DNA from: a virus | Lineage: Duplodnaviria > Heunggongvirae > Uroviricota > Caudoviricetes | Reading direction: 5' to 3' (one strand) | Virus record (IMG/VR): IMGVR_UViG_2627853771_000003 | Length of the DNA: 48,551 bases | Shown here: one piece after another, positions 1-48,551 of the stretch | How the letters are laid out: every line of letters starts with the position of its first letter | Numbering within the stretch: position 1 is the stretch's first letter | The notes under the pieces: generated by a model | What the model was told of the DNA's origin: nothing | The model's input: the letters and a program-made list of their open reading frames with translations, nothing else | The model's database searches: none | Translations under genes and position numbers: made by a program

Positions 1-500
1 GTAATTATTTACAGTTACAGCCGATCTCCCTGGTTGTGTAACAATATAGTTACTTTTGGGGATCTGGTATCCAGTCAGTAGCTCTTTACGAACCTCCAGT
101 AATTTTTCTTTATTAATCGATGAGGCAAGATTTTTTTCACCGATTATGCTCAGGATATTTTTGATGACGGCACGGTATGTGTTGAGTGATGTTTTTGCGA
201 CTTCAGTTTCTTTCAGTGCCAGAAATTTTTCAGCCAGTTCTTTTATGGTTAAATCTTGTCGGGCCTCACCAAATTTTTCCAGATTGCGTGAGGAGGGAAA
301 CTGTTTTGCATAGTCGAAAACACCAGTTTTTATTGCGTAACAAACAGAGGCGCGTAGCTCACCTGCAACGGCCTGTTTTTTGCTGTGTCAGGAACCCCCA
401 GGTTTTCCCTGACTCTTACGCCTTTATAAACAAACCAGATACGTAATTTCCCTCCATGGTTTTCCACGCCTGTCGGATATTTCATTTCAACTTCTCTCAT
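1..500 (-). pseudogene. phage integrase, N-terminal part (runs off left edge), apparently frameshifted
   Basis: Minus-strand ATG at 500 or 485 gives MREVEMKYPTGVENHGGKLRIWFVYKGVRVRENLGVPDTAKNR then a stop. A second frame is open from about 380 to position 1 (AGELRASVCYAIKTGVFDYAKQF...VTQPGRSAVTVNNY) and has no Met. The frame switch maps to an A6 run (T6 on + strand, 376-381). Lies downstream of xis on the same strand. Confidence 0.5.
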
Positions 501-519
501 TAGTTAGTGTGGCTTTTAG

Positions 520-771
520 TCAAGTAAGATGACGTCTTGGTCTTGCTGATGCCTGGCGCTCAATCCAGCGATCAATTTCTTCCAGGTTGTAAAAGCATGG
601 ACTGTTATCCCATGGCATACCGTCATGAGCGACATGCTTATATTCCCTTCCTTCCATAAACGATTTTTCCCGGGCCTTTTTTAACGTACCTTTTTTTATT
701 CCTTTCAGCGCAATTAACTGCTCTTCGGATACCCATTTGCCGGGAGAGACAATCATGATTACTTCGCTCAT
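520..771 (-). CDS. excisionase-like DNA-binding protein
   Basis: 83-aa ORF between integrase and exonuclease on the same strand; contains a GREY motif as in lambda Xis (KDGREYLF). Confidence 0.55.
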   Translation of the reverse strand: MSEVIMIVSPGKWVSEEQLIALKGIKKGTLKKAREKSFMEGREYKHVAHDGMPWDNSPCFYNLEEIDRWIERQASARPRRHLT

Positions 772-843
772 CGATTTCTTTATCTCTTACATCAGACGAG
801 CGCCGGTTGCAGAATACCAGTCACAACCGGCGACAGTTGAACA

Positions 844-3315
844 TTAAGAATCAGCCTGACTCGGGATCAGTTTTTGCCAGATAGCTGAAACGTATTTTGC
901 CTGGTAACGGGCGTCATCAAGTGCATTATGGCGCTCACCTTCGAATGGAATAGCCGTTCTGGCATCGAAGTCTATGGCTTTCCCCAGCTCAACGATTGTG
1001 CGTACATCGCGATCGTTGTAGTAACGCCACGGGCAGGGGATCCCCTGCCGTTCGTATGAACGGCGCAAAATCGTGTTGTCGAAGTTGGCTCCATTTCCCC
1101 AAACCTGAACAAAAAATTCACCGGAGTTTTCGTCGATAAATTCCCGCAATTGTAACAGTGCATCATCTAACGGGATTTCATCGGTCATAATGGCAGATTG
1201 CGCTTCGCGTGATTGCTTAAGCCACCATTTAATGGTGTCCCGATCAATGACTCCGCCAGCAGTTTCCAGATCGATAGTCTTACTAAATTCCGGTCCCATA
1301 TCTCCGGTTTGCGGATCGAAAAATATTGCACCTATTGAGATGATCGGGGCATCAGGATTTTTTCCCATGGTTTCAAGGTCGATCATTAGATGGTCACACG
1401 TCCTGCTGGTGGATGTGATTTCGTGATGACCGTTCACCTTAATTGGGTGATCTGCCGTCTCGCCAGTTTCATTATCGCTATTGTGATGCTGATTGCCGCC
1501 AGTGTTCTCCTTGTGTGGATGTTCAGCGCCTTCCATTTCCTCCGGATCATCTTCCTGAACTTCAACCTGATACTCTTCATCGAATGTTTCTTGGTATGTT
1601 GCGTCGCCCATCACCGCGCCACAATCAGGGCAGTTGCCGCCGCCGGTCTGACCGCAGGCGGTGCAGACTTTTTCCACTTCCTGTTGCGCCACTGGTTCAG
1701 GCTGTTTCGTTTCTGGCTCGTTTTGTAACGCATTTGGACTGTTTTGTTCCGCTTTTTGGTAGTTCCGTTCCGATTCATGCTGGTTCTGGTTCACAGAATC
1801 GCGGGTCTGGATCCCCTTAACCCATTTCGGATCATTCGGGTCACTAATCCCTTCAACAAATTCACCACGTGATGCAGCAAGCAACTTATCGGCGTCAGGC
1901 TGGCTGATATTGGCTGCCTGCATAATTTTGTTTACTTCGTCAGCGGTAACTTTTATCGGCTCTGGTTGTTCTGAATCTTCAGCGGTATCTACATTTTGCG
2001 GTAAGCCCGTGTATGTGCCATTTTTTCGGGCAAAATATTCTTCTTTTGTGATTTCAGTGGCGCCAGCAGCCAGTGCCTTATCCAGACCAGAAAGTTTGTT
2101 TGCGCGACCGTATTTTTCTCCGTCCTTATCTGCGAAGAGGAAATAGAACGGCCCCTCACGCTCTACAGATGGTTCAGCTTCCGGCGCGGTTTCATTTTTT
2201 GGGATATCAGATACCTCAGTTTCCACTGCATCAGTTTGTGTTTCTGATGACTGGAGAACATCAACAGTGCTCAGGTCTGTTTCTTCATTCTCAAACACGC
2301 CCTTTGTCGTCAGGTATTCGCAGATATATTTGTTCAGTGCTACGGGATCTTTGTGAATGTCGATCGGACGCTCACGGACAAGGCCAAAAATAGTCTGGCG
2401 GTCGTAGCGAAGGGCATCAGGCTGTTTGCGCATTGATGCCGAGATACGCTTCCAGTCTTCGCGGTCGTTGTCGATAACTTCTTTTTTTGCCCAGCGATGG
2501 ATGCTGCCGTCAATGTTTCCGGCATCCACATCACCAGGCCAGAGAGCGTAGGCCAGTTCGTCATCCAGTGTTTTCCATGTCTGCTTGTATTCGCGATGAA
2601 TGGCAGCAATGACCGGGCTGATTTTTCCTGTTGAATTTTCAGTGTACTGTTGATTGGCTCTGGCGCGGGCGAGATCAACAACAGACGTGTATTTTCCGGT
2701 TTCCTTGCGTTCACCTTCGCGACGTTTTTTCCAGATGCGCATCTCTGCCTGAATTTCGGGCCATTTAGCACCAGGAATACATTTATGCTTAACCCACCCA
2801 ATGGCGTGCAACTTAAGCTCCGGATACATGGCGTTAACTTCTGGCATTTTCATCAACGCTTCAACGATATGTCCGTCGAATGTTGCCATGTCTTCCTGCA
2901 ACAATTCCTGTGCGCTAATAACCATATCAACGGTGATGTTTTCACATGTGTCGAACTTAACCATGACAGCGTTCTGTACTTCAGGGGCCAGCTTGTCAAA
3001 AGTGACGTTCATCGGATCGGATTCAGTCTCAACCGGGCCAAAAGAAGCAGACTCCTCATCCCAGCGGTTTTCCTGCATATATTCAGCATCCCATGAATCG
3101 AGGGCAGGGCGGGGTATGCCAGGTTTATCCTCGCAGACAATAAATTTATAAGCGCAGTCCTGAGCAGCCGGATAATGTTCCAGGAACTGCCAGTGAAATT
3201 TTGCTCGAGCACGGCGTTCGTCGCCAGCTTCAATGGCTGTGGCTACAGCCACAGCGCCTTCTTCCCTTGTTGCCAGTTCGTCAGGAATAGCGGCGCAAAT
3301 AAAGACTTTACTCAT
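844..3315 (-). CDS. RecE-like exodeoxyribonuclease with C-terminal DnaQ/DEDDh-type 3'-5' exonuclease motifs
   Basis: 823-aa ORF with an SD (GAGG) before the ATG. The middle region (KLLAASRGEFVEGISDPNDPKWVKGIQTRD; CTACGQTGGGNCPDCGAVMGDATYQETFDEE) matches what I recall of RecE. The C-terminus carries DLETMG, WGNGANFDNTIL and HNALDDA, the three DEDDh exonuclease motifs. Confidence 0.8.
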   Translation of the reverse strand: MSKVFICAAIPDELATREEGAVAVATAIEAGDERRARAKFHWQFLEHYPAAQDCAYKFIVCEDKPGIPRPALDSWDAEYMQENRWDEESASFGPVETESDPMNVTFDKLAPEVQNAVMVKFDTCENITVDMVISAQELLQEDMATFDGHIVEALMKMPEVNAMYPELKLHAIGWVKHKCIPGAKWPEIQAEMRIWKKRREGERKETGKYTSVVDLARARANQQYTENSTGKISPVIAAIHREYKQTWKTLDDELAYALWPGDVDAGNIDGSIHRWAKKEVIDNDREDWKRISASMRKQPDALRYDRQTIFGLVRERPIDIHKDPVALNKYICEYLTTKGVFENEETDLSTVDVLQSSETQTDAVETEVSDIPKNETAPEAEPSVEREGPFYFLFADKDGEKYGRANKLSGLDKALAAGATEITKEEYFARKNGTYTGLPQNVDTAEDSEQPEPIKVTADEVNKIMQAANISQPDADKLLAASRGEFVEGISDPNDPKWVKGIQTRDSVNQNQHESERNYQKAEQNSPNALQNEPETKQPEPVAQQEVEKVCTACGQTGGGNCPDCGAVMGDATYQETFDEEYQVEVQEDDPEEMEGAEHPHKENTGGNQHHNSDNETGETADHPIKVNGHHEITSTSRTCDHLMIDLETMGKNPDAPIISIGAIFFDPQTGDMGPEFSKTIDLETAGGVIDRDTIKWWLKQSREAQSAIMTDEIPLDDALLQLREFIDENSGEFFVQVWGNGANFDNTILRRSYERQGIPCPWRYYNDRDVRTIVELGKAIDFDARTAIPFEGERHNALDDARYQAKYVSAIWQKLIPSQADS

Positions 3316-3408
3316 TTTGTTTTAACCTCATGACAGATTTAAGGATGAACAAATCCCTGCCATTGCTGGCATATAAGAATGAAACCGGATATTTATTACG
3401 GAACTGTT

Positions 3409-3475
3409 TTAAAGACCTGCCGGGATTTCGATATTATCCTGGTGAATAACTTTATCGACCGGGTAACAGTTACCG
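3409..3475 (-). pseudogene. ydfD: ydfD 3' fragment (last 20 codons plus stop), separated from its 5' part by IS2
   Basis: Removing IS2 and one copy of the TSD joins 4936..4807 to 3475..3409 in frame, giving a 63-aa protein MNSAFVLVLTVFLVSGEPVDIAVSAHRTMQECMTAATEQKIPG|NCYPVDKVIHQDNIEIPAGL. Confidence 0.6.
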
Positions 3476-3486
3476 TGGATTTGCCC

Positions 3487-4392
3487 CTATATTTCCAGAC
3501 ACCTGTTATCACTTAACCCATTACTGGCCTGCTGCCGCAGATATTCCCGTGGCGAGCGATAACCCAGTGCACTATGCGGGTGCCATTCGTTATAATGCTC
3601 GAACGCCTCTGCAAGGTTCTTTGCTGCCGTTAACCCGTCTGGTTTAGGCATGATACTGATGTAGTCACGCTTTATCGTTTTCACGAAGCTCTCTGCTATG
3701 CCGTTACTCTCCGGACTCCGCACCGCCGTGTTCTTCGGTTCAAGCCCTAATATCCGGGCAAACTGCCGTGTTTCATTAGCCCGGTAGCATGAACCATTAT
3801 CCGTCAGCCACTCTACTGGAGACGCCGGAAGCTCGTTGCCGAAGCGGCGTTCCACCGCTCCCAGCATGACGTCCTGTACTGTTTCACTGTCGAAGCCGCC
3901 CGTAGTGACTGCCCAGTGCAGTGCCTCACGGTCACAGCAGTCCAGCGCGAACGTGACTCGCAGTTTTTCTCCGTTATCACAGCGGAACTCGAACCCGTCA
4001 GAGCACCATCGTTGATTGCTTTCTTTCACGGCCACTTTGCCAGTATGTGCCCGTTTCGATGGCGGTACAGCGGTTTTTCGCTCAAGCAACAGCGCATTCT
4101 GGCGCATGATCCGGTAAACACGTTTGGCATTGATCGCAGGCATACCATCAAGTTCGGCCTGTCTGCGAAGCAGCGCCCATACCCGACGATAACCATACGT
4201 GGGCAGCTCTCCGATAACATGGTGTATACGGAGAAGCACATCCGTATCATCTGAGTGACGGCTGCGGCGACCATCTTTCCAGTCATCGGTTCGTCTGAGA
4301 ATTACGTGCAACTGCGCACGCGACACCCGGAGACAACGGCTGACTAAGCTTACTCCCCATCCCCGGGCAATAAGGGCGCGTGCGCTATCCAC
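3487..4392 (-). CDS. insD: IS2 transposase OrfB (InsD)
   Basis: 301-aa ORF with a DDE-type integrase core, recognised as IS2 InsD. Confidence 0.9.
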
Positions 4393-4715
4393 TTTTTTGC
4401 ACGCCCGTATTCAACGGCTTCTTTAAGGAGTTCATTTTCCATCGTTTTTTTGCCGAGCAGGCGCTGGAGTTCTTTAATCTGCTTCATGGCAGCAGCAAGT
4501 TCAGAGGCAGGAACGACCTGCTCTCCTGCGGCCACAGCAGTAAGACTTCCCTCCTGGTATTGCTTGCGCCAGAGAAATAACTGGCTGGCTGCCACACCGT
4601 GTTGCCGGGCAACAAGGGAGACCGTCATTCCCGGTTCAAAACTCTGCTGAACAATAGCGATCTTTTCCTGTGTAGTACGCCGTCTGCGTTTCTCCGGTCC
4701 TAAGACATCAATCAT
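4350..4715 (-). CDS. insC: IS2 OrfA (InsC), HTH protein
   Basis: [26 protein letters not shown]...; overlaps insD in the -1 frame as expected for programmed frameshifting. Confidence 0.85.
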
Positions 4716-4806
4716 CTGCTCTCCAATGACTAGTCTAAAAACTAGTATTAAGACTATCACTTATTTAAGTGATATTGGTTGTCTGGAGATTCATGGGGCC
4801 AGTCTA

Positions 4807-4936
4807 TACCGGGAATTTTCTGTTCGGTTGCTGCAGTCATACACTCCTGCATTGTCCTGTGCGCACTGACTGCAATATCAACTGGCTCTCCGGAAACAAG
4901 AAAAACTGTCAGAACAAGCACAAATGCTGAATTCAT
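4807..4936 (-). pseudogene. ydfD: ydfD 5' fragment (first 43 codons), interrupted by IS2
   Basis: Its ATG overlaps the dicB stop (ATGA). The reading frame runs into the IS2 end, where it picks up 16 foreign codons ([16 protein letters not shown]) and a stop. Confidence 0.6.
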
Positions 4937-5121
4937 TGTGCACATCCTTTTGGCATCAGACGTAAACGAGCCAGCATTGAAACAATGCATATTTTATTTA
5001 ATAGCTCCCGTTCTTGTTTTCTCTTGTTAATGGCATCTTCAGTAAATACTGGGTTACTGATAGTGACACCAATTTCAAAACAACCTTCAGACGTATTAAC
5101 GTTTGGTAATAACGTTTTCAT
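4933..5121 (-). CDS. dicB: cell-division inhibitor DicB
   Basis: 62-aa product MKTLLPNVNTSEGCFEIGVTISNPVFTEDAINKRKQERELLNKICIVSMLARLRLMPKGCAQ; SD GAGGA 7 nt upstream; lies just downstream of the dicF-like sequence. Confidence 0.75.
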   Translation of the reverse strand: MKTLLPNVNTSEGCFEIGVTISNPVFTEDAINKRKQERELLNKICIVSMLARLRLMPKGCAQ

Positions 5122-5290
5122 TATCGCGTCCTCAACAATGAATTTTGTGATGCAGTGCCTGGTGCCTCCAGGTGACGTTAACCAGTTAACAATTAACGCC
5201 GGATACAGAGAATCCACCCATAACACTGTTTTTGGTTTTAACTGTTCCGCGTGCGCTCAGCCGCATTCACCACATCACAAAATTCACTTT

Positions 5291-5348
5291 AAAAAGGGCG
5301 GCAGAGCAGTCACGGAGTAAAACTGATACCGCCAAACGTCACCAGAAA
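5291..5348 (-). ncRNA. dicF: DicF-like small RNA (ftsZ-targeting sRNA of the dicB operon)
   Basis: Minus-strand sequence TTTCTGGTGACGTTTGGCGGTATCAGTTTTACTCCGTGACTGCTCTGCCGCCCTTTTT, with a GGCGG...CCGCC stem followed by a U-run; sits between the ydfC-like and dicB genes with no protein-coding capacity. Confidence 0.6.
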
Positions 5349-5688
5349 ATTGATAACAGAGGGCGTTGCAGCGGGGTTGTCACTTAAGCGTATGGTCAAC
5401 CTGACAACCCGGTGTCCTCAACGGGGAAGGAATAACCCCGCCATACTTACCGCCGCGCCATTTCGCGGGTTGCCACAACCGGAAGCGCACGGTCGACGAA
5501 AATTTAACGACAGGCTATCTATGAACCAGCTACCTCGCCGTGCGCTTTCGCGTTATGGTCTGACTTTTCAGGGAAATATCCTTTCAGTAAACTGTCAGTG
5601 CCGGATGCTCACCCGTGTCCGGCGCACGCACTCCACCTCACCCGTGGAGAATTCCTTAATTACTAACCTTAGCTTTGTTGATTAGCTA

Positions 5689-5907
5689 CTAACGCGGGTA
5701 TGTAATCATTCTGGCAATGCTTAATGCCGCTGCTTTTTCCAGATTGGTGATATCCTGCTCCAGAGCGGACAGATTTTCAGCCTGCTTAGCCCTGGCTTCA
5801 TTAGCCCATTTCAGATCCTGCGCTGCATTAATTTTCTGGCGCATCCACTCATAAAGTTCATCATCGGTATAGTCTGGCGCGATGATGACGGGTTCTCGTT
5901 TCTGCAC
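5689..5907 (-). CDS. ydfC: small dicB-operon protein (YdfC-like by size and position)
   Basis: 72-aa ORF with GTG start preceded by GAGGA; position in the operon matches ydfC. Confidence 0.5.
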   Translation of the reverse strand: MQKREPVIIAPDYTDDELYEWMRQKINAAQDLKWANEARAKQAENLSALEQDITNLEKAAALSIARMITYPR

Positions 5908-5936
5908 GCTGATTCCTCGCGGTGCTGTTTCGCTTA

Positions 5937-6065
5937 TCAGCCGTTAGATTTTGCCGAACTGGAAAGCGCCTGTTTAAATTCGCTGAAGCTGAGAGCTTCT
6001 TCGCCTTCGGCAAGGCCTTCGAAGTATTCTTCGTAAGCCTTTTCCATGATTGTGTCGAAATCCAT
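5937..6065 (-). CDS. ydfB: small acidic dicB-operon protein (YdfB-like by size and position)
   Basis: 42 codons, MDFDTIMEKAYEEYFEGLAEGEEALSFSEFKQALSSSAKSNG; SD GGTGGG; start lies 1 nt after the upstream gene's stop. Below the 60-aa track cut-off. Confidence 0.45.
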   Translation of the reverse strand: MDFDTIMEKAYEEYFEGLAEGEEALSFSEFKQALSSSAKSNG

Positions 6066-6066
6066 A

Positions 6067-6222
6067 TCACCCACCTGAATTTCTTTCCAGCCAGCGACGC
6101 GCTCCAGATTCGGTTTTAAACGTTTTGCTTTTGGTATACGTCATTGCGGTGAAGGTGCCGTCCTGGTTGGGAAACACGCCGTACACCAGAGATTCGTTGT
6201 TGCCAAGATCGATAGTATCCAT
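6067..6222 (-). CDS. ydfA: small dicB-operon protein (YdfA-like by size and position)
   Basis: 51 codons from the internal ATG (MDTIDLGNNESLVYGVFPNQDGTF...), with SD AAGGGGA/GAGGT upstream; first gene downstream of the repressor on the same strand. Confidence 0.5.
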   Translation of the reverse strand: MDTIDLGNNESLVYGVFPNQDGTFTAMTYTKSKTFKTESGARRWLERNSGG

Positions 6223-6519
6223 GCTGACCTCATTTCCCCTTAACGCCGGGGTAGCGGAACAAAAACCTGCTGCATAGTTATTAAAGTTGAACCCTGCCGT
6301 CATGTTCTTACGCCTCGGGCTGGCTACTTAACCCCTGACCACTGCCTGGTAACTCGAAGTATTGCCCTGCATTCTGTGGGGCGGGGTGGGTGGCAGGTAT
6401 ATAATGTACTTTGCGTTCATTGTTGTAAAGTACTTTTAGTACATTTTGTGTGTAAAAAAATGAGATGGGATAAAGTGAAGCACAAACCCGGAGGAAGGCG
6501 CTACCGGATTTATGCTGGT

Positions 6520-6939
6520 TTAAGAGGCTTTTTGTTTTTTCTTTCGTGCTAACTCTTCGTAAATTGCATTGTACTTCTGTTTTTTCTCTTCAAGAGTTTT
6601 TAAAAGTTCATCTGTCTCACTGTCAGGGAGCTCGTCCAGAAGGTCAATGATGATTTTTTGTCTTGGATTTAACTCCTGATAGAAACGTACCTGTCCACTT
6701 TCTTCTGTATCCTCTCCCAAAAGATAGGTTGGTGTTGTTCCTATTAGTGTTGCTAATTCCCTTAATTTCTCCCGGCGAGGAATTGTTTCGCCATTAAACC
6801 ATTTGCTAACCGCTTTTGGTGTTAATTTCATTCGACGGGCAATTTCTGCCTGCCTTCCATGTTGTTCATAACCAGCGTTTTCACAGGCTAGCGCAAGCCT
6901 ACTGGCGAACTCTTTACGCGCTTTATCTTCATGAACCAT
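6520..6939 (-). CDS. DicA/RacR-like HTH (XRE-family) prophage repressor, no peptidase S24 domain
   Basis: 139 aa with an N-terminal HTH (GRQAEIARRMKLTPKAVSKWFNG) and an acidic C-terminal tail; divergent from the cro-like gene. Confidence 0.75.
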   Translation of the reverse strand: MVHEDKARKEFASRLALACENAGYEQHGRQAEIARRMKLTPKAVSKWFNGETIPRREKLRELATLIGTTPTYLLGEDTEESGQVRFYQELNPRQKIIIDLLDELPDSETDELLKTLEEKKQKYNAIYEELARKKKQKAS

Positions 6940-7018
6940 AAGTTCAATGATATTCGCTCTTGAATGTACTGTCAGTTCTGTTATAGCATGTACTCAAAGT
7001 TCACACTGTGAGGGTGAT
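6940..7018. promoter_or_regulatory. divergent repressor/cro control region with candidate operator repeats
   Basis: 79-bp intergenic region between divergent HTH genes; two 16-bp direct repeats ATGTACTnnnAGTTC-like (about 6963-6978 and 6987-7002). Confidence 0.4.
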
Positions 7019-7273
7019 ATGAACCAGAAAACACTTGAAGATGTAATCAAAACTGTTCGCGTTGCTGTTGTGGCCGACGTTTGTGGTGTCAGCCAAAGAG
7101 CAATCTATAAATGGATGGATAACGGAAAATTGCCTCGCACAGAATATACCGGCGAAACAAATTACGCTGAAAAAATCGCTCTTGCATCAAACGGATTATT
7201 TTCTGCCGATGCAATTTTAACTATTGGCAGGAATAAAACTACTACGAAAAAGCTGATGGGAGTTGATTCATGA
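7019..7273 (+). CDS. Cro/DicC/YdaS-like HTH regulator
   Basis: ATG at 7019 preceded by GAGGG; product MNQKTLEDVIKTVRVAVVADVCGVSQRAIYKWMDNGKLPR... Confidence 0.7.
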   Translation: MNQKTLEDVIKTVRVAVVADVCGVSQRAIYKWMDNGKLPRTEYTGETNYAEKIALASNGLFSADAILTIGRNKTTTKKLMGVDS

Positions 7274-7695
7274 AAATCAAGCATGAACACATCCGCATGG
7301 CGATGAATGCCTGGGCGCATCCGGACGGCGAAAAAGTACCGGCTGCGAAAATTACCAAAGCGTATTTCGAGCTGGGAATGACGTTCCCGGAACTGTATGA
7401 CGACAACCATCCGGAAGCCCTGGCTCGCAATACTCAGAAAATTTTCCGCTGGGTGGAGAAAGACACCCCTGATGCGGTTAAAAAAATTCAGGCGTTGTTA
7501 CCAGCTATCGAAAAAGCAATGCCACCTCTGCTGGTGGCCCGAATGCGCAGTCATAGCTCAGCATATTTTCGGGAACTAGTGGAGACGCGGGAACGACTGG
7601 TGAGAGACGCTGATGATTTTGTCGCAGTGGCGATCGCTGGTTTCAACCAGATGAATCGTGGTGGCCCTGCAGGAAATATTGTGGCTGTGCATTGA
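7270..7695 (+). CDS. YdaT/CII-like early regulatory protein
   Basis: 141 aa starting MKIKHEHI, overlapping the cro-like stop; position equivalent to cII/ydaT. Confidence 0.6.
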   Translation: MKIKHEHIRMAMNAWAHPDGEKVPAAKITKAYFELGMTFPELYDDNHPEALARNTQKIFRWVEKDTPDAVKKIQALLPAIEKAMPPLLVARMRSHSSAYFRELVETRERLVRDADDFVAVAIAGFNQMNRGGPAGNIVAVH

Positions 7696-7766
7696 CTCGC
7701 AATATTCATACCGGATCACTTCCGGCAATTTGTGAGTAAAAAGATTCGGTATCAAAAGAGGTGAGT

Positions 7767-8837
7767 ATGGCTAACGCCTGGCTCAGATTATGGCATGACA
7801 TGCCAAATGACCCTAAGTGGCGAACAATTGCCAGGGTGTCAGGGCAGCCAATTGCAACAGTGATGGCAGTGTATATCCACCTCCTGGTGAGCGCGTCACG
7901 AAATGTCACGCGAGGTCACATTGATGTCACGACAGAAGATTTGGCAAGTGCGCTCGACGTGACAGAAGAGGTAATTGATTCAATTTTGCAGACGATGCAG
8001 GGGCGGGTACTTGATGGTGATTTAATCACTGGATGGGAAAAACGCCAGGTGCTTAAAGAGGACAACGGCAATATTTCGCAAACCGCAAAATCTCCGGCAG
8101 AGCGCAAGAGGGCGCAGCGAGAGAGGGAAAGAAAGCGGGAACAAAATGGCGATTGTCACGGCGCGTCACGAAATGTCACGCACATGTCACGACGAGTCAC
8201 GACAGATAAAGATACAGATAAAGATACAGATCAAGAAGATCAAAACACTATGGTCCATGGCGTAAAAAACGCCACGAACCAGGCAGGGGATGTTCAGACC
8301 GTCAATCCTGGTCAGCCAGCAGGCACGACACCGGAAGCCGATTCAGCGTATGCGCTGAAAGCCGATTCGGGCGCTGTGCAGCAGGTGATGACCCCAAGGC
8401 CGGAGCAATCACACCAACTGCAGCAGCCTGAAGCCGATTCCGCCATTCAGCGGGAAGCCGATCGGGTAGTCCCGGAAAACACCGGGCTGTCTGTGGGACG
8501 AGTGGATTATCCGGATGTGTTCGAACAGGTCTGGCGGGAGTACCCGTTGCGTGCCGGAGCAAACCCGAAGAAATCCGCTTTCAGTGCCTGGAAGGCCAGA
8601 TTACGCGAGGGGGTGCCACCAGAGGACATGCTGGATGGCGTGAGGCGTTACGCAAGATACTTGGCGGCTACCGGGAAAACGGGAACGGAATTTGTTCAGC
8701 GAGCGACGACGTTTTTTGGACCGGACCGGAATTTTGAGAACCCCTGGTTGCTCCCGGTAAGCGGCACGAACAACCAGCGTTGTGTGAATCATATTTCTGA
8801 ACCGGATAACGAAATTCCGCCGGGCTTCAGGGGGTAA
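7767..8837 (+). CDS. replication initiation protein (lambda O-like / YdaU-type), iterons inside the gene
   Basis: ATG at 7767 with SD AAGAGG; N-terminus MANAWLRLWHDMPNDPKWR; internal DKDTDKDTD linker; two GTCACG iteron arrays lie in the coding sequence. Confidence 0.65.
   Translation: MANAWLRLWHDMPNDPKWRTIARVSGQPIATVMAVYIHLLVSASRNVTRGHIDVTTEDLASALDVTEEVIDSILQTMQGRVLDGDLITGWEKRQVLKEDNGNISQTAKSPAERKRAQRERERKREQNGDCHGASRNVTHMSRRVTTDKDTDKDTDQEDQNTMVHGVKNATNQAGDVQTVNPGQPAGTTPEADSAYALKADSGAVQQVMTPRPEQSHQLQQPEADSAIQREADRVVPENTGLSVGRVDYPDVFEQVWREYPLRAGANPKKSAFSAWKARLREGVPPEDMLDGVRRYARYLAATGKTGTEFVQRATTFFGPDRNFENPWLLPVSGTNNQRCVNHISEPDNEIPPGFRG
7891..7931 (+). repeat. iteron array A: four GTCAC(G/A) repeats at about 10-bp spacing
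   Basis: GTCACG at 7895 and 7905, GTCACA at 7915, GTCACG at 7926; the 20-mer GCGCGTCACGAAATGTCACG is repeated exactly at 8161. Confidence 0.55.
8151..8246 (+). promoter_or_regulatory. candidate replication origin: five GTCACG iterons followed by an A-rich tandem repeat
   Basis: GTCACG at 8155, 8165, 8175, 8186 and 8196 (one helical turn apart), then GATAAAGATACAGATAAAGATACAGATCAAGAAGATCAAAAC. Confidence 0.5.
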
Positions 8838-8877
8838 GTGTTAATTTCTGGTCATGAGGTAATTTTCAGGAGGACTT

Positions 8878-9303
8878 GTGGCAAAAGTTTTTACACAAGA
8901 AGAGCGGGAAAAAATTAAAGGGCAGGTTGTTGAACTCGTACGCCAGAGTGGGCGCGAGACGTTACGACAACTGGAAACTAAAACTGGGGCAACAAGATAT
9001 CTGATGAGTGTTCTGGCCAGAGAGCTGGTTGCCAGTGGCGATGTATACAACTCTGGTTACGGGTTATTCCCGTCTGAACAGGCGCGTAAGGACTGGCAAA
9101 ATGCCCGTAAAAAGCTCTCAAGGGCAAAGCTGAAGAAACCATCTGCGGTTGATCCGGACCTTATCTGGTCATTACCTGACGGAGAAATACGTCGCTACGA
9201 TAGTTGTCTAAACATAATCTGTCGCGAGTGCCGGAAGAGCGAAGTTATGCAGCGCATTCTGGCATTTTATCAGGGAAATGTTAGGTATTTTAGACGTTAC
9301 TAG
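8878..9303 (+). CDS. hypothetical protein, probable winged-helix DNA-binding domain
   Basis: 141 aa, GTG start with SD AGGAGGA; follows the O-like gene where a helicase loader would be expected but is too small and unlike DnaC/P. Confidence 0.5.
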   Translation: MAKVFTQEEREKIKGQVVELVRQSGRETLRQLETKTGATRYLMSVLARELVASGDVYNSGYGLFPSEQARKDWQNARKKLSRAKLKKPSAVDPDLIWSLPDGEIRRYDSCLNIICRECRKSEVMQRILAFYQGNVRYFRRY

Positions 9304-9530
9304 ATTAAAGGGCATTAGTTCAGATATGCATTGACATTTTCATGGCACAAGGTAGAGCTAGCGTGGTTGTTCGCTTTGTGCCAAGAGTGGTCATTGATAA
9401 TATTTTGGTGGGTTACATCTGTCAATGTTTCAGGTGATATGATATACAAATAGCCAGACTTAGACTGGCATGCTGTTTATTTTTATATTATGGGTGTGCC
9501 ACATGGATTTAAAACTTATTGAGATATGAC

Positions 9531-10556
9531 ATGGATACTTTTCATAATATTTTGCTTGAGCACATAGACAGCCTTTTAAAAGAGAGACTTGATTTATCTG
9601 GTGACGCTGATATCGAAAAAGAAATTAATAACCTAATTCCCAAAATAGCCATTGTCGTTAAAAAATCTCTTATTGGCTCGGCCAATGCAATGCTTAGAGA
9701 ACATCGTTCTCTTTGTGATGAATTTGTTGAGAGAAATATTTCAAGATGGGCAGAGGCTTTTGATTTGCTCGAAACACTTATAGTGATATGCACGGAGTCC
9801 GGTGAAGAGTTCAATCGTTCTTATAGACCACAAGCTGCCTCTGAAGAGGATGTGGTTTTTGATTTAGTCGTTCGGCATCACGCAAGAGCTTGCCACATCG
9901 CCAACGAAATTTTGTGTCTCTTAAAGAATGGATTTGCAGATGCTGCCCAAGCGAGATGGCGAGCACTTCATGAGGTAGCGGCCACAGCTATGTTTATAGC
10001 AAAGCATGGAAAAGAGTGTGCTGAGCGCTTTTACTACCATGAAGTGGTTGATTCATATACTGGAATGTTGGAACACAAAAAGTACGAGCACCGGTTAGAA
10101 GCAAAAGGTCCAACTATTGAAGAAATAGCTGAGTGTAAAGTTCAATTTGATCTATTAATAAAAAAATATGGCAAAAAATATGCAGATAATTATGGCTGGG
10201 CATCTTATATTTTCCCTAACCATAATAAAGTGGGGTTTGGAGCTATTGAGAAAGATGTTCAGTTAGAACACATGCGCCCTTATTATAAGTGGGCGAGTCA
10301 GAATGTACACACCGGTTCCAAGGCAATGAGAAATAGGCTTGGTCTCTGTGAAACTGGTGATGATATATTATTGGTCGGGCAAAGTGATTCAGGAATGGCT
10401 GAACCAGCCCATGCTACTGCTATTAGTTTGATGCAGATTACTGTGACACTTTTATTTTTAAAACCAACCATTGATCATGCCGTCATTTCAAAAATAATAC
10501 AGGATTATTCTGATGAGATTGGAAATGTATTTCTTAAAATTGATAAGGGTAATTAA
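9531..10556 (+). CDS. orphan protein of unknown function in an AT-rich island (candidate accessory/defence gene)
   Basis: 341 aa from the first ATG (the track ORF begins at a TTG at 9519). AT-rich coding sequence flanked by AT-rich non-coding DNA; no family recognised; contains RHHARACH (R-x6-H). Confidence 0.6.
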   Translation: MDTFHNILLEHIDSLLKERLDLSGDADIEKEINNLIPKIAIVVKKSLIGSANAMLREHRSLCDEFVERNISRWAEAFDLLETLIVICTESGEEFNRSYRPQAASEEDVVFDLVVRHHARACHIANEILCLLKNGFADAAQARWRALHEVAATAMFIAKHGKECAERFYYHEVVDSYTGMLEHKKYEHRLEAKGPTIEEIAECKVQFDLLIKKYGKKYADNYGWASYIFPNHNKVGFGAIEKDVQLEHMRPYYKWASQNVHTGSKAMRNRLGLCETGDDILLVGQSDSGMAEPAHATAISLMQITVTLLFLKPTIDHAVISKIIQDYSDEIGNVFLKIDKGN

Positions 10557-10842
10557 AAATTGGAAAAGTGATAGTATATTCTTGTTTTTTTTACTGGTAA
10601 TTAAATGTTTTTAAAGTTACTAGTTCACACCTATCGAACGTCCGGTCTTCGCCCAAAGCGGACTAGAAGGTTAGCTTGCGTCGGACTTGGCGTATTTAAA
10701 GAAGTGCTGGTGGTGACTGGTTGTTGTGTTCCATTTCTACAGAACAAAATCACAGAAACTATACCCAATAGTTATATTGAATCAATGATGAGACAGCCTC
10801 ATATTTATCAGGACTGGTGTACGTCCAATACAGGAGGTTGTC

Positions 10843-10932
10843 GTGCTGGTTCTCAAATGTGCGCTAGCTATTGCGGCTGTAATGGCAATTTATTGTCTTG
10901 CTGTTGTTCTTACGGATCGCCTTTCTGATTGA
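10843..10932 (+). CDS. candidate small hydrophobic peptide (29 aa), type I toxin-like
   Basis: GTG start 5 nt after AGGAGG; product MLVLKCALAIAAVMAIYCLAVVLTDRLSD (single TM helix plus charged tail). Not in the track (under 60 aa); overlaps the implausible 107-aa track ORF in another frame. Confidence 0.35.
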   Translation: MLVLKCALAIAAVMAIYCLAVVLTDRLSD

Positions 10933-11143
10933 TTTTATATTGGCGAGGTGACGGGAGTTAAGTAGAATTGCTGCGGGTGCTTGAGGCTATCTGCCTCAGG
11001 CATGAACACCAAAGGCAGATAGAGAAAAGCCCCAGTTAACATTACGCGTCCTGCAAGACGTTTAACATTAATCTGAGGCTCAATCTATGAACGGCAAATC
11101 TAGGTTAGCCTCTTGCGTGCCGAAAGGCAAGGAGAAGCAGGCT

Positions 11144-11299
11144 ATGAAGCAGCAAAAGGCGATGTTAATCGCCCTGATCGTCATCTGTTTAACCGTCATA
11201 GTGACGGCACTGGTAACGAGGAAAGACCTCTGCGAGGTACGAATCCGAACCGGCCAGACGGAGGTCGCTGTCTTCACAGCTTACGAACCTGAGGAGTAA
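11144..11299 (+). CDS. hokD: Hok/Gef-family type I toxin (HokD/RelF-like)
   Basis: 51-aa product MKQQKAMLIALIVICLTVIVTALVTRKDLCEVRIRTGQTEVAVFTAYEPEE; an in-frame upstream ATG at 11087 gives a mok-like extension; terminator follows. Confidence 0.85.
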   Translation: MKQQKAMLIALIVICLTVIVTALVTRKDLCEVRIRTGQTEVAVFTAYEPEE

Positions 11300-11366
11300 G
11301 AGACCAGGCGGGGGAGAATCCCTCGCCACCTCTGATGTGTCAGGCATCCTCAACGCACCCGCACTT

Positions 11367-11393
11367 AACCCGCTTCGGCGGGTTTTGTTTTTT
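11367..11393 (+). terminator. rho-independent terminator after hok
   Basis: CCCGC-TTCG-GCGGG hairpin followed by TTTTGTTTTTT. Confidence 0.6.
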
Positions 11394-11465
11394 CCTGACA
11401 TTCTGGTTTACAATTCGCACGCCAGCCTGAACAACTGGCACCTGCTGCGCCAGCAGAGACAACCG

Positions 11466-11744
11466 ATGGCGCACGATACCAAATTACACAATTCTGATGA
11501 TTCTGCCGTCTTTGCCAGCAGGCACGGGCGGCGTTCCCGCACTTTCAAATCTGACTGGTTCCAGCATCCCCCATGCACTGAAGAACAGGCCGAGTGGCTA
11601 ATTCAGTGCTACCGCAGACACGGATACGAGATTAAGAAAGCCCTCAGCCTCGATTATCGTCACTGGATAATCTCCGTCAGGCTTCCTTACTCCGAACGCC
11701 CACCGCGTCCGTCCCGCACATTCCAGCAACGCATCTGGAGGTAA
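11466..11744 (+). CDS. hypothetical nin-region protein (92 aa)
   Basis: Only Met in the frame downstream of the hok terminator; its stop overlaps the start of the DUF968 gene. Confidence 0.45.
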   Translation: MAHDTKLHNSDDSAVFASRHGRRSRTFKSDWFQHPPCTEEQAEWLIQCYRRHGYEIKKALSLDYRHWIISVRLPYSERPPRPSRTFQQRIWR

Positions 11745-11745
11745 C

Positions 11746-12795
11746 GTGCGGATATTACTTCGACCTGTTCTGGTACCGGAACTCGGGCTGGTGATCGTTA
11801 AGCCGGGCCGTGAATCCATGCCGGTATTCCACAATACCCGGGTACTGGTGGAGCCGGAACCGAAAAGCATGCGTAATCTGCCGTCCGGGGTCGTTCCTGC
11901 CGTTCGCCAGCCGCTGGTGGAAGACAAAACATTGCTGCCGTTTTTCAGTAACGCACGGGTAATTCGTGCTGCTGGTGGTGCTGGTGCATTGTCTGACTGG
12001 CTGTTGCGCCATATTAAATCCTGCCAGTGGCCACACGGCGATTATCATCACAGCGAAACCGTTATTCACCGATATGGTACCGGCGCAATGGTGTTGTGCT
12101 GGCACTGCGACAACCAGCTGCGTGACCAGACATCCGAATCACTCGAGCAACTTGCTCATCAAAACCTGTCAGCATGGATGATTGACGTCATCGGTCACGC
12201 AATAAGCGGTACGCAGGAGCGTGAATTATCTCTGGCTGAATTATCCTGGTGGGCGGTCCGCAATCAGCTGGCGGACGCGCTACCGGAAGCGGTATTACGT
12301 CGCTCGCTGGGATTACCAGCGGAAAAAATCTGCTCGGTGTACCGCGAAAGCGACATCGTACCGGGAGAGCAGACCGCCACCAGCATATTGAAACAGCGCA
12401 CAAAAAATCTTGCACCGTTGCCTCACGCCCACCAGCAACAAAACCCATCACAGGAAAAGACGGTGGTAAGCATCACCGTTGATCCAGAGTCTCCGGAATC
12501 TTTCATGAAGCTGCCTAAACGTCACCGGTGGGTTAAGGAGAAATACACACGCTGGGTTAAGACACAGCCGTGTGCTTGCTGCGGTATGCCAGCCGACGAT
12601 CCGCATCATCTGATTGGTCACGGGCAGGGCGGAATGGGAACCAAAGCACATGATCTCTTTGTTTTGCCTTTGTGCAGAAAGCATCACGACGAGTTGCATA
12701 CGGATACCGTGGCATTTGAAGAGAAGTATGGCTCCCAACTGGAGCTGATTTTTCGATTTATCGATCGCGCGCTGGCAATTGGTGTGCTGGCCTAA
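11746..12795 (+). CDS. ydfU: YdfU-like DUF968 protein with C-terminal Cys/His (HNH-like) cluster
   Basis: 349 aa, GTG start after GGAGG; C-terminus [43 protein letters not shown]. Confidence 0.7.
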
Positions 12796-12812
12796 TTTTG
12801 TGGAGTAAGTTG

Positions 12813-13190
12813 ATGCGTGATATTCAGATGGTTCTTGAGCGTTGGGGGGCATGGGCGGCTAATAATCATGAAGATGTGACCTGGTCGTCCATTGCCGCCG
12901 GTTTTAAGGGATTAATTCCTTCAAAAGTAAGATCTCGTCCGCAATGCTGTGACGATGACGCGATGATCATTTGTGAATGTATGGCTCGCCTGAAAAAAAA
13001 CAACAGCGATTTACATGATTTATTGGTGGACTATTATGTCGGCGGCATGACTTTTATGGCGCTTGCACGTAAGCATGGGCGATCTGATTGTTGGGTTGGC
13101 AGGATGCTCCAGAAAGCTGAGGGCGTAGTGGAGGGCATGCTGATGGTGTTGGATCTCCGATTGGAGATGGATGCTGATTGTTCGAAATAA
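12813..13190 (+). CDS. late-gene antiterminator, Q-like (Phage_antitermQ type)
   Basis: [26 protein letters not shown]...; SD GGAGTAAG; position upstream of the late terminator and lysis genes. Confidence 0.65.
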
Positions 13191-13290
13191 TTAAAGGAAA
13201 AGTTGCTGTCTGATTTTCATTAGTCTAACATTTTAAATGTTGGAATCGCAACGTAGTTATTATCATATAACAGCTTGTTTCCTGATTTAG

Positions 13291-13317
13291 CCAGCCTCCC
13301 CAAAGGCTGGTTTTTTT
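13291..13317 (+). terminator. rho-independent terminator downstream of Q (tR'-like)
   Basis: CCAGCC-TCCCCAAA-GGCTGG hairpin followed by TTTTTTT. Confidence 0.6.
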
Positions 13318-13345
13318 CTAATAAGTATCATTTCGGGTGGGGATT

Positions 13346-13870
13346 TTATTGTTTAACCCATAATAGTTCATTGACATTGAATCCCAACTTTTGAGCGGTA
13401 CGCACATAGTCTGCTTTTACATTATCTGGAATAGTTTGGGTCCTTGCCAGAATCCATAGGTATTCTCTGTTCGGACCACTGACAAGAGCATACTTATACT
13501 CATCATCCAGTTTGATTACATTATAGCCACCATAGAAGGGGCCAAAAAACGAAACTTTCAACGCTGCAGTTTTAGTATCTCCAGTAAAGTATGCTTTACC
13601 TTCGCTCTCGCTCCATTTGTTTTTCGTTGGATCGTATCCACGGTTAAGTACGCGAATCCCTCCGTCGTTCCGTTTTTCATAAGTAGCGCTGACCTGTTCC
13701 AGACCACGTTCGAACCAGTTCTCGAGGCGAGCTATTTCATACCATTTTCCGAGGTAGCGGTTGGCGTCAAAATTTGTAATCGGCTGCACACCTTTAGGTG
13801 GTGTCGGGGCCTTACATGCTATAAGAGTGAAAGAGAGTGCAATGCCAGTCAACACAGGCCATAACTTCAT
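13346..13870 (-). CDS. Blc-like bacterial lipocalin, outer-membrane lipoprotein (moron)
   Basis: Signal peptide with lipobox LIAC; lipocalin motifs YLGKWYEIARLENWFERG and SFFGPFYGGYNVI; opposite strand to the phage late genes. Confidence 0.85.
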   Translation of the reverse strand: MKLWPVLTGIALSFTLIACKAPTPPKGVQPITNFDANRYLGKWYEIARLENWFERGLEQVSATYEKRNDGGIRVLNRGYDPTKNKWSESEGKAYFTGDTKTAALKVSFFGPFYGGYNVIKLDDEYKYALVSGPNREYLWILARTQTIPDNVKADYVRTAQKLGFNVNELLWVKQ

Positions 13871-14062
13871 AATAAATCCTGTACTTTTGATAGTTGAGAG
13901 TAAGTATGAAAGATAGATGAGTACGACCGATCACTTAAAGAACTTTCCTACTATATTAGGAATAGTCAATAACAGAAAAATTGTCAGTGATGAAGCCAGA
14001 AAGGCAATTTAGTCCGTGCACTACAAAGTTTATGTGTTAATGAATTAGTCAAGGGGGAGGAA

Positions 14063-14896
14063 ATGATAAAAAAACCTGTGATTGGGATCAGCGGTTGTTT
14101 GGGCGGTTCTGCTGTTCGTTTTGATGGTGGTCACAAAAGAGATGACTTTTTAATGGACAAATTAGTGGAATGGGTAACATTCAGACCAGTATGTCCGGAA
14201 ATGGCTATAGGGCTGCCAGTTCCGCGTCCTGCTCTACGACTTGTGCGCTCGAAGCAAGGAAATATACGGATGTGTTTCAGCCACGACCAGAATGAGGATG
14301 TGACAGAGAGAATGACAGAGTTTAGTCGTTCTTATATGGACAAATTAAAGGATGTATCGGGGTTTGTGGTTTGTGCTAAATCTCCCAGCTGTGGCATGGA
14401 GCGCGTGCGTGTCTATGATGAAAATGGTAATCGAGGTCGTAAAGATGGAGTGGGACTATTTACGAGCACTTTGATGGAAAAGTTTTCCTGGCTACCGGTT
14501 GAAGAGGATGGGCGATTACATGATCCAGTGCTTCGTGAGAATTTTATTGAAAGAGTTTTTGCTTTGCATGAGCTCAATCACCTTTACAAGGAGAAATTAT
14601 CAAGAAGAGAGTTATTAGCTTTTCATAGTCGTTATAAGCTTCAGTTGTTGGCGCATAGCCAGGCAGGCTATAAAGATATGGGACCATTTGTGGCTGCAAT
14701 ACACGAGTGGGCGGACCTTGAATCATACTTTGAGGTGTATCGTGATAATCTGATGGCGATTCTCAGAAAACCAGCATCACGTAAAAATCACACGAATGTG
14801 CTGATGCATATACAGGGGTATTTTAGTAATTACTTAAGTACACGCCAGCGTAAAGAGTTGAGCGAGGTTATACTTAACTTGATCCTACCCACGTAA
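14063..14896 (+). pseudogene. DUF523 (TudS-like, three-Cys cluster) + DUF1722 fusion protein gene, 3' end interrupted by IS3
   Basis: N-terminus MIKKPVIGISGCLGG with Cys12/Cys44/Cys105. The frame enters IS3 at 14880 and stops after 5 foreign codons. Removing IS3 and one TSD copy restores a 47-codon continuation ending at 16283. Confidence 0.7.
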
Positions 14897-14909
14897 TATG
14901 GACACAGGC

Positions 14910-15776
14910 CTAAGCGAGGTTCTTGTTTTCAAATTGTTCCGGACTGAGGCCGCCACACCAACTGTGCCGCCGCCACCGATTGTAATCACATTCGATATAA
15001 TTAAACACCGTTGCCCGCATTATTTCCCGGCTGATAAAGTGTTCTCCATGGATACATTCCACTTTCAGCGAATGAAAGAAGCTTTCCACGCAGGCATTAT
15101 CGTAGCAGCAACCTTTTGCGCTCATACTTCCACGCAGATTATGCCGCTTCAGTTGCGCCTGATAATCTGCTGAACAGTACTGGCCTCCACGGTCCGTGTG
15201 AACGATAACGTTCCGGGGCCTCTTACGCCGCCACAGCGCCATCTGCAGGGCATCGCAGGCCAGTTGCGCCGTCATGCGTGGCGACATTGACCAGCCAATA
15301 ACGGCACGTGACCACAGGTCAATGACCACTGCCAGATACAGCCAGCCTTCATCTGTACGTAAGTACGTGATGTCTCCTGCCCACTTCTGGTTCGGGCCAC
15401 TGGCGTAAAAATCCTGCTCCAACAGATTTTCTGACACAGGCAGGCCGTGTGCGCGGTAGCTGACCGGGCTGAACTTCCGGGAGGCCTTTGCCCTCAGCCC
15501 CTGACGGCGCAGGCTTGCCGCCACGGTTTTTACGTTAAAGGGGTAACCCTGAGCACGCAGTTCATCCGTCAGGCGTGGGGCACCGTAACGCTGTTTTGAC
15601 CGGGTAAAAGCCGCGAGGACAACGCTGTCGCAGTGTTGGCGGAACTGCTGACGCGTGCTTATCCTTGTCCGCCGCTGACACCACGTATACCAGCCGCTGC
15701 GGGCCACCCGGAGCACGCGGCACATTGCTTTGATGCTGAACTCAGCCTGATGTTTTTCAATAAAGACATACTTCAT
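14910..15776 (-). CDS. insF: IS3 transposase OrfB (InsF)
   Basis: 288-aa DDE integrase-core ORF inside IS3. Confidence 0.9.
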
Positions 15777-16081
15777 TTCAGGCGCTTCGCGAAGTATGTC
15801 GCGGCCTTTTGGAGGATAGCCAGCTCTTCATCCCGTTCTGCCAGCTGGCGTTTGAGACGTGCAATCTCGGTAGACATCTCCAGTTCACGTTCAGAAGACG
15901 TCTGCTGATTTTGCTGTTTACTGCGCCAGTTGTAGAGTTGTGATTCATACAGGCTGAGTTCACGGGCTGCGGCAGTAACACCGATGCGTTCAGCAAGCTT
16001 CAGGGCTTCACTGCGAAATTCAGGCGAATGCTGTTTACGGGGTTTTTTACTGGTTGATACTGTTTTTGTCATGTGAGTCAC
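15773..16081 (-). CDS. insE: IS3 OrfA (InsE), HTH/leucine-zipper protein
   Basis: 102-aa ORF overlapping orfB by 4 nt. Confidence 0.85.
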
Positions 16082-16137
16082 CTCTGACTGAGAGTTTACT
16101 CACTTAGCCGCGTGTCCACTATTGCTGGGTAAGATCA

Positions 16138-16283
16138 ACTATCGCTTTGGCACATTGCCTCTTCTTGCGCCGTTGACTCTGCTGAAGCATTATCTGGGTG
16201 AGTATCCTAATGATTACTTGCTTACACAGAATTACTTCGATCCCTATCCGGAAGAACTGGCTCTAAGACTGATGGTGAATTAA
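16138..16283 (+). pseudogene. 3' fragment of the DUF523/DUF1722 gene displaced by IS3
   Basis: In-frame continuation ...YRFGTLPLLAPLTLLKHYLGEYPNDYLLTQNYFDPYPEELALRLMVN* once IS3 is removed. Confidence 0.6.
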
Positions 16284-16689
16284 CTGTATGCGATATCATC
16301 TGAAAGTGATGAGTTCCTGTATGCAGGATATTTACAATCGTAAAAACTACGCTATGATGCTCATAGTGTCAGTTTTTATAAAAATCCTGTTCACGCTAAA
16401 GAAAACATTGAGATGCAATTTAATGTTGGTAAACATACCAGCCCCAAAAGATTTTATTCAATCTGTTTTTATATGAAGATATTTCAAGTGAATATAAAGA
16501 GCATATAATATTATTATTGCACGCAGCTATTATAATATAACAGATTAGTTTAATGATTTGTTTTTTGTGAGTTAAACACATGGTTTTATAGTTGTGATGC
16601 AATGAGATTTTCCTTATTGTTGAACTGGCGAATATTGATTTTCCACCTATACTTACCTGGTGTAACCCCAATGATATCAGGTGGATAAT

Positions 16690-27584: not shown

Positions 27585-29059
27585 TGGCAATTCTTGATGA
27601 TGTGATTGGCGTTTTTTCACCAGGATGGAAAGCGGCAAGGCTGCGTTCCCGTGCGGTGATCCAGGCTTATGAGGCCGTAAAAACGACGCGGACACACAAA
27701 GCCCGACGGGAGAACCGAACTGCCGACCAGTTAAGCCAGTACGGGGCCGTGTCGTTACGTGAGCAGGCCCGTTACCTTGATAACAACCACGATCTGGTTA
27801 TTGGTGTATTTGACAAGCTGGAAGAACGGGTGGTGGGGAAAAACGGGATTATTGTCGAGCCACATCCGGTATTACGCAATGGGGCCATTGCCCGTGATCT
27901 GGCAGCGGAGATTCGCACCCGATGGAGTGAATGGTCTGTCAGCCCGGAAGTCACCGGGCAGTTTACCCGTCCGATGCTGGAACGTCTGATGCTTCGTACC
28001 TGGCTGCGCGATGGTGAGGTGTTTGCCCAGATGGTTTCCGGGCGCATAAACAGCCTGACGCCTTCTGCCGGTGTTCATTTCTGGCTGGAGGCACTCGAGC
28101 CGGACTTTATTCCCATGACCAGTGATGAGAGCAACAGGCTGAATCAGGGCGTGTTTGTTGATGGCTGGGGGCGTCCCGAAAAATATCTGGTGTATAAAAG
28201 TCGTCCCGTATCCGGACGGCAGATGGAAACCAAAGAAGTGGATGCAGAGCGAATGCTGCATCTTAAATTTGTTCGCCGTCTGCACCAGATGCGCGGGACG
28301 TCTTTGTTGTCCGGTGTGCTGATCCGCCTCAGTGCCCTGAAAGAGTATGAAGATTCTGAGCTGACTGCAGCAAGGATCGCCGCTGCTCTGGGGATGTACA
28401 TCCGGAAAGGCGACGGGCAGAGCTATGAACCGGATGGTAATGGCAGCAAGGATAAGGAACGCGAGCTTACCATTCAGCCAGGCATTATTTACGACGATCT
28501 GAAACCCGGCGAAGAAATCGGAATGGTGAAGTCGGATCGTCCCAATCCTAACCTTGAAACTTTTCGTAATGGTCAGTTGCGTGCCGTGGCGGCGGGCAGT
28601 CGTCTGAGTTTTTCCAGTACGGCACGCAACTATAACGGCACTTACAGCGCCCAGCGTCAGGAGCTGGTTGAATCCACTGATGGCTACCTGATCCTGCAGG
28701 ACTGGTTTATTGGTGCCGTCACCCGCCCGATGTATCGTGCCTGGCTGAAACAGGCTGTGGCATCCGGTGTTATCAGGCTACCCCGCGATCTTGACCGTTC
28801 TTCACTGTATACCGCGGTGTATTCCGGACCGGTGATGCCGTGGATTGACCCTGTTAAGGAGGCTGAGGCCTGGAAAATTCAGATTCGTGGTGGAGCGGCG
28901 ACAGAATCAGACTGGGTACGTGCAGGTGGTCGTAATCCGGATGATGTCAAACGTCGGCGCAAGGCCGAAATTGATGAAAACCGCAAGCTGGATCTGGTAT
29001 TTGATACCGATCCGGCCAGTGATAAAGGAGGCAGCAGTGCCGCAACGAAACGACAGTAG
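27584..29059 (+). CDS. B: portal protein (lambda B-like)
   Basis: 491 aa; ATG overlaps the W stop (TGATGG). Confidence 0.85.
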   Translation: MAILDDVIGVFSPGWKAARLRSRAVIQAYEAVKTTRTHKARRENRTADQLSQYGAVSLREQARYLDNNHDLVIGVFDKLEERVVGKNGIIVEPHPVLRNGAIARDLAAEIRTRWSEWSVSPEVTGQFTRPMLERLMLRTWLRDGEVFAQMVSGRINSLTPSAGVHFWLEALEPDFIPMTSDESNRLNQGVFVDGWGRPEKYLVYKSRPVSGRQMETKEVDAERMLHLKFVRRLHQMRGTSLLSGVLIRLSALKEYEDSELTAARIAAALGMYIRKGDGQSYEPDGNGSKDKERELTIQPGIIYDDLKPGEEIGMVKSDRPNPNLETFRNGQLRAVAAGSRLSFSSTARNYNGTYSAQRQELVESTDGYLILQDWFIGAVTRPMYRAWLKQAVASGVIRLPRDLDRSSLYTAVYSGPVMPWIDPVKEAEAWKIQIRGGAATESDWVRAGGRNPDDVKRRRKAEIDENRKLDLVFDTDPASDKGGSSAATKRQ

Positions 29060-31064
29060 CCGCAGCACACCGACGACCAGTCCGAAGAATAATTCCTGGT
29101 TCAGGATGCAGGCTGGTCACCAGAGTGACGCGGATATTTATATTTATGACGAGATTGGTTTCTGGGGTGTTACAGCGAAGCAGTTTATCAGTGATCTGAA
29201 TGCACTGGGCGATATCACCCACATTAATCTCCATATCAATTCACCGGGTGGCGATGTCTTTGAAGGCATCGCCATTTTTAATGCACTGAAAACACATGGT
29301 GCGTCCATTACCGTTTATGTCGACGGTGTGGCGGCGTCAATGGCGTCGGTCATTGCGATGGTGGGAAACCCGGTCATTATGCCGGAAAACACCTTCATGA
29401 TGATTCATAAACCATTTGGCTTTACGGGCGGTGATGCGGAGGACATGCGCACCTATGCCGACCTGCTCGATAAGGTTGAGGCGGTTCTGTTACCCGCTTA
29501 TGCACAGAAAACCGGGAAAACCACCGATGAAATTGCTGCCATGCTGGCGGATGAGACCTGGATGTCCGGTGCCGAATGTCTGGCACATGGATTTGCTGAT
29601 CAGGTGACGCCAGCCGTTAAGGCAATGGCATGTATTCAGTCAAAACGTACAGAGGAATTTAAAAAGATGCCGGAATCCATTCGAAACATGATTACTCCGC
29701 CACGCAACAGTGCTCCACGCGTACAGGATGATGAACCTGCAGCCTCCCGGACGCCAGTGCAGGCAGCAGCACCCGTGGTGGATGAAAACAGTATCCGTGC
29801 GCAGGTACTGGCAGAGCAAAAAGCGCGTGTAAACGGTATTAATGATCTGTTTGCCATGTTTGGCGGGCGTTATCAGACGCTGCAGGCTCAGTGTCTTGCC
29901 GATCCTGAATGTTCGCTGGAGCAGGCCCGCGAAAAGCTGTTGAACGAGATGGGGCGCGAGTCCACGCCATCCAATAAAAATACACCGGCTCATATTTATG
30001 CCGGTAACGGTAATTTTGTGGGGGACGGGATCCGCCAGGCGCTGATGGCGCGTGCCGGATTTGAAAAAACCGAACGTGATAATGTCTACAACGGGATGAC
30101 CCTGCGTGAATATGCCCGTATGTCACTGACTGAACGGGGTATTGGGGTTTCCAGTTATAACCCGATGCAGATGGTCGGTGCGGCGTTCACACACAGTACG
30201 TCTGACTTCGGTAATATTCTGCTGGATGTTGCGAACAAAGCCATTCTGCAGGGCTGGGAAGATGCCCCTGAAACCTATGAACAGTGGACGCGGAAAGGTC
30301 AGTTGTCTGATTTTAAAATTGCCCATCGTGTGGGTATGGGGGGCTTCAGTGCTCTGCGTCAGGTGCGTGAAGGGGCGGAATATAAATACGTCACCACCGG
30401 AGATAAACAGGCCACTATTGCACTGGCGACCTATGGCGAGCTGTTCAGTATCACCCGTCAGGCCATTATCAATGATGATCTGAATATGCTGACCGATGTC
30501 CCGATGAAGCTGGGCCGTGCGGCGAAATCCACTATTGCCGATCTGGTTTATGCCATTCTGACGTCTAACCCGAAAATCTCCACAGATAATGTAAGTCTGT
30601 TCGATAAAGCGAAACATGCAAACGTACTGGAGAGCGCTGCAATGGACGTGGCATCGCTGGATAAAGCCCGCCAGTTGATGCGCGTTCAGAAAGAGGGGGA
30701 GCGTCATCTGAATATTCGTCCTGCGTTCGTACTGGTACCGACGGCGATGGAGTCTGTTGCTAACCAGGTCATTCGCTCCTCAAGTGTCAAGGGGGCTGAC
30801 ATTAACGCCGGTATTATTAACCCGGTGAAAGATTTTGCGACCGTTATTGCAGAGCCTCGTCTTGATGATAACAGCCAGACCACCTTCTACCTGGCTGCGT
30901 CAAAAGGCTCCGATACGATTGAAGTGGCTTATCTCAACGGTGTGGATACGCCATATATTGATCAGATGGAGGGCTTCAGTGTGGATGGCGTGACAACGAA
31001 AGTGCGTATTGACGCCGGTGTCGCGCCAGTTGATCACCGCGGTCTGGTGAAATGTACGGCGTAA
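29037..31064 (+). CDS. ClpP-family prohead protease fused to HK97-fold major capsid protein
   Basis: GTG at 29037 after AAAGGAGG; N-terminal ClpP-like region (INSPGGDVFEGIAIFNALK...VDGVAASMASVIAMVG), then a long capsid-type C-terminal domain. Confidence 0.8.
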   Translation: MPQRNDSSRSTPTTSPKNNSWFRMQAGHQSDADIYIYDEIGFWGVTAKQFISDLNALGDITHINLHINSPGGDVFEGIAIFNALKTHGASITVYVDGVAASMASVIAMVGNPVIMPENTFMMIHKPFGFTGGDAEDMRTYADLLDKVEAVLLPAYAQKTGKTTDEIAAMLADETWMSGAECLAHGFADQVTPAVKAMACIQSKRTEEFKKMPESIRNMITPPRNSAPRVQDDEPAASRTPVQAAAPVVDENSIRAQVLAEQKARVNGINDLFAMFGGRYQTLQAQCLADPECSLEQAREKLLNEMGRESTPSNKNTPAHIYAGNGNFVGDGIRQALMARAGFEKTERDNVYNGMTLREYARMSLTERGIGVSSYNPMQMVGAAFTHSTSDFGNILLDVANKAILQGWEDAPETYEQWTRKGQLSDFKIAHRVGMGGFSALRQVREGAEYKYVTTGDKQATIALATYGELFSITRQAIINDDLNMLTDVPMKLGRAAKSTIADLVYAILTSNPKISTDNVSLFDKAKHANVLESAAMDVASLDKARQLMRVQKEGERHLNIRPAFVLVPTAMESVANQVIRSSSVKGADINAGIINPVKDFATVIAEPRLDDNSQTTFYLAASKGSDTIEVAYLNGVDTPYIDQMEGFSVDGVTTKVRIDAGVAPVDHRGLVKCTA

Positions 31065-31087
31065 ACGTCGCAGACAACAACTCTGAT

Positions 31088-31107
31088 GGCCCGTAAGGGC
31101 TTTTTTT
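31088..31107 (+). terminator. short rho-independent terminator after the capsid gene
   Basis: GCCC-GTAA-GGGC hairpin followed by TTTTTTT. Confidence 0.4.
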
Positions 31108-31150
31108 GTACCTGAAATCAGCCCCTGAACGGGGCTGTGCGGAGACAGTT

Positions 31151-31474
31151 ATGGCAAAGAATTTTGTAGAAGAAGGAAAAACGGTGGCGATTGTTGCCAG
31201 TGCAGCCATCAGCAGCGGAGATCTGGTGCAGGTGGGTGATGTTTTTGCGGTGGCGCTGACCGATATTCCACAGGGTGAAACAGGCGACGGCATGACCGAA
31301 GGTGTGTTTATGCTGCCTAAGCTGAAAACGGATGACATGAAAACGGGTAAGAAGGTTTATCTGAAGTCCGGAAAAGTTCAGCTGACTAACAGCGGCTCTG
31401 ATCCGCTGGTCGGGGTTGTCTGGGTAGATGCCGGAACCAGTGCAGAAGAAGTGCCGGTAAAACTCAATGTCTGA
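31151..31474 (+). CDS. small head-associated protein (DUF2190-like, possible decoration/connector protein)
   Basis: 108 aa, SD GGAG, immediately after the capsid gene. Confidence 0.55.
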   Translation: MAKNFVEEGKTVAIVASAAISSGDLVQVGDVFAVALTDIPQGETGDGMTEGVFMLPKLKTDDMKTGKKVYLKSGKVQLTNSGSDPLVGVVWVDAGTSAEEVPVKLNV

Positions 31475-31742
31475 TCCCTTTTCCCGGCTGGCAGCGCGTA
31501 TGGATGCGATCACGGTCAGAAAGATGGGAAAGACAGCCTCGATTAATGATGCCGATATGACTGTGATCCCGGGAGAAACACTGGCAGAGCTGAATGCTCT
31601 GTCCGGACCTGCGGTATCTCTGGTGGTGTTTTCTTCGGGATACCGCCCACGGCGCGGGGATCGCGTTGTTTATGACGGACAACAATGGACGGTCACACGG
31701 CATGAACGTTTTAACGGTAAGCCAATGATCTTTATTGAGTAA
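31467..31742 (+). CDS. head-tail attachment protein (FII-like)
   Basis: 91 aa, position between head and tail genes. Confidence 0.6.
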   Translation: MSDPFSRLAARMDAITVRKMGKTASINDADMTVIPGETLAELNALSGPAVSLVVFSSGYRPRRGDRVVYDGQQWTVTRHERFNGKPMIFIE

Positions 31743-31753
31743 AGAGGTGTGGG

Positions 31754-32332
31754 ATGAAGGGGCTTGAGAATGCCATCCGTAATCTGAACAGCCTTGATAC
31801 CCGTATGGTGCCACAGGCCAGCGCATGGGCGATAAACCGTGTGGCACAGAAAGCGGTCTCGGTCGCCACCCGGCAGGTTGCCGGGAATACCGTTGCGGGA
31901 GATAACCAGGTGAAAGGGATCCCCCTGAAACTGGTACGTCAGCGTGTCCGGGTGTTTAAAGCCAGTCCGTCAGGAAAAATGACGGCCAGGATCCGCGTTA
32001 ACCGGGGCAATCTGCCCGCTATTAAGCTGGGGACAGCCCGGGTCAGACTGGCCCGGCGTGGTGGAAAACTGCAGTACCGTGGCAGTGTGCTGAAGGTGGG
32101 TAAATATCTTTTCCGGGATGCGTTTATTCAGCAACTGGCGAATGGTCGCTGGCATGTGATGCGGCGTATTGATGGCAAAAATCGTTACCCCATTGATGTG
32201 GTGAAAATCCCTCTGTCCGGACCGCTGACGCAGGCATTTGAAGATGCCCGCGACCGCATCATTGCTGCGGAAATGCCGAAACAGCTGGGGTATGCACTGA
32301 AACAACAACTGAGGTTATGGCTGACCCGATGA
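31754..32332 (+). CDS. Z: minor tail protein Z
   Basis: 192 aa, lambda gene order. Confidence 0.8.
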   Translation: MKGLENAIRNLNSLDTRMVPQASAWAINRVAQKAVSVATRQVAGNTVAGDNQVKGIPLKLVRQRVRVFKASPSGKMTARIRVNRGNLPAIKLGTARVRLARRGGKLQYRGSVLKVGKYLFRDAFIQQLANGRWHVMRRIDGKNRYPIDVVKIPLSGPLTQAFEDARDRIIAAEMPKQLGYALKQQLRLWLTR

Positions 32333-32730
32333 ACCGACATACACAAATCCGCCAGGCCGTACTGGCACGCCTTCGGGAACAGTGTGGAGACAGCGCCACG
32401 TTTTTTGACGGGCTTCCGGCATTTGTTGATGCGCAGGAACTGCCTGCCGTGGCGGTGTGGCTGAGTGATGCTCTGTACACCGGAAAAATGACGGATGAAG
32501 ATGACTGGCAGGCTGTTCTGCATATTGCTGTCTTCATCCGGGCACAGGCACCGGATTCAGAGCTGGATATGTGGATGGAGAGCACCATTTTCCCGGCCCT
32601 GAATGATGTACCGGCACTTTCCGGACTCATCGACACCCTGATCCCACTCGGTTTTAACTATCAACGTGATAATGAGATGGCCACCTGGGCGATGGCGGAA
32701 ATCACGTACCAGATCACGTACACGAATTAA
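32329..32730 (+). CDS. U: minor tail protein U (tail terminator)
   Basis: ATGA overlap with Z stop. Confidence 0.8.
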   Translation: MNRHTQIRQAVLARLREQCGDSATFFDGLPAFVDAQELPAVAVWLSDALYTGKMTDEDDWQAVLHIAVFIRAQAPDSELDMWMESTIFPALNDVPALSGLIDTLIPLGFNYQRDNEMATWAMAEITYQITYTN

Positions 32731-32740
32731 GGAGGTGGCA

Positions 32741-33484
32741 ATGACCACACCAAATCCACTGGCAAAAACGAAAGGTGCGGGAACGACGTTCTGGATGTAC
32801 ACCGGCAAGGGCGATGCGTTTGCGAACCCTTTATCGGACACTGACTGGCTGCGTCTTGCGATGGTGAAGGATCTGCAGCCTGGCGAAATGACCGCTGATG
32901 CAGAAGATGACACTTATCTCGATGATGAAGATGCAGACTGGAAAACGACAACCCAGGGGCAGAAATCCGTCGGTGATACTTCGGCGACGCTGGCCTGGCG
33001 TCCGGGTGACAGCGGGCAGAAAAAACTGGTTCAGTTGTTCGACTCCGGTGAAGTCTGCGCGTTTCGTATCAAATATCCCAACGGTACTGTTGATGTTTTC
33101 CGTGGCTGGCTGAGTTCACTGGGTAAAACCATTGCCTCAAAAGACGTGATGACCCGCACAGTGAAAATCAGCGGTGTGGGGCGTCCGTATCTGGCAGAAG
33201 AAGGCACTGAAACCGTGAGCGTTACCGGGCTGACGGTGGCACCGGCATCTGCCAGTGTAAAAGTGGGAGCAACCACCACGCTGACCTTTACAGTAAAACC
33301 TGACGGAGCCAGTGACAAAGCGATCAGTGTGCATTCGACAGATCCACAGACTGCCACGGTGACCCTGAACGGGCTTGTGGCCACGGTGAAAGGCGTGAAG
33401 CAGGGCAGTGTCAGCATTGTGGGCATGACCGCTGACGGGAATTTTGTGGCTGTGGCTGCGGTGACTGTCAGCGCAGCAGGTTAA
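32741..33484 (+). CDS. V: major tail protein V with C-terminal Ig-like domain
   Basis: SD AAGGAGG; Ig-like C-terminal segment (VSVTGLTVAPASASVKVGATTTLTFTVKPDGASD). Confidence 0.85.
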   Translation: MTTPNPLAKTKGAGTTFWMYTGKGDAFANPLSDTDWLRLAMVKDLQPGEMTADAEDDTYLDDEDADWKTTTQGQKSVGDTSATLAWRPGDSGQKKLVQLFDSGEVCAFRIKYPNGTVDVFRGWLSSLGKTIASKDVMTRTVKISGVGRPYLAEEGTETVSVTGLTVAPASASVKVGATTTLTFTVKPDGASDKAISVHSTDPQTATVTLNGLVATVKGVKQGSVSIVGMTADGNFVAVAAVTVSAAG

Positions 33485-33504
33485 CAGGACGATACTCATC
33501 ATTT

Positions 33505-33528
33505 GCCCCGGTTATTCGGGGCTTTTTT
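33505..33528 (+). terminator. rho-independent terminator after V
   Basis: GCCCCG-GTTATT-CGGGGC hairpin followed by TTTTTT. Confidence 0.6.
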
Positions 33529-33541
33529 ACAGGTGGAGAAC

Positions 33542-33931
33542 ATGATGTTTCTGAAACAGGACACGTTTAATTATGAAAAACAGTCCGTGGTGCTCAGTGA
33601 GCTGTCCGGGCTGCAGAGAATTGAATATCTGGCGTTTGTTCAGCAGCGAACGGCAAAGTTTGATGCCGAAGAGGGAGAACTGCCGGAGGCTGAACGACAG
33701 ATTGCTTTTCTGCGGATGGGGATGGATATCAATGCCTGGCTGGTTTCCCGCTCACTGTGGAATGCGGAACAGTCTCAGGATGTTGAGACGCTTTGCGCAT
33801 CCGTTATTACAACATGGTCGTATGATGCCCTGGGAGCGGGGGCGGAGATGGTTCTGTCGCTGAGCGGTATGGGAGCCATTGAGAATGCCGGGGATTTGGA
33901 GCATGAGGTGCTGACGCCGGAAAAGTCCTGA
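33542..33931 (+). CDS. G: tail assembly chaperone G
   Basis: MMFLKQDTFNYEKQSVVLSELSGLQRIEYLAF...; SD GGTGGAG. Confidence 0.8.
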   Translation: MMFLKQDTFNYEKQSVVLSELSGLQRIEYLAFVQQRTAKFDAEEGELPEAERQIAFLRMGMDINAWLVSRSLWNAEQSQDVETLCASVITTWSYDALGAGAEMVLSLSGMGAIENAGDLEHEVLTPEKS

Positions 33932-33939
33932 CGCGGGAA

Positions 33940-34269
33940 ATGCAGTTTGTCATGCGGCTTGCCCGGGAGTTCCGGCGGGCAGACTGGCGGCGGATGCTGT
34001 CGGAAATGTCGGCCACTGAGCTTGGTGAATGGGGCGATTATTTCCGGATGCAGAGCTTCAGTGATGTGTGGATGGATGCGCAGTTTGCCTCGCTGAAGGC
34101 ATTGATCGTGAGAATGGTGTCCGGTAGCAGTGATGCTGCGGTGGCTGATTTCAGCCTTTTACCGGAAGAGAACGGGATACCGGAGCGAACGGACGAAGAA
34201 CTGATGCATCTTGGGGAAGGTATTTCCGGAGGTGTGCGTTATGGACCAGATAGCCAACCTGGTCATTGA
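33940..34269 (+). CDS. T: tail assembly protein T segment, expressed as a G-T fusion by -1 frameshift
   Basis: ORF in the -1 frame relative to G, open from the slippery region GGAAAAG (33919-33925) just before the G stop. Confidence 0.7.
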   Translation: MQFVMRLAREFRRADWRRMLSEMSATELGEWGDYFRMQSFSDVWMDAQFASLKALIVRMVSGSSDAAVADFSLLPEENGIPERTDEELMHLGEGISGGVRYGPDSQPGH

Positions 34270-37200
34270 TTTGGGGATTGATGCGGCAGAGTTTAAAAAT
34301 GAAATTCCCCGTATCAAAAACCTTCTGAATGGTGCAGCCAGCGATGCAGAACGGTCTTCTGCCCGTATGCAGCGTTTTATGGAGCGTCAGACTCAGGCCG
34401 CCCGGCAGACAACGCAGGCGGCTTCTTCGGCTGCAACAGCCGCATCCGTCCATGCGCAGACGGTGGAGAAGAACGCACAGGCTCATGAACGCATGGCCCG
34501 CGAGGTGGAGAAAACCCGCCAGCGCATGGAGGCACTGAGCCAGAAAATGCGCGAGGAACAGGCGCAGGCCATGGCTCTGGCGGAGGCTCAGGATAAAGCG
34601 GCTGCCGCGTTTTATCGTCAGATTGACAGTGTAAAACAGGCCAGTGCGGGGCTGCAGGAATTACAGCGTATTCAGCAGCAGATCCGACAGGCCAGAAACA
34701 GTGGCGGGATTGGTCAGCAGGATTATCTGGCGCTGATTTCTGAGGTTACGGCGAAAACCCGTGTTCTTACACAGGCTGAGGAAGAGGCTACCCGACAGAA
34801 AGTGGCGTTTATCCGTCAGCTTAAAGAGCAGGCAACCCGCCAGAATCTTTCTTCTTCTGAGTTGCTTCGTGCTAAGGCTGCCCAGCTGGGGGTAAGCAGT
34901 GCTGCAGAAGTGTATATCCGCAAAATGGAGCAGGCAGGAAAAGCAACGCATTCGCTGGGTCTGAAAAGTGCAGCGGCCCGTCAGGAGATAGGCGTTCTGA
35001 TAGGTGAACTGGCCCGCGGCAATTTAGGTGCGCTGAGGGGATCCGGAATAACGCTGGCTAACCGTGCCGGATGGATAGACACATTGATGTCACCGAAAGG
35101 CATGATGCTTGGCGGGGTTATTGGCGGTATTGCCGCGGCTGTCTATGGTCTGGGTAAAGCCTGGTATGACGGTCAGAAGGAGGGGGAAGAATTTAACCGC
35201 CAGCTGTCGCTGACGGGGCATTATGCCGGAGTCACTGCCGGGCAGCTGTGGACGCTCAGTCGTGCTATTTCCGGGAATGGTATCACGCAACATGCTGCAG
35301 CCGGTGCGCTGGCTCAGGTGGTGGGGAGTGGTGCATTTCGTGGAAACGATATCGGTATGGTGGCGAGAGCTGCCGCACAGATGGAGCGATCGGTTGGCCA
35401 GTCGGTCAGCGATACCATAAATCAGTTTAAGCGGCTGAAGGATGATCCTGTAAATGCCGCGAAGGCTCTGGACAATGAGCTGCATTTTCTTACTGCCACT
35501 CAGCTTGAGCAGATACGCGTCCTTGGGGAACAGGGGCGGTCCAGTGATGCGGCACGGATAGCCATGTCTGCACTGGCAGAGGAAACCGGTCGGCGTACTG
35601 CGGATATTGATAATAACCTCAATGCGCTGGGCAGTACGCTGAAGTATCTGTCTGATTTATGGAGTCGTTTCTGGGATGCGGCCATGAATATTGGTCGTGA
35701 AGACTCGCTGGATGAACAGATTTCCGCTTTACAGGAGAAAGTGTCGCGGGCGAAAAGACTCCCCTGGACGGCATCATCTTCTCAGGTTGAGTACGATCAG
35801 CAGCGTCTTAACGAGCTTCAGGAGAAAAAACGCCAGAAGGATTTGCAGGATGCAAAAGAGCAGGCAGAGCGGAATTATCAGGAGCAACAGAAACGCCGTA
35901 ATGCTGAAAATGCTGCACTGAACCGGATGAATGAAACGGAAGCAGCACGACATCAGCGTGAAATTGCGCGTATTAATGCCATGCAGTACGCCGATCAGGC
36001 TGTCAGGGATGCGGCGATACAACGTGAAAATGAACGTTACGAGAAAGCCCTGGCATCCGGTAAGAAAAAAACACGCGAACCCCGTAATGATGAGGCCACC
36101 CGGTTATTGCTGCAGTACAGTCAGCAACAGGCACAGGTGGAAGGACAGATTGCTGCTGCCAGACAGTCAGCAGGCATTGCCACGGAAAGGATGACAGAAG
36201 CGCATAAACAGCTTCTGGCTCTGCAGCAGCGCATCAGCGACCTGGACGGGAAAAAACTGACGGCAGATGAAAAGAGTGTGCTGGCCCGTAAAGATGAACT
36301 GATTCAGGCACTGACGCTGCTGGATGTAAAACAGCAGGAGCTTCAGAAACAGACGGCACTCAACGAGCTGAAGAAAAAAACAATTCAGCTGACCAGTCAA
36401 CTGGCTGAAGAAGAGCGCGCTCAGCGTCAGCAACATGACCTGGATATCGCCACGGTGGGTATGGGTGATCAGCAGCGGCAGCGATATCAGGTACAACTGA
36501 GTCTTCGCCAGAAATACCAGCAACAGCTGGAGCAGTTGAGGCGGGATAGTGAGCAGAAAGGAACATATAACACGGATGACTACAGAAAGGCCGAGCAGGC
36601 GCTGACGGAGAGCCTGAACCGACAACTGAATGAGAATCGCCGTTACTGGCAACAGCTTGAAGTTGTGCAGGGTAACTGGAAAAACGGAGTCCTGCGTGCA
36701 TTTCAGGATTTTACCGTGGATGCAGATAATACGGCAGGAACAGCAGAACAGGTGTTCTCGTCAGCCTTCAGCAACATGGGAAATGGCCTGGCAACTTTTG
36801 TCACTACCGGCAAACTCAATTTCAAATCCTTCACCTCTTCTGTGCTGTCAGATATGGCGAAAATCCTGGCGCAGGCAACCATGATGAAATCGATAAAAGG
36901 GATTGGCAGTGTACTGGGATTTGATCTCAGCAGCCTTTCCCTGAATGCCAATGGGGGGATTTATCAGTCTGCTGATTTGAGCCGTTACAGTGGCACGGTG
37001 GTTAACCGTCCGACGTTTTTTGCTTTTGCAAAAGGCGCGGGTGTGATGGGGGAAGCGGGACCTGAAGCCATTCTGCCACTGCGTCGTGGTGCTGACGGTA
37101 AGCTGGGGGTTGTGGCGGATATTGGTGGTTCAGGTATGGCGATGTTTGCCCCGCAGTACAACATCGAGATCAATAACGATGGCACGAACGGGCAGATAGG

Positions 37201-37306
37201 TCCGGCTGCCCTGAAGGTGGTTTATGACCTTGGGAAAAAAGCGGCAGCGGACTTTATGCAACAGCAGGCCCGTGATGGTGGTCGGTTAAGTGGAGCATAT
37301 CGGTAA
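34241..37306 (+). CDS. H: tail tape measure protein H
   Basis: 1021 aa, coiled-coil rich; SD GGAGG. Confidence 0.9.
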   Translation: MDQIANLVIDLGIDAAEFKNEIPRIKNLLNGAASDAERSSARMQRFMERQTQAARQTTQAASSAATAASVHAQTVEKNAQAHERMAREVEKTRQRMEALSQKMREEQAQAMALAEAQDKAAAAFYRQIDSVKQASAGLQELQRIQQQIRQARNSGGIGQQDYLALISEVTAKTRVLTQAEEEATRQKVAFIRQLKEQATRQNLSSSELLRAKAAQLGVSSAAEVYIRKMEQAGKATHSLGLKSAAARQEIGVLIGELARGNLGALRGSGITLANRAGWIDTLMSPKGMMLGGVIGGIAAAVYGLGKAWYDGQKEGEEFNRQLSLTGHYAGVTAGQLWTLSRAISGNGITQHAAAGALAQVVGSGAFRGNDIGMVARAAAQMERSVGQSVSDTINQFKRLKDDPVNAAKALDNELHFLTATQLEQIRVLGEQGRSSDAARIAMSALAEETGRRTADIDNNLNALGSTLKYLSDLWSRFWDAAMNIGREDSLDEQISALQEKVSRAKRLPWTASSSQVEYDQQRLNELQEKKRQKDLQDAKEQAERNYQEQQKRRNAENAALNRMNETEAARHQREIARINAMQYADQAVRDAAIQRENERYEKALASGKKKTREPRNDEATRLLLQYSQQQAQVEGQIAAARQSAGIATERMTEAHKQLLALQQRISDLDGKKLTADEKSVLARKDELIQALTLLDVKQQELQKQTALNELKKKTIQLTSQLAEEERAQRQQHDLDIATVGMGDQQRQRYQVQLSLRQKYQQQLEQLRRDSEQKGTYNTDDYRKAEQALTESLNRQLNENRRYWQQLEVVQGNWKNGVLRAFQDFTVDADNTAGTAEQVFSSAFSNMGNGLATFVTTGKLNFKSFTSSVLSDMAKILAQATMMKSIKGIGSVLGFDLSSLSLNANGGIYQSADLSRYSGTVVNRPTFFAFAKGAGVMGEAGPEAILPLRRGADGKLGVVADIGGSGMAMFAPQYNIEINNDGTNGQIGPAALKVVYDLGKKAAADFMQQQARDGGRLSGAYR

Positions 37307-37635
37307 TGGAGACGTTTCACTGGAAAGTGCGCCCGGATATGAATGTGGTATCAGAGCCGAAAGTGGTGACAGTGAAGCTGGGCGATGGTTATGAACAGCG
37401 TCGTGCGGCGGGACTGAATAACCAGTTGTCGATTTACAGCGTGACGATACGTGTTCGTAAATGTGAACACCCATCTTTAAAAGCCTTTCTGGAACGGCAC
37501 GGTGGCGTCCGCGCATTTCAGTGGACGCCACCTTATGACTGGAAGCCGATCAGGGTGGTTTGTCGTAAATGGTCGGCAAGCGTGGGGGCGCTGTGGGTAA
37601 CCATAACGGCAGATTTTGAACAGGTCGTGGCATAG
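37306..37635 (+). CDS. M: minor tail protein M
   Basis: 109 aa; ATG overlaps the H stop (TAATG). Confidence 0.85.
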   Translation: METFHWKVRPDMNVVSEPKVVTVKLGDGYEQRRAAGLNNQLSIYSVTIRVRKCEHPSLKAFLERHGGVRAFQWTPPYDWKPIRVVCRKWSASVGALWVTITADFEQVVA

Positions 37636-37644
37636 GAGGCTCTG

Positions 37645-38343
37645 ATGCAGGATATTCCACAGGAAACACATCATGAGACGACACGCCTCACTCAGTCAGC
37701 CCAGGTGGTGCTCTGGGAAATCGATCTGACAGAGGTCGGTGGTGAACGTTATTTTTTCGGTAATGAGCAGAACGAAAAAGGTGAACCAGTCACCTGGCAG
37801 GGGCGGCAGTATCAGGCTTATCCCATTCAGGGAAGCGGATTTGAGATGAACGGCAAAGGAGCCAGTGCAAGGCCAACGCTTAAAGTCTCTAATCTGTACG
37901 GCATGGTCACCGGGATGGCGGAAGACCTGCAGAGTCTGGTCGGCGGAACGGTGGTCCGGCGTAAGGTTTACGCCCGTTTTCTGGATGCGGTGAACTTCGT
38001 CAACGGAAACAGTGACGCCGATCCGGAGCAGGAGGTGATCAGCCGCTGGCGCATCGAGCAGTGCAGCGAACTGAGCGCGGTGAGTGCCTCTTTTGTACTG
38101 TCCACGCCGACGGAAACGGACGGTGCCGTTTTTCCGGGACGTATCATGCTGGCCAACACCTGCACCTGGACCTATCGCGGTGATGAGTGCGGTTATCACG
38201 GTCCGGCGGTAGCGGATGAATATGATCAGCCGACGTCCGATATCACGAAGGATAAATGCAGCAAGTGCCTGAGCGGCTGTAAGTTTCGCAATAACGTCGG
38301 CAACTTTGGCGGCTTCCTTTCCATTAACAAACTTTCGCAGTGA
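37645..38343 (+). CDS. L: minor tail protein L
   Basis: 232 aa; SD AGGAGG; C-terminal Cys cluster. Confidence 0.85.
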   Translation: MQDIPQETHHETTRLTQSAQVVLWEIDLTEVGGERYFFGNEQNEKGEPVTWQGRQYQAYPIQGSGFEMNGKGASARPTLKVSNLYGMVTGMAEDLQSLVGGTVVRRKVYARFLDAVNFVNGNSDADPEQEVISRWRIEQCSELSAVSASFVLSTPTETDGAVFPGRIMLANTCTWTYRGDECGYHGPAVADEYDQPTSDITKDKCSKCLSGCKFRNNVGNFGGFLSINKLSQ

Positions 38344-38348
38344 ATCCC

Positions 38349-39092
38349 ATGACAGAGACAGAATCAGCGATTCTGGCGCACGCCCGGCGATGTGCGCCAG
38401 CAGAGTCGTGCGGCTTCGTGGTGAGAACACCGGAGGGGGAAAGATATTTTCCCTGCGTGAATATCTCCGGTGAGCCGGAGGCGTATTTCCGGATGTCGCC
38501 GGAGGACTGGCTGCGGGCAGAGATGCAGGGTGAGATTGTGGCGCTGGTCCACAGCCACCCCGGTGGTCTGCCCTGGCTGAGTGAGGCCGACCGGCGGCTG
38601 CAGGTGCAGAGTGATTTGCCGTGGTGGCTGGTCTGCCGGGGGGCGATTCATAAGTTCCGCTGTGTGCCGCATCTCACCGGGCGGCGCTTTGAGCACGGGG
38701 TGACGGACTGTTACACGCTGTTCCGGGATGCTTATCATCTGGCGGGGATTGAGATGCCGGATTTTCATCGCGGGGATGACTGGTGGCGTCACGGTCAGAA
38801 TCTCTATCTGGATAATCTGGAGGCCACAGGGCTGTATCAGGTGCCGTTGTCATCAGCACAACCGGGCGATGTGCTGCTGTGCTGCTTTGGTTCATCGGTG
38901 CCGAATCATGCCGCCATTTACTGTGGTGACGGCGAGCTGCTGCACCATATTCCTGAACAACTGAGCAAACGAGAGAGGTACACCGACAAATGGCAGCGAC
39001 GCACACACTCCCTCTGGCGTCACCGGGAATGGCACGCATCTGCCTTTACGGGGATTTACAACGATTTGGCCGCCGCATCGACCTTCGTGTGA
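38349..39092 (+). CDS. K: tail assembly protein K (JAB/MPN + NlpC/P60 domains)
   Basis: HSHPGG (JAB) motif and a Cys/His peptidase-like region; track start is a GTG at 38340. Confidence 0.8.
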   Translation: MTETESAILAHARRCAPAESCGFVVRTPEGERYFPCVNISGEPEAYFRMSPEDWLRAEMQGEIVALVHSHPGGLPWLSEADRRLQVQSDLPWWLVCRGAIHKFRCVPHLTGRRFEHGVTDCYTLFRDAYHLAGIEMPDFHRGDDWWRHGQNLYLDNLEATGLYQVPLSSAQPGDVLLCCFGSSVPNHAAIYCGDGELLHHIPEQLSKRERYTDKWQRRTHSLWRHREWHASAFTGIYNDLAAASTFV

Positions 39093-39637
39093 AAACGGGG
39101 GCTGAAGCCATCCGCGCACTGGCCACACAGCTCCCGGTGTTTCGTCAGAAACTGAATGAGGGCTGGTATCAGATACGGATTGCCGGGCGTGATGCAGGTG
39201 AAACCGAATTGTCTGCCCGTCTTAATGAGCCGCTGGCAAATGGTGCCGTGATCCACATCGTGCCGCGTCTGGCGGGAGCTAAAAGTGGCGGTGTGTTTCA
39301 GGTGGTGCTGGGGGCGGCGCTGATTGCGGTGGCATGGTGGAACCCTGTGGGCTGGCTGGGTGTCGCGGCTGTATCGGGCATGTATGCGGCAGGGGCCAGT
39401 ATGATCCTGGGCGGAGTGGCGCAGATGCTGGCACCGAAAGCCAGGACGCCCACGGCAGCAAGTACAGATAACGGCAAACAGAACACCTATTTTTCTTCAC
39501 TGGATAATATGGTTGCCCAGGGCAATGTTCTGCCCGTTCTGTACGGGGAAATGCGCGTGGGGTCACGTGTGGTTTCTCAGGAGATCAGCACGGCAGACGA
39601 AGGGGATGGTGGCCAGGTTGTAGTGATTGGTCGCTGA
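39029..39637 (+). CDS. I: tail assembly protein I
   Basis: MARICLYGDLQRFGRRIDL... with a hydrophobic C-terminal half; start choice (39029 vs 38990) uncertain. Confidence 0.7.
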   Translation: MARICLYGDLQRFGRRIDLRVKTGAEAIRALATQLPVFRQKLNEGWYQIRIAGRDAGETELSARLNEPLANGAVIHIVPRLAGAKSGGVFQVVLGAALIAVAWWNPVGWLGVAAVSGMYAAGASMILGGVAQMLAPKARTPTAASTDNGKQNTYFSSLDNMVAQGNVLPVLYGEMRVGSRVVSQEISTADEGDGGQVVVIGR

Positions 39638-39655
39638 TGCAAAATGTTTTATGTG

Positions 39656-39679
39656 AAACCGCCTCCGGGCGGTTTTGTC
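39656..39679 (+). terminator. possible attenuator hairpin before J
   Basis: ACCGCC-TCCG-GGCGGT hairpin followed by TTTTGTCGTTT. Confidence 0.3.
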
Positions 39680-39697
39680 GTTTATGGAGTGTGAGGA

Positions 39698-42600
39698 ATG
39701 GGTAAAGGCAGCAGTAAGGGGCATACCCCGCGCGAAGCAAAGGACAACCTGAAGTCCACGCAGTTGCTGAGTGTGATCGATGCCATCAGCGAAGGGCCGG
39801 TTGAAGGTCAGGTGGATGGATTAAAAAGCGTGCTGCTGAACAGTACACCGGTGCTGGACAGTGAGGGGAATACCAACATCTCCGGTGTCACGGTGGTGTT
39901 CCGTGCCGGTGAGCAGGAGCAGACACCGCCGGAGGGGTTTGAATCCTCCGGCTCCGAGACGGTGCTGGGTACGGAAGTGAAATATGACACGCCGATCACC
40001 CGCACCATTACGTCTGCAAACATCGACCGTCTGCGCTTTACCTTCGGTGTGCAGGCACTGGTGGAAACCACCTCAAAGGGGGACCGGAATCCGTCGGAAG
40101 TTCGCCTGCTGGTTCAGATACAGCGTAATGGTGGCTGGGTGACGGAAAAAGACATCACCATTAAGGGCAAAACCACCTCGCAGTATCTGGCCTCGGTGGT
40201 GGTGGATAACCTGCCGCCGCGCCCGTTTAATATCCGGATGCGCAGGATGACGCCGGACAGCACCACAGACCAGCTGCAGAACAAAACGCTCTGGTCGTCA
40301 TACACCGAAATCATCGATGTGAAACAGTGCTACCCGAACACGGCACTGGTCGGCGTGCAGGTGGATTCGGAGCAGTTCGGCAGCCAGCAGGTGAGCCGTA
40401 ATTATCATCTTCGCGGGCGTATTCTGCAGGTGCCGTCGAATTATAACCCGCAGACGCGGCAATACAGCGGTATCTGGGACGGGACGTTTAAACCGGCATA
40501 CAGCAACAACATGGCCTGGTGTCTGTGGGATATGCTGACCCACCCGCGCTACGGCATGGGGAAACGTCTCGGTGCGGCGGATGTGGACAAATGGGCGCTG
40601 TATGTCATCGGCCAGAATTGTGACCAGTCGGTGCCGGACGGCTTTGGCGGTACGGAGCCGCGCATCACCTGTAACGCTTACCTGACCACACAACGTAAGG
40701 CGTGGGATGTGCTCAGTGATTTCTGCTCGGCGATGCGCTGTATGCCGGTATGGAACGGGCAGACGCTGACGTTCGTGCAGGACCGACCATCGGATAAGGT
40801 GTGGACCTATAACCGCAGTAATGTGGTGATGCCGGATGATGGCGCGCCGTTCCGCTACAGCTTCAGCGCCCTGAAGGACCGCCATAATGCCGTTGAGGTG
40901 AACTGGATTGACCCGGATAACGGCTGGGAGACGGCAACAGAGCTTGTGGAGGACTCGCAGGCCATTGCCCGTTACGGTCGTAACGTCACGAAGATGGATG
41001 CGTTTGGCTGTACCAGTCGGGGGCAGGCGCACCGCGCCGGGCTGTGGCTGATTAAAACAGAACTGCTGGAAACGCAGACCGTGGACTTCAGCGTGGGTGC
41101 CGAAGGGCTTCGCCATGTACCGGGCGATGTCATTGAAATCTGCGATGATGACTATGCCGGTATCAGCACCGGCGGGCGCGTGCTGGCGGTGAACAGCCAG
41201 ACCCGGACGCTGACGCTCGACCGTGAAATCACGCAGCCATCCTCCGGCACCACGCTGATAAGCCTGGTTGACGGAAGTGGCAATCCGGTCAGCGTGGAGG
41301 TCCAGTCCGTCACCGACGGCGTGAAGGTGAAAGTGAGCCGGGTTCCTGACGGCGTTGCCGAGTACAGCGTGTGGGGGCTGAAGCTGCCGACGCTGCGCCA
41401 GCGCCTGTTCCGCTGTGTGAGTATCCGTGAGAACGACGACGGTACGTATGCCATCACTGCAGTGCAGCATGTACCGGAGAAAGAAGCCATCGTGGATAAC
41501 GGGGCGCACTTTGACGGTAACCAGAGCGGCACGGTGAATGGTGTCACGCCGCCAGCAGTGCAGCATCTGACCGCCGAAGTCACCGCAGACAGCGGGGAAT
41601 ACCAGGTGCTGGCCCGCTGGGACACGCCGAAGGTGGTGAAGGGCGTGAGCTTCCTGCTTCGCCTGACCGTGGCAGCGGATGACGGCAGTGAGCGGCTGGT
41701 CAGCACGGCCCGGACGACGGAAACCACTTACCGCTTCACACAACTGGCTCTGGGGAACTACAGGCTGACAGTCCGGGCAGTAAATGCGTGGGGGCAGCAG
41801 GGCGATCCGGCGTCGGTATCGTTCCGGATTGCCGCACCGGCAGCGCCGTCGCGGATTGAGCTGACGCCGGGCTATTTTCAGATAACCGCCACGCCGCATC
41901 TTGCGGTTTATGATCCGACGGTACAGTTTGAGTTCTGGTTCTCGGAAAAGCGGATTGCGGATATCAGGCAGGTTGAAACCACAGCACGCTATCTTGGCAC
42001 GGCGCTGTACTGGATAGCCGCCAGTATCAATATCAGGCCGGGCCATAATTATTATTTTTACGTTCGCAGTGTGAACACCGTTGGCAAATCGGCATTCGTG
42101 GAGGCTGTTGGTCAGCCGAGTGATGACGCATCCGGCTATCTGGATTTTTTCAAAGGCGAGATAGGGAAAACCCATCTGGCTCAGGAGCTGTGGACGCAGA
42201 TTGATAACGGTCAGCTTGCGCCTGACCTGGCTGAAATCAGGACATCCATTACGGATGTCAGCAATGAAATCACACAGACCGTCAATAAGAAACTGGAAGA
42301 CCAGAGTGCAGCGATCCAGCAGATACAGAAGGTTCAGGTTGATACAAATAATAACCTGAACAGCATGTGGGCCGTGAAACTGCAGCAGATGCAGGACGGA
42401 CGCCTTTATATTGCGGGTATCGGTGCCGGTATTGAGAATACGTCAGCAGGAATGCAGAGTCAGGTGCTGCTGGCGGCAGACAGGATTGCGATGATTAATC
42501 CTGCGAATGGCAACACAAAGCCGATGTTTGTTGGTCAGGGTGATCAGATATTCATGAACGACGTGTTCCTGAAACGCCTGACGGCTCCCACCATTACCAG

Positions 42601-43177
42601 CGGCGGTAATCCTCCTGCATTTTCCCTTACACCGGACGGGCGACTGACGGCGAAAAATGCGGATATCAGTGGCAGTGTGAATGCGAACGCCGGGACGCTC
42701 AACAATGTCACGATAAATGAAAACTGTCGGGTTCTGGGAAAACTGTCTGCGAACCAGATTGAAGGCGATCTCGTTAAAACAGTGGGCAAAGCTTTCCCCC
42801 GGGACTCCCGTGCACCGGAGCGGTGGCCATCAGGGACCATTACCGTCAGGGTTTATGACGATCAGCCGTTTGACCGGCAGATTGTTATTCCCACGGTGGC
42901 GTTTCGTGGCGCTAAACATGAGCGGGAGAATAACGATATTTATTCGTCATGCCGCCTGATAGTGAAGAAAAACGGTGCTGAAATTTATAACCGTACCGCG
43001 CTGGATAATACGCTGGTTTATACAGGTGTTATTGATATGCCTGCTGGTCGCGGTCACATGACGCTGGAGTTTTCGGTATCAGCGTGGCTGGTAAATGACT
43101 GGTATCCCACAGCCAGTATCAGTGATTTGCTGGTTGTGGTGATGAAGAAATCCACAGCAGGTATCACGATTAGCTGA
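39698..43177 (+). CDS. J: tail tip / host-specificity protein J
   Basis: 1159 aa; SD GAGGAA; lambda gene order. Confidence 0.9.
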
Positions 43178-43196
43178 ATTTTCATAACCCATATGC

Positions 43197-43224
43197 GGGC
43201 GCCATTTCTGGCGCCTTTTTTATT
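43197..43224 (+). terminator. rho-independent terminator after J
   Basis: GGCGCC-ATTTCT-GGCGCC hairpin followed by TTTTTTATT. Confidence 0.6.
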
Positions 43225-43245
43225 GCAGAAAAGCGAGAGGTAATT

Positions 43246-43845
43246 ATGCGTAAAGTTTGTGCAGCCATTTTGTCCGCAGCCATCTGTCTGGCCGTATCCG
43301 GTGCGCCTGCATGGGCGTCTGAGCAGCAGGCCACACTGAGCGCAGGGTATCTTCATGCCCGTACGAACGCTCCCGGCAGCGATAATCTGAACGGGATTAA
43401 CGTGAAATACCGTTATGAGTTTACGGACACGCTGGGGCTGATTACGTCATTCAGTTATGCCAACGCTGAAGATGAGCAAAAAACGCATTACAGCGATACC
43501 CGCTGGCATGAGGATTCCGTGCGTAACCGCTGGTTCAGCGTGATGGCGGGGCCGTCTGTGCGCGTGAATGAATGGTTCAGCGCGTATGCGATGGCGGGTG
43601 TGGCTTACAGCCGTGTGTCGACTTTCTCCGGGGATTATCTCCGCGTAACTGACAACAAGGGGAAAACGCACGATGTGCTGACCGGAAGTGATGACGGTCG
43701 CCACAGCAACACGTCTCTGGCGTGGGGGGCTGGCGTGCAGTTTAACCCGACCGAATCCGTGGCCATTGATGTCGCTTATGAAGGCTCCGGCAGTGGCGAC
43801 TGGCGCACTGACGGTTTCATCGTGGGTGTCGGTTATAAGTTCTGA
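43246..43845 (+). CDS. lom: Lom-like outer-membrane protein (Ail/PagC family)
   Basis: Signal peptide, C-terminal ...VGVGYKF beta-barrel terminus; SD GAGAGG; the position lom occupies in lambda. Confidence 0.85.
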   Translation: MRKVCAAILSAAICLAVSGAPAWASEQQATLSAGYLHARTNAPGSDNLNGINVKYRYEFTDTLGLITSFSYANAEDEQKTHYSDTRWHEDSVRNRWFSVMAGPSVRVNEWFSAYAMAGVAYSRVSTFSGDYLRVTDNKGKTHDVLTGSDDGRHSNTSLAWGAGVQFNPTESVAIDVAYEGSGSGDWRTDGFIVGVGYKF

Positions 43846-43871
43846 TTAGCCAGGTAACACAGTGTTATGAC

Positions 43872-43899
43872 AGCCCGCCGGTTCAGGCGGGCTTTTTTG
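43872..43899 (+). terminator. rho-independent terminator after lom
   Basis: AGCCCGCC-GGTTCA-GGCGGGCT hairpin followed by TTTTTT. Confidence 0.65.
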
Positions 43900-43909
43900 T
43901 GGGGTGAAT

Positions 43910-46900
43910 ATGGCAGTAAAGATTTCAGGTGTACTGAAAGACGGTGCAGGTAAACCGGTACAGAACTGCACAATCCAGCTGAAAGCAAAACGTAACAGCA
44001 CCACGGTGGTGGCGAACACGGTGGCCTCAGAAAATCCGGATGAAGCCGGGCGTTACAGCATGGACGTTGAGTACGGTCAGTACAGCGTTATTCTGTTGGT
44101 GGAAGGCTTCCCGCCATCGCATGCCGGGACCATCACCGTGTATGAAGACTCACAACCGGGTACGCTGAATGATTTTCTCGGTGCCATGACGGAGGATGAT
44201 GTCCGTCCGGAGGCACTGCGCCGCTTTGAACTGATGGTGGAAGAGGTGGCGCGTAACGCGTCCGCAGTGGCGCAGAACACAGCAGCCGCGAAGAAGTCAG
44301 CCAGCGATGCCAGCACATCAGCCCGTGAGGCGGCAACCCATGCGACTGATGCTGCAGGCTCAGCACGTGCAGCCAGCACGTCAGCCGGACAGGCCGCTTC
44401 GTCGGCTCAGTCAGCGTCTTCCAGCGCAGGAACGGCATCAACAAAGGCTACTGAAGCATCAAAAAGTGCTGCCGCTGCAGAGTCTTCAAAAAGCGCGGCA
44501 GCCACCAGTGCCGGTGCAGCGAAAACGTCAGAAACGAATGCCGCAGCATCACAAAAATCTGCGGCCACTTCTGCATCCACCGCGACCACGAAAGCGTCAG
44601 AAGCTGCCACCTCAGCCCGGGATGCGTCGGCTTCAAAAGTGGCGGCAAAATCATCAGAAACGAGCGCAGCCTCGAGCGCCGGCAGTGCAGCTTCCTCGGC
44701 AACGGCGGCAGGAAATTCCGCGAAGGCCGCAAAAACGTCTGAGACGAATGCGGATAACAGCGCACAGGCGGCAGCAGACTCACAAACTGCATCGGCAAAT
44801 TCCGCGACAGCAGCCAAAAAATCAGAAACCAACGCGAAAAATAGTGAGTCAGCAGCAAAGGTCAGCGAAACCAACGCTAAAGCGTCAGAGAACAAGGCGA
44901 AAGAATATCTCGACAAGGTCGGGGGACTCGTCAGCCCGATGACGCAATACGATTGGCCTGTTGTTACTGCTAGTGAGTCTCTTTACATCAAGATCGCGAA
45001 ACTTTCCGATCCTGGAACCAGCAGAAGTCATGTAACGCTAATGGTTACTAACGCTGGTAACTACGGCTCCCCTTACGGAAACATTGACTTTATCGAGATC
45101 TCGGCGCGCGGTCTGCCTTCTTTGCTTAGTGCGGATAATGTTTCTCGTCATCTGAGTATACGCCGCTTAGGGTCAACCGGGCTGACCGATAACAACCAGA
45201 TGCGTTACGGCCTGGTTAAAGGTGACGGCTTTATTGAGGTTTGGGCATTCCAGGGTGCGTTTATTAACGACGCAAAGGTTGCGGTGCTGGCGCAGACAAC
45301 ACTAAACACAGAATTATACATTCCAGACGGATTTGTTAAGCAAACCCCCGCGCCTTCTGGATATATTGAAGGCAACGTTGTAAGGATTTACGACCAGTTA
45401 AACAAGCCGACTAAAGCAGATTTGGGTCTTTCTAATGCTATGCTTACAGGCGCTTTCGGTCTTGGCGGTAGCGGGATATCAACAAACGGCAAGATGAGCG
45501 ATGTAGAGATCTTAAAAGCTCTGCGTGACAAAGGTGGTCATTTCTGGCGCGGTGATAAGCCGACCGGAAGCACGGCGACCATTTATAGCCACGGTTCTGG
45601 TATATTCTCGCGGTGCGGCGATACGTGGTCAGCGATCAATATCGACTACTCAACCGCGAAGATTAAGATCTATGCCGGCAACGATGCCCGGCTTAACAAC
45701 GGGACTTTTAGCGTCAATGAGCTATACGGCTCGGCAAACAAGCCGTCGAAATCGGATGTTGGACTTGGCAACGTAACGAACGATGCGCAGGTAAAAAAAA
45801 CCGGCGATACAATGACCGGTGACTTGACAATCAAAAAAGGTACACCGTCAGTCTTCCTGCGGGCAGACAGTGGAGTCACCGCTTTGCGGTTTTATACTGG
45901 CGATAACACAGAGCGCGGCATAATCTATGCTGGTCCTAACACTGATTCGCTTGGCGAAGTTCGCATCAGGGCAAAGACAGCAGGGGGGACATCAGGAGGG
46001 GATCTTGTTGTTCGTCACGACGGGAGGGTTGAAGTCCGTGATCTCACAGTAGCGTATAAAATTAAAAGCAGAACGATTGAGATTGCAAATACCGACACTG
46101 ACTCATCGGCAACTACGCTAAGCATCTATGGAGTACAGCACACGCCGTTGGTTTTAACGCGTTCTGGTTCTTCTGAAAATGTGTCCATTGGGTTTAAGTT
46201 AGACAACATGAACCCAAAGTATCTTGGAATTGATACTAATGGGGATCTGGCTTTTGGTGAGAGTCCTGATCAGAAACAAAACAGCAAATTGATCACGCAA
46301 GCGAAACTCGACAAGGGATTAACGATTGGTGGTCAACTGGCTTTCAAAGGTACGACAGCGTTTTCAGCCGTTGCTACGTTCAGTGCCGGGATAGCAGGAG
46401 CCATCGAGCCGGAAAACATTGACGGCCAGACGGTTAATCTTAACAACCTGACCATCATCAAGTCAGATGCCGGGGCAGTTAAATACTATATTTGTCCATC
46501 CTCTGCAGGTGGTGCAAATATCACCAACAAGCCTGACGGCGTAACAGGTAACTTTTTGCTCCGTGTTGAATCGACTCGTAAGGTTAGGGATTCAGATTAT
46601 GCGAACATGCAAACGCTGATTAACAGCGACACAAAACGTATATACGTTCGCTTTGTTGTTAATGGAAACTGGACAGCGTGGAGTCAGGTTGTTGTTTCCG
46701 GATGGAATCAGGATGTAACCGTAAGGTCGTTAACCTCGACGACTCCATCAAAATTAGGTGGCGGGCGGATTGATGTGCTTGGAAGTACGTCAGATTATGG
46801 CAGCATGAATTGTACCGTTCGTGGTGTTGATAGCACTGGAACCAATTCGGCGTGGTCGGTAGGCACATCAGAAAGCACAGGCAAAATGTTGTTCCTGAAA

Positions 46901-47689
46901 AACCACAGAAGCAGCGCTCAAGTGCTGTTAAATGGCGATGATGGAGCGGTTCAACTACTAAGTGGCACTGTTAACGGTGCTACAGCGCAGGCGCTAACCA
47001 TCAACAAAGATGAGGTTAACTCAACTGCCGATTTAGTAATTAGAAAACAAACAGGGACTGGCAATCGTTTTGCTTTACTTAATTCAGGTAATTCAGAACT
47101 ACCAGTTAGTATCAGGGTGTGGGGTTCCAGTACTCGACAAAACGTTTTTGAGGTTGGCACGTCTGCTGCGTATCTGTTTTATGCGCAAAAAACAACAGAC
47201 GGGCAAAACCTTACTGTAAACGGAAGTGTTAACTGCACCACACTGAATCAGTCATCAGACCGCAGACTGAAAGAAAATATCGAGATTATCGATAACGCGA
47301 CTGACGCAATCCGCAAAATTAATGGATACACGTACACGCTCAAGGAGAATGGGGCACATTGCGCCGGGGTTATAGCACAGGAAGTTGAAGAGGCCATCCC
47401 GGAGGCCGTTGGTTCATTCATCCATTACGGTGAAGAGTTGCAAGGCCCGACCGTTGACGGCAACGAGCTACGCGAAGAAACGCGCTATCTTAATGTTGAC
47501 TACGCCGCCGTGACGGGTTTACTTGTTCAGGTCGCCCGTGAAACAGATGATCGCGTTACCGCGCTGGAAGAGGAAAACACAACGTTACGTCAAAATCTGG
47601 CAACAGCAGGCACCCGGATCAGCACTCTGGAAAATCAGGTAAGCGAACTGGTTGCACTTGTCCGGCAGTTAACAGGAAGCGAACATTGA
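43910..47689 (+). CDS. stf: side tail fibre protein with Ala/Ser/Thr-rich repeat region and C-terminal intramolecular chaperone (peptidase S74-like) domain
   Basis: N-terminus MAVKISGVLKDGAGKPVQNCTIQLKAKRN (lambda Stf-like). Low-complexity A/S/T repeats at about 44250-44900. C-terminal 144 aa (47255-47686) begin SDRRLKENIEII, the conserved autoproteolytic motif. Confidence 0.85.
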   Translation: MAVKISGVLKDGAGKPVQNCTIQLKAKRNSTTVVANTVASENPDEAGRYSMDVEYGQYSVILLVEGFPPSHAGTITVYEDSQPGTLNDFLGAMTEDDVRPEALRRFELMVEEVARNASAVAQNTAAAKKSASDASTSAREAATHATDAAGSARAASTSAGQAASSAQSASSSAGTASTKATEASKSAAAAESSKSAAATSAGAAKTSETNAAASQKSAATSASTATTKASEAATSARDASASKVAAKSSETSAASSAGSAASSATAAGNSAKAAKTSETNADNSAQAAADSQTASANSATAAKKSETNAKNSESAAKVSETNAKASENKAKEYLDKVGGLVSPMTQYDWPVVTASESLYIKIAKLSDPGTSRSHVTLMVTNAGNYGSPYGNIDFIEISARGLPSLLSADNVSRHLSIRRLGSTGLTDNNQMRYGLVKGDGFIEVWAFQGAFINDAKVAVLAQTTLNTELYIPDGFVKQTPAPSGYIEGNVVRIYDQLNKPTKADLGLSNAMLTGAFGLGGSGISTNGKMSDVEILKALRDKGGHFWRGDKPTGSTATIYSHGSGIFSRCGDTWSAINIDYSTAKIKIYAGNDARLNNGTFSVNELYGSANKPSKSDVGLGNVTNDAQVKKTGDTMTGDLTIKKGTPSVFLRADSGVTALRFYTGDNTERGIIYAGPNTDSLGEVRIRAKTAGGTSGGDLVVRHDGRVEVRDLTVAYKIKSRTIEIANTDTDSSATTLSIYGVQHTPLVLTRSGSSENVSIGFKLDNMNPKYLGIDTNGDLAFGESPDQKQNSKLITQAKLDKGLTIGGQLAFKGTTAFSAVATFSAGIAGAIEPENIDGQTVNLNNLTIIKSDAGAVKYYICPSSAGGANITNKPDGVTGNFLLRVESTRKVRDSDYANMQTLINSDTKRIYVRFVVNGNWTAWSQVVVSGWNQDVTVRSLTSTTPSKLGGGRIDVLGSTSDYGSMNCTVRGVDSTGTNSAWSVGTSESTGKMLFLKNHRSSAQVLLNGDDGAVQLLSGTVNGATAQALTINKDEVNSTADLVIRKQTGTGNRFALLNSGNSELPVSIRVWGSSTRQNVFEVGTSAAYLFYAQKTTDGQNLTVNGSVNCTTLNQSSDRRLKENIEIIDNATDAIRKINGYTYTLKENGAHCAGVIAQEVEEAIPEAVGSFIHYGEELQGPTVDGNELREETRYLNVDYAAVTGLLVQVARETDDRVTALEEENTTLRQNLATAGTRISTLENQVSELVALVRQLTGSEH

Positions 47690-47863
47690 TATCCTTCAAG
47701 CTCTGAAGGAGGCTGTTCCCGGTACGTTCAGACTGTTGTTGAGCTGGAGATCGCAACGGAGGAAGAAAACTCGTTGTTGGAAGCCTGGAAGAAGTATCGG
47801 GTGTTGCTGAACCGTGTTGATACGTCAACTGCACAGGATATTGAATGGCCAGCACTGCCGTAG
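47690..47863 (+). pseudogene. tail fibre assembly protein (Tfa) 3' remnant, in frame directly after the stf stop
   Basis: No start codon; translation ...[41 protein letters not shown] matches the conserved C-terminus of Tfa chaperones. Confidence 0.5.
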
Positions 47864-47960
47864 GGTAAAACATATAAATTCTATAATTAGATGTATCTTT
47901 CCATTTACGGCAAGGAAGGGGGCTTGGAAGACGTAAAGCATCTCACACCGAGATTATTTT

Positions 47961-48551
47961 TTATATGTCAGGTGTCTGAAGTTTTGCTTTGGCTCTTAAA
48001 ATGGTTTGCCGCGAGGTTTTGAATTCCCGGGCAATGGCACTTATACTTACACCTGACTTAATTCGTTCGAATACCACCTGTTTCTGTTCTTCATTTAACA
48101 CAGGTGGTCGACCAAAACGTTTCCCTGCGCCGCGGGCTCTTACTATCCCGGAATGAGTGCGTTCAAGTAAAAGGTCTCGTTCAAATTCAGCGACTGCTGA
48201 AATTACGTGCATCATCATTTTTCCTGTTGGACTGGTCAGGTCAATGCCCCCCAATGCTAAGCAATGCACTCTGATACCTGTTTCGGTCAGTTGTTCCACT
48301 GTTTTCCTGATATCCATTGCATTACAACCAAGGCGATCCAGTTTTGTCACAATCAATTGATCACCACATTTCAGGCGAGCAAGCAACCGGTTAAAACCAG
48401 GACGCTCACTGGTTGCTGCTGAGCCGCTAATGTGTTCTTCGATTATTTGCTGAGGTTTGATTTTAAAACCTGCACTTTCGATTTCCCGGCGTTGATTTTC
48501 GGTGGTCTGATCCAGCGTTGATATCCGACAGTAAGCAAAAATTCGAGACAT
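47961..48551 (-). CDS. pin: serine-recombinase DNA invertase (Pin/Hin/Gin family)
   Basis: Complete 196-aa ORF (ATG is the last 3 nt of the window); N-terminal [15 protein letters not shown] with catalytic Ser, C-terminal HTH. Confidence 0.85.

Follow-up and report, generated by a model that had tools for sequence, protein, structure and literature searches.

Organization of the prophage locus

The stretch of DNA analysed here (48,551 nucleotides, hereafter the window) begins inside an integrase gene. The 5′ part of this gene (1–485, minus strand; 485 nt) corresponds to Int residues 1–162 of 426 and lies in two reading frames, and the remainder is located past the left window edge. An intact excisionase gene, xis (520–771, minus strand), follows, with a DUF1233 domain (Pfam E-value 1.6e-31) and homologs annotated as excisionases, and next to it is an intact gene for an exonuclease of 823 amino acids (844–3315). 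The genes dicB (4936–5121), DicF (5296–5347) and sok/hokD (10975–11296) are intact, as are those for the holin EssD (17594–17809), the endolysin RrrQ (18687–19220) and the Rz protein RzpQ (19217–19714). Antiterminator Q, cspI, gnsB, and the head and tail genes are also intact, and pinQ is located at the right edge.

The order int-xis-exo-ydfD-dicB-DicF ... hokD ... essD-rrrQ-rzpQ-cspI ... pinQ is that of a Qin-type prophage, and by its sequence the window is identified as the left arm of a Qin-type (mEp460-like) lambdoid prophage of Escherichia coli. At about 48 kb, including head and tail genes, this prophage is close to full length. In relatives whose sequence equals that of the window ends, rspB stands beside int (loci L003 and L058) and pinQ-ydfK-ydfJ lies at the other end (L046). 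These relatives place the element between rspB and ydfJ, which is the Qin locus, and both attachment junctions lie outside the window.

Three insertion sequences (IS) interrupt genes of the prophage. A complete IS2 of 1,331 bp (3476–4806) with the 5-bp duplication TACCG interrupts the lysis gene ydfD, of which a 59-residue N-terminal fragment remains. An IS3 of 1,258 bp (14880–16137) lies within a ybgA-like (DUF523/DUF1722) gene, which it splits, and is flanked by the 3-bp duplication ACT. The third is an IS66-family element of 2,532 bp with tnpA, tnpB, and tnpC (23216–25747, minus strand) and an 8-bp duplication (ACATTATG). It splits the large terminase gene terL (22736–27375), in which the GpA_ATPase domain is broken at profile positions 125/124; the disruption of the terminase by an IS had been anticipated from the DNA alone. 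The draft assembly GCA_030177415.1 appears to share the IS2, IS3 and IS66 insertions; its contig ends at the IS3 point, which suggests that this insertion is shared. The IS2 in ydfD is common to several draft assemblies, in which contigs break at this site, and is also present in one contig of 4.65 Mb (L058). The IS3 in the ybgA-like gene is absent from the close relatives L050–L057.

The integrase gene is split between two frames

The first frame of the integrase can start at ATG 500 (MREVEM...) or at ATG 485 (MKYPTG...), both on the minus strand. The latter is the RefSeq choice for homologs, including that of E. coli E24377A. Before the switch of frame there are 38–39 native integrase codons counted from ATG 485, or 43 from ATG 500. 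The first frame then runs from ...GVPDTAKNR into the out-of-frame sequence PLQVSYAPLFVTQ (12–13 codons) and ends at the stop codon TAA at 332–330. The resulting truncated ORF (330–485, minus strand) encodes 51 amino acids: 39 native residues, amounting to half of the arm-binding domain, and the 12 out-of-frame residues.

[quoted passage not shown] It reads ...VAGELRASVCYAIKTGVFDYAKQFP...SAVTVNNY and is free of stop codons from position 387 to base 1, as the original prediction had noted when it described this frame as open to the window edge. No ATG, GTG, or TTG codon is present in the second frame anywhere within the window. The first possible restart of translation is Met163, outside the window, and a product starting there would have neither the arm-binding domain nor the greater part of the core-binding domain.

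Both frames belong to one gene. A tblastn search with an intact homolog placed Int residues 1–38 at 485–372 and residues 35–162 at 384–1, in a different frame. On a translation repaired by one base, the arm-binding domain (PF12167, Arm-DNA-bind_2) was found at residues 9–72 with an E-value of 1.7e-21 and spans the junction; the base used for this repair was added to the A run, although the true lesion lies elsewhere. Without the repair, the domain breaks off roughly halfway along. The core-binding SAM-like domain (PF14659) scored 21.0 bits against a cut-off of 22.6 (E-value 4e-4). The catalytic domain (PF00589) is beyond the left window edge and is present in the relatives L002–L008, which have an identical 5′ part. 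This domain matches tyrosine recombinases in the PDB (for example 6emy, 4e-9). Because homology places both frames in the same integrase, by tblastn and by the Pfam domain across the junction, they are a split real gene, and a chance pair of ORFs is excluded. The switch of frame, predicted at 370–385, is thus real, and this interval contains the lesion.

The window holds no single uninterrupted integrase reading frame. Since the first frame yields only 51 residues and the core-binding and catalytic parts are without a start codon until Met163, the gene is, as judged from its sequence, a pseudogene with a 51-residue peptide carrying half of the arm-binding domain as its only predicted product. 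Homologs do not place the true start in the second frame: they begin with MKYPTG in the first frame, and the second frame is without a start codon.

A single G is missing beside the A6 run

When the window was aligned to the intact integrase gene from E. coli E24377A and to L003, a draft assembly that matches it apart from the deletion, the lesion mapped between positions 370 and 371 (minus strand), where the Arg40 codon CGC has lost its G. The intact coding strand reads AAAAAACAGGCGCGTTG, and the window reads AAAAAACAGGC-CGTTG. On the coding strand, AGG CGC GTT becomes AGG C-C GTT (GGCGCG becomes GGC-CG), and on the plus strand, cgCgcc becomes cggcc. No other difference from the intact homologs occurs in 142 nt, and none from L003 in 486 nt.

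The A6 run (376–381, minus strand; T6 on the plus strand) is equally long in the intact homologs. The deletion lies 5 nt past this run and not in a homopolymer, as it removes a lone G between two Cs. Homopolymer contraction was therefore rejected as the cause, and the frameshift is beside the run and outside it. The original prediction, which put the frameshift within the homopolymer, erred on this point, and its proposed check for a different run length that would restore one frame was aimed at the wrong base. A switch of frame near a homopolymer needs comparison with an intact relative before the run is blamed.

The surroundings of the lesion are GC-rich. Intact homologs carry a perfect inverted repeat of 7 bp, AGGCGCG N14 CGCGCCT, at the positions corresponding to 343–375 of the window (minus strand). 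It directly follows the heptamer A_AAA_AAC, and the deletion takes one base of its 5′ arm.

Distribution of the deletion allele

A 70-nt query with the deletion gave no exact match in 5,426 complete E. coli genomes; in the same search, the locus was present in 2,536 of these genomes, and 2,538 match the intact site. An intact 39-mer occurred exactly in 2,333 of them. No metagenome contig contained the exact 33-mer across the deletion, compared with 33 contigs for the intact 34-mer used as a control. Among species-representative genomes, neither the deletion 33-mer nor the intact 34-mer was found, so this collection is uninformative. The stretch was intact in all 42 retrieved loci that carry it.

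The exact truncated product was not found in Logan-derived gene calls or in the gene-position index. Among approximately 15 billion proteins, the exact 51-residue product has one entry, AKM35121.1, from one contig only, which is labeled "putative defective integrase; Qin prophage [E. coli PCN061]". The integrase defect is therefore already known, as the depositors of the probable source genome, PCN061, annotated it. The deletion is absent from all of the closest relatives, and the allele is a singleton.

Genuine mutation or assembly error

The most likely reading of the sequence comparisons is that the deletion is a genuine, private loss-of-function mutation, to which we assign a probability of roughly 0.65. 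The strongest competing explanation, clearly the less probable of the two, is that the missing base is an error of sequencing or assembly and that the actual strain has an intact integrase of 426 amino acids. The distribution of the allele is compatible with such an error, as it is unique to one assembly and the gene is unbroken in every near-identical relative. Three independent assemblies (L003, L005, and L008) match the window from position 1 to 3475–3867 with no mismatches and one gap, and each encodes a 426-residue Int.

Consensus errors of 454 sequencing are chiefly miscalls of homopolymer length. The genome of PCN061 was assembled in 2015 with Newbler from Roche 454 reads at 33x coverage and was closed by PCR and Sanger sequencing (PMC4578781), a provenance that lends the error some plausibility. 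In addition, the site lies in a GC-rich repeat that can form a hairpin, for which artefacts of base calling or consensus are conceivable. However, the loss of a lone G between two Cs is unlike the usual homopolymer miscalls of this platform, and the wild-type length of the A run with the lesion 5 nt away shifts the odds from a platform-typical error towards a real mutation.

The quality of the remaining sequence bears on the same question. We compared the window with its nearest relatives in four segments: 1–3867 with L003 (no mismatches, one gap, the integrase deletion), 4809–14879 with L054 (one mismatch, no gaps), 16137–22056 with L054, L055, and L057 (no mismatches or gaps), and 29698–48551 with L046 (no mismatches or gaps). 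In this total of 38,712 nt, there is one SNP, and the integrase deletion is the only indel. All 75 homopolymers of at least 6 nt in these segments are equal in length to those of the relatives, which speaks against an error; none deviates in 38.7 kb of the window. The reads used for gap closure are an unlikely origin as well, since the nearest IS or contig-joining region is 3 kb away. We thus favor a genuine mutation because the assembly is clean in homopolymers, in which errors of 454 sequencing tend to gather, and its one indel is not a miscalled run length.

Possible rescue by ribosomal frameshifting

A further explanation supposes that the gene still functions. The heptamer A_AAA_AAC is in frame at 381–375 (zero frame GC A_AAA_AAC), two codons upstream of the deletion, and a −1 slip on it leads straight into the open second frame. 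Ribosomes slipping in this way would produce full-length Int with R39Q and R40A substitutions, and a low level of integrase would be kept. The heptamer does have the X_XXY_YYZ form in the zero frame, and the shift enters an open downstream frame. In E. coli, A_AA.A_AA.C with no stimulators supports −1 frameshifting of more than 0.10%, and it is one of the motifs listed for IS1- and IS3-family elements (PMC4066793). Compensatory frameshifting at "savior" indels has also been documented elsewhere (PMC5009743).

We nevertheless consider the rescue very improbable. The motif is classed as of low efficiency in E. coli (PMC4066793). The hairpin starts 1 nt past the heptamer, instead of at a distance of 5–9 nt, and the deletion weakens it. 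Its folding does not surpass that of shuffled sequence (z = +1.30 for the window and −0.59 for the intact gene). Neither the heptamer nor the hairpin is conserved in the 62%-identical integrases of YYZ-2008 and BP-4795, which have GCC AAA AAC (C_AAA_AAC, not X_XXY_YYZ) and are without the hairpin, and in the integrase gene of PhiR42_1 one base of the 3′ stem arm is changed. Moreover, R39 and R40, which the slip would replace, are conserved basic positions (NRR or NRK) in the arm-binding domain.

With the heptamer and hairpin unconserved, there is no indication of a signal under selection. A programmed frameshift in the intact gene was likewise rejected, as the fold does not exceed that of shuffles and the elements are not conserved. 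The −1 frameshift of IS1 insA-insB′ uses an identical in-frame A_AAA_AAC, on which the slip fuses two frames, as it would here. In contrast to IS1, the heptamer in the window is unconserved and has no sign of selection, and its juxtaposition with the second frame comes from a deletion. In our view, the heptamer lies beside the deletion by coincidence and not by selection; it might permit traces of read-through, with only a slim chance that this matters. If slippage of about 0.1% did occur, the integrase would be leaky and not dead; residual excision at a very low level is then conceivable, if improbable.

Comparison with related integrases and other lesions

One close counterpart is intQ of the Qin cryptic prophage in E. 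coli K-12, which occupies the same rspB-ydfJ locus and is also a dead integrase gene; the neighborhood in the relatives of the window is rspA-rspB, int-xis-exo-ydfD-dicB-DicF ... pinQ-ydfK-ydfJ. The intQ type of naming (Qin, defective integrase) was also used by the depositors for the deletion allele. In K-12, an IS truncates intQ, and the greater part of the Qin prophage has been deleted. The window, by contrast, carries a prophage of almost full length whose integrase gene lacks a single base. The integrases encoded in four Escherichia phage genome records (mEp460_ev081, HannyBb, PhiR42_1, and Tritos) share 99.3% protein identity with the intact allele over all 426 residues. These mEp460-like temperate phages have the same int-xis-exo arrangement as the window. 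Their integrases are encoded in one frame, whereas the copy in the window is frameshifted after codon 39.

Other assemblies have IS66, IS3, and IS1 insertions in the same integrase gene. The integrase is often lost at this locus, by a variety of routes. The other frameshift alleles that we found (loci L068–L074, proteins P0032–P0043) are all in homopolymers: losses or gains of one base in A6, the run singled out in the original prediction, and changes in G5, A7, C4, and A5. An allele with A6 shortened to A5 (...DTAKTGALQV...) was present on several sequence backgrounds, in about 55 contigs and in four complete genomes of chicken isolates. The A6-to-A5 alleles affect the same gene and have the same truncated length of 51 residues as the product in the window. 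A homopolymer frameshift is thus the usual mechanism for this integrase, though not in the window, where the lesion is the only integrase frameshift seen outside a run. Some of the homopolymer alleles, found in long-read assemblies in which neighboring genes are also broken, may be sequencing errors.

Proposed history and retained genes

Taking the deletion as a genuine mutation, we propose that one G was lost inside the Arg40 codon of a lambda-type tyrosine integrase, which would leave only the 51-residue peptide. Int-dependent excision is expected to be lost, considering the broken integrase. The deletion would be a recent and private event on a prophage already crippled by IS in terL, ydfD, and the ybgA-like gene. 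The feature is ordinary prophage grounding and decay. It would represent one more route by which Qin-type prophages are fixed in the chromosome, with dicB/DicF, hokD/sok, the lysis cassette, and the cold-shock genes kept, and its significance extends little beyond annotation.

The original prediction had described a prophage that can no longer excise or package, yet still carries dicB/DicF, hok, holin, and endolysin genes. For packaging and the retained genes, this picture holds: terL is split, and dicB/DicF, hokD/sok, the holin gene and the endolysin gene are all retained intact. A failure to excise would be the expected consequence of the broken integrase.

Two RNA elements were also detected with Rfam: a full sok antitoxin RNA overlapping hokD (10975–11149, 109.6 bits) and a cspA-type thermoregulator 5′ UTR upstream of the prophage cspI (19920–20317, 109 bits). 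The slot between the DUF977 gene and hokD (9519–10556 in the window) contains a DUF5677 ORF. In L002, the same slot (919–3432) contains KwaA/KwaB of the Kiwa defence system and QueH, and this position may be a variable hotspot for defence or cargo genes.

Follow-up and report, generated by a model that had tools for sequence, protein, structure and literature searches.

An IS2 insertion in the ydfD gene of a Qin-like prophage of Escherichia coli

The DNA considered here, a stretch of 48,551 nucleotides from a virus (IMG/VR record IMGVR_UViG_2627853771_000003) that is referred to below as the window, carries next to dicB a small gene that is split by an insertion sequence. This raises the question of what the insertion has cost the dicF-dicB operon, what it has left in place and whether it is an ordinary event in a decaying prophage or one that was favoured by selection. 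The best overall explanation, held with high confidence, is that of an IS2 insertion in ydfD of a Qin-like prophage, which would represent one step in the IS-driven decay of a cryptic prophage.

The IS2 element and the interrupted ydfD gene

The element occupies positions 3476..4806 on the minus strand and is 1331 bp long. Both ends could be read directly, with the IRR at 3476 (TGGATTTGCCCC...) and the IRL at 4806 (...GGGGCCAGTCTA), and the terminal inverted repeats, the IRR as given and the IRL reading TAGACTGGCCCC..., are imperfect and of the IS2 type. It is bordered by a copy of TACCG on the exo side (3471..3475) and another on the dicB side (4807..4811), the chance of a given 5-mer matching on both sides being approximately 1 in 1024. 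Two ORFs lie within it on the minus strand, namely orfA (InsC/TnpA, 121 aa, 4350..4715), which scored 275.8 bits against the NCBIfam model 'IS2 repressor TnpA' (NF006928, cutoff 229), and orfB (InsD, 301 aa, 3487..4392), which scored 704 bits against 'IS2 transposase TnpB' (NF006918, cutoff 597). The ends, the duplication and these scores bear out the identification of the element, in an earlier note made from the sequence alone, as IS2 (IS3 family) with an exact 5-bp target-site duplication. It is the only IS2 copy in the window. A slippery sequence (A AAA AAG) at 4392-4398 would join orfA and orfB by a −1 frameshift into a 409-aa OrfAB transposase, and a 409-aa protein with rve domains was called at the matching locus of a related contig (L003). 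Since the OrfAB frame is open, the copy looks functional as far as its sequence goes.

The gene that is interrupted, ydfD, spans exactly positions 3409..4936. Excision of IS2 together with one copy of TACCG fuses 4936..4812 to 3475..3409 (minus strand) and gives MNSAFVLVLTVFLVSGEPVDIAVSAHRTMQECMTAATEQKIPGNCYPVDKVIHQDNIEIPAGL, an ORF of 63 codons (192 nt with its stop) of which the ATG overlaps the TGA of dicB as ATGA, so that the restoration described earlier was reproduced exactly. The restored YdfD matched the Pfam family DUF1482 (PF07358) over profile positions 1-57 of 57 with 90 bits (cutoff 25) and was identical at 62 of 63 residues to the RefSeq 'lysis protein YdfD' of the empty site (WP_001083297), the one difference being V25A (window position 4863). 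When the reconstructed junction was aligned with uninterrupted sites, a single mismatch per 600 bp (99.8% identity) was found against many complete E. coli genomes, in which the empty site is annotated as 'lysis protein YdfD', 'DicB' and 'exonuclease'. Of 5426 complete E. coli genomes, 3653 contain 80% or more of this 600-bp stretch. Intact counterparts of the restored ORF, the lack of which the earlier note had regarded as fatal to its reading, are abundant. It should also be noted that all carriers of the IS2 allele have V25A, as follows from their having been looked up by exact sequence, and that it was absent from the intact sites that matched best, each at 99.8% identity; this substitution may have arisen after ydfD was inactivated.

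The insertion point lies at codon 43/44. The 5′ fragment of ydfD (4807..4936, minus strand), consisting of codons 1-43 plus one nucleotide, covers only positions 1-48 of the 57 of the DUF1482 profile and reads into the IRL of IS2, creating a 59-aa YdfD′::IS fusion ORF (4757..4936). The 3′ fragment (3409..3475, minus strand), which is 99.6% identical to K-12, contains the last 20 codons and the stop and is cut off from its start. The last 20 residues of YdfD are hence exchanged for 16 encoded by the IS. It has been reported that cells survive the induction of YdfD lacking 1, 2 or 5 residues at its C-terminus, with longer deletions giving more survivors, from which the authors concluded that intact YdfD is required (PMC8835842). 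These ΔC1, ΔC2 and ΔC5 data imply that the truncation seen here would abolish lysis, and it can be inferred on good grounds that the lysis function of YdfD is lost in the IS2 allele. Among the 43 native residues that the fusion retains is the N-terminal stretch for which binding to IspG has been reported, and some residual YdfD activity is therefore conceivable.

It is proposed that one intact IS2-type element transposed into ydfD, a small lysis gene whose translation is coupled to that of dicB, and that it duplicated the 5-bp target TACCG, as is normal for IS2. An alternative to any such event is that the element was misplaced by the assembler, as IS copies often break or mis-join short-read assemblies and most contigs carrying this allele stop inside the IS. 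However, the 59-aa fusion product recurs on at least 13 public contigs (from 7 NCBI assemblies and 2 metagenome assemblies), and the same junction on so many contigs argues against an assembly artefact. The junction on the dicB side was identical in all nine independent loci compared (L003-L011), and both junctions are carried by L003, a contig of 4.65 Mb that matches window positions 1..14574 at 99.89% identity and is the nearest record, separated from the window by 4 substitutions and 2 indels over 14.6 kb. The concern raised earlier that the TACCG copies might prove inexact in independent sequence is answered by these same contigs. Taken with the exact duplication and the exact restoration of the ORF, this allows a chimeric or artefactual origin to be dismissed for practical purposes. 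The exact junction in one piece was found in none of the complete RefSeq E. coli genomes, which indicates that its distribution is limited to a small lineage.

The dicBF operon, its repressor and the surrounding prophage

Immediately upstream of ydfD, dicB (4933..5121, minus strand) encodes an intact protein of 62 aa that matched Pfam PF05358 over positions 1-62 of 62 with 136.8 bits (against 27) and is identical to DicB of K-12 (WP_000854559-type). The DicF small RNA (5296..5347, minus strand), located between ydfC and dicB and followed by a run of T, matched the full Rfam model RF00039 (1-52) with 76.7 bits (gathering score 48), and its 52 nt are likewise identical to those of K-12. The earlier statement that DicF and a 62-aa DicB are intact was hereby confirmed. 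DicF is a base-pairing repressor of ftsZ and other mRNAs, and its identity to the characterised K-12 RNA suggests that it would act on the same mRNAs here. Further upstream on the minus strand are ydfC (5689..5907; intact, with a GTG start, identical to K-12 YdfC), ydfB (5937..6065; intact, identical to K-12 YdfB) and ydfA (6067..6222; intact, with 49 of 51 residues identical to K-12 YdfA), and a match to Pfam DUF1391 lies within this block (5689..6222). Upstream of the insertion the leftward operon (ydfA-ydfB-ydfC-dicF-dicB) is unchanged, and a lineage lacking the YdfD lysis function should still produce DicF and DicB upon derepression.

Whether ydfD is the last gene of the operon, as had been stated, depends on the evidence consulted. 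The longest transcript detected in K-12 is ydfABC-dicFB-ydfD, of 1,608 nt (PMC10448788), and this fits the statement. However, ydfD is followed on the same strand by a full-length exo gene for an 823-aa exonuclease (844..3315), the N-terminal part of which corresponds to the K-12 ydfE pseudogene, then by xis (520..771) and by int, whose 5′ part runs from 485 to the first position of the window, so that ydfD is not strictly last. A terminator scan of the interval from ydfD to exo turned up a single weak candidate, no better than expected by chance, and nothing convincing. This arrangement, in which the transposase genes lie on the operon strand with exo, xis and int downstream of them and no convincing terminator before exo, allows for a regulatory reading of the insertion: a co-oriented IS2 could be polar on exo-xis-int and lock the prophage in, or its transposase could be raised by read-through from the leftward promoter on derepression. 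This is judged very unlikely, as no K-12 transcript longer than the one mentioned was detected (PMC10448788), so that little transcription may reach IS2, and the int frame is already broken in the window (see below).

The operon is probably kept silent by the prophage's own CI-type repressor, acting through operator-like sites that overlap its promoter. A gene for a CI/XRE-type repressor of 139 aa (6520..6939, minus strand) was found upstream, encoding a Pfam HTH_3 domain and a C-terminal helical region with no S24 peptidase domain. The earlier note had called this repressor DicA-like, which holds for its architecture and its position but does not extend to orthology, since it shows 29% identity to DicA over 112 aa (E=5e-15) and scored 56.8 bits against the NCBIfam DicA model (NF007257), short of the cutoff, which is 101. 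Its mode of action is plausibly that of DicA although it falls outside the DicA subfamily. Upstream of ydfA a single promoter-like site was found, a pL-like candidate, TTTACA-17-CATTAT (6429..6401, minus strand). Two operator-like sites (6405-6419 and 6429-6443) overlap its −35 and −10 regions, and two more (6965-6979 and 6989-7003) lie between the repressor gene and a cro-like gene (7019..7273, plus strand). These share the 15-mer TGTACTNNNAGTWCA (TGTACT-N3-AGTWCA), which, with one mismatch allowed, was detected at four sites in the whole 48.5 kb against an expectation of 0.15, all of them in the two immunity regulatory regions. This distribution supports a lambda-like OR/OL arrangement in which the four sites are candidate binding sites of the 139-aa repressor, and their sharing between both regions suggests that the repressor would control the dicBF operon. 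Homology to K-12 Qin ends 38 bp upstream of ydfA; the immunity module has been swapped, as is usual for lambdoid mosaics.

The window is a Qin-like lambdoid prophage of E. coli. Its location was determined from L003 and from an empty-site locus (L015), in both of which the prophage adjoins rspB-rspA-ynfA-ynfB-speG, the Qin site of K-12, and the two features that define the Qin type, integration next to rspB and a leftward arm of int-xis-exo-ydfD-dicB-dicF-ydfCBA, are both present. Two additional elements from Rfam were observed on the plus strand, a sok antitoxin RNA (10975..11149, 109.6 bits), with a gene for a hok/HokD-type toxin called at the corresponding place in related contigs, and a cspA-type 5′UTR thermoregulator (19920..20317, 109 bits); Qin of K-12 carries a hokD locus and cold-shock genes.

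The intactness described earlier applies to the dicF-dicB part of the operon and not to the prophage as a whole. An IS66-family element (23216..25747, with minus-strand ORFs of 141, 116 and 537 aa), flanked by an 8-bp duplication (ACATTATG) at 23208-23215 and 25748-25755, splits the gene for the terminase large subunit, gpA, and its excision restores an ORF of 699 aa; with gpA split, the prophage would be unable to package DNA. A 1258-bp copy of IS3 is located at 14880..16137 (ends TGATCCTACCCACG... and ...CTGGGTAAGATCA). The ends of both elements were located by direct reading, having been missed by an inverted-repeat scan. The IS3 copy adjoins a 2-thiouracil-desulfurase/DUF1722 gene (14063..14896), which encodes 277 aa compared with 319 aa in the related contig L004 and is therefore probably truncated in the window. 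The int gene (1..485, minus strand) has a 1-bp deletion relative to L003 near position ~370 (CAACG-GCC versus CAACGCGCC), as a result of which its frame stops after 51 codons; either it is a pseudogene in this strain or the record contains a sequencing error. L003 (GCA_052948675.1) has in turn an 11-bp deletion in the gene for the 823-aa exonuclease, corresponding to window positions 1879..1889; the window has an undamaged copy of this gene. The left-arm genes being lost differ from one member of the lineage to another.

IS2 insertions elsewhere in the region

Approximately nine further independent IS2 events, in both orientations and involving differing IS2 variants, were found in complete E. 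coli genomes between the equivalents of window positions 3292 and 5369 (L001, L002, L012-L014 and L016-L019), orientation being given relative to the IS2 of the window. Apart from the insertion in ydfD of K-12 HMS174 (3458-3462, TSD ACCGG, same orientation), dicB is interrupted in the NT1F31 clone (up to 4975, opposite), ST-131 (5015-5020, opposite), DAX4 (up to 5045, same) and FDAARGOS_1299 (5098-5104, opposite), the dicF-dicB spacer in the GPEC clone (about 5159-5167, same) and FDAARGOS_1249 (5200-5204, same), a position just 5′ of DicF in Eco_23-2678 (5365-5369, same) and the start of exo in the HCP5S3 clone (3292-3296, same).

IS2 occurs within 600 bp of the site in only about 12 of the 5426 complete genomes. 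The ydfD-dicB-dicF segment has a same-orientation IS2 in seven genomes and an opposite one in five, and a bias in orientation can be rejected on these counts. Two segments served as matched controls: the neighbouring exo-5′ segment yielded two genomes, representing a single clone, and the ydfC-ydfA segment none. Expressed as independent events this becomes 5 versus 1 and 0, or roughly P=0.05 (Poisson, uncorrected for phylogeny and flank conservation). A rough uniform expectation of ~4-5 genomes (about 25,000 IS2 ends x 600 bp x about 1.5 copies / 5 Mb) compares with the 12 observed, but it ignores clonality on both sides and no significance is claimed for it. The enrichment of IS2 in this stretch is suggestive, not significant.

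These numbers bear on the possibility that the insertion was retained for the advantage of losing a toxic lysis gene, IS2 in dicF-dicB-ydfD being favoured during the domestication of the prophage. It is consistent with such disarmament that YdfD, DicB and DicF are each toxic when expressed (PMC8835842, PMC10448788), that HMS174 acquired its own ydfD::IS2, with a different TSD and a distinct IS copy, and that at least seven further independent events fall in dicB, the dicF-dicB spacer or the 5′ edge of dicF. On the other hand, the site is uninterrupted in the 3653 genomes mentioned above, the counts compared with the controls are tiny, and the operon is normally repressed, so that selection against ydfD may be weak. 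An adaptive origin is accordingly considered unlikely, though tenable.

A local hot spot for IS2, based on the sequence or structure of the target and operating with no selection, would account for the clustering of insertions within about 600 bp and for the two ydfD insertions lying 13 bp apart at near-identical targets within CGACCGGGTAACAGTTACCGGGAA, ACCGG and TACCG each being followed by G. Both orientations occur, however, and the events are too few, and such a preference is considered quite unlikely. Decidedly improbable is the broader proposal that ydfD-dicB-dicF of Qin-like prophages is a recurrent and selected target of IS2, that insertion is a standard route of disarming by which the rest is kept, and that the alleles of the window and of HMS174 are parallel cases of it. 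Should the repeated IS2 hits in this 600-bp toxin module prove true in a phylogeny-aware survey, they would provide a small but clear case of IS-mediated domestication of a prophage. The preferred reading remains that of one step in IS-driven decay, and we infer that the insertion was neutral or mildly beneficial. Its relevance lies in filamentation, ManYZ-dependent phage resistance and DicF regulation in the strains carrying it, with little beyond annotation otherwise.

Comparison with known elements, prophages and alleles

IS2, DicF, DicB, YdfD and the CI-type repressor are all known and characterised, and the event is ordinary, an IS insertion of a standard kind into a cryptic prophage. With the IS2 of E. 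coli K-12 the element shares its length of 1331 bp, its terminal sequences, an orfA/orfB arrangement with a −1 frameshift at A6G and a 5-bp TSD. It differs in being a sequence variant, with 95.5% nucleotide identity and 97.1% amino acid identity (OrfAB) to the K-12 copy, and is closer to copies in other E. coli strains (98.3-99.6% nucleotide identity). Isoforms are defined in ISfinder by approximately 95% nucleotide identity or more, or 98% amino acid identity, and under this rule the copy in the window is a borderline case.

The dicBF operon of K-12 Qin (ydfABC-dicF-dicB-ydfDE) agrees with that of the window in gene order, in 98.7% DNA identity from the 5′ part of ydfD to ydfA, in identical DicF, DicB, YdfB and YdfC, in the overlap of ydfD with the dicB stop and in its site beside rspB. 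The two differ in the immunity module, which is replaced in the window and has cro-like and YdaT-like genes beyond the repressor, in the exonuclease, which is full length (823 aa) in the window as opposed to the ydfE remnant of K-12, and in the interruption of ydfD.

An equivalent ydfD::IS2 allele already exists in HMS174, a sequenced K-12 derivative (NZ_LM993812, L002). It has the same orientation, a 5-bp TSD and a truncated DUF1482 ORF beside an intact dicB. It is, however, a separate event located 13 bp further 3′ in ydfD, with ACCGG as its TSD and an IS2 that differs from that of the window at 60 of 1331 positions (95.5% identity), and it resides in a K-12 Qin backbone with a further deletion from ydfE to ynfM. 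A truncated ydfE is joined there directly to a truncated MFS transporter gene beside asr, and by K-12 gene order we take this deletion to be ~20 kb, from intQ to ynfM.

Follow-up and report, generated by a model that had tools for sequence, protein, structure and literature searches.

Initiator Gene and Its Surroundings

The region considered here lies in a lambdoid prophage of E. coli, and the window, i.e., the whole stretch of viral DNA that was analyzed, comprises 48,551 nucleotides (IMG/VR record IMGVR_UViG_2627853771_000003). Within it, the gene of a replication initiator lies directly downstream of cI-, cro-, and cII-like genes (Table 1). The next gene after the initiator encodes a DUF977/Ren-like protein and is followed by genes for DUF5677, DUF968, and Q. 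No gene of a helicase or a helicase loader was found between the initiator and Q, and neither a P-type nor a DnaC/DnaB-type gene is located directly downstream of the initiator. The ATG start codon is preceded by GAGG at positions 7757–7760. The mechanical list of open reading frames begins this frame at GTG 7761, and the homologs of the initiator begin with MANAW.

The product of the gene is a phage protein of the replication-initiator type. In addition to its full-length PHROG match (Table 1), weaker matches to two families named “replisome organizer” were obtained (phrog_4880, 6e-6, and phrog_5968, 2e-4), and the PHROG families described as “replisome organizer” or “DnaD-like” match the N-terminal half of the protein with values from 1e-9 to 2e-4. 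The name given to the initiator by NCBI is “phage replisome organizer”. No Pfam family was assigned to the 356-aa protein at E ≤ 0.01; a subthreshold match to PF09681 (E 0.0047) was found in a diverged homolog, L029, and the protein of the window itself is without a Pfam match.

The AlphaFold model predicts an N-terminal helical domain with helices at residues 4–14, 16–25, 29–49, 56–63, and 67–77, a disordered linker at residues 128–243 (pLDDT below 50), and a confident C-terminal domain at residues 245–330. When the model of the whole protein was compared with the PDB by Foldseek, the best E value was 2.8; the lack of a good match is attributed to the long disordered linker, which spoils such a search. 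The profile of the N-terminal domain gave no match to PDB sequences. The resemblance of the C-terminal tail to DnaT comes from a phmmer search against the PDB, in which the tail matched “Primosomal protein 1” (6aep, E 0.0024) as well as “Replication restart protein DnaT” (9zbt, E 0.067), and from the NCBIfam DnaT model (E 7e-4), where the similarity is short and scores 19 bits, the cut-off being 201. The DNA-binding domain of DnaT, PF17948, was not detected in the protein of the window by a Pfam search; it was detected in two relatives, P0096 and L009, which share the N-terminal half.

Table 1. Genes, protein segments, and candidate origin elements at the initiator locus (positions are those of the window)
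Feature	Position	Strand	Remarks
cI-like repressor gene	6520–6939	−	
Cro-like HTH gene	6947–7273		
cII-like/YdaT gene	7270–7695		
Initiator gene	7767–8837	+	356 aa; phrog_3729 “replication initiation protein”, full length, E 9e-256
Codons of N-terminal helical domain	7767–8051	+	aa 1–95, winged-helix-like; presumed iteron-binding domain
Array 1, candidate auxiliary iterons	7895–7931	+	four units, at 7895, 7905, 7915, and 7926
Single inverted unit	7958–7963	−	CGTGAC on the + strand; 27 bp past array 1
Array 2, candidate main iterons	8155–8201	+	five (T)GTCACG(A/C) units, 10–11 bp spacing
Exact 21-mer GCGCGTCACGAAATGTCACGC	7891–7911 and 8161–8181	+	copy one and copy two
AT-rich, purine-rich tract, proposed DNA-unwinding element	8202–8250	+	ACAGATAAAGAT about three times (8202–8237), then GATCAAAAC
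Imperfect palindrome	8251–8281	unspecified	right after the AT-rich tract; core TGGCGT-aaaaa-ACGCCA (8257–8273)
C-terminal tail	8760–8834	+	aa 332–356, ending SEPDNEIPPGFRG; similar to the C-terminal tail of DnaT, a primosomal protein of the host

Repeat Arrays within the Initiator Gene

Two arrays of a short direct repeat are embedded in the initiator gene. The original prediction described GTCACG as occurring four times, at about 10-bp spacing, in the upstream array and five times in the downstream one. Counting the motif bore out the five exact copies of array 2, located at 8155, 8165, 8175, 8186, and 8196 with spacing of 10, 10, 11, and 10 bp. In array 1, the spacing (10, 10, and 11 bp) agrees with what was described; only three of its units are exact (7895, 7905, and 7926, + strand), however, and the third one, at 7915–7920, is the single-nucleotide variant GTCACA. 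The 20-mer that had been noticed as exactly duplicated is indeed present at 7891 and 8161, and the identity extends to 21 nucleotides (Table 1). The hexamer is not tied to one reading frame, as its codon phases are 2, 0, 1, and 0 in array 1 and 1, 2, 0, 2, and 0 in array 2, and all three frames are used.

The hexamer itself has 34 occurrences on both strands of the window, versus 22.5 ± 5.4 expected. Nine of these 34 are packed into 310 bp. Among 20,000 random placements, the maximum was six hexamers per 310 bp, versus the nine observed, and four per 50 bp, versus the five observed. A chance origin of the clustering is thus excluded.

The A-rich tandem repeat that was predicted to follow the second array was found as a 12-bp repeat at 8202–8237; Tandem Repeats Finder gives a period of 12 with 2.9 copies and 95% matches at 8202–8236. 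The GC content dips to 0.35 in this tract, and the least stable 40-bp duplex within positions 7700–8900 starts at 8206, with ΔG of −43.4 kcal/mol versus a median of −57.9 kcal/mol. For this repeat, with its GAT period, a DnaA-trio-like reading was considered and was rejected on inspection: only alternate triplets fit, and the strand orientation is mismatched. For the palindrome that follows, a DNA fold of −8.7 kcal/mol was calculated (z = −2.9).

Conservation of the Arrays in Related Prophages

To compare related loci, 60 of them with relatives of the N-terminal domain were gathered, one genome per species, and 56 diverged loci entered the analysis of the arrays. The 60 loci come from Gamma-, Beta-, and Alphaproteobacteria, with 34–99% identity over the best-matching protein segment; for the 56 diverged loci, amino acid identity is 35–99%. 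A comparison of this kind had been proposed together with the original prediction, as absence of the repeats from otherwise conserved homologs would speak against iterons. The repeats proved to be kept in most diverged homologs: two arrays are present at matching positions of the reading frame, nt ~129–160 and ~360–430, in most of the 56 loci, and the hexamers are again spaced by 10–11 bp. Array 2 was found in 49 of 56 loci. In some loci (L037, L051, and L056) it occurs alone, and there is no locus with array 1 alone. The arrays are not clear in seven or eight homologs (L027, L030, L041, L043, L045, L046, and L054).

Three forms of the unit are found, according to lineage: (T)GTCACG, (T)GTAACG(C), and (C)CGAACG(C). 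When at least three units per array were required, both arrays were of the same type in 26 loci with GTCAC, one with GTAAC, and seven with GAACG, and no locus was discordant; with at least two units per array, the concordant loci numbered about 26, 5, and 17, respectively, again with no mismatch. On a rough neighbor-joining tree of the N-terminal domain, built with the columns of the array masked, the unit types are interleaved, which implies at least five switches of type, with both arrays changing together each time. Gene conversion between the arrays, and not co-selection for specificity, could account for part of this co-variation, as stretches of at least 17 nt common to both arrays of one locus occur in 33% of loci versus 11% in cross-locus controls. 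The ACG core is common to all three unit types, and the types are therefore treated here as putative specificity classes. By eye, no column of the N-terminal domain clearly tracks the unit type, in a comparison that is confounded by phylogeny. The peptide encoded by array 1 was considered as a specificity determinant for its own unit and was rejected, because three loci with GTCAC arrays (L037, L055, and L057) have an unrelated peptide there.

The position of the upstream cluster is not fixed. It is located at nt 75–104 of the reading frame in L055 and L057, and in L215 and L249 it lies in the codons of helix 5, where it is read as HVSRIVT. The presence of the cluster at differing places of the N-terminal domain in divergent clades suggests selection for an upstream cluster per se. 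Although its placement varies, its distance upstream is always 190–330 bp and its strand is the same. The phase difference between the two arrays gave a Rayleigh p of 0.09 at 10.5 bp per turn and ~0.001 at 10.0, for loci that are not independent; helical phasing between the arrays is thus not clearly conserved, and the geometry lends no support to looping. Of the 26 GTCAC-type loci, 21 have an inverted motif of the matching type no more than 60 nt from array 1, where motifs of another type are rare. This inverted unit carries little weight as evidence, since it also encodes the conserved peptide LDVT.

The composition of the DNA that follows array 2 is also shared. Over the 42 nt past the last unit, the mean A+T content is 66% versus 44% for the reading frame, and this segment is richer in A+T than its own reading frame in 48 of 49 loci, including those from G+C-rich hosts. 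The tract is purine-rich on the coding strand and is typically built of (AGATAA)n, (ACAGAT)n, or (GAGAAG)n. Short GC-rich stems beginning 35–62 nt past the last iteron were counted by hand in ~23 of 49 loci, a count that is statistically weak, and stems that beat every shuffle are present in only 6 of 49. The palindrome at 8251–8281 is an uncertain, though possible, fourth element of the origin.

In a reverse search, 119 viral contigs containing three GTCACG motifs at exact 10-bp spacing were found. The motif of the N-terminal domain is encoded upstream in 83 of them, and 89 have a second cluster 100–400 nt away on the same strand. Several contigs without the signature motif turned out to be more distant relatives with a like layout.

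Constraint on the Repeats and Their Accommodation in the Coding Sequence

Sixteen GTCACG-type loci, in which the first 300 nt are 62–77% identical (median 69% nucleotide identity), were used for a test of third codon positions. The entropy of these positions is 0.21 bits inside the hexamers of array 1 versus 1.39 bits outside (Mann–Whitney p = 2e-5). The differences among 81 near-identical E. coli copies are few and are mostly located in the spacers between hexamers. The 80 loci on viral contigs that were obtained from a protein scan are ~99% identical to the window and are informative for variation within the lineage only. No single peptide is conserved across the units, since the hexamer occupies all three codon phases. 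These data support a constraint on the hexamers that acts at the level of DNA, not protein, and the comparative evidence as a whole supports iterons over a protein repeat or chance.

The coding sequence was predicted to tolerate the arrays by encoding repeated SRNVT/RVTT peptides. Such peptides can be read in the translation, with ASRNVT at residues 43–48 and again at 134–139, and RVTT as well. Array 1 overprints codons 43–55 (SRNVTRGHIDVT), which encode the last part of helix 3 and the loop 50–55; within this segment, pLDDT is below 50 at residues 48–51. Array 2 encodes residues 130–145 of the disordered linker, which around the array is otherwise unconserved. In the model, both arrays fall on segments predicted to be flexible, so the coding sequence can tolerate them.

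Distribution and Exchange of the Module

The initiator is present at full length in 1646 of 5426 complete E. coli genomes (~30%). A tblastn search with the N-terminal domain against 50,697 phage records matched 25 of them, and none of the 25 is a classical lambdoid phage (lambda, P22, phi80, or others). In mosaics from E. coli, the partial matches break at nt 458/476 of the reading frame, i.e., at the end of the AT-rich repeat, which indicates that the N-terminal domain together with the arrays behaves as one exchangeable module. In relatives, this module is fused to different C-terminal halves, and across loci with varied neighbors and C-terminal halves the arrays have only the N-terminal domain as a constant partner. 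The helicase solutions that follow the module differ as well. In one example, a Pseudomonas element that is circular and 50.9 kb long, the layout is 4 + 4 GTCACG units and the module adjoins a gene of a phage DnaB-like helicase. The circular 50.9-kb records are probably phage genomes and are not taken as proof of autonomous replication.

A Candidate Replication Origin and Its Proposed Mode of Action

The features of an iteron-type origin, that is, at least three phased direct repeats beside an AT-rich element and conserved in relatives, are present in the sequence of this locus. The original prediction proposed a lambda-like layout, with the origin inside the initiator gene. This is supported by the position of array 2 in the mid-gene linker, by the minimum of duplex stability located after it, and by repeats that are conserved and co-varying. 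We consider it likely that the segment is the phage replication origin, situated within the very gene that encodes the initiator, with array 1 being an auxiliary site for the same protein. Because array 2 occurs alone in some lineages and array 1 alone in none, the core origin is most likely to be array 2, with array 1 as the auxiliary part. Binding of the initiator to the iterons gains indirect support from the comparison of loci, as the unit type follows the lineage of the N-terminal domain and is identical in both arrays, and as this domain is their only constant partner.

In the proposed mechanism, the core origin would consist of array 2, with one TGTCACG unit per helical turn, abutting the AT-rich unwinding element at 8202–8250. 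Array 1, which overlies codons of the DNA-binding domain and is located 260 bp upstream, would provide further copies of these binding sites. First, the N-terminal domains of the initiator would fill the units of both arrays, on one face of the DNA. The bound arrays would then associate, with the spacer of ~230 bp being looped or wrapped, into an O-some-like complex. The resulting strain would melt the adjacent AT-rich repeat, and finally the C-terminal domain with its DnaT-like tail would recruit the helicase machinery of the host. This last step is suggested because the phage encodes no helicase or loader of its own. We infer all four activities, i.e., binding by the N-terminal domain, cooperation of the arrays, melting, and helicase recruitment, and a cooperative, O-some-like complex of both arrays that would aid the opening of the AT-rich region is the model that we favor.

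Alternative Interpretations

A stronger form of the favored model can also be considered. The upstream array might be indispensable as one half of an origin that is looped and bipartite, and it might have evolved repeatedly, with at least three placements, through overprinting of initiator-binding sites on differing stretches of the codons for the DNA-binding domain. Initiator and iterons might then make up discrete specificity classes (GTCACG, GTAACG, and CGAACG), which would switch in concert and act as natural incompatibility groups among prophages resident in one host. We regard this proposal as tentative, and rather doubtful.

Another possibility is that only array 2 and the AT-rich repeat constitute the origin and that array 1 is a control locus, similar to incA of the plasmid-prophage P1, which would limit or time initiation and not promote it. 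It could do so by titration of the initiator, by handcuffing with the origin, or by blocking transcription or translation of its own gene. The dispensability of array 1 in some lineages, where array 2 is never the one missing alone, would fit such a role, and so would the lack of conserved helical phasing between the arrays. The location of array 1 inside the coding sequence of the initiator, past its start, means that bound protein could act as a roadblock. Moreover, two lambda iterons with the AT-rich tract are enough for unwinding (PMC7466680). On the other hand, an origin used by a phage in the lytic cycle has little obvious need for restraint of copy number, and the extra, weakly bound iterons of Stx phages are needed for replication and are not inhibitory (PMC7466680). 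The varied sites of the upstream cluster, always within the above range of distance and on one strand, fit an architectural role at least equally well. Control by array 1 is therefore considered unlikely.

It can also be asked if the protein that binds the repeats is the initiator at all. A host factor, or the cII-like or Cro-like regulator, could use them for control of transcription, or as a pause or roadblock, since helically phased short direct repeats can be operator arrays too, and ~20–30 viral contigs have GTCACG arrays without a recognizable N-terminal domain, some of them intergenic. Against this stand the N-terminal domain as the only constant partner of the arrays and the shift of the unit type with its lineage. 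The combination of an AT-rich tract with a position in the mid-gene linker is, besides, the signature of the lambda and SPP1 origins (PMC7466680; PMC5737612). As to host DnaA, no DnaA box with up to one mismatch was found in positions 7600–8900. Binding of another protein is in our opinion very improbable.

Least credible, and already strongly disfavored, is the idea that the repeats are a by-product with no role in DNA binding, left by selection for a repeated peptide or by gene conversion or recombination of modules at a junction: the peptide ASRNVT does occur twice, the shared stretches of at least 17 nt are enriched within loci, and mosaic breakpoints are found at the end of the AT-rich repeat, but one hexamer is read in three frames as different peptides (SR, VT, and GH), synonymous sites are frozen only inside the hexamers, array 2 sits in a disordered linker with no other conservation around it, the breakpoints are found past the AT-rich tract and not within the arrays, and arrays with 10–11 bp phasing persist from Alpha- to Gammaproteobacteria.

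Significance of the Locus

A probable origin with parts assigned at the level of single bases is now available for an unstudied initiator family that is carried by ~30% of complete E. coli genomes and is present in prophages from Alpha- to Gammaproteobacteria. The locus also illustrates how a cis-acting element can shape a protein, as the peptide in one part of the DNA-binding domain is fixed by putative binding sites that are read in all three frames, and related genes show this solution of overprinting at varying positions. Natural candidates for orthogonal pairs of initiator and origin are offered by the three unit classes, in which both arrays always agree. Finally, the locus lends itself to asking directly if a distant second cluster of iterons helps or restrains initiation.

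Comparison with Known Replication Origins

In lambda, the iterons and an AT-rich stretch, which is the site of unwinding, are located in the middle of gene O (PMC7466680; PMC6022878). The prophage locus resembles lambda, and also the Stx phages 933W and P27, in that the candidate origin occupies a central position in the gene of the initiator, between the N-terminal origin-binding part and the C-terminal part, and in that the repeats, here predicted to bind the initiator, are directly followed by an AT-rich tract. In both systems, the N-terminal domain and the origin recombine as a unit. A palindrome follows the AT-rich tract of lambda as well, although its counterpart in this prophage is weaker. 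In contrast to these similarities, no homology of the prophage initiator to O was detected by the Pfam search. The repeats also differ: direct repeats of 6–8 bp without internal symmetry, one per 10–11 bp, are found here, whereas the lambda type has four to six iterons of ~19 bp with internal dyad symmetry, each bound by an O dimer. Array 1 has no counterpart in lambda, and instead of a P-like gene after the initiator there is the DnaT-like tail.

Similarly, oriL of the Bacillus phage SPP1 is located in gene 38 and consists of AB-box repeats bound by the organizer G38P and an adjacent AT-rich unwinding element (PMC5737612). The initiator described here shares with G38P the class name of replisome organizer, and the two have in common an origin of repeats and an AT-rich element inside the organizer’s own gene. 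In SPP1, however, the second binding region (oriR) is at a distant locus, whereas here the second cluster is in the same gene, and a loader and a helicase (G39P and G40P) are supplied by SPP1 itself. The similarity of the N-terminal domain to PF09681 is subthreshold in the family studied here.

Two separate clusters of one short repeat bound by the initiator are a feature of the satellite phage P4, with ori and crr, and of P1, with the oriR iterons and incA. The clusters of P4 are used jointly for initiation, and one of those of P1 serves for control. In these systems, the clusters lie between genes or are separated by kilobases, and the P4 alpha primase-helicase and P1 RepA serve as initiators. 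The prophage would share with both systems the use of two clusters of one repeat by one initiator, as is proposed here; it differs in that both clusters are overprinted on the reading frame of the initiator, which is unrelated to those of P4 and P1.

Iteron origins located within initiator genes are a classical kind of feature, and no paper on the origin of this initiator family or on GTCACG iterons was found in the open-access literature. What appears new in comparison with the systems above is the use of short repeats with one unit per turn, a second cluster superimposed on DNA-binding-domain codons in all three frames, the recurrence of this cluster at different positions, and a unit type that switches in concert in both arrays.

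Exchange of Modules Within the Initiator Gene

Many E. coli prophages have in common with the initiator gene either ORF nt 1–458 only or nt 476–1071 only. These half-gene matches indicate that the N-terminal helical domain together with the probable origin, as one module, and the C-terminal part of the protein, as another, have been swapped at the point where the AT-rich repeat ends. A second direct repeat within the gene codes for PEADSA...EADSA in the Pro/Ala/Gln-rich spacer of the initiator, and it is at this PEADSA-repeat spacer that E. coli homologs of 324–344 aa carry deletions when compared to the 356-aa form.

Features of the initiator gene and of the prophage (window positions unless stated otherwise)
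Feature	Position	Strand	Remarks
IS3-family insertion sequence	3487-4760	minus	HTH_Tnp_1 ORF and rve integrase-core ORF
DicF sRNA	5296-5347	minus	Rfam
Mosaic breakpoint	8224-8242		ORF nt 458-476; partial matches among E. coli prophages
Inverted repeat, short, GC-rich	8251-8281		directly 3' of AT-rich tract
Direct repeat, 36 nt, 75% identical	8331-8366 and 8427-8462		within initiator gene
DUF5677 protein gene	9519-10556		directly 3' of replication genes
sok antitoxin RNA (hok/sok-type module)	10975-11149	plus	Rfam
2-thiouracil desulfurase-like + DUF1722 protein gene	14063-14896		
cspA thermoregulator leader	19920-20317	plus	Rfam
GTCAC clusters of viral contig L180	ORF nt 150-206 and 491-511 of L180		followed by (GAGAAG)n

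Repeat Layouts in Other Loci

The 50.9-kb circular record CP137943.1 of P. aeruginosa contains, at 3501–4390, an initiator homolog with 4+4 GTCACG units, for which no gene is annotated in that record; a 123-nt "hypothetical protein" alone overlaps its start. In one viral contig (L180), two GTCAC clusters separated by about 330 bp lie within an ORF that resembles the initiator gene and codes for another N-terminus (VDWIKIRRG...); this suggests that the two-cluster layout reaches beyond the studied initiator family. The homologs from three loci of Ventosimonas and Entomomonas, whose genomes are A+T-rich, lack array 1, i.e., the units in the codons of the N-terminal domain, and the only units left are one or two copies of a degenerate AAACG(C/A), followed by a long (GATAAA)n tract; such an arrangement may represent a minimal form of the origin. 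GTCACG arrays of exact 10-bp spacing, apparently intergenic (e.g., TTGTCACGGATTGTCACGGATTGTCACG), are also present in six viral contigs, and a recognisable N-terminal domain was not found near them.

Other Features of the Prophage

The three RNA matches in the window exceed the Rfam gathering score. The DUF5677 and desulfurase-like genes are probably prophage cargo. Within the prophage, the IS3-family element occupies a site in the early-left region.

The Inverted Repeat Downstream of the AT-Rich Tract

An inverted repeat following the AT-rich tract was noted also in eight other loci, among which the loop sequences tcactacgttc, tggc, tgcc, and taac recur, while the stem sequences vary. Between two of these loci, L215 and L249, the stem differs with both sides altered. 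The inverted repeat of the window is reminiscent of the palindrome located to the right of the AT-rich region in bacteriophage λ.

Follow-up and report, generated by a model that had tools for sequence, protein, structure and literature searches.

The locus described here raises a simple question: what does a single AT-rich gene, located between the replication genes and hok of a lambdoid prophage, do for the bacterium or the element that carries it? The gene lies in a 48,551-nucleotide stretch of viral DNA (IMGVR_UViG_2627853771_000003), which was analysed at its full length and is referred to as the window; positions are counted from its first nucleotide. A previous reading, made from the sequence alone, had regarded the gene as an orphan and as a candidate for an undescribed defence or toxin-like effector. 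In the present analysis, the region 9397..10636 was identified as a horizontally acquired single-gene cassette in a variable slot, bordered by the replication/ren-like genes and the hok-nin region, of a defective Qin-like lambdoid prophage. Its 341-aa product belongs to the DUF5677 family and is predicted to be soluble and all-alpha. We tentatively propose that it serves as a solo, prophage-borne defence against phages, through abortive infection or exclusion, a function that appears to us quite possible, if still short of probable.

Limits and composition of the cassette

Around the cassette, the window is identical to Escherichia coli PCN061, in which this region belongs to a defective Qin-like prophage beside rspB. 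The genes follow each other in the order replisome-organiser gene, DUF977, DUF5677 ORF, hok/sok, DUF968, and Q. The position between the replication genes and hok, as given by the sequence-only reading, was thereby confirmed. Two typical Qin features were also detected in the window, namely a match to the DicF sRNA (Rfam, 76.7 bits; 5296..5347, minus strand) and a cspA-type thermoregulator leader (Rfam, 109 bits; 19920..20317, plus strand), which lies 5' of cspI in PCN061.

The prophage of PCN061 carries a frameshift in the integrase gene, IS3 and IS66 insertions, and a truncated terminase gene, and a decaying or non-functional remnant would fit such surroundings. However, the ORF was found intact, full length, and 99–100% identical in 72 E. 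coli genomes, and strong residue conservation extends across domains of life. A remnant is effectively refuted by these conservation data, and the probability that we assign to it is negligible.

On the plus strand, the ORF extends from 9519 to 10556, and the ATG at 9531 gives the 341-aa protein proposed earlier. This ATG was assigned as the start because every homologue (339–343 aa) shares the MDT/MET N-terminus. The AT-rich island was also evident from base composition. The GC content was 0.382 over 9304..10842 and 0.384 within the ORF, falling to 0.305 at third codon positions, compared to 0.499 for the whole window and 0.517 for the replication genes directly upstream. With a GC content of 0.369, the cassette ranks among the lowest 3.6% of 1240-bp windows.

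Homology with prophages carrying other cargo stops at 9383–9396 on the left and restarts at 10637–10649 on the right, which delimits an inserted unit of 1.24 kb (~9397..10636). A copy in a Klebsiella lambdoid prophage occupies the equivalent slot and shows 77% DNA identity across 9412–10544; approximately 120 bp 5' of the ATG therefore move with the gene. The AT-rich flanks that had been described for the gene belong to the cassette only in part. The segments 9397..9530 and 10557..10636 are cassette-specific, whereas 9304..~9390 is a conserved flank common to prophages with other cargo, and the sequence from ~10637 onward is conserved as well. Among 5,426 complete E. coli genomes, the cassette was carried by 72 and the right flank by ~1,600.

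Upstream of the gene, a consensus scan revealed a candidate sigma-70 promoter (Table 1), of which the TAGACT element is kept in the Klebsiella copy. A short hairpin just within the cassette is partly kept in the same copy and could serve as a putative insulation of the cassette from the replication operon. The terminator scan detected no intrinsic terminator 3' of the stop codon. The sequence TGGCATGCTGT, located 5' of the gene, was dismissed as a sigma-54 site, as the -12 element is absent and the GG is lost in Klebsiella. The strongest sigma-70 match of the region (TTGACA-17-TATTAT, 11/12) is found at the left cassette border (9425..9397, minus strand); it faces the DUF977 and replication genes, so that antisense transcription is possible.

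Extra genes in lambdoid phages are known as morons, a concept of Hendrix and colleagues. The DUF5677 cassette resembles a moron in its conserved neighbours, its deviant GC content, its own upstream region, and its patchy occurrence among close relatives. It differs in that its promoter and terminator are no more than predictions, and that it is only putatively expressed in the lysogen.

A regulatory RNA had been suspected in the 286 nt downstream of the ORF. This suggestion found no support, as no Rfam match was obtained in 10557..10842 and the folding z-scores relative to shuffled sequences were -0.84 and -0.33. Most of this DNA (10637 onward) belongs to the conserved block upstream of hok, which was detected, unannotated, in 1,604 of 5,426 complete E. 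coli genomes with 86–100% identity and with any upstream cargo. The block includes a hydrophobic small ORF that is intact in nine of nine divergent E. coli copies, with all indels of the block lying elsewhere, and that exists without annotation in the phages Tritos, Evi, and mEp460. Located directly upstream of the hok promoter, it could encode a small membrane protein or a second type I-like toxin. The hokD gene is annotated in PCN061 and 55989.

Table 1. Features of the DUF5677 cassette and its slot in the window, followed by loci in other genomes (positions of the latter refer to the locus named)
Feature	Position	Strand	Evidence or remark
DUF977 (ren-like) gene, left landmark of the slot	8878..9303	+	Pfam DUF977, E 9e-29
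Low-GC, moron-like cargo cassette	9397..10636	+	DUF5677 gene with ~134 bp upstream and ~80 bp downstream
Short hairpin GCCAGACTTAGACTGGC just within the cassette	9453..9469	+	Terminator scan; weak terminator-like, weak T-tract
Candidate sigma-70 promoter of the cassette, TAGACT-17-TATATT	9461..9489	+	Consensus scan, 9/12 matches
CDS, 341 aa, DUF5677 family	9531..10556	+	RefSeq WP_047928742.1 in E. coli PCN061
Codons for RHHARACH (residues 115–122)	9873..9896	+	Sequence
Codons for R142-W-R144-A-L-H147-E148, the best-conserved family motif	9954..9974	+	Alignment of 117 relatives
Conserved hok-upstream block, right landmark of the slot, outside the cassette	10637..10975	+	9-copy alignment
29-codon hydrophobic small ORF MLVLKCALAIAAVMAIYCLAVVLTDRLSD	10843..10932	+	GTG start; AGGAGG at 10833-10838
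hok/sok module	10975..11299	+	sok 10975..11149 (Rfam RF01794, 109.6 bits); hokD 11144..11299
Unannotated slot cargo, UTI89	L015 1399-3378		
Unannotated slot cargo, O55:H7 DEC5A	L041 290-1744		
Unannotated slot cargo, AR434	L014 2299-3279		
Unannotated slot cargo, P276M	L054 537-1673		
777-779-aa protein of satellites	L002 9200-11533; L004, L005 9194-11533; L031 11194-13533		

Alternative cargo between DUF977 and hok

The slot was inspected in 13 other E. coli genomes, comprising 12 that share the hok-upstream block and the K-12 Qin prophage. At least 11 alternative cargos were seen. These included a type I CBASS with cyclase and 2TM effector (PADLOC-confirmed), AbiH with an unknown gene, an AIPR protein, a solo 310-aa protein annotated as HEPN, a YobI P-loop NTPase, a SMEK protein with a methyltransferase, NUDIX and HAD hydrolases with no obvious defence role, and several unannotated proteins of 320–484 aa. 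In K-12 Qin, relB-relE is located directly upstream of hokD, in agreement with the earlier statement that Qin-type prophages carry relBE at this place. The slot was degraded in two of the sampled genomes. On the left, the DUF977 gene borders other cargo in UTI89, 2013C-4991, B2.3, E32, P276M, and 2020S05-013-31.

The CBASS, AbiH, AIPR, YobI NTPase, HEPN-annotated, and RelBE cargos share their flanks with the DUF5677 cassette and are mutually exclusive with it. Their families are unrelated to the DUF5677 protein, which matches none of their models. The slot behaves as a hotspot for defence and accessory genes, and its cargo is the strongest argument for an accessory or defence role. Together with the mobile carriers of the family described below, it supports the general idea, put forward in the earlier reading, of an accessory and possibly defensive gene with no part in the phage life cycle. 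Proximity to hok adds nothing to this argument. In a survey of hok loci, 12% were near known defence systems compared to 9.4% expected; as hok is not enriched there, its adjacency alone is no evidence of defence, and the evidence lies in the cargo of the slot.

The unannotated slot proteins comprise 320, 333, 484, 326, and 378 aa. PADLOC gave no match for the pair from UTI89 and the protein from AR434. Pfam gave nothing for the proteins from AR434 and DEC5A and only sub-threshold matches for the UTI89 pair. We regard this cargo as a source of further candidate defence genes. If DUF5677 protects, the DUF977-to-hok slot of Qin/Rac-like prophages would be a compact place to search for further systems, since several cargos there are still unannotated.

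Elsewhere in the window, a lipocalin (Blc-like) gene (13346..13870, minus strand) directly follows the Q antiterminator gene, as it does in J3 and P276M, and is another moron-like insertion. Downstream of Q and the lipocalin gene, the GC content drops in two further stretches (~15680..18060 and ~19180..22000, with 1240-bp minima of 0.32 and 0.35). They are located in the region of the IS3-interrupted YbgA/DUF1722 genes and the lysis/csp genes and may be further acquired cargo.

Family membership, conserved residues, and predicted structure

A profile search had been recommended as a check of the sequence-only reading, and it gave a strong match. The protein matched Pfam DUF5677 (PF18928) over residues 112–274 with 118 bits (cut-off 27.1, E 5.9e-34) and PHROG 27456 over residues 1–341 of 341 (E 6.2e-210); RefSeq also annotates it as DUF5677. 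The gene is thus not an orphan without a family. DUF5677 is a large catalogued family, and the term "undescribed" holds for its function, to which the novelty is confined. A search of the literature for DUF5677, PF18928, or WP_000379313 found no functional study.

The family spans bacteria and archaea, and the profile search revealed 3,564 clusters at 50% identity; members were also seen in haloarchaea and on a few plasmids. Close homologues of the 341-aa protein numbered 547. Full-length relatives with 58–89% identity were found in Salmonella, Pectobacterium, Providencia, Serratia, Klebsiella, and Enterobacter, and furthermore in Vibrio, Colwellia, Sulfurovum, Nitrospiraceae, and Desulfuromonas. 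Among 50,697 sequenced phage records, homologues occurred in one. All of the 117 diverse relatives used for alignment matched PF18928. In a weak-hit Pfam scan of these members, DUF5677 was the only match apart from six weak Ist1 matches (best E 0.0064), which were dismissed as helical-hairpin noise. One fusion with a P-loop NTPase was observed, and two N-terminal extensions showed transmembrane-like hydrophobic segments by eye; Pfam gave no match in the N-terminal extensions. Such fusions were considered too sparse to be relied on as a clue to function.

The comparison with defence models, which had likewise been recommended, was negative: none of the 5,027 protein models of PADLOC-DB v2.0.0 matched the 341-aa protein at E≤1. 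An NCBIfam scan of the protein also gave no match.

Conservation among the 117 relatives was highest in the segment R142 to E148. R142 and W143 were each found in 116 of the 117 sequences, and R144, H147, and E148 in all of them. Further invariant or nearly invariant positions are W73, E126, L130, G134, L146 within the same motif, G222-W223, and E240, followed towards the C-terminus by R249-P250-x-Y252, H260, and G283-x-S285-x-x-G288. The R142-to-E148 motif is a candidate functional centre with a putative catalytic role.

The AlphaFold2 model of the protein (pLDDT 85, pTM 0.77) is all-alpha: four long helices precede a smaller helical part. As judged from the model and the alignment, an invariant glycine precedes R142-x4-H147, which is located close to the beginning of a long helix. 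The segment 257–282 (~10299..10376 in the window) is the sole region modelled with a pLDDT below 50. It holds H260, L270, and L272, belongs to the best-conserved parts of the family, and directly precedes G283, S285, and G288. The segment may become ordered only upon oligomerisation or ligand binding.

Fold comparison, also recommended earlier, gave no specific match. Foldseek searches against the PDB and against viral models returned nothing at E≤0.001 and only generic helical-bundle matches, and sequence and profile searches of the PDB with the 341-aa protein found nothing. Matches to the spastin MIT domain and to chalcone synthase in the PDB (E 0.18 or worse) were attributed to chance. Kinship with the HEPN-annotated protein of the same slot was rejected after an hhalign comparison.

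The sequence-only reading had taken the string RHHARACH as a suggestive, though not a diagnostic, sign of a HEPN-type RNase. The string is present at residues 115–122, but its outer pair is not conserved. R115 was found in 87, H117 in 103, and H122 in only six of the 117 relatives; 100 of them have Q or L at position 122, and R115 and H122 occur together in four. A HEPN-type RNase toxin with an R-x(4-6)-H active site could also be sought in the separate, near-invariant R142-x4-H147 (116/117) close to the start of the long helix. It would agree with the all-alpha bundle and with the fact that solo HEPN defence proteins occupy such slots. The context R-W-R-x-L-H-E is, however, atypical for HEPN, and Pfam, PDB, Foldseek, and hhalign comparisons revealed no similarity of the DUF5677 protein to a HEPN family or structure. 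The argument built on RHHARACH does not hold, and we consider a HEPN RNase very unlikely.

Genomic contexts and candidate function

Neighbouring genes were compared in 22 DUF5677 loci. Neither a neighbour family common across taxa nor a conserved adjacent antitoxin of a type II toxin-antitoxin system was found in these loci; the neighbours differ between E. coli, Klebsiella, Enterobacter, Photobacterium, Providencia, and Serratia. As no conserved neighbour exists, the protein appears to function solo, that is, alone or with host factors.

Most carriers are mobile elements. P4-like or PICI-like satellites of Enterobacter, Lelliottia, and Serratia have the gene at their cargo end. In Providencia, it belongs to an integrase island that also encodes a deaminase (545 aa) and a NACHT protein (2,147 aa). 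In Colwellia, it lies near an IntI-like integrase. The copies in SPbeta-like Bacillus prophages have AimR/AimP and the yop accessory region in their vicinity. The gene of the NTPase-DUF5677 fusion adjoins SNF2 and DUF1156 genes of the DISARM type. Within 5 kb of the gene in other taxa (20 loci), type I and type IIG R-M systems, Mrr-STAND, PD-Lambda-1, AbiV, a CAP12-type TIR protein, HipA, and several PADLOC candidate systems were found. Approximately one third of the contexts are plain chromosome or have housekeeping neighbours, such as recBD, ribonucleotide reductase, and transport genes, including the Photobacterium locus and locus P0062. In view of these copies in ordinary chromosomes, the association of DUF5677 with defence is real but not uniform.

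Published data on the family come from a screen of serine-recombinase-marked defence contigs of Bacillota, in which DUF5677 is enriched (bioRxiv 10.1101/2025.10.07.681051). The single DUF5677 ORF assayed so far, from an Enterococcus or lactic acid bacterium source, was not among the five ORFs that were protective in an assay with six E. faecalis phages (bioRxiv 10.1101/2025.10.07.681051). The ORF of this RADS screen, likewise a member of Pfam DUF5677, was picked for its enrichment in defence-associated contigs (bioRxiv 10.1101/2025.10.07.681051). It differs from the gene described here in that it is a distant Bacillota member, was expressed in E. faecalis, and has a serine-recombinase context instead of a lambdoid prophage.

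The negative result in Enterococcus (bioRxiv 10.1101/2025.10.07.681051) would fit a lysogenic-conversion or fitness moron unrelated to defence, i.e., an all-alpha enzyme or binding protein that aids the host, for example in stress tolerance, small-molecule metabolism, or regulation, and is a mere passenger in the cargo slots of mobile elements. Several contexts without nearby defence genes and the NUDIX and HAD hydrolases in the same slot point in the same direction. So does the degree of conservation, which is very high for a defence gene (58–65% identity between Enterobacteria, Nitrospira, Desulfuromonas, and Fusobacteria). However, neither a conserved metabolic neighbour nor an operon was found, and presence in E. 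coli is patchy (72/5,426 genomes). Recurrence in satellites, prophages, and integrase islands and beside R-M, STAND, and DISARM-like genes also argues against such a moron, which we regard as rather unlikely.

The gene might instead benefit the element, for example by counteracting defence systems, by interfering with a helper, or by modulating the choice between lysis and lysogeny. Carriage by satellites and the location near AimR/AimP and the yop region in SPbeta-like prophages are consistent with this explanation. Furthermore, the gene has the orientation of the early right operon and is preceded only by a weak hairpin, so that read-through expression during lytic growth is possible. On the other hand, many copies are found in chromosomes lacking phage or satellite genes, or in or beside R-M operons, and the family is nearly absent from sequenced phage genomes. 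Anti-defence proteins are, moreover, usually small and fast-evolving and lack conservation across phyla. A factor of benefit to the element is thus distinctly unlikely in our judgement.

A solo anti-phage protein is the preferred, if tentative, explanation. The strong constraint on the family, with 58–89% identity across phyla and R144, H147, E148, W223, and H260 invariant, would speak in its favour, as would the published enrichment of DUF5677 in defence contigs (bioRxiv 10.1101/2025.10.07.681051). The negative assay in E. faecalis, the lack of a PADLOC match, the housekeeping contexts, and the non-defence cargo of the slot may be held against it. The near absence of homologues from sequenced phages (1/50,697) is a further point against it. 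Any named chemistry would have to contend with the lack of a fold or family link and with the loop 257–282, predicted at a pLDDT below 50.

The closest parallel is HepS, a solo HEPN abortive-infection protein of the Salmonella prophage Gifsy-1 (PMC13043305). Its gene was chosen for its slot position, and the study showed that a solo slot protein can be a complete abortive-infection system (PMC13043305). HepS and the DUF5677 cassette have in common a single gene without a partner, located in an accessory slot of a lambdoid prophage that has the replication genes on one side and the late-regulatory region on the other. Both proteins are mostly helical, and the DUF5677 protein is predicted to be harmless until triggered. 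An identity of the DUF5677 protein with HepS was ruled out by its length, the position of its motif, and the lack of a match.

By analogy with HepS, the DUF5677 protein would follow a solo sensor-effector logic and work without a partner gene. It would be harmless until triggered by an incoming phage, and it would then act through the helix with R142, W143, R144, H147, and E148, together with H260 and the loop G283-x-S-x-x-G288, for which a catalytic role is conceivable. RNA or a nucleotide as the target is a guess, and our confidence in any particular mechanism is much lower than that in the defence function.

The broader claim would be that DUF5677 is a new, widespread family of immune proteins, each acting alone against phages. 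Its all-alpha fold would lack a solved or annotated relative, its functional centre of R-W-R-x-L-H-E, H260, and G-x-S-x-x-G would be new, and its solo cassettes would be spread over prophages, P4/PICI-like satellites, integron-like arrays, and defence islands. This claim is possible but doubtful. If DUF5677 protects, a new one-gene immune family would be added that spans many phyla and occurs in ~1% of the complete E. coli genomes. If it does not, it would still be among the better-conserved unknown proteins on enterobacterial mobile elements. The invariant residues are clear mutational targets.

Two of the mobile carriers showed additional features. In Colwellia sp. Bg11-28 (L050 5167-8029), a small ORF lies between the DUF5677 gene and a divergently oriented tyrosine recombinase gene, two genes away, whose 319-aa product has the size of an integron integrase; the DUF5677 gene may be an integron cassette. 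In the Enterobacter and Lelliottia satellites, a 777–779-aa protein is encoded ~170 bp after the DUF5677 gene (Table 1). Its sole recognised feature is a C-terminal SEC-C zinc motif, from which weak PADLOC matches to CBASS E2-type models also arise. It may be another defence gene of the cargo or a lineage-specific partner.

Follow-up and report, generated by a model that had tools for sequence, protein, structure and literature searches.

The region examined here is most plausibly a single mobile cassette of a lambdoid prophage, in which a complete hok/mok/sok locus is accompanied by a separate protein-coding gene of 29 codons whose product would be a tolerated small membrane protein, a reading to which we assign a probability of roughly 0.6. 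The cassette lies within a virus sequence of 48,551 nucleotides (IMGVR_UViG_2627853771_000003; this whole stretch is referred to as the window), which belongs to the Qin-like lambdoid prophages of E. coli. Judged from its sequence, the hok part is a complete and ordinary type I toxin-antitoxin locus, comprising a promoter, a fold-back mRNA, a mok-position open reading frame, Hok, a Sok gene and a terminator, and as such represents already-known biology. The 29-codon open reading frame (ORF) appears, on present evidence, to be a credible, uncharacterised, widespread but taxonomically narrow small-protein gene and not a categorically new system.

Coding signal and product of the 29-codon ORF

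The 29-codon ORF occupies positions 10843-10932 of the plus strand, begins with GTG and is predicted to encode a membrane peptide with a single helix, MLVLKCALAIAAVMAIYCLAVVLTDRLSD. Its Shine-Dalgarno sequence, AGGAGG at 10832-10837 (plus strand), is located 5 nt 5' of the GTG and is present as AGGAGG, AGGAGA or GGGAGG in all copies. The combination AGGAGG-N5-(A/G/T)TG occurs five times in the 48.5-kb window against an expectation of 1.0, and three of the four other occurrences start ORFs of 232-675 codons. A preliminary description of this DNA had drawn attention to the ORF and to its AGGAGG-N5-GTG start about 210 bp upstream of hok; both are as described, the measured gap is 211 nt, and the conservation and coding-type substitutions set out below indicate more than a chance ORF.

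Copies of the ORF were drawn from E. coli chromosomes, isolated phages (Tritos, Evi, mEp460_ev081 and HannyBb) and IMG/VR prophage contigs, with further copies from E. albertii, E. ruysiae and Shigella virulence plasmids. The full-length copies examined number 101, comprising 97 that fall into 19 DNA haplotypes and four that were selected on DNA (L100-L103). Exactly 29 codons, together with the start, the Shine-Dalgarno sequence and the stop, are found in 101 of 101, and all 97 haplotyped copies have a GTG start (ATG on the virulence plasmid pINV) and a TGA stop. Most loci were gathered via the peptide, which biases the set toward intact copies; the ORF is also intact in all ten of the copies selected purely on DNA similarity. 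The only defective copies seen, L098 and L099, are both truncations caused by rearrangement.

Nine of the haplotypes specify the same peptide and differ from one another by synonymous changes only (CTA/CTG/CTC, GCG/GCA/GCT, TGT/TGC and GAT/GAC). Parsimony on a neighbour-joining tree yielded 28 synonymous versus 21-22 non-synonymous changes where the expected synonymous fraction is 0.27 (binomial p=1.1e-5); the family is young and narrow, so this selection test rests on 87 nt and ~50 events, counted without a transition/transversion model. Nucleotide changes are distributed 15/7/30 over the codon positions, none of them involving a stop codon, and the other five reading frames all score below that of the ORF. 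Amino acid replacements are conservative (A/V/T/I, D/E, R/H and M/V), and no indels occur in the ORF as opposed to indels of 1, 2 and 14 nt in the adjacent non-coding block. This pattern amounts to a clear signature of purifying selection, and the ORF is very likely a real protein-coding gene.

Other ORFs over the same DNA were considered and rejected. A minus-strand ORF annotated in one phage record is open in 15 of the 19 haplotypes, is interrupted by a TAG in the window and is most variable at its first codon position. A 107-aa plus-strand ORF (10605-10928) and a 45-aa minus-strand ORF (10631-10768) were discarded because the indels there are not multiples of three.

The consensus peptide of the family is MLVLKCALAIAAVMAIYCLAVVLMDRLSD. 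Residues 6-24 of the peptide constitute one strongly hydrophobic stretch (mean Kyte-Doolittle 2.6), after which follows a DRLSD tail, and the GRAVY of the 29-aa peptide is 1.7, within the small and hydrophobic range (< ~60 aa) of type I toxins. Its charges are Lys5 on the N-terminal side of the helix and D/R/D on the C-terminal side, an arrangement which, under the positive-inside rule, suggests that this is probably a single-pass inner-membrane peptide with its N-terminus in and its acidic C-terminus out. The size range and the one hydrophobic helix are shared with the toxins TisB, ZorO, ShoB, Ibs and Ldr and equally with the non-toxic KdpF, MgtS and AcrZ, but there is no detectable sequence relationship between the peptide and any of these. 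No match was obtained in Pfam, NCBIfam, PHROGs or PADLOC, and a HMMER search with a 30-aa version against 1.84 billion representative proteins returned only relatives of at least 83% identity, so that no distant family exists at this sensitivity. Homology to Hok was rejected because no Pfam model, the Hok/Gef model included, matched the peptide at E<=1.

The ORF is absent from RefSeq annotation. Some older GenBank records, including those of REL606 and BL21(DE3), label the peptide 'membrane protein' or 'hypothetical protein', and Prokka calls the ORF on pWR100 of Shigella M90T. A literature search covering work on hokW, hokD, small proteins and icsP, as well as substrings of the peptide, produced no mention of it. 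As a specific candidate for addition to the growing list of small membrane proteins in bacteria, the ORF was found in no family library searched and reaches from the laboratory B strains REL606 and BL21(DE3) to isolated temperate phages and the Shigella virulence plasmid, where it lies upstream of icsP.

The hok/mok/sok locus and its relatives

The hok toxin coding sequence (11144-11299, plus strand) encodes 51 aa and matches Pfam PF01848 (HOK_GEF) over all 42 profile positions (82.9 bits, cut-off 22; E=1.2e-23), as well as PHROG 251 ('MokW-like host killing', E=2.8e-33) and the RefSeq protein 'HokD' (WP_000813254.1). In the hok frame, a 70-codon ORF extends from an ATG at 11087 to 11299 on the plus strand; it holds the mok position and is labelled MokW-like in some phage records. 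The intrinsic terminator of hok, identified by a terminator scan, comprises a hairpin at 11367-11384 and a T-run extending to 11394 (plus strand). An intact Hok/Gef toxin, an in-frame upstream extension and a dedicated terminator had all been proposed in the preliminary description, and each of these assignments stands.

A promoter scan located a sigma-70-type hok promoter, TTGGCG-17 nt-TAGAAT, at 10940-10968 (plus strand), 7 nt 5' of the Rfam-defined 5' end of the hok mRNA. The full-length mRNA, as delimited by Rfam RF01794 and by the minimum free energy (MFE) fold, would be 420 nt long (10975-11394, plus strand). The covariance-model search suggested earlier as a check matched RF01794 to 10975-11149 on the plus strand with 109.6 bits (gathering score 59; E=3.9e-24), and the folding motifs of a hok mRNA are present: the MFE fold of 10975-11394 has z=-7.46 relative to shuffles, and in it the tac element (10975-10986, the first 12 nt) pairs with the 3' fold-back element fbi (11348-11360). 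Such tac/fbi closure is typical of hok mRNAs. Although RF01794 carries the name 'sok antitoxin', it aligns here with the hok-sense strand, from the 5' end of the hok mRNA at GGGUGCUUGAGG, and on the antisense strand it reaches a score of only 18 bits, at another place; the family match therefore marks the hok leader and not the orientation of Sok. With a permissive E-value, Rfam returned nothing credible between 10400 and 11800 besides the hok leader.

On the minus strand, a sok promoter TTGCCT-17 nt-TAACCT can be read at 11102-11130, which is where the promoter of a Sok overlying the start of mok should be found. The predicted Sok antisense RNA, ~70-75 nt at ~11022-11096 (minus strand), would begin with a single-stranded 5' tail, continue as a long hairpin and finish with a U-run, and the fold of 11028-11102 (minus strand) has an energy of -25.1 kcal/mol (z=-3.9). 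Its 5' tail spans 11079-11096 and so lies over the mok ATG at 11087. A sok-like RNA had been anticipated opposite 11080-11150; a sok gene is recognised, placed slightly to the left of that interval. Relative to the Rfam consensus, the Sok hairpin of the window carries an insertion of ~16 nt.

The hok/sok (parB) system of plasmid R1 is the prototype of type I toxin-antitoxin systems. The window locus resembles it in its fold-back-inhibited mRNA, its Sok-covered mok start and its Hok/Gef toxin, and differs in being located on a chromosomal prophage. Extrapolating from established hok/sok knowledge and from work on the close relative hokW-sokW, a stable hok mRNA would be held translationally inert through pairing of its 5' and 3' ends, Sok would cover the start of mok, on which translation of hok would depend, and the decay of Sok would allow Hok to enter and damage the inner membrane.

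Among phage loci, hokW-sokW of Sakai prophage 5 (Sp5), an Stx2 phage, is alike in its lambdoid prophage position, in its 51-aa Hok and in a Sok of ~71 nt. HokW is toxic and is neutralised by sokW, a 71-nt RNA in Sp5, and after induction the locus aided the release of phage (PMC8621323). Primer sequences given in that study (PMC8621323) match the 5' leader of the window almost exactly. Phage hok loci, those of Stx phages included, show 89-98% DNA identity to the window, with 89-94% for the Stx-phage loci. The Stx-phage copies have sequence in common with the window only from ~10955 on, and hence are without the 29-codon ORF, while other prophage copies of O157:H7 retain only its last seven codons.

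The closest comparison in K-12 is hokD (relF) of Qin, with 98.5% identity over 11130-11392 (the hok coding sequence and terminator) and the same downstream genes, ydfU and a Q-type antiterminator. In contrast to the window, K-12 hokD stands behind relBE, and its homology begins only at 11130, 14 nt before the hok ATG, which implies that K-12 has lost the hok promoter, tac, the mok start, the Sok target and sok; the window possesses all of these elements and no relBE. The lack of relBE, to which the preliminary description had pointed, is no oddity and represents the common, intact state of this prophage module. The full hok locus is also retained in thousands of other genomes. Two E. coli chromosomes match the 861 bases of 10560-11420 with 100% identity, and at least 80% of these bases occur in 1401 of 5426 complete genomes. 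Beyond showing that the well-known relBE-hokD of K-12 is the decayed version of a prophage locus common in intact form, the hok/sok part offers nothing new.

Genomic setting of the cassette

Coverage of at least 80% of the region that contains the 29-codon ORF (10700-10960) was found in 1689 of the 5426 complete E. coli genomes (~31%), and the tandem arrangement of two small membrane peptides, which had been thought unusual, is thus a common one. The ORF family is confined to Escherichia and Shigella. Among the 89 loci whose downstream sequence is long enough, 86 have the hok ATG 211-212 nt after the ORF stop. An intact ORF without hok was encountered in three copies, namely L006, L012 and pINV. 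In the last of these, the ORF, the hok promoter and ~55 nt of the hok leader are located 300-380 bp upstream of icsP. The corresponding fragment of M90T pWR100 (L005, 2902-3187; record positions 90811-91096, minus strand) has an ATG start and 76% amino acid identity, and the same pINV copy is found on 136 Shigella/EIEC plasmids.

Upstream of the ORF the sequence varies widely, with 32 unrelated contexts among 93 loci. Known defence genes occupy this slot elsewhere, including NsnB/NsnC in L004 (730-2813) and a dCTP deaminase in L008 (82-1720). The preliminary description had the upstream neighbour in the window as an orphan gene, which does not hold: it is an intact gene of the DUF5677 family (9531-10556), for which PADLOC gave no match and which its position makes a candidate defence gene. 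Variable upstream contexts combined with a constant ORF-hok arrangement indicate that the 29-codon ORF and hok form the fixed right flank of a cargo slot, which has the replication genes on one side and the nin/Q region on the other.

A conserved non-coding block of ~140 nt (10635-10775, no strand assigned) usually accompanies the module and provides a shared left boundary, homology to the window starting at 10633-10650 in most loci and across many upstream contexts. Its non-coding nature follows from the indels of 1, 2 and 14 nt that it contains. RNAalifold applied to both strands of 10635-10775 and 10640-10812 gave weak energy, no consensus structure and no covariation, and the block is absent from the most divergent copies. 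The left edge of the block is sharp and coincides with a short hairpin, GTCCGN...GCGGAC.

Rearranged loci were also observed. In L098 (E. coli O157:H7 Z570, 1480-1670) only the last seven codons of the ORF are left, directly after queH, and the hok leader ends after ~100 nt at a cytosine methyltransferase/NgoMIV-type restriction cassette, rearrangements that point to the module as a frequent site of recombination. Elsewhere in the window, a perfect DicF small-RNA gene (5296-5347, minus strand; 76.7 bits) and a cspA-type thermoregulator leader (19920-20317, plus strand; 109 bits) are both consistent with a Qin-like element.

Expression and possible roles of the peptide

The 29-codon gene would be part of the rightward early operon, lying on its strand, and this position suggests transcription during lytic growth. 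It may also use a weak promoter of its own, for which the candidate is a sigma-70-like TTGAAT-17 nt-CATATT at 10777-10805 (plus strand) that matches 8 of 12 consensus positions and for that reason was not listed by the promoter scan. CATATT is invariant in 37 of 37 flank haplotypes, and TTGAA persists even next to an unrelated spacer; one clade (the L002/L030/L031 group) has lost the -35. In L103 (E. coli 2012C-4227, ~560-650), an IS3-family element is inserted just 5' of the -10 region of the ORF and has removed the proposed -35, and the ORF is intact. The start-site table from differential RNA sequencing (dRNA-seq) of Shigella M90T pWR100 contains no start at the position equivalent to the candidate promoter, nor one at the predicted hok promoter of the pINV fragment, and the nearest start on the same strand is 321 nt upstream. 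A search between 10932 and 10975 revealed no good terminator, so transcripts of the ORF would run on to the hok terminator.

Within the reading that we prefer, the 29-aa peptide is proposed to act as a membrane-level accessory factor of the phage. Its strong ribosome site is predicted to be open, with a probability of being unpaired of 0.57 for the Shine-Dalgarno sequence and start versus 0.26-0.28 for those of mok and hok. Together with the lack of an identifiable antisense gene, this argues for a tolerated small membrane protein and against a toxin silenced in the manner of Sok. Should the peptide affect the timing of phage lysis, exclusion or the control of Hok, this would be of interest to the phage and toxin-antitoxin field.

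The preliminary description had credited the ORF with the architecture of a type I toxin, and the hydrophobic helix with its charged tail bears this out as far as architecture goes; toxin status does not follow from it, given the lack of a conserved antisense promoter, the ordinary mRNA fold and the open ribosome site. It is nevertheless conceivable, if unlikely, that the ORF is a second and new type I toxin, silenced by an unrecognised antisense or divergently encoded small RNA. A 29-aa product built of one hydrophobic helix followed by a short charged tail matches toxins of the TisB, ZorO, ShoB and Ldr type, it is encoded on a prophage beside another type I system, and an 8-nt repeat, GTGCTGGT, occurs both at 10696 and at the start codon. 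Weak promoter-like sites are present on the minus strand at 10961->10932 and 10785->10758, but the former has its -10 changed from TAAAAT to TGAAAT in about half of the haplotypes and is missing entirely where hok is missing, and the latter falls in the non-coding block that the most divergent copies lack and that has no consensus structure. The fold of the ORF mRNA is no better than that of shuffled sequences (z=-0.35), and thus is not the structured mRNA of a type I toxin; likewise, pairing of Sok with the ORF mRNA does not exceed that of shuffled sequences, so that Sok has no special complementarity to it. The pWR100 table holds no plus-strand, that is antisense, start between 90219 and 91397, and no Rfam family matches the ORF, although computational absence is not proof. 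Across promoter conservation, structure, Rfam and pWR100 dRNA-seq, no cognate antisense or divergent antitoxin RNA was found for the ORF. In view of these missing regulatory hallmarks we treat the ORF as a small membrane protein gene and not as a second type I toxin gene. As a counterpoint, a 29-mer that is hydrophobic and has a strong ribosome site could nevertheless prove toxic, provided that it normally goes untranscribed.

We consider it similarly improbable that the 29-aa peptide is the founding member of a novel membrane-peptide family of phages, restricted to Escherichia and Shigella, and that it works without an RNA antitoxin, either by being membrane-active itself or by modulating Hok at the protein level. 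If this were true, the ORF and hok/sok would make the cassette a two-peptide membrane module flanking a hotspot of prophage defence genes.

It is rather doubtful that the peptide cooperates with Hok in the membrane, whether by enhancing it, timing it or antagonising it at the protein level, so that the two form one functional unit. The fixed spacing between the ORF stop and the hok ATG agrees with such a partnership, as do the missing terminator between them and the prediction that both products are N-in single-pass proteins with a Cys in the helix. Against this, the ORF is missing from many hok loci, such as those of plasmids, other chromosomal ones and the functional hokW-sokW of Sp5, and the intact ORF persists in the three copies that have no hok.

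Very unlikely, finally, is an ORF that is not expressed as protein and serves at the level of DNA or RNA, as an UP-like part of the hok promoter, a read-through leader or a recombination boundary of the cargo slot; its last four codons and stop do abut the hok -35, are nearly invariant in nucleotides and survive in the O157 remnant, the module does flank a slot of many contexts and M90T does lack a start at the ORF promoter, but variation is clustered at third codon positions and, in this frame alone, is synonymous, the Shine-Dalgarno sequence, start and stop are retained in copies with just 77-80% DNA identity, the 87 nt are free of the indels seen in the neighbouring block, and copies without hok remain intact.

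The ORF allele of the window has ACG (Thr24) at 10912-10914 where nearly all others have ATG (Met24); Thr24 is common only to the window, L001 and L103, and the change makes a UACG motif. In hok, the codon for Tyr47 is UAC followed by G (11282-11285). A-to-I editing by TadA has been reported to recode Tyr to Cys in the hokC, hokD and hokE mRNAs, with the residue numbered 46 there (preprint 10.1101/2025.08.07.668861), and the Tyr47 site of the window would be the counterpart of that edited site.

Follow-up and report, generated by a model that had tools for sequence, protein, structure and literature searches.

RudS desulfidases and the interrupted gene

DUF523 corresponds to TudS, a [4Fe-4S] desulfidase that acts on thiouracil and thio-UMP. 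Proteins in which TudS is fused to DUF1722 were named RudS in 2024 and strip sulfur from 4-thiouridine (s4U) in tRNA (PMC11417400). Their overexpression in E. coli lowers tRNA s4U by 4.7- to 26-fold and shortens the UVA-induced growth delay, tRNA s4U being unaffected by either stand-alone TudS or stand-alone DUF1722 (YbgA) (PMC11417400). In DUF1722, the helices are described as forming two compact groups, four in each, that bind the anticodon arm, and RudS_vir, the RudS of Escherichia phage 1H12, lowers tRNA s4U in vivo and holds its cluster through cysteines 12, 44 and 110 (PMC11417400). E. coli K-12 YbgA (b0707) and the stand-alone TudS of PDB 6Z92 are single-domain proteins, each equivalent to one of the RudS domains. 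The RefSeq name 'YbgA family protein' conceals the TudS-DUF1722 fusion.

Within the window, as the whole 48,551-nucleotide stretch of DNA analysed here is termed, the earlier note had recognised a DUF523/DUF1722 gene cut short by an insertion sequence. The presence of an uninterrupted, identical allele in other genomes supports that description, and the family concerned is the one since named RudS (PMC11417400). Once the insertion is removed, the window protein is 91.8% identical to RudS_vir (gp66, H3V29_gp66; 319 aa with TudS and DUF1722), from which it differs by 26 substitutions. The N-terminal TudS/DUF523 domain, the three cysteines of the [4Fe-4S] cluster at 12/44/110 as in RudS_vir, and the catalytic Glu and Ser are all found, with C12, C44, C110, E46, S107 and S109 occupying the same positions as in RudS_vir and RudS_ST, while residues 6-114 align with the structure of stand-alone TudS (6Z92; E = 8e-4). 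As encoded at present, on the contrary, the window copy lacks the last 47 residues. As judged from its sequence, the interrupted gene is a RudS-type TudS-DUF1722 tRNA 4-thiouridine desulfidase gene, hereafter rudS, and its function is no longer unknown; the s4U-lowering activity itself has been shown for RudS_vir, and the uninterrupted window gene would share it by homology.

The surroundings of the gene also resemble those in phage 1H12, both loci sharing the order Q-lipocalin-rudS-regulator-holin. The 1H12 cassette comprises Q, a lipocalin gene on the opposite strand, rudS, a regulator-sized gene and the holin gene. In the window, where rudS fills the slot between Q and the lysis genes, the cassette is made up of the antiterminator Q gene (12798..13190, plus strand; Pfam PF06530), a Blc-like lipocalin cargo gene in the same order as in 1H12 (13346..13870, minus strand; PF08212), rudS interrupted by IS3, and an AraC-type helix-turn-helix regulator gene (16681..17403, plus strand; PF12833/PF00165), beyond which lysis genes follow according to the annotation of syntenic loci. 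The rudS cassette forms an AT-rich island (30-45% GC) in a lambdoid prophage that was identified as Qin-type from three Rfam matches: the DicF sRNA (5296-5347, minus strand), a sok antitoxin RNA adjoining hokD (10975-11149, plus strand) and, ahead of cspI, a thermoregulator leader of cspA type (19920-20317, plus strand). A promoter and terminator scan of 12700-17900 returned counts no higher than those in shuffled sequences.

The IS3 element and the uninterrupted gene

The inserted element is a single complete IS3, an insertion sequence common in E. coli, on the minus strand, the only copy in the window, and the ends and the length given for it earlier (14880..16137, 1258 bp) proved exact. Its IRR end lies at 14880 and its IRL end at 16137, with imperfect terminal inverted repeats reading TGATCCTACCC... 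from 14880 (IRR) and TGATCTTACCC... on the reverse complement from 16137 (IRL), 29 of the first 45 positions matching. On the top strand the element thus begins TGATCCTACCC... and ends ...GGGTAAGATCA, in agreement with the TG...CA inverted repeats and the length of about 1258 bp of IS3. Two overlapping minus-strand open reading frames are present, both open: orfA (15773..16072; 99 aa, Pfam HTH_Tnp_1) and orfB (14910..15776; 288 aa, with the rve DDE integrase core, Pfam rve/rve_2). orfB lies in the -1 frame relative to orfA at an A-AAG programmed frameshift site (15806..15810, minus strand), which yields a 387-aa OrfAB transposase whose length equals that of the 1163-nt 'programmed frameshift' coding sequence annotated for IS3 in RefSeq. 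Identity to the IS3 copies of REL606, ET745 and other genomes reaches 99.76-99.92% over 1258 bp, the matched reference copies carrying the RefSeq label 'IS3-like element IS3 family transposase'.

The element is flanked by ACT on the left (14877..14879) and on the right (16138..16140), the 3-bp target-site duplication expected of the IS3 family, and no other direct repeat was found at its borders among the lengths checked, 1 to 9 bp. Taken alone, a 3-bp repeat would occur by chance once in 64. Chance is nonetheless excluded, since an 800-bp query over the rebuilt junction finds a single uninterrupted match, at 800/800 nt, in each of about 45 complete genomes of E. coli that were listed.

Removal of IS3 together with one ACT joins 14063..14879 to 16141..16283 in a 960-nt frame with a single stop, at its end. 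The in-frame union with a 47-codon tail ending at 16283 that had been proposed is thus recovered; the rebuilt product, previously given as 318 aa, is in fact 319 aa, 47 sense codons plus the stop having been lost. The rebuilt gene is identical over 960/960 nt to the intact 960-nt coding sequence annotated in E. coli ET745, MB20, E3 and 300081 (WP_000592549.1, 'YbgA family protein' or 'DUF523 and DUF1722 domain-containing protein'). Like the window gene, this allele lies in a Qin-type prophage context and, lacking the IS that interrupts the window copy, it represents the empty-site state of the locus. Considering that the rebuilt gene shows no second lesion, the insertion must be recent.

As it stands, the open reading frame (14063..14896, plus strand) comprises rudS codons 1-272 followed by five IS-encoded codons, with the stop inside the IS3 end. 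Its product is a protein of 277 aa, 272 native residues plus L-I-L-P-T, as the earlier note had it. The orphaned 3' end of the gene (16141..16283, plus strand) begins within codon 273 and runs to codon 319 and the stop. The sole in-frame start for these 47 codons is a TTG within the IS end, with no credible start otherwise, and they are probably not translated. TudS/DUF523 (PF04463) is complete in both forms of the frame (residues 7-149, profile positions 1-141/141, E = 6e-40). DUF1722 (PF08349), on the contrary, extends over profile positions 1-117/117 in the rebuilt form and over 1-78/117 only in the present one, so the suspicion that this domain is incomplete was well founded, and the complete C-terminal DUF1722 of a RudS is missing from the present frame. 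The ancestral gene is a member of RudS and the present allele a truncated pseudogene of it.

Altogether, it is very probable that IS3 transposed into codon 273 of rudS with duplication of ACT, leaving an allele that is most likely null or a strongly impaired desulfidase. On this reading a functional IS3 copy moved into the prophage-borne gene by the copy-out/paste-in DDE mechanism of IS3, with the OrfAB transposase produced through the -1 frameshift, and the 3-bp target ACT was duplicated upon insertion.

IS3 elsewhere in the Q-to-lysis segment

IS3 lies in or near the equivalent of 13300-17500 (4.2 kb) in about 127 of some 1100 genomes carrying rudS. Mapping across this 3-7-kb prophage segment in 18 genomes, at the equivalents of 12881-19560, placed IS3 at no fewer than 16 separate sites, almost all of which show 3-bp duplications; they fall in Q, the lipocalin gene (three), rudS (five), just 3' of the rudS stop and in an intergenic spacer, and further ones in the AraC-type and holin genes and in rzpQ. 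The first 14 elements mapped were all oriented the same way, but a strict orientation bias was rejected when a reverse-complement control query gave 70 genomes with the opposite orientation versus 57 with that of the window; the apparent bias came from the search, which joins same-strand pieces only.

Copies of rudS broken by IS3 were likewise found in RefSeq, where PGAP labels them 'incomplete', for instance in REL606 (ECB_RS23630/ECB_RS08055), CFSAN064036, 58-3, a15 and H9Ecoli. Gene, IS and 3-bp duplications are as in the window. On the contrary, the duplicated triplets lie at the equivalents of 14207-09, 14866-68, 14699-701 and 14876-78 (inverted), versus 14877-79 in the window, and since the insertion points differ these copies all represent independent events. 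E. coli B REL606 (NC_012967.1 1614655-1616875) carries the same rudS, broken by IS3 at about codon 49. In E. coli 58-3 (locus L009, 3500-5989), an IS3 is nested in another IS3-family element in the spacer between rudS and the AraC-type gene, with an additional IS3 within rudS itself, and in KMi012 and 19M19 an IS1 lies in or adjoining rudS.

These many hits may reflect either a region that is hot for IS3 or decay tolerated in AT-rich prophage DNA that is dispensable. That the window insertion was something other than a random neutral hit, arising from an IS3 hot spot (a regional one, with codons 268-273 of rudS as a micro-hot spot) or from favoured disabling of cargo or late genes, is possible though doubtful. 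The roughly 127 carriers observed compare with about 3 expected, a rough estimate that spreads some 3-4 IS3 copies per genome evenly over 5 Mb, but many of these genomes are probably clonal descendants. The number of distinct sites and the AT-richness of the segment also speak for a hot spot; IS elements, however, build up in any dispensable prophage DNA. Three independent events fall within 14 bp, namely AGG at 14866-68 (CFSAN064036), AAC at 14876-78 and inverted (a15, H9Ecoli), and ACT at 14877-79 (the window), a cluster that came from searching specifically around the window junction and to which an estimated p of about 0.03-0.1 is attached. No target motif was seen at the site, a by-eye comparison of the target with the IS3 ends revealed no sequence resembling the inverted repeats, and the near-balanced orientations equally argue against this reading; nothing specific on an IS3 hot spot in prophages was found in the literature. 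The broader proposal, that the AT-rich cargo cassette of Qin-type prophages is a preferred IS3 target (with the micro-hot spot at codons 268-273) or that its disruption is selected, appears unlikely. Were it true, IS3 would constitute a recurrent and predictable switch removing a phage-supplied tRNA s4U 'eraser' from about one-fifth of E. coli lineages, sometimes along with Q or lysis genes. The preferred reading is that the window insertion would represent selectively neutral decay of prophage cargo.

Consequence of the truncation and distribution of the allele

Translation of the interrupted gene continues for five codons into the IS end before stopping, so that the product retains the catalytic TudS domain in full and DUF1722 over its first two thirds. 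The 47 residues lost would correspond approximately to the final two or three helices in the second of the four-helix groups that make up DUF1722. The earlier note would have been refuted by full-length homologues ending near residue 272; instead, among the best 120 listed when 5.8 billion proteins were searched, nearly all are 319 aa long and cover the full query, tail included. Two homologues exceed this length (403 aa and 500 aa); one, from an E. coli record, has an added GGDEF domain (PF00990) and the other, from a metagenomic contig, an added PF12915 domain, and both may have arisen by fusion or as artefacts of read-through. When 30 Enterobacterales homologues are aligned, 25 of the 47 columns of the lost tail (273-319) are invariant, versus 132 of the 272 columns retained (1-272), the tail being about as conserved as the remainder of the protein (53% vs 49%). 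As the lost tail is conserved, tRNA desulfidase activity is likely to be lost or strongly impaired.

An AlphaFold2 model built from 29 close homologues reached low confidence values (mean pLDDT 62.5, below 50 in the tail); it places the break where helix 260-274 ends, with helices 284-293 and 297-301 lost. Because of this low confidence, the structural role attributed to the tail is drawn from its conservation together with a homologue's published model.

It is improbable, by comparison, that the 277-aa protein still works, either as a weaker tRNA desulfidase or, with a changed function, as a TudS-like enzyme on free thiouracil or thio-UMP. The catalytic domain is kept in it with the three cluster cysteines (C12, C44, C110) and with E46, R55, R59, S107 and S109, and the presumed tRNA-contact residues of DUF1722 also lie upstream of the break. 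Indeed, all the residues mutated in the RudS paper, that is, the catalytic Glu, Ser and Arg and the DUF1722 contact groups G5 and G6, precede it, these two groups probably corresponding to about 198-200 and S239/R240 of the window protein. Against a working protein, one third of the DUF1722 profile is missing, the missing segment is the one found 53% invariant across Enterobacterales, and helical bundles with a partial deletion usually misfold. As for small substrates, stand-alone TudS proteins do act on them (PMC10611767, PMC11417400), but growth on thiouracils is supported by TudS and not by full-length RudS (PMC11417400), which shows that, within RudS, the TudS domain does not act simply as an enzyme of free bases. 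The preferred reading of the truncated allele remains a lost or strongly impaired desulfidase.

A junction query found the exact IS3 junction of the window in none of 5,426 complete E. coli genomes, the nearest matches being 1 bp off and inverted (a15, H9Ecoli) or 11 bp off (CFSAN064036). The exact 277-aa product occurs in one other public assembly, on a short-read contig of 2008 bp. This contig has the same sequence as window 12901-14908, spans the left junction and ends 29 bp inside the IS. The suggestion that the IS3 is an assembly artefact (a mis-joined repeat), or that the 47 codons beyond it were never part of the gene, can be set aside as extremely improbable, for although IS copies often cause misassembly and the junction is missing from the complete genomes, the 3-bp duplication is perfect, both IS3 ends are complete, the independent short-read contig covers the left junction by 29 bp, and, both in the identical E. 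coli alleles and among the best 120 homologues listed, nearly all of which have it, the tail belongs to a protein of 319 aa. The insertion is a recent pseudogenisation of a known kind and, being absent from the 5,426 complete genomes and found in one short-read assembly, is specific to the strain.

The gene itself is present in 1135 of the 5426 complete E. coli genomes (21%), less than 80% of it lying in one place in 72 of these 1135 carriers. E. coli has been said to lack RudS homologues (PMC11417400), which holds for K-12; yet rudS, in prophages, is common in the species and often IS-broken. Since more than a thousand complete genomes carry it and REL606 carries a copy broken by IS3, strain background matters for s4U and UVA experiments. 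The locus is correctly annotated as a rudS pseudogene interrupted by IS3, and not as a 277-aa 'YbgA family protein'. The event is of a well-understood and already known kind, insertional pseudogenisation by IS3 of a member of a gene family with demonstrated function; it is a real but ordinary gene inactivation, of low general interest beyond the annotation and strain-background points.

A second insertion sequence, of the IS66 family and 2532 bp long, lies at 23216-25747 (context 22736-27375). It carries three minus-strand open reading frames (HTH TnpA, TnpB_IS66 and DDE_Tnp_IS66), has ends reading GTAAGCG... and is bordered by an 8-bp duplication, ACATTATG. This element splits the terminase large-subunit gene gpA, its removal restoring a 699-aa open reading frame, and because gpA is split in this way the prophage is probably unable to package DNA.

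Follow-up and report, generated by a model that had tools for sequence, protein, structure and literature searches.

The window analysed here, a stretch of 48,551 nucleotides of E. coli prophage DNA, carries a head module followed by tail genes (Table 1). Between the portal and decoration protein genes lies a single gene of 675 codons plus a stop, whose translation contains no internal stop and gives a product of 73.5 kDa. By simple arithmetic, a random stretch of 675 codons would stay open with a probability of about (61/64)^675, or about 1e-14. The gene starts with a GTG at 29037, 5 nt 3' of AAGGAGG, which is the sole strong Shine-Dalgarno-like site ahead of any in-frame start codon within it, and it overlaps the 3' end of the portal gene by 23 nt (portal stop at 29057-29059). 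The ORF listed by program extends back to a TTG at 28845 and is longer than the 675-aa gene, while RefSeq has the same 675-aa protein (100% identity and coverage).

Table 1. Features of the fused gene, of its product and of the neighboring head and tail genes
Feature	Position	Strand	Evidence
Portal protein, lambda family, directly upstream of fused gene	27584..29059	+	Pfam Phage_portal_2 E 1.4e-81; 22% identity to lambda B
Shine-Dalgarno sequence AAGGAGG	29025..29031	+	Direct sequence reading
Whole fused gene: ClpP-like prohead protease, scaffold-like segment and major capsid protein	29037..31064	+	Translation, NF045540, PHROG 133, Gifsy-2 STM1034.3n
ClpP-fold serine protease domain, aa ~20-192; catalytic Ser101, His124, Glu173	29094..29612	+	
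Conserved post-protease segment, aa 193-222, two short helices	29613..29702	+	Alignments and model
Disordered linker rich in Pro/Ala/Thr/Gln, hypervariable, aa 223-248	29703..29780	+	pLDDT, alignments
Helical scaffold-like segment, aa 249-312	29781..29972	+	Model helices, hhalign to lambda gpC and Nu3
Major capsid protein domain, HK97 fold, Mu gpT-like / Phage_capsid_4 family, aa 313-675, about 39 kDa	29973..31061	+	
Head decoration (cement) protein, directly downstream of fused gene	31151..31474	+	Pfam Phage_cement_2 E 2.5e-20; PHROG 122
Head-tail joining protein, Pfam 'Gifsy-2' family, FII-like; final gene ahead of tail genes	31467..31742	+	PF13856 E 1.3e-17; weak Phage_attach match
Tail genes in lambda order Z, U, V, G, T, H, M, L, K, I, J	31754..43177	+	

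Pfam places a ClpP domain and a capsid domain in one chain, as do NCBIfam and PHROGs. An AF2 model built from an alignment of 98 sequences, including representatives 35-60% identical, is confident (pLDDT 86.6) and places a disordered linker and a helical part between two folded domains; a model from 16 close homologues (75-96% identical) had a mean pLDDT of 36 and was discarded. Gly71, Gly72, Ser101 and His124 are invariant in the 98 diverse homologues, and residue 173 is acidic in 94 of them. The post-protease segment forms helices at 203-207 and 213-219 in the model, and its Pro212 is 93% conserved in the alignment of homologues. The linker has pLDDT below 50 over aa 224-245; it is unconserved, with many gaps, and varies from 2 to 59 residues among the 98 homologues. 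Three helices (250-273, 280-288 and 294-308, pLDDT 88-96) make up the scaffold-like segment, which corresponds to Nu3 of lambda and to the delta domain of HK97, and aa 311-325, right after it, are modeled with low confidence. A profile search of PDB sequences with the full-length alignment listed ClpP alone; in fold, the C-terminal domain matches shells of the HK97 type. The original prediction had recognized the protease and the HK97-fold capsid domain but had missed the linker and the scaffold-like segment between them, which make the gene tripartite.

The protein belongs to the NCBIfam family NF045540 (scaf_prot_MCP1), with 985 bits (E 2e-296; curated cut-off 475 bits) over aa 32-674 against profile positions 2-651 of 652, and also matches PHROG 133. 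Three features of the family are present: a ClpP-fold serine protease at the N-terminus that has the catalytic Ser and His, a C-terminal HK97-fold capsid domain in the same unbroken frame, and a place in the head module between the portal and decoration protein genes. NF045541 (scaf_prot_MCP2) is the second of the two NCBI-curated HMMs devoted to protease/capsid fusions; here it reaches 400 bits over aa 220-672, under its cut-off of 525, with matches to the middle and capsid parts but none to the protease part. A bona fide ATP-dependent Clp protease subunit was rejected, since the curated equivalog cut-offs are not reached (TIGR00493, 59.6 bits against 308.6; the remaining ClpP models are likewise far below theirs). 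Thus "ClpP-type" refers to the fold and catalytic residues and not to an ATP-dependent Clp protease.

DNA of the fused gene was found in 2124 of 5426 complete E. coli genomes (about 40%), where it is named ClpP-like prohead protease/major capsid protein fusion protein, and the exact 2028-bp sequence occurs at 100% identity in many of them. The same NF045540 gene is present at 99-100% DNA identity in the E. coli phages mEp460, cdtI, Ayreon, Tritos and phi458 (above 99% in these viable phages) and in thousands of E. coli/Shigella prophages. Nothing substantial differs from these carriers, except that here an IS element sits in the terminase gene of the prophage. Beyond them, more than 100 distinct 50%-identity clusters (35-60% identity) have the same unbroken full-length architecture. 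Many phage records name the gene merely "protease", "Nu3", "protease C" or "major head protein".

The closest described system is that of Gifsy-2. In pairwise protein comparison the fused protein and STM1034.3n share 70% identity from end to end, and the decoration protein is 60% identical to its Gifsy-2 counterpart. Both systems have the three-part layout of ClpP-like protease, middle part and capsid protein, and both have the neighbor order terminase, W-like, portal, fusion, decoration, FII-like, Z and onward, with a lambda-like tail. They differ in the sequence and length of the linker, in the N-terminal ~25 residues and in the host, which is Salmonella for Gifsy-2 and E. coli here. An experimental description of the Gifsy-2 tripartite capsid gene was reportedly made by Effantin et al. 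in 2010. A passage in PMC8538268, citing Effantin et al. 2010 (Virology 402:355), places a trimeric cement protein on Gifsy-2 capsids, and the mosaic of head and tail has already been described for phages of the Gifsy-2 type (PMC12315714, PMC6471424).

Tail genes in the order of lambda had been expected downstream, and tblastn bears this out: lambda Z, U, V, G, T, H, M, L, K, I, J and lom are matched in that order at 31748-43842. The proteins from Z to J are 50-96% identical to those of lambda, with lower values for G, T and H (25-38%). No copy of the lambda G/T slippery heptamer GGGAAAG occurs in the G/T overlap, and the heptamer is not enriched. In the head module, tblastn with lambda W, C, Nu3, D, E, FI and FII gave no match in the window, the decoration protein has no sequence similarity to lambda D in that search, and hhalign against gpE gave a probability of 0.2%, that is, no similarity. 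A lambda-type head with a separate gpE-family capsid gene was therefore rejected. However, terminase and portal fall in the Pfam families of lambda (25% and 22% identity), and hhalign aligns the protease and scaffold half colinearly with lambda gpC (E 1.8e-6, probability 90%) and also with Nu3 (E 1.7e-5), both alignments covering the scaffold-like segment. This half is a remote, colinear relative of gpC/Nu3. The claim that the head is of a different lineage from the tail largely holds, for capsid and decoration proteins that are unlike lambda E and D beside a lambda-like tail, but the split is not absolute, with terminase, portal and the gpC/Nu3-like half related to lambda.

The arrangement was also compared with the separate protease and capsid genes of lambda and HK97, a comparison that the original prediction had suggested. 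In lambda the protease and scaffold genes C and Nu3, a nested pair that uses an internal start, also follow the portal gene, the protease is of the same ClpP/SppA fold clan, and a trimeric decoration protein comes next, as here; but capsid protein E is a separate gene after D, whereas here the capsid is fused to the protease, and C is an S49 peptidase while the protease here is S14-like. In HK97, gp5 likewise has its scaffold function fused N-terminal to an HK97-fold capsid protein, and this scaffold part is removed by a co-assembled protease. However, the HK97 protease gp4 has its own gene and belongs to an unrelated family, whereas here the protease is in the same chain, and HK97 uses covalent cross-links where a cement protein is found here. 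No similarity to gp4 or gp5 was detected by hhalign (probability 0.2% and 0.8%), which rejects a head with gp4-family protease and gp5-family capsid sequences and leaves the capsid fold alone in common.

Taken as a whole, the locus very probably represents a Gifsy-2-type "tripartite capsid gene" of lambdoid prophages, encoding one chain of 675 aa with three functional parts. From the anatomy of the gene, the assembly of HK97 and lambda and what is reported for Gifsy-2, we infer the following course. Lambdoid capsids are T=7, and the C-terminal domains would build a T=7 procapsid shell around the portal, with the N-terminal protease and scaffold parts facing inward. Concentrated inside, the proteases would cut the chain between scaffold and capsid domain (near aa 311-325, as a guess) and digest the internal parts. 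DNA packaging would then expand the shell, to which the downstream cement protein would bind and give stability. The fusion would fix protease, scaffold and capsid at 1:1:1 and ensure that the protease is encapsidated. Release of the capsid by self-processing, which had been proposed as a necessity, can be inferred and is consistent with the conserved Ser101, His124 and acidic residue 173 and with published work on Gifsy-2; the Gifsy-2 literature cited in PMC12315714 supports a release of the mature capsid protein by proteolysis. The search of solved structures showed none of the procapsid state at high resolution.

Two other readings concern the gene itself. The long ORF could be an artefact or a pseudogene-type fusion of once-separate protease and capsid genes, produced by a frameshift, a lost stop or a sequencing error, and accidental fusions are known at this locus, as the deletion of one G at 29042, 5 nt into the gene, joins it to the portal in some assemblies and gives proteins of 1159 aa. 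However, the probability of such an origin is negligible. The exact sequence is shared by many complete genomes, NCBI has curated two HMMs for exactly such fusions, and the annotation of the fusion in thousands of genomes and its presence in viable phages argue that neither a frameshift nor a sequencing artefact is involved; judged from the sequences, the conservation of one frame across divergent homologues already refutes it. The single fused ORF of the original prediction is thus upheld, with neither an internal stop nor a frameshift. The gene could instead be nested, with an in-frame start at the candidate Met211 (29667) also giving a scaffold-capsid chain free of protease, so that most shell subunits would lack the protease. 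Met211 lies just past the protease domain and is invariant in close relatives, with GAGGAA 9-10 nt upstream in the window and GAGGAG in Gifsy-2, and lambda, with its remotely homologous C/Nu3 region, has such an internal start. But the codons in the GAGGAR motif specify a conserved Glu-Glu, which can explain why the motif is kept without any role in translation, and the match is weak compared with the Shine-Dalgarno sequence of the true start. Moreover, in the wider family Met211 is not conserved (the commonest residue is Val, 18%), and for this reason the internal start was downgraded to an improbable reading. If it were true, the dose of protease per procapsid would follow from the relative use of two initiation sites, as in lambda C/Nu3, and would not be held at 1:1 by the fusion.

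A further reading bears on the present use of the gene and not on its identity. An IS66-family element at 23217-25747, flanked by an 8-bp target duplication (ACATTATG), divides the large terminase gene into 22736-23216 and 25756-27375. A search of the 5426 complete E. coli genomes for the junction between element and terminase gave no match, pointing to a recent insertion specific to this strain. With its large terminase gene interrupted, the prophage is probably defective and unable to package DNA, and the fused gene may be unused in this host owing to this disruption. It would then be an inert relic, kept by recent descent and not by use. The split terminase and the uniqueness of the junction favor this, but the fused gene is itself undamaged, with copies of 100% identity in other genomes, and another resident lambdoid prophage could provide terminase; such complementation is reported for E. 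coli O157 prophages (PMC2669165). We give the relic reading an even chance.

In its Gifsy-2-type form, the fused arrangement is already known and named and is very common in lambdoid prophages of E. coli and Salmonella, and therefore the gene is an ordinary one. Its value as a discovery is small, as Gifsy-2 was described in 2010, NCBI has a curated model and a product name for the gene, and it occurs in around two fifths of the complete E. coli genomes. For annotation, the domain map and the remote link of the first half to gpC/Nu3 help to name the parts correctly. The family is a neat natural case in which protease, scaffold and shell subunit would be supplied at a fixed stoichiometry of 1:1:1.

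The fused gene reads without interruption through 675 residues to its stop codon, as the original prediction held; 675 random codons would stay open with a chance of about (61/64)^675, roughly 1e-14 by our own arithmetic. Mechanical ORF listing starts the frame further upstream, at a TTG (28845). The GTG at 29037 was preferred because a perfect AAGGAGG (29025-29031) ends 5 nt before it and the RefSeq product (P0004) is the same 675-aa protein, with 100% identity and coverage. From this GTG on, the fused gene shares 23 nt with the end of the portal gene, whose frame is a different one.

Coordinates of the features discussed (aa, residues of the fused protein)
Feature	Position	Strand	Remarks
823-aa ORF	844-3315	minus	C-terminal Rv2179c-like/RNase T-type exonuclease domain
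Small terminase-like DUF1441 protein	22188-22727		First in head gene order
Large terminase, split	22736-23216 and 25756-27375		Lambda-type; cut within ATPase domain
8-bp duplication ACATTATG	23209-23216 and 25748-25755		Flanks IS66-family element
IS66-family element	23217-25747	minus	Three ORFs of 141, 116 and 537 aa
W-sized protein	27366-27584		72 aa
Portal	27584-29059		Lambda-family
Fused gene	29037-31064	+	Between portal and cement/decoration gene
Folded domain	aa ~20-192		AlphaFold2 model
Two short helices	up to aa 219		AlphaFold2 model
Linker between protease and scaffold-like part	aa 223-248 (29703-29780)		Pro/Ala/Thr/Gln-rich
Disordered stretch	aa 224-245		AlphaFold2 model
Three confident helices	aa 250-308		AlphaFold2 model
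Short low-confidence stretch	aa 311-325		AlphaFold2 model
Large alpha/beta domain	aa 327 to C-terminus		AlphaFold2 model
Cement/decoration protein	31151-31474		Adjoins fused gene
FII-like "Gifsy-2 family" protein	31467-31742		End of head genes
Tail module with leap in lambda identity	31748-43177		Between M and L
Side tail fibre gene	43904-47689		1261 aa

Pfam matches in the protein are CLP_protease (aa 31-191, E 2.8e-36) and Phage_capsid_4 (aa 375-672, E 9.4e-55), with a weaker Mu-like gpT match inside the latter; phrog_133 (PHROGs) covers its entire length. Against PDB sequences, the N-terminal part matches ClpP (E 4e-16; 3e-33 with the family profile), and the C-terminal part weakly matches capsid protein structures with a Mu GpT domain (8rkc and 8rkx, E 7e-4). 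An AlphaFold2 model built from 98 diverse homologues was confident (mean pLDDT 86.6). In the 98-sequence alignment Gly71, Gly72, Ser101 and His124 are invariant, and residue 173, which pairs with the catalytic Asp of ClpP, is Glu or Asp in 94 homologues. The linker is hypervariable even where relatives are otherwise >90% identical, and its range of 2 to 59 residues among the 98 homologues suggests a length-tolerant tether.

Protease and capsid had both been recognized correctly, but the scaffold-like middle, a third functional part, had been missed. Lambda gpC is a protease that carries the Nu3 scaffold as its C-terminal third. The family profile is colinear with gpC (aa 60-337 with gpC 123-422; hhalign E 1.8e-6, probability 90%) and also matches Nu3 by itself (E 1.7e-5, probability 78%). 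These matches are moderate evidence for equating the helical segment at aa 249-312 with the scaffold of lambda. Such a middle segment fits the "tripartite" description of the Gifsy-2 gene STM1034.3n (Effantin et al. 2010).

As one translation unit the gene encodes a protease whose catalytic Ser/His/acidic set is intact, then a flexible linker, a scaffold-like stretch of helices and an HK97-fold shell domain, and a cement protein gene lies beside it. An assembly scheme can be drawn by analogy with HK97 and lambda, and with the Gifsy-2 head as reportedly described by Effantin et al. (2010). Capsid domains would assemble around the portal into a T=7 procapsid that encloses the protease and scaffold parts; the proteases would then cut the chain where scaffold and capsid domain join, and digest what lies inside. 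On DNA packaging the shell would expand and the cement protein bind threefold sites. Our guess for the cleavage site is the stretch near aa 311-325, placed there only because it is modelled with low confidence, is poorly conserved (Pro311 excepted) and lies between the last scaffold and first capsid helix. Cut there, the chain would yield a capsid protein of roughly 38-40 kDa.

An artefactual fusion of separate protease and capsid genes is excluded: a single frame is kept across divergent homologues, and the sequenced viable phages mEp460, cdtI, Ayreon, Tritos and phi458 carry the fused gene at >99% identity. A nested start at Met211 is weakly supported by a preceding GAGGAA motif (GAGGAG in Gifsy-2), but this motif also codes for a Glu-Glu pair that is itself conserved, and the wider family does not conserve Met211. 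The fused gene may be idle in this genome, where an IS66-family element interrupts the large terminase gene. The element is ISEc23-like going by its nearest matches, with ends GTAAGCG.../...CGCTTAC. Its junction with the terminase is absent from all 5426 complete E. coli genomes searched; therefore the prophage was probably inactivated recently.

At least 12 database proteins of 1159 aa (e.g. P0007, GCA_012637905.1) are single ORFs that run from the portal through protease and scaffold to the capsid. In a locus carrying this allele (L004, 1501-4980), one G is missing at the position corresponding to 29042 (GTGCCGCAA -> GTGCC-CAA), in the portal/fusion overlap (29037-29059); the portal thereby enters the frame of the fused gene and the usual GTG start goes out of frame. 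It may be a true, defective allele that spread with a clone, or an assembly error that recurs.

The tail genes follow the lambda order (Z, U, V, G, T, H, M, L, K, I, J, lom), as predicted. Identity to lambda is 50-55% for Z, U, V and M, 25-38% for G, T and H, and 78-96% for L, K, I and J, against 25% for terminase A and 22% for portal B; lambda W, C, Nu3, D, E, FI and FII had no BLAST match in the window. By these sequence comparisons the head/tail mosaic is real. The proposed separate lineage of the head holds for the capsid and decoration proteins, which belong to families other than those of lambda, but not for the terminase, portal and protease-scaffold half, which are distant lambda-family relatives. 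The jump in identity between M and L points to a putative second recombination joint besides the head/tail one. The side tail fibre gene differs from the lambda stf/tfa pair: it has a lambda-like N-terminal domain (phage_tail_N) and, at its C-terminus, a Peptidase_S74 intramolecular chaperone domain, and its product is predicted to be a second self-cleaving structural protein.

The observation was confirmed and its interpretation supported in substance, yet the finding is not new. The fused arrangement is common, curated and published, since the protein scores 985 bits against NCBIfam NF045540 (cut-off 475), the 2028-bp gene occurs in 2124 of the 5426 complete E. coli genomes as well as in the viable phages, and among 50%-identity representatives, searched exhaustively, well over 100 distinct clusters share this full-length architecture (35-60% identity). 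Under the NF045540 product name, 1526 records hold the gene at >=99% identity; VT1-Sakai and Stx2 phages carry it at 78%. Gifsy-2 STM1034.3n shares 70% identity along the entire protein; its neighbours come in matching order, and the Gifsy-2 decoration protein is 60% identical. Gifsy-2 is named among phages with head and tail modules from different types (PMC6471424), and the Gifsy-2 study is cited elsewhere for a trimeric cement protein (PMC8538268). Gifsy-2 also carries a RecE (exodeoxyribonuclease VIII) gene, which the 823-aa ORF resembles by size and position.

Public phage records (e.g. PV340571.1, ON470598.1, NC_019716.1) name the fused gene inconsistently, as "head-tail preconnector protein Nu3", "protease C", "head maturation protease", "major head protein" or "protease/scaffold protein", so that comparisons automated by product name would overlook it as a capsid gene.

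What the first reader, a model, noticed from the sequence alone, without database searches (positions are those of the whole stretch)
33900..33945. G-T programmed -1 frameshift on a non-canonical slippery heptamer
T is open in the -1 frame from just before the G stop, as in lambda, but the slip site reads GGAAAAG rather than the lambda GGGAAAG. If used, P-site re-pairing would be near-cognate, which should change the G:G-T ratio.
Basis: partly seen in the sequence, partly recalled or inferred. Interest (0 to 1): 0.4.

Follow-up and report, generated by a model that had tools for sequence, protein, structure and literature searches.

The report
Phage tail chaperone G-T frameshift site
This is the ordinary lambda-type "G/GT" tail-assembly frameshift of a very common E. 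coli prophage; its GGAAAAG slip site looks odd next to lambda's GGGAAAG but is the usual form in this gene family and is already annotated as such in phage N15.

Summary
G (33542-33931, 129 aa, Pfam Phage_TAC_2) is overlapped by a -1-frame ORF open from 33907 to 34269 (Pfam Phage_tail_T). It lies between the major tail gene V and the tape-measure gene H. The overlap is only 25 nt, and its one shift-prone sequence is G_GAA_AAG at 33919-33925, one codon before the G stop.

Comparison supports a programmed -1 frameshift giving a 242-aa GT fusion. In 20 lineages, a heptamer of the form G_GNA_AAR (A_AAA_AAG in one) sits exactly 11 codons before the conserved T motif LAREFxRPDWRxML. The G tail just upstream varies freely. 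GGAAAAG is the commonest form: 12 of 20 nucleotide lineages, and Glu-Lys in 38-39 of 51 protein representatives at 50% identity. Lambda's GGGAAAG is in the minority.

The N15 GenBank record already annotates GGAAAAG as the slippery sequence, and Gifsy-2 is annotated as a G+G' frameshift hybrid. P-site re-pairing is near-cognate (a G·U pair at the middle position). In vitro work calls this heptamer "less slippery". The efficiency here, and so the G:GT ratio, is untested.

I found no convincing downstream structure. An upstream SD-like GAGGUG is a possible stimulator. The ATG at 33940, which databases use as an independent T start, is specific to this lineage and has no usable SD. Verdict: real, ordinary, already known in kind.

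The parts
32741..33484 (+). Major tail protein gene V (context, upstream neighbour)
   Evidence: Pfam Phage_TTP_12 1.5e-66 plus Big_2. It corresponds to the mEp460_010 major tail protein.
33505..33528 (+). Intrinsic-terminator-like hairpin plus T run between V and G (context)
   Evidence: Consensus scan: 7-bp stem with 6 GC pairs, then TTTTTT. A terminator is annotated at the same place in mEp460, Ayreon and N15.
33542..33931 (+). Gene G, tail assembly chaperone, 129 aa plus TGA; the 0-frame product
   Evidence: Pfam PF06894 Phage_TAC_2 2.9e-40. SD GGTGGAGA lies upstream. 33-56% identical to lambda, N15, phi80 and Gifsy-2 G.
33904..33906 (+). TGA in the -1 frame; the T frame is open only from 33907, which confines any shift to 33907-33931
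   Evidence: Direct reading and script.
33905..33910 (+). SD-like GAGGUG, 8-10 nt 5' of the heptamer; a candidate upstream stimulator (inferred, not shown)
   Evidence: Anti-SD duplex -9.2 kcal/mol, in the top 8% of windows within G. It falls in the 6-17 nt range used for such stimulators in PMC4066793. GAGG is kept in 90/90 close relatives and in Gifsy-2, L286, L106 and L287, but is absent in phi80, N15 and lambda.
33919..33925 (+). Slip heptamer G_GAA_AAG (P-site GAA Glu, A-site AAG Lys)
   Evidence: Direct reading. Invariant in 82 close loci. The same heptamer sits at the homologous position in Gifsy-2, phi80/mEp043, N15 and the Proteus, Providencia, Klebsiella and Citrobacter lineages. N15 annotates it as the slippery sequence.
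33929..33931 (+). G stop codon TGA, one codon after the heptamer
33925..34269 (+). T segment read in the -1 frame after the shift (114 codons plus TGA). Predicted GT fusion = G residues 1-128 + 114 aa = 242 aa
   Evidence: Pfam PF06223 Phage_tail_T 5.1e-15. Fusion sequence. Colinear with lambda gpGT through the junction.
33940..33942 (+). Lineage-specific ATG in the T frame, used by GenBank/RefSeq records as a stand-alone T start
   Evidence: Annotated as the T start in mEp460, Tritos, PhiR47_1, 569R4, HannyBb and by PGAP. The position is Leu or Arg in 19 other lineages, and the first T-frame ATG is at codon +23 in 12 of 20. The best anti-SD pairing is -4.3 kcal/mol at 0-nt spacing.
34241..37306 (+). 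Tape measure protein gene H (context, downstream neighbour; overlaps the T end by 29 nt)
   Evidence: Pfam TMP_2 2.7e-49 and Tape_meas_lam_C 3.2e-22. Strong SD GGAGGTG lies 5-6 nt upstream.

Best explanation
Most ribosomes translating G stop at TGA 33929 and make the 129-aa chaperone G. A minority slip back one nucleotide on G_GAA_AAG (33919-33925). tRNA-Lys re-pairs from AAG to AAA, which is cognate. tRNA-Glu re-pairs from GAA to GGA, which keeps the first and third pairs and puts a G·U at the middle position. Translation then continues with GUC in the -1 frame for 114 codons, giving a 242-aa GT fusion with the junction ...LTPEK|VLTREMQF.... By homology with lambda, the G part binds the tape measure protein H and the T part recruits the tail tube protein V. 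The frameshift frequency therefore sets the G:GT ratio needed for tail assembly. Shown here: the ORF layout, the homology, and conservation of the site and its spacing. Inferred: that the shift happens, that both tRNAs slip together, the protein functions, and that the efficiency is low (at most a few per cent) and possibly helped by the upstream SD-like GAGGUG.
For: V-G-T-H gene order with Pfam matches for all four genes. The overlap is only 25 nt and holds a single shift-prone site. The predicted fusion aligns with lambda gpGT in one HSP, with PEK|V opposite AGK|V. Anchoring 20 lineages (clusters at >=80% fusion identity) on the heptamer, without gaps, puts LAREFxRPDWRxML 11 codons downstream in every one. 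The heptamer columns are conserved (GG-AAA-R) while the preceding G tail is variable. Position 1 equals position 2 in 20 of 20 lineages, across seven different preceding codons (CCG, GCG, CTG, TTG, AAG, ATG, TCA). This fits a need for first-base re-pairing of the P-site tRNA. In 12 of 20 lineages the first ATG in the T frame lies after the conserved motif, so T cannot start on its own there. In some lineages the overlap shrinks to 16-22 nt and still contains the heptamer. N15 annotates GGAAAAG as the 'slippery sequence for -1 translational frameshift', and Gifsy-2, which shares the identical ACGCCGGAAAAGTCCTGA, is annotated as a G+G' frameshift hybrid. Among 51 full-length representatives at 50% identity, 38-39 end in Glu-Lys followed by 0, 1, 5 or (in one case) 8 residues. 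-1 shifting at NNA_AAG sites without a canonical first triplet is established (cdd, IS1222), and A_AAG is the most shift-prone tetramer in E. coli.
Against: There is no direct evidence of a GT protein for this phage or, in the papers I could reach, for any GGAAAAG-type phage. In a reconstituted E. coli system, AUG GAA AAG gave mainly the 0-frame product and is described as unfavourable and less slippery. A_AAG alone without a stimulator is barely above background (about 0.15%) in vivo. No significant downstream structure was found. The same heptamer occurs in slip phase in other long ORFs of the window, so it is not strongly avoided. That argues for low intrinsic shiftiness. This lineage has an ATG at 33940, 8 nt after the G stop, which could allow some independent T synthesis by reinitiation.
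Confidence: 0.87

Rival explanations
1. The frameshift product is the same, but only one tRNA slips. tRNA-Lys moves from AAG to AAA on the A_AAG tetramer, in the A site or in the P site after translocation. The upstream GAA-decoding tRNA does not re-pair; it only releases its third-position A, as in the NNA_AAG 'hexanucleotide' mode.
For: The second-position mismatch of tRNA-Glu on GGA is called unfavourable. NNA_AAG sites with no P-site re-pairing potential (A_CGA_AAG, G_CGA_AAG) are used in nature. A_AAG is the best tetramer. Family variants G_GCA_AAA and G_GUA_AAG have an outright middle mismatch. In several lineages the Lys codon abuts the stop codon (AAG UAG, AAA UAG), which would favour P-site slippage during slow termination.
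Against: Heptamer position 1 equals position 2 in 20 of 20 lineages despite seven different preceding codons. That is unexplained if the upstream tRNA need not re-pair at all. From memory, not checked here: tRNA-Glu carries mnm5s2U34 and so belongs to the restricted-wobble class that limited hexamer-type shifting in Licznar et al. 2003. That would make GAA a poor choice for a pure hexamer mechanism, yet GAA is the preferred codon.
Confidence: 0.25
2. There is no programmed frameshift. T is made as a separate 109-aa protein from ATG 33940, for example by termination-reinitiation after the G stop 8 nt upstream, as the database annotations imply.
For: An ATG is present and invariant in 82 close relatives. 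It lies 8 nt after the G stop. Every GenBank/RefSeq record of close relatives that I examined annotates T as a stand-alone ORF, most from this ATG and Ayreon from a later start.
Against: The ATG is Leu (CTG/CTT) or Arg in the other 19 lineages, and in 12 of them no ATG occurs before the conserved motif. SD pairing is -4.3 kcal/mol with 0-nt spacing, against -6.4 to -12.6 for neighbouring genes. T-frame coding conservation starts right at the heptamer, upstream of the ATG (VLTRE, VLNNE, ALTRE). In lambda the T domain acts only as part of GT, which tethers V to H through the G domain. The annotations come from automatic ORF calling.
Confidence: 0.06
3. The frame is changed by transcriptional slippage of RNA polymerase on the A run, not by the ribosome.
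For: The site contains an A run, and one relative (VT1-Sakai) has six A's.
Against: The run here is only four A's. From general knowledge, productive transcriptional slippage needs runs of about 7 or more. The conserved features (position 1 = position 2, the A_AAR phase relative to the 0 frame) are codon-phase features expected for ribosomal slippage.
Confidence: 0.01

Closest known systems
Bacteriophage lambda G/GT programmed -1 frameshift (Levin, Hendrix & Casjens 1993; Xu, Hendrix & Duda 2004, 2013, 2014, as cited in PMC5009743)
   Same: V-G-T-H gene order. The same Pfam families for G and T. The fusion is colinear with lambda gpGT and the slip sites are aligned. The A-site codon is AAG re-pairing to AAA. 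The slip site is near the 3' end of G. No evident downstream stimulator.
   Different: The heptamer is G_GAA_AAG rather than G_GGA_AAG, so the P-site tRNA is tRNA-Glu with a middle G·U after the shift instead of a fully cognate tRNA-Gly. The G stop is 1 codon after the site rather than 5. The overlap is 25 nt rather than 64 nt. GT is 242 aa rather than 279 aa. An SD-like GAGGUG lies upstream here and not in lambda.
Phage N15 genes 14/15 (NC_001901; misc_feature 'slippery sequence for -1 translational frameshift')
   Same: The identical heptamer GGAAAAG at the homologous position, in the same phase and at the same distance from the T motif.
   Different: N15 clusters separately from the window at the 80% fusion-identity threshold, and its relative phi80 is about 34% identical in G. 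The preceding codon is GCG rather than CCG. The G stop is 5 codons downstream. There is no upstream SD-like element.
Gifsy-2 STM1039 / STM1041.1n (annotated 'part of G+G' frameshift hybrid protein')
   Same: The closest diverged relative (56% G identity). It shares the identical 18 nt ACGCCGGAAAAGTCCTGA and has an SD-like GAGGA at the same spacing.
   Different: There is no ATG in the T frame before codon +23, so no independent-start ambiguity.
NNA_AAG 'hexanucleotide' and A_AAG -1 frameshift sites (B. subtilis cdd A_CGA_AAG; IS1222 G_CGA_AAG; Licznar et al. 2003)
   Same: tRNA-Lys shifts from AAG to AAA after a codon ending in A, and the first triplet is not a run of identical bases.
   Different: Here position 1 equals position 2, so two of three P-site pairs plus a G·U survive the shift. 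These phage sites lack the strong pseudoknot used in the IS3 test system.
E. coli dnaX A_AAA_AAG
   Same: A-site AAG/tRNA-Lys slippage in E. coli, and an upstream SD-like element at a comparable distance.
   Different: dnaX has a fully cognate heptamer and a strong downstream stem-loop, shifts at roughly 50%, and its shift product is the shorter protein.

Membership tests
Lambda-like tail assembly chaperone G/GT with conserved -1 frameshift | Two overlapping ORFs located between the major tail protein gene and the tape measure gene | tested here: met
   V 32741-33484, G 33542-33931, T frame 33907-34269, H 34241-37306.
Lambda-like tail assembly chaperone G/GT with conserved -1 frameshift | Sequence homology to lambda G and T | tested here: met
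   PF06894 2.9e-40 and PF06223 5.1e-15. The fusion is 34% identical to lambda gpGT, E 1e-42.
Lambda-like tail assembly chaperone G/GT with conserved -1 frameshift | The downstream ORF is in the -1 frame and a slippery sequence in the correct phase lies inside the overlap | tested here: met
   G_GAA_AAG at 33919-33925 in a 25-nt overlap, conserved at the homologous position in 20 lineages as G_GNA_AAR or A_AAA_AAG.
Lambda-like tail assembly chaperone G/GT with conserved -1 frameshift | The downstream ORF lacks its own translation start | tested here: inconclusive
   This lineage has an ATG at 33940, but without a usable SD. The ATG is absent in 19 other lineages, and in 12 of 20 the first ATG comes after the conserved motif.
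Lambda-like tail assembly chaperone G/GT with conserved -1 frameshift | A GT fusion protein is actually produced at a low fixed ratio and is required for tail assembly | not testable with these tools
   This needs a Western blot, mass spectrometry, a reporter assay or genetics.
Canonical X_XXY_YYZ tandem-slippage heptamer | The first three bases are identical (cognate P-site re-pairing apart from wobble) | tested here: not met
   The bases are GGA. The -1 P-site codon GGA faces the tRNA-Glu anticodon with a G·U at the middle position (stated for this heptamer).
Canonical X_XXY_YYZ tandem-slippage heptamer | Bases 4-6 are identical, so the A-site tRNA re-pairs cognately | tested here: met
   AAA, then G. 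tRNA-Lys reads both AAG and AAA.
Z_ZZN tetramer / NNA_AAG hexamer -1 sites | A_AAG in the 0-frame phase | tested here: met
   GA A_AAG, with AAG as a 0-frame codon at 33923-33925.
Stimulated -1 PRF signals (dnaX / IS3 type) | A stable downstream hairpin or pseudoknot 5-9 nt 3' of the heptamer | tested here: not met
   MFE z-scores are -1.09 (90 nt) and -0.57 (181 nt). The RNAalifold consensus is -13.4 kcal/mol with a covariation term of +0.64, and its only conserved helix lies more than 30 nt downstream inside the conserved coding motif.
Stimulated -1 PRF signals (dnaX / IS3 type) | An SD-like sequence 6-17 nt upstream of the heptamer | tested here: inconclusive
   GAGGUG at 33905-33910, -9.2 kcal/mol. 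It is present in some lineages only and overlaps a conserved Glu codon, so selection for it at the RNA level is not shown.

The most novel reading that the evidence does not exclude
G_GAA_AAG, not lambda's G_GGA_AAG, is the standard slip site of the lambda-like G/T family: about 75% of 50%-identity clusters end in Glu-Lys. The family consensus is X_XNA_AAR, where only the first-position pair of the P-site tRNA (position 1 = position 2) and the A-site Lys re-pairing are conserved. Natural selection would then routinely use a heptamer that in vitro work treats as an unfavourable control. This implies either that a second-position G·U in the P site is well tolerated in vivo, or that these phages need a lower GT:G ratio than lambda or compensate with SD-like elements or a nearby stop codon. 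If this has not been systematically reported, it offers a natural allelic series (N = G, A, U, C) for testing P-site re-pairing rules.
Probability: 0.2. Interest if true: 0.35.

Novelty: already known. Interest (0 to 1): 0.15.

Why it matters
The scientific value is small. This is one more instance of the conserved tail-assembly-chaperone frameshift, using a heptamer already annotated in N15.

The practical value is for annotation. This G-T module is in 1846 of 5426 complete E. coli genomes. All eight close-relative phage records and the PGAP record that I inspected list T as a stand-alone ORF rather than a ribosomal-slippage join. The 242-aa GT protein is therefore missing from protein databases for this lineage.

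There is also a modest mechanistic point. The family-wide preference for G_GAA_AAG contrasts with its 'less slippery' behaviour in vitro.

Tried and rejected
- **Downstream stimulatory structure:** I folded 33926-34015 and 33880-34060. The z-scores were -1.09 and -0.57. RNAalifold on 8 diverged homologues gave no covariation support. Rejected as unsupported.
- **Other slip sites in the overlap:** The 25-nt window GGTGCTGACGCCGGAAAAGTCCTGA has no other X_XXY_YYZ, NNA_AAR or Z_ZZN site in phase.
- **Literature search for the heptamer:** 'GGAAAAG' plus 'frameshift' returned only unrelated papers among the 20 listed. 'G GAA AAG' found the EF-G paper, which uses it as a poor-slippage control.
- **Licznar et al. 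2003 (NNA_AAG series):** The paper is not held. Its content is cited only through the Atkins review or from memory, and is marked as such.
- **PRFect supplement:** It contains no heptamer list. Its 'twofour' motif name may correspond to GGAAAA, but I could not verify this.
- **Papers on N15 or phi80 frameshifting:** The search found nothing useful.
- **PDB sequence search with the fusion:** No hits.
- **Independent T start:** Considered and judged unlikely as the sole route.
- **Transcriptional slippage:** Rejected because the run is only four A's.
- **Large homologous-protein search:** Skipped. The representative search already gave a census with limited redundancy.

Full report
**What is in the sequence**

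The window around 33900-33945 reads, in the G frame...GAG GTG CTG ACG CCG GAA AAG TCC TGA. G runs from ATG 33542, preceded by the SD GGTGGAGA, to the stop at 33929-33931, giving 129 aa.

The -1 frame has a TGA at 33904-33906 and is then open from 33907 to 34267-34269, which is 120 codons. The two frames therefore overlap by only 25 nt. The heptamer GGAAAAG occupies 33919-33925 in the phase G_GAA_AAG. No other shift-prone motif lies in the overlap.

Pfam assigns G to PF06894 (lambda tail assembly chaperone G, 2.9e-40) and the -1 ORF to PF06223 (minor tail protein T, 5.1e-15). The upstream gene is a lambda-type tail tube protein with a Big_2 domain. The downstream gene is a lambda-type tape measure protein.

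**Where the window comes from**

The G-T segment is 97.5-99.4% identical to the E. coli lambdoid phages mEp460, cdtI, Ayreon, Tritos, phi458 and others. It occurs in 1846 of 5426 complete E. coli genomes.

Every record I inspected annotates T as a separate ORF, most starting at the ATG that corresponds to 33940. None has a ribosomal-slippage join. This covers mEp460, Ayreon, Tritos, PhiR47_1, 569R4, HannyBb and a PGAP-annotated chromosome.

**Is it more than chance?**

The heptamer alone is not informative. It occurs 16 times in the window, against 7.9 expected. It is in slip phase in several other long ORFs, where a shift would add only 6-38 codons. What makes 33919 special is its context and its conservation.

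All 82 close relatives fetched at that point keep CCGGAAAAGTCCTGA. For a wider view I collected 308 loci from phage records, IMG/VR contigs and bacterial genomes. I located the G stop and the T frame in each, and clustered the predicted fusions at 80% identity. This gave 20 full-length lineages.

In all 20 lineages, a gapless alignment anchored on the heptamer places the conserved T motif LAREFxRPDWRxML exactly 11 codons downstream. The C-terminal tail of G immediately upstream is highly variable.

| Heptamer | Lineages | Examples |
|---|---|---|
| GGAAAAG | 12 | the window, Gifsy-2, phi80/mEp043, N15; Klebsiella, Citrobacter, Proteus and Providencia prophages |
| GGGAAAG | 2 | lambda, Stx2a phage |
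| GGGAAAA | 1 | L110 |
| GGCAAAA | 3 | L287, L100, L101 |
| GGTAAAG | 1 | L106 (Pantoea) |
| AAAAAAG | 1 | VT1-Sakai |

Position 1 equals position 2 in all 20 lineages, although the preceding codon varies: CCG, GCG, CTG, TTG, AAG, ATG, TCA. In some lineages the overlap is only 16-22 nt and still contains the heptamer.

A census with limited redundancy came from a full HMMER scan of 1.84 billion representatives at 50% identity. Of 51 full-length G homologues:
- 38-39 end in Glu-Lys followed by 0, 1, 5 or (in one case) 8 residues;
- 4 end in Gly-Lys (the lambda type);
- 4 end in Ala-Lys;
- 3 end in Lys-Lys;
- 1 ends in Val-Lys.

The 'non-canonical' site is therefore the family norm, and lambda is the minority.

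**Fusion versus independent T**

The predicted fusion is G residues 1-128 through Lys, then 114 residues from the -1 frame, 242 aa in all. It aligns with lambda gpGT in a single HSP (34% identity, E 1e-42), with ...LTPEK|VLTREMQF opposite ...VSAGK|VFDGELSF.

The ATG at 33940 is specific to the window's lineage. The other 19 lineages have Leu or Arg there. In 12 of 20 lineages the first ATG in the T frame is at codon +23, after the conserved motif, so T cannot be initiated independently there.

Upstream of 33940, the best anti-SD pairing is -4.3 kcal/mol and it directly abuts the ATG. The values for G, H and V are -6.4, -10.8 and -12.6 kcal/mol. I cannot exclude some termination-reinitiation at this ATG, which lies 8 nt after the G stop. 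It is unlikely to be the main or only route.

**Mechanism**

After a -1 shift, tRNA-Lys moves from AAG to AAA, which is cognate. E. coli has a single tRNA-Lys for both codons. tRNA-Glu (anticodon U*UC) moves from GAA to GGA. This keeps C36:G and U34:A and puts U35 opposite G, a near-cognate G·U at the middle position.

Peng et al. 2019 describe this exact sequence, AUG GAA AAG, as 'unfavorable for slippage' because of the second-position mismatch. [quoted passage not shown] On the other hand:
- -1 shifting at NNA_AAG sites without a run of identical bases is established (B. subtilis cdd A_CGA_AAG, IS1222 G_CGA_AAG), and its efficiency depends on the tRNA decoding the first codon (PMC5009743).
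- A_AAG is the most shift-prone tetramer in E. coli. It reaches up to 5.6% with a strong pseudoknot, but only about 0.15% without one (PMC4066793).
- In dnaX variants, a single A·U to G·U change in the P site costs only about 5 kJ/mol, and the favourable G to A change at the A-site wobble partly offsets it (PMC6787027).

The invariant 'position 1 = position 2' in the family favours tandem slippage with first-base re-pairing of the P-site tRNA over pure single-tRNA slippage. The G_GCA_AAA and G_GUA_AAG variants, however, show that the middle pair is dispensable. I give tandem slippage about 3:1 over single-tRNA slippage. Both yield the same protein.

The functional roles are inferred from lambda: G and the G part of GT bind the tape measure protein, T binds the tail tube protein, and the G:GT ratio is about 30:1.

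**Stimulators**

No downstream structure stands out. The MFE z-scores are -1.09 and -0.57. The alignment fold has a positive covariation term (that is, no support), and its only conserved helix lies more than 30 nt away, inside the conserved coding motif.

Upstream, GAGGUG at 33905-33910 pairs with the anti-SD at -9.2 kcal/mol, which is in the top 8% of windows within G. It lies 8-10 nt from the heptamer, inside the 6-17 nt range used for SD-like stimulators by Sharma et al.. Comparable elements occur in Gifsy-2, L286, L106 and L287, but not in phi80, N15 or lambda. The element also overlaps a conserved Glu codon. It is a candidate stimulator only.

**Comparison with what is known, and novelty**

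The N15 GenBank record carries a misc_feature 'slippery sequence for -1 translational frameshift' at 10027-10033. That sequence is GGAAAAG, at the homologous position. Gifsy-2 shares the identical 18 nt ACGCCGGAAAAGTCCTGA and is annotated as a G+G' frameshift hybrid. The conserved tail-chaperone frameshift is textbook material.

This is therefore an already known kind of feature with an already recorded heptamer. What is missing is only the annotation for this phage lineage and any measurement of efficiency.

A useful practical detail is that trypsin cuts exactly at the junction (…PEK|VLTR…), so a trans-frame peptide should be sought with Glu-C (KVLTRE) or chymotrypsin.

**Verdict**

The finding is a real feature and was correctly interpreted. 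It is ordinary: interest 0.15.

The most novel reading not excluded is that G_GAA_AAG / X_XNA_AAR is the true family rule, and so a natural test bed for P-site re-pairing requirements. That would be of modest interest. It is probably already implicit in Xu, Hendrix & Duda 2004, which I could not read.

Noticed in passing
window 33505-33528 (+): An intrinsic-terminator-like hairpin (GCCCCGG/TCGGGGC, then T6) sits between the major tail gene V and G. The same place is annotated as a terminator in mEp460, Ayreon and N15. It may attenuate transcription into G-T-H relative to V.
   Followed up: partly
window, whole (e.g. 12453, 14476, 18053, 22481, 41944 on +): GGAAAAG occurs 16 times against 7.9±2.5 expected, and none of 100 shuffles reached 16. 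Several copies are in slip phase inside other long ORFs, with only short (6-38 codon) -1 extensions. The heptamer is not avoided in coding sequence, which suggests low intrinsic shiftiness.
   Followed up: partly
window 33940-34269; relatives JQ182728, MF807953, OV696610, PV340566, ON470598, PP925841, NZ_CP031134: All inspected GenBank/RefSeq records of this phage lineage, including PGAP, annotate T as a stand-alone ORF (Ayreon from an even later start) with no ribosomal-slippage join. The module is present in 1846 of 5426 complete E. coli genomes, so the 242-aa GT protein is systematically missing from annotations.
   Followed up: yes
window 33905-33910; loci L083, L286, L106, L287, L101: An SD-like GAGG(U/A/C) lies 8-10 nt upstream of the slip site in several lineages with non-canonical heptamers. 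The three lineages with canonical GGGAAAR (lambda, Stx2a, L110) have none. The sample is small and phylogenetically confounded, and the element overlaps a conserved Glu codon.
   Followed up: partly
loci L085, L102-L105, L110, L111, L100, L101, L287, L302: In the Proteus, Providencia, Kluyvera and Ewingella-type relatives the slip-site Lys codon is followed directly by the G stop (AAG TAG or AAA TAG). Termination and frameshifting would then compete on the same ribosome state. This differs from lambda, where the stop is 5 codons later.
   Followed up: no
window 33904-33906 and the homologous place in many relatives: A -1-frame TGA, formed by NNT GAR codons around a conserved Glu, often lies about 13-16 nt upstream of the heptamer. 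It keeps the T frame closed until just before the slip site, so the overlaps are only 16-43 nt in most lineages.
   Followed up: no
window 34241-34269: The T frame ends at TGA 34267-34269, 29 nt after the start of the tape measure gene H (ATG 34241, strong SD GGAGGTG). The overlap is in a different frame.
   Followed up: no
window 28845-31064 (+): A long ORF combines a ClpP-like protease/scaffold region with the capsid region. It matches the 'putative protease/scaffold protein' annotated in mEp460 and cdtI.
   Followed up: no

Follow-up and report, generated by a model that had tools for sequence, protein, structure and literature searches.

Organisation of the locus

The stretch of DNA analysed here (48,551 nucleotides; hereafter the window) is a 100% match to the lambdoid prophage at the Qin site of Escherichia coli PCN061, whose chromosomal location, ydfJ, is that of Qin in K-12, and whose right-end genes, namely the 3′ end of tfa, pinQ, ydfK and ynfT, are held in common with the K-12 element. 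The prophage is defective, with a terminase gene interrupted by an IS66-family element and a frameshifted integrase. Towards its right end the genes J, lom and stf follow one another in the order typical of a lambda-type side tail fibre, and beyond the fibre gene lie a short filler, a remnant of the tail fibre assembly gene tfa, and an intact recombinase gene, pinQ, on the opposite strand. All the features named in the original prediction, which had been made from the sequence alone, are present at the coordinates that it gave.

The side tail fibre gene (stf; 43910..47689, + strand) is one continuous ORF of 1259 codons plus TGA. The frame is open from a GTG at 43904 or an ATG at 43910 to the TGA at 47687-47689, and the ATG yields a product of 1259 residues with the lambda-Stf-like start MAVKISGVL. 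RefSeq splits this gene into a partial N-terminal pseudogene and a 917-residue CDS; the split is artificial and illustrates how automatic annotation can break a continuous gene into a false pseudogene and a shorter gene.

A lambda-Stf anchor joined to a predicted self-chaperoned tip

The proposed resemblance of the N-terminus to lambda Stf is borne out by a match of residues 1-134 (43910..44311, + strand) to the tail-attachment domain phage_tail_N (PF08400) over the full length of the profile (E 1.1e-71). It is followed by the predicted Ala/Ser/Thr-rich repeat block, residues 121-335 (about 215 residues; 44270..44914, + strand), in which these three residues make up 69% of the composition and self-identity rises to 0.39-0.45 at lags of 7, 14, 21, 28 and 35 residues, as against approximately 0.17 elsewhere. 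This clear heptad periodicity is probably that of a trimeric coiled-coil shaft, judging from composition and spacing. At the DNA level the block is not a tandem repeat.

The distal shaft and presumed receptor-binding tip (residues 336-1115; 44915..47254, + strand) form the variable part of the fibre, as delineated by divergence among its relatives, and end in a T4 gp34-like motif (profile match to 4UXE, E 1.5e-8). The distal part had been described as lower in GC, and at 0.46-0.50 it does lie below the repeat block (0.58), but it hardly departs from the 0.499 of the window as a whole. The contrast is thus a weak sign of foreign origin, and we set it aside as such, since it mostly reflects the Ala-codon-rich repeat block, which is what stands high.

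The C-terminal domain (residues 1116-1259; 47255..47686, + strand), which begins with SDRRLKENI and ends in a coiled coil, had been assigned to the intramolecular chaperones, and a domain search upholds this assignment: residues 1116-1167 of the 1259 match Peptidase_S74 (PF13884) with an E-value of 2.6e-16 and 60.1 bits, against a cut-off of 22. The catalytic Ser-Lys pair of the family, set in the motif S-D-x-x-x-K, is present as S1116-D-R-R-L-K1121, with Ser1116 encoded at 47255-47257 and Lys1121 at 47270-47272, and the Ser, Asp and Lys of the SDxxLK motif are invariant in 15 homologues of 51-100% identity. The domain further matches the C-terminus of phage S16 gp37 (6F45, E 1.9e-8), with the motif aligned there too. 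An AlphaFold2 model of the last 329 residues, computed as a monomer from a 13-sequence alignment, has a mean pLDDT of 50.6, with the chaperone core below 40, values too low for structural use and of the kind that interlocked trimeric folds give when modelled in this way.

S74 domains aid the folding of the trimer and then cleave themselves off (PMC12143355, citing Schulz et al. 2010), and fibres combining a coiled-coil N-terminal part with a self-cleaving S74 domain at the C-terminus constitute a recognised structural class (PMC12143355). We infer from homology that the fibre encoded here likewise undergoes self-cleavage through Ser1116 and Lys1121 and is independent of Tfa. The lambda-Stf domain would anchor the fibre to the tail, followed by the heptad coiled coil, the variable distal shaft and the S74 chaperone; by analogy with characterised S74 fibres, the latter would drive folding of the distal trimer, whereupon Ser1116, activated by Lys1121, would cut, releasing approximately 144 residues and exposing the receptor-binding tip. 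A fibre chaperoned in this manner would require no separate Tfa. The SDxxxK domain that terminates the trimeric fibre is shared with the K1F endosialidase, the L-shaped fibre pb1 of T5 and gp37 of S16; however, only the chaperone domain is related in these proteins, whereas the N-terminal domain of the window's fibre is that of lambda Stf.

The junction and the replacement of the original tip

S74 fibres whose genes run into a terminator are homologous to the window as far as 47683, and intact tfa genes from 47727 onwards; the 43-nt filler between these points (47684..47726, + strand) contains the last codon of stf (CAT), its TGA and an AAGGAGG resembling a Shine-Dalgarno sequence, which no start codon follows. 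A search of a phage collection for the source of the filler recovered it only in Ayreon, PhiR70_1 and mEp460, at the same junction. The segment that follows (47727..47863, + strand) comprises the last 45 codons of tfa plus its stop, in frame with stf and devoid of a start codon. Within the 57-residue post-stop frame, residues 13-57 match positions 86-130 of the 131 in Caudo_TAP (E 1.9e-19), in agreement with the prediction of about 45 in-frame codons from the end of Tfa. This is a stub rather than a complete Tfa, and RefSeq marks it as a partial pseudogene; at the DNA level it matches the 3′ ends of K-12 Qin tfaQ and of the corresponding PhiR42_1 gene at 98-99% identity.

These last two elements have an ordinary stf-tfa-pinQ arrangement, in which a standard fibre tip and an entire tfa stand where the window has the S74-ending distal part, and they are collinear with the window at 98-99% identity on both sides, over 43139-44751 and 47727-48551. 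The earlier proposal that the original tip and most of tfa were replaced is supported by this comparison, since homology to the normal relatives brackets the exchanged part on either side. The left exchange zone falls inside the heptad shaft, with homology ending at 44751 for PhiR42_1 and 44883 for mEp460 and identity to Ayreon falling after about 44958; the breakpoints can accordingly be placed at about 44750-44960 on the left and 47683/47727 on the right. In more distant S74 fibres a terminator follows directly and the tfa stub is missing, which shows the form that the 3′ end of a donor takes. The cassette would have entered a standard stf-tfa locus through recombination, with the left crossover in the conserved N-terminal/heptad region and the right end attached, by way of the 43-nt filler, to the final 134 nt of tfa.

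The same stop-filler-stub junction occurs in 803 of 5426 complete E. coli genomes (about 15%), including prophages at other chromosomal sites that have no pinQ, and in identical form in three plaque-forming elements isolated as phages: Ayreon (MF807953; stated host E. coli K12), mEp460 (JQ182728; E. coli) and PhiR70_1 (PV340577; E. coli C). The Ayreon side tail fibre has the architecture of the window's along its full length at 82% amino acid identity, though DNA identity drops to 59-80% at 45400-46600 from 95-99% in the N-terminal part. That of mEp460 corresponds over residues 1-331 and 935-1259 and lacks the window's fibre middle, while PhiR70_1 agrees in both architecture and junction. In their annotated regions, Ayreon and mEp460 carry other genes past the stub and no pinQ. 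On this distribution the replacement is old and travels on a widespread cassette, with nothing particular to the PCN061 prophage.

Does the fibre need a helper, and does the stub have a function?

A fibre of this design might still need help in trans, either from the Tfa of another prophage or from a gp38-like adhesin docking after cleavage as in S16 and T2. Among solved structures the chaperone domain is closest to S16 gp37, whose tip is capped by the gp38 adhesin, and most E. coli genomes hold several copies of tfa, with a median of 2 matches per genome to the junction query. Moreover, the RBPseg authors infer a gp38-like adhesin for a phage with an S74-ending fibre (PMC12143355). Against this, no such gene adjoins the fibre in the window, Ayreon or mEp460: the ORF list contains no frame of at least 40 residues between stf and pinQ that could be a chaperone or adhesin, and neither of the two phages has an annotated tfa after the fibre gene. 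The PCN061 genome also has a single place that matches the stf/tfa/pin query. Further, the classic S74 proteins T5 pb1 and K1F endosialidase are not known to require a partner. We therefore regard dependence on a trans helper as quite improbable. That Ayreon and mEp460 form plaques is in itself no proof that their fibres assemble, since lambda forms plaques without side fibres, the laboratory strain being an stf mutant (PMC3945230).

The stub, too, could be more than debris, serving as an extension reached by read-through of the TGA or as a docking sequence selected for cassette exchange. Its frame stays that of the fibre, uninterrupted by stops or frameshifts, in the window, Ayreon and mEp460; its identity between the first two is 97%, as against 59-80% in the fibre middle; and crossovers within the tfa block have been seen experimentally (PMC3945230). 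However, it has no start codon, the chance of its being in frame is one in three, and all the copies descend from a single junction and thus amount to one independent observation, while the high identity fits repeated recombination with intact tfa copies equally well. At 134 nt, it is too short to give a selection test the power to tell a recombination anchor from a young scar. Read-through in particular is unlikely to matter: any extension would be appended to the very domain that cleavage removes, and the shared frame is a single ancestral coincidence. A functional stub thus seems unlikely to us. On the favoured reading, the stub would be a non-coding scar that also offers a block of homology for further cassette swaps between lambdoid phages. 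Lambda is known to recombine with Rac and Qin within homology blocks in stf and tfa, and one third of lambda × Rac recombinants crossed over in a 95%-identical tfa block (PMC3945230).

PinQ, a probable passenger and not a relic of the replacement

The recombinase gene pinQ (47961..48551, − strand), at whose start codon the window ends, is convergent with stf and encodes an intact small serine recombinase of 196 residues. It has the domains of the Din family, Resolvase (residues 4-144) and HTH_7 (residues 147-190), and the closest solved structure is Gin (109 bits), ahead of gamma-delta resolvase (82 bits). The protein shares 98% of its residues with K-12 PinQ, whereas its identity to PinE is only 38% over 183 residues. 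Members of the Hin/Gin/Cin/Pin group are about 60% or more identical to one another, and PinQ is thus not their close kin. The description of a retained, complete Pin-type invertase is correct as to completeness, but both ‘Pin-type’ and ‘retained’ make too much of its connection with fibre inversion.

The small serine recombinases of e14 (Pin), Mu (Gin) and P1 (Cin) likewise adjoin tail fibre genes; in contrast to the window, they are accompanied by two 26-bp crossover sites and an opposed second fibre-tip/tfa pair. Neither an alternative fibre exon nor clear crossover sites had been recognised at the locus, and closer searches agree. No alternative fibre-tip exon or second tfa is found on the opposite strand across 43900-48551 and 1.3 kb beyond, inverted repeats do not exceed chance in the fibre-to-ydfJ region or in PhiR42_1, and neither the window nor 9 kb of flanking genome nor the related phages were found to contain an invertible segment, a pair of sites or an alternative exon. 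Scanning the window, its flanks, K-12 Qin and PhiR42_1 for sites of the Hin/Gin/Cin/Pin type gives at best 15 of 20 consensus positions, which is chance level (at least 14 matches: 4.4 expected, 5 seen), whereas the control sites of e14 score 19 and 18. A 20-nt inverted pair of 85% identity has its arms in pinQ and ydfK; by a rough estimate about 0.6 such pairs are expected by chance.

It might be argued that the locus is, or recently was, a fibre system switched by inversion, with PinQ sites that differ from the Hin, Gin, Cin and Pin type and hence escaped the scan. PinQ is intact, its low identity to PinE leaves room for a different preferred site, and a perfect 14-bp palindrome, CAAAATCGATTTTG, lies approximately 135 bp upstream of pinQ. 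This palindrome, however, has no partner at up to 3 mismatches anywhere in the window, and the repeat and exon searches above likewise speak against such a system. The orientation differs as well, with pinE in e14 transcribed away from the adjoining invertible segment and pinQ converging on the fibre gene. Finally, PinQ is reported to act on the canonical e14 sites, and across E. coli genomes inversions were reported only in e14 and none in Qin or Rac (PMC12529663). We consider an inversion system at this locus very improbable indeed. Since pinQ adjoins intact stf-tfa pairs in the identical placement, where an invertible segment is likewise absent, PinQ is no relic of the tip replacement; it would rather travel independently, as a passenger within the right-end module of Qin/Rac, with no target at this locus.

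A more elaborate proposal is that the stub is a maintained docking block that, together with the Stf N-terminal part, serves the swapping of Tfa-independent tips into any lambdoid stf-tfa locus by homologous recombination, with PinQ, for want of a target in its own prophage, acting only in trans on the invertible fibre segments of co-resident prophages. If true, this would amount to a division of labour between prophages, but we deem it improbable. In PCN061 the usual icd site of e14, the reported trans target of PinQ, does not contain this element.

Significance of the architecture

Taken together, the locus very probably forms the right-hand end of a lambdoid prophage of the Qin type that bears a widespread side tail fibre exchange cassette, with a self-chaperoned tip and a tfa scar, and next to it PinQ as a passenger. 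The architecture is real but ordinary among the side tail fibres of E. coli prophages and has been annotated before: RefSeq gives it a product name of its own, about 15% of complete E. coli genomes contain it, and it belongs to a recognised fibre class. With the prophage being defective, the gene would be a reservoir allele, unlikely to be deployed on virions of its own. What the window offers is a clean natural example of a self-chaperoned tip that displaces both its predecessor and the separate helper gene of the latter, with a dated scar left behind.

This natural design has a man-made parallel in an engineered chimera of lambda Stf and K1F, in which the K1F part carries the S74 chaperone. 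There, the N-terminal part of lambda Stf was joined to a new distal part and lambda particles were equipped with the resulting fibre (Brodel et al., Nature 2024; PMC11338833), making the chimera in effect a synthetic copy of the design seen in the window. The engineered fusion was made at Stf residue S528, whereas the natural junction lies at approximately residues 280-350, and the breakpoints mapped here offer fibre engineers fusion points already in use in nature.

The side tail fibre and its C-terminal chaperone domain

The fibre gene is a single unbroken ORF of 1259 codons, running from an ATG at 43910 to a TGA at 47687-47689, and it, its N-terminal domain, the SDRRLK start, the tfa stub and the recombinase all lie where the original prediction had placed them. 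The lambda-Stf-like N-terminus that it described corresponds to the lambda-type N-terminal tail fibre domain of Pfam (aa 1-134, E 1.1e-71). The Ala/Ser/Thr-rich repeat block is equally evident in the protein, with these three residues making up 69% of residues 121-335, a stretch that has a strong 7-residue periodicity; we read it as a probable coiled-coil shaft, and no tandem repeat was found in it at the DNA level. The distal part had further been characterized as lower in GC, and the contrast is indeed real (0.46-0.50 vs 0.58 in the Ala-rich block), but the distal value is that of the window average (0.499), so that the Ala-rich block accounts for the difference. RefSeq divides the ORF into a 'partial' N-terminal pseudogene (43910-44887) and a 917-aa CDS from Met344 (44939-47689); in the annotation of other genomes, the whole gene carries a single name, and the split is an annotation artefact.

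The C-terminal domain beginning with SDRRLK (aa 1116, nt 47255) had been proposed to be of the self-cleaving chaperone type, and the domain search recovered Peptidase_S74 ('chaperone of endosialidase') at aa 1116-1167 (Pfam, E 2.6e-16, well over the curated threshold). Across 15 homologues, with identities down to 51%, the S-D-x-x-L-K motif has invariant Ser, Asp and Lys residues, and the entire C-terminal domain is conserved far above the tip preceding it, as would be expected of a folding module common to fibres whose receptor-binding tips vary. The best solved-structure match of the domain is the C-terminus of phage S16 gp37 (6F45, E 1.9e-8). The motif SIRVWGSS...VFEVGTSAAYLFYAQ, or SIRVWGSS..RQNVFEVGTSAAYLFYAQ, which lies directly upstream (about 47000-47250, aa about 1060-1110), is similar to one of the repeats in gp34, a long tail fibre protein of T4 (PDB 4UXE, E 1.5e-8), and appears to be a further mosaic piece common to unrelated phages. 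The AlphaFold monomer model was of too low a quality for use, and self-cleavage is therefore predicted from family membership. Fibres combining a coiled-coil N-terminal part with a self-cleaving S74 C-terminal domain are a recognised class (PMC12143355), and lambda particles have been used with an engineered lambda-Stf/K1F chimera (PMC11338833); both make the proposed function of the fibre plausible.

Replacement of the fibre tip and most of tfa

The proposal that the original tip and most of tfa were replaced is borne out by comparison with a phage and a prophage of ordinary organization. In phage PhiR42_1, stf is followed by a complete tfa and by pinQ in convergent orientation; its homology to the window covers 43139-44751 and resumes at 47727-48551 (98.7%), the two being collinear on both sides, and the K-12 cryptic prophage Qin shows homology over the same right-hand block, 47727-48551. 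The approximately 3 kb between the two homologous blocks represent the incoming cassette. Its left boundary falls within the heptad block: homology to PhiR42_1 stops at 44751 and that to phage mEp460 at 44883, while identity to phage Ayreon declines from 95-99% to 87-89% past about 44958 and to 59-80% at 45400-46600.

On the right, the frame after the fibre stop continues for 57 residues, and the final 45 (47727..47863) match positions 86-130/131 of the Tfa profile (E 1.9e-19), in agreement with the roughly 45 codons of tfa end claimed earlier; this stub frame lacks a start codon. In more distantly related S74 fibres, the C-terminus reads ...QLTGSEE, after which come a stop (TAA) and a rho-independent terminator but no tfa stub, and their homology to the window ends at 47683. 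As tfa homology begins at 47727, a 43-nt filler remains (47684-47726), which contains the last fibre codon, the stop and AAGGAGG, a strong Shine-Dalgarno-like sequence that no start codon follows. This AAGGAGG may be the remnant ribosome-binding site of a gene located downstream of the donor's fibre gene. In the phage collection, the filler is confined to phages with the same junction.

De Paepe et al. found that lambda gains Rac and Qin DNA via homologous recombination within blocks of homology in stf and tfa; among the recombinants with Rac, a third had their crossover in a 95%-identical tfa block (PMC3945230). Between the window and Ayreon, the end of the chaperone domain and the stub are 97% identical, against 59-80% in the fibre middle, a pattern consistent with repeated exchange via conserved ends.

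Spread of the junction

The lambdoid phages Ayreon, mEp460 and PhiR70_1 have a succession of stop, filler and stub identical to that of the window, and no tfa gene is annotated after the fibre in Ayreon or mEp460. With matches counted when they covered at least 80% of a 371-nt query, 803 of the 5426 complete E. coli genomes contain the junction; the entire 4.65-kb arrangement is present in 232. It also occurs in prophages at other chromosomal sites, next to unrelated genes and without pinQ: in strains TUM2805 (near potB) and OkiPb01694 (loci L011 4202-4873 and L012 1089-4861), a methyltransferase or acyltransferase gene follows instead, and IS elements or frameshifts have often damaged these copies. 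RefSeq names the fibres 'pyocin knob domain-containing S74 family peptidase' or 'prophage tail fiber N-terminal domain and S74 family endopeptidase-containing protein' and the stub a partial 'tail fiber assembly protein' pseudogene, and hundreds of E. coli proteins related to the tip are found in the protein database. The combination of S74 fibre and tfa stub is hence already known and annotated, and its wide occurrence, together with these names and relatives, argues for a single, old and widely spread replacement event.

PinQ as a passenger of the prophage right end

The complete small serine recombinase gene pinQ (47961-48551, minus strand), whose start codon is the exact end of the window, had been taken for a retained Pin-type invertase. 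It does encode a complete serine recombinase, but one with 98% identity to K-12 PinQ and only 38% to PinE, the true e14 invertase, so that the link to fibre inversion was overstated; its closest solved relative is Gin, with gamma-delta resolvase behind. Moreover, pinQ is convergent with the fibre gene, whereas e14 pinE is transcribed away from the adjoining invertible segment. The reported lack of clear inverted crossover sites was upheld: a scan with the family consensus yielded only chance-level scores (15/20 or less) in the window, 9 kb of flanking sequence, K-12 Qin, PhiR42_1, Ayreon and mEp460, against 19 and 18 for the two e14 control sites recovered from K-12, and inverted-repeat searches were negative. 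These observations argue that PinQ is a normal passenger of the prophage right end, with or without the S74 cassette, and not the leftover of a lost invertible fibre segment. The original interpretation therefore holds with this caveat on inversion, and with those that self-cleavage is predicted and that the cassette is ancient, common and not particular to this prophage.

A 2025 study reported that the e14 P segment is inverted in trans by PinQ, and found that inversions across E. coli genomes were confined to e14, with none in Qin or Rac (PMC12529663). In E. coli PCN061, e14 is absent at icd (locus L009 35983-37659, icd-iraM), and PinQ's only reported target is therefore missing from its usual place. 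About 135 bp past the window end, upstream of pinQ, lies a perfect 14-bp palindrome, CAAAATCGATTTTG (locus L001 13790-13803), which loosely resembles a serine-recombinase half-site pair and is conserved in K-12 Qin and PhiR42_1. The palindrome, for which no partner was found in the window, could serve PinQ as a site for binding or autoregulation.

Source and state of the prophage

The 4.65-kb region is 100% identical to PCN061 (NZ_CP006636.1, 1561725-1566376), where the annotated surroundings place it in a lambdoid prophage that interrupts ydfJ, where Qin is located in K-12, with the right-end genes as in K-12 (tfa end, pinQ, ydfK, ynfT and truncated ydfJ). This copy is defective: the large terminase gene is interrupted by an IS66-family element (ISEc23), and the prophage also holds two IS3 copies and a frameshifted integrase (window about 21500-26000 and other places; NZ_CP006636.1 1584614-1587030, 1594204-1595366, 1605561-1606789 and 1609791-1611070). 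The intact fibre gene is therefore unlikely to serve particles of its own prophage.

In a region with a GC content near 60%, a 625-aa open frame (40298-42175, minus strand) runs antisense to gene J; it is almost certainly non-coding and an artefact of base composition.
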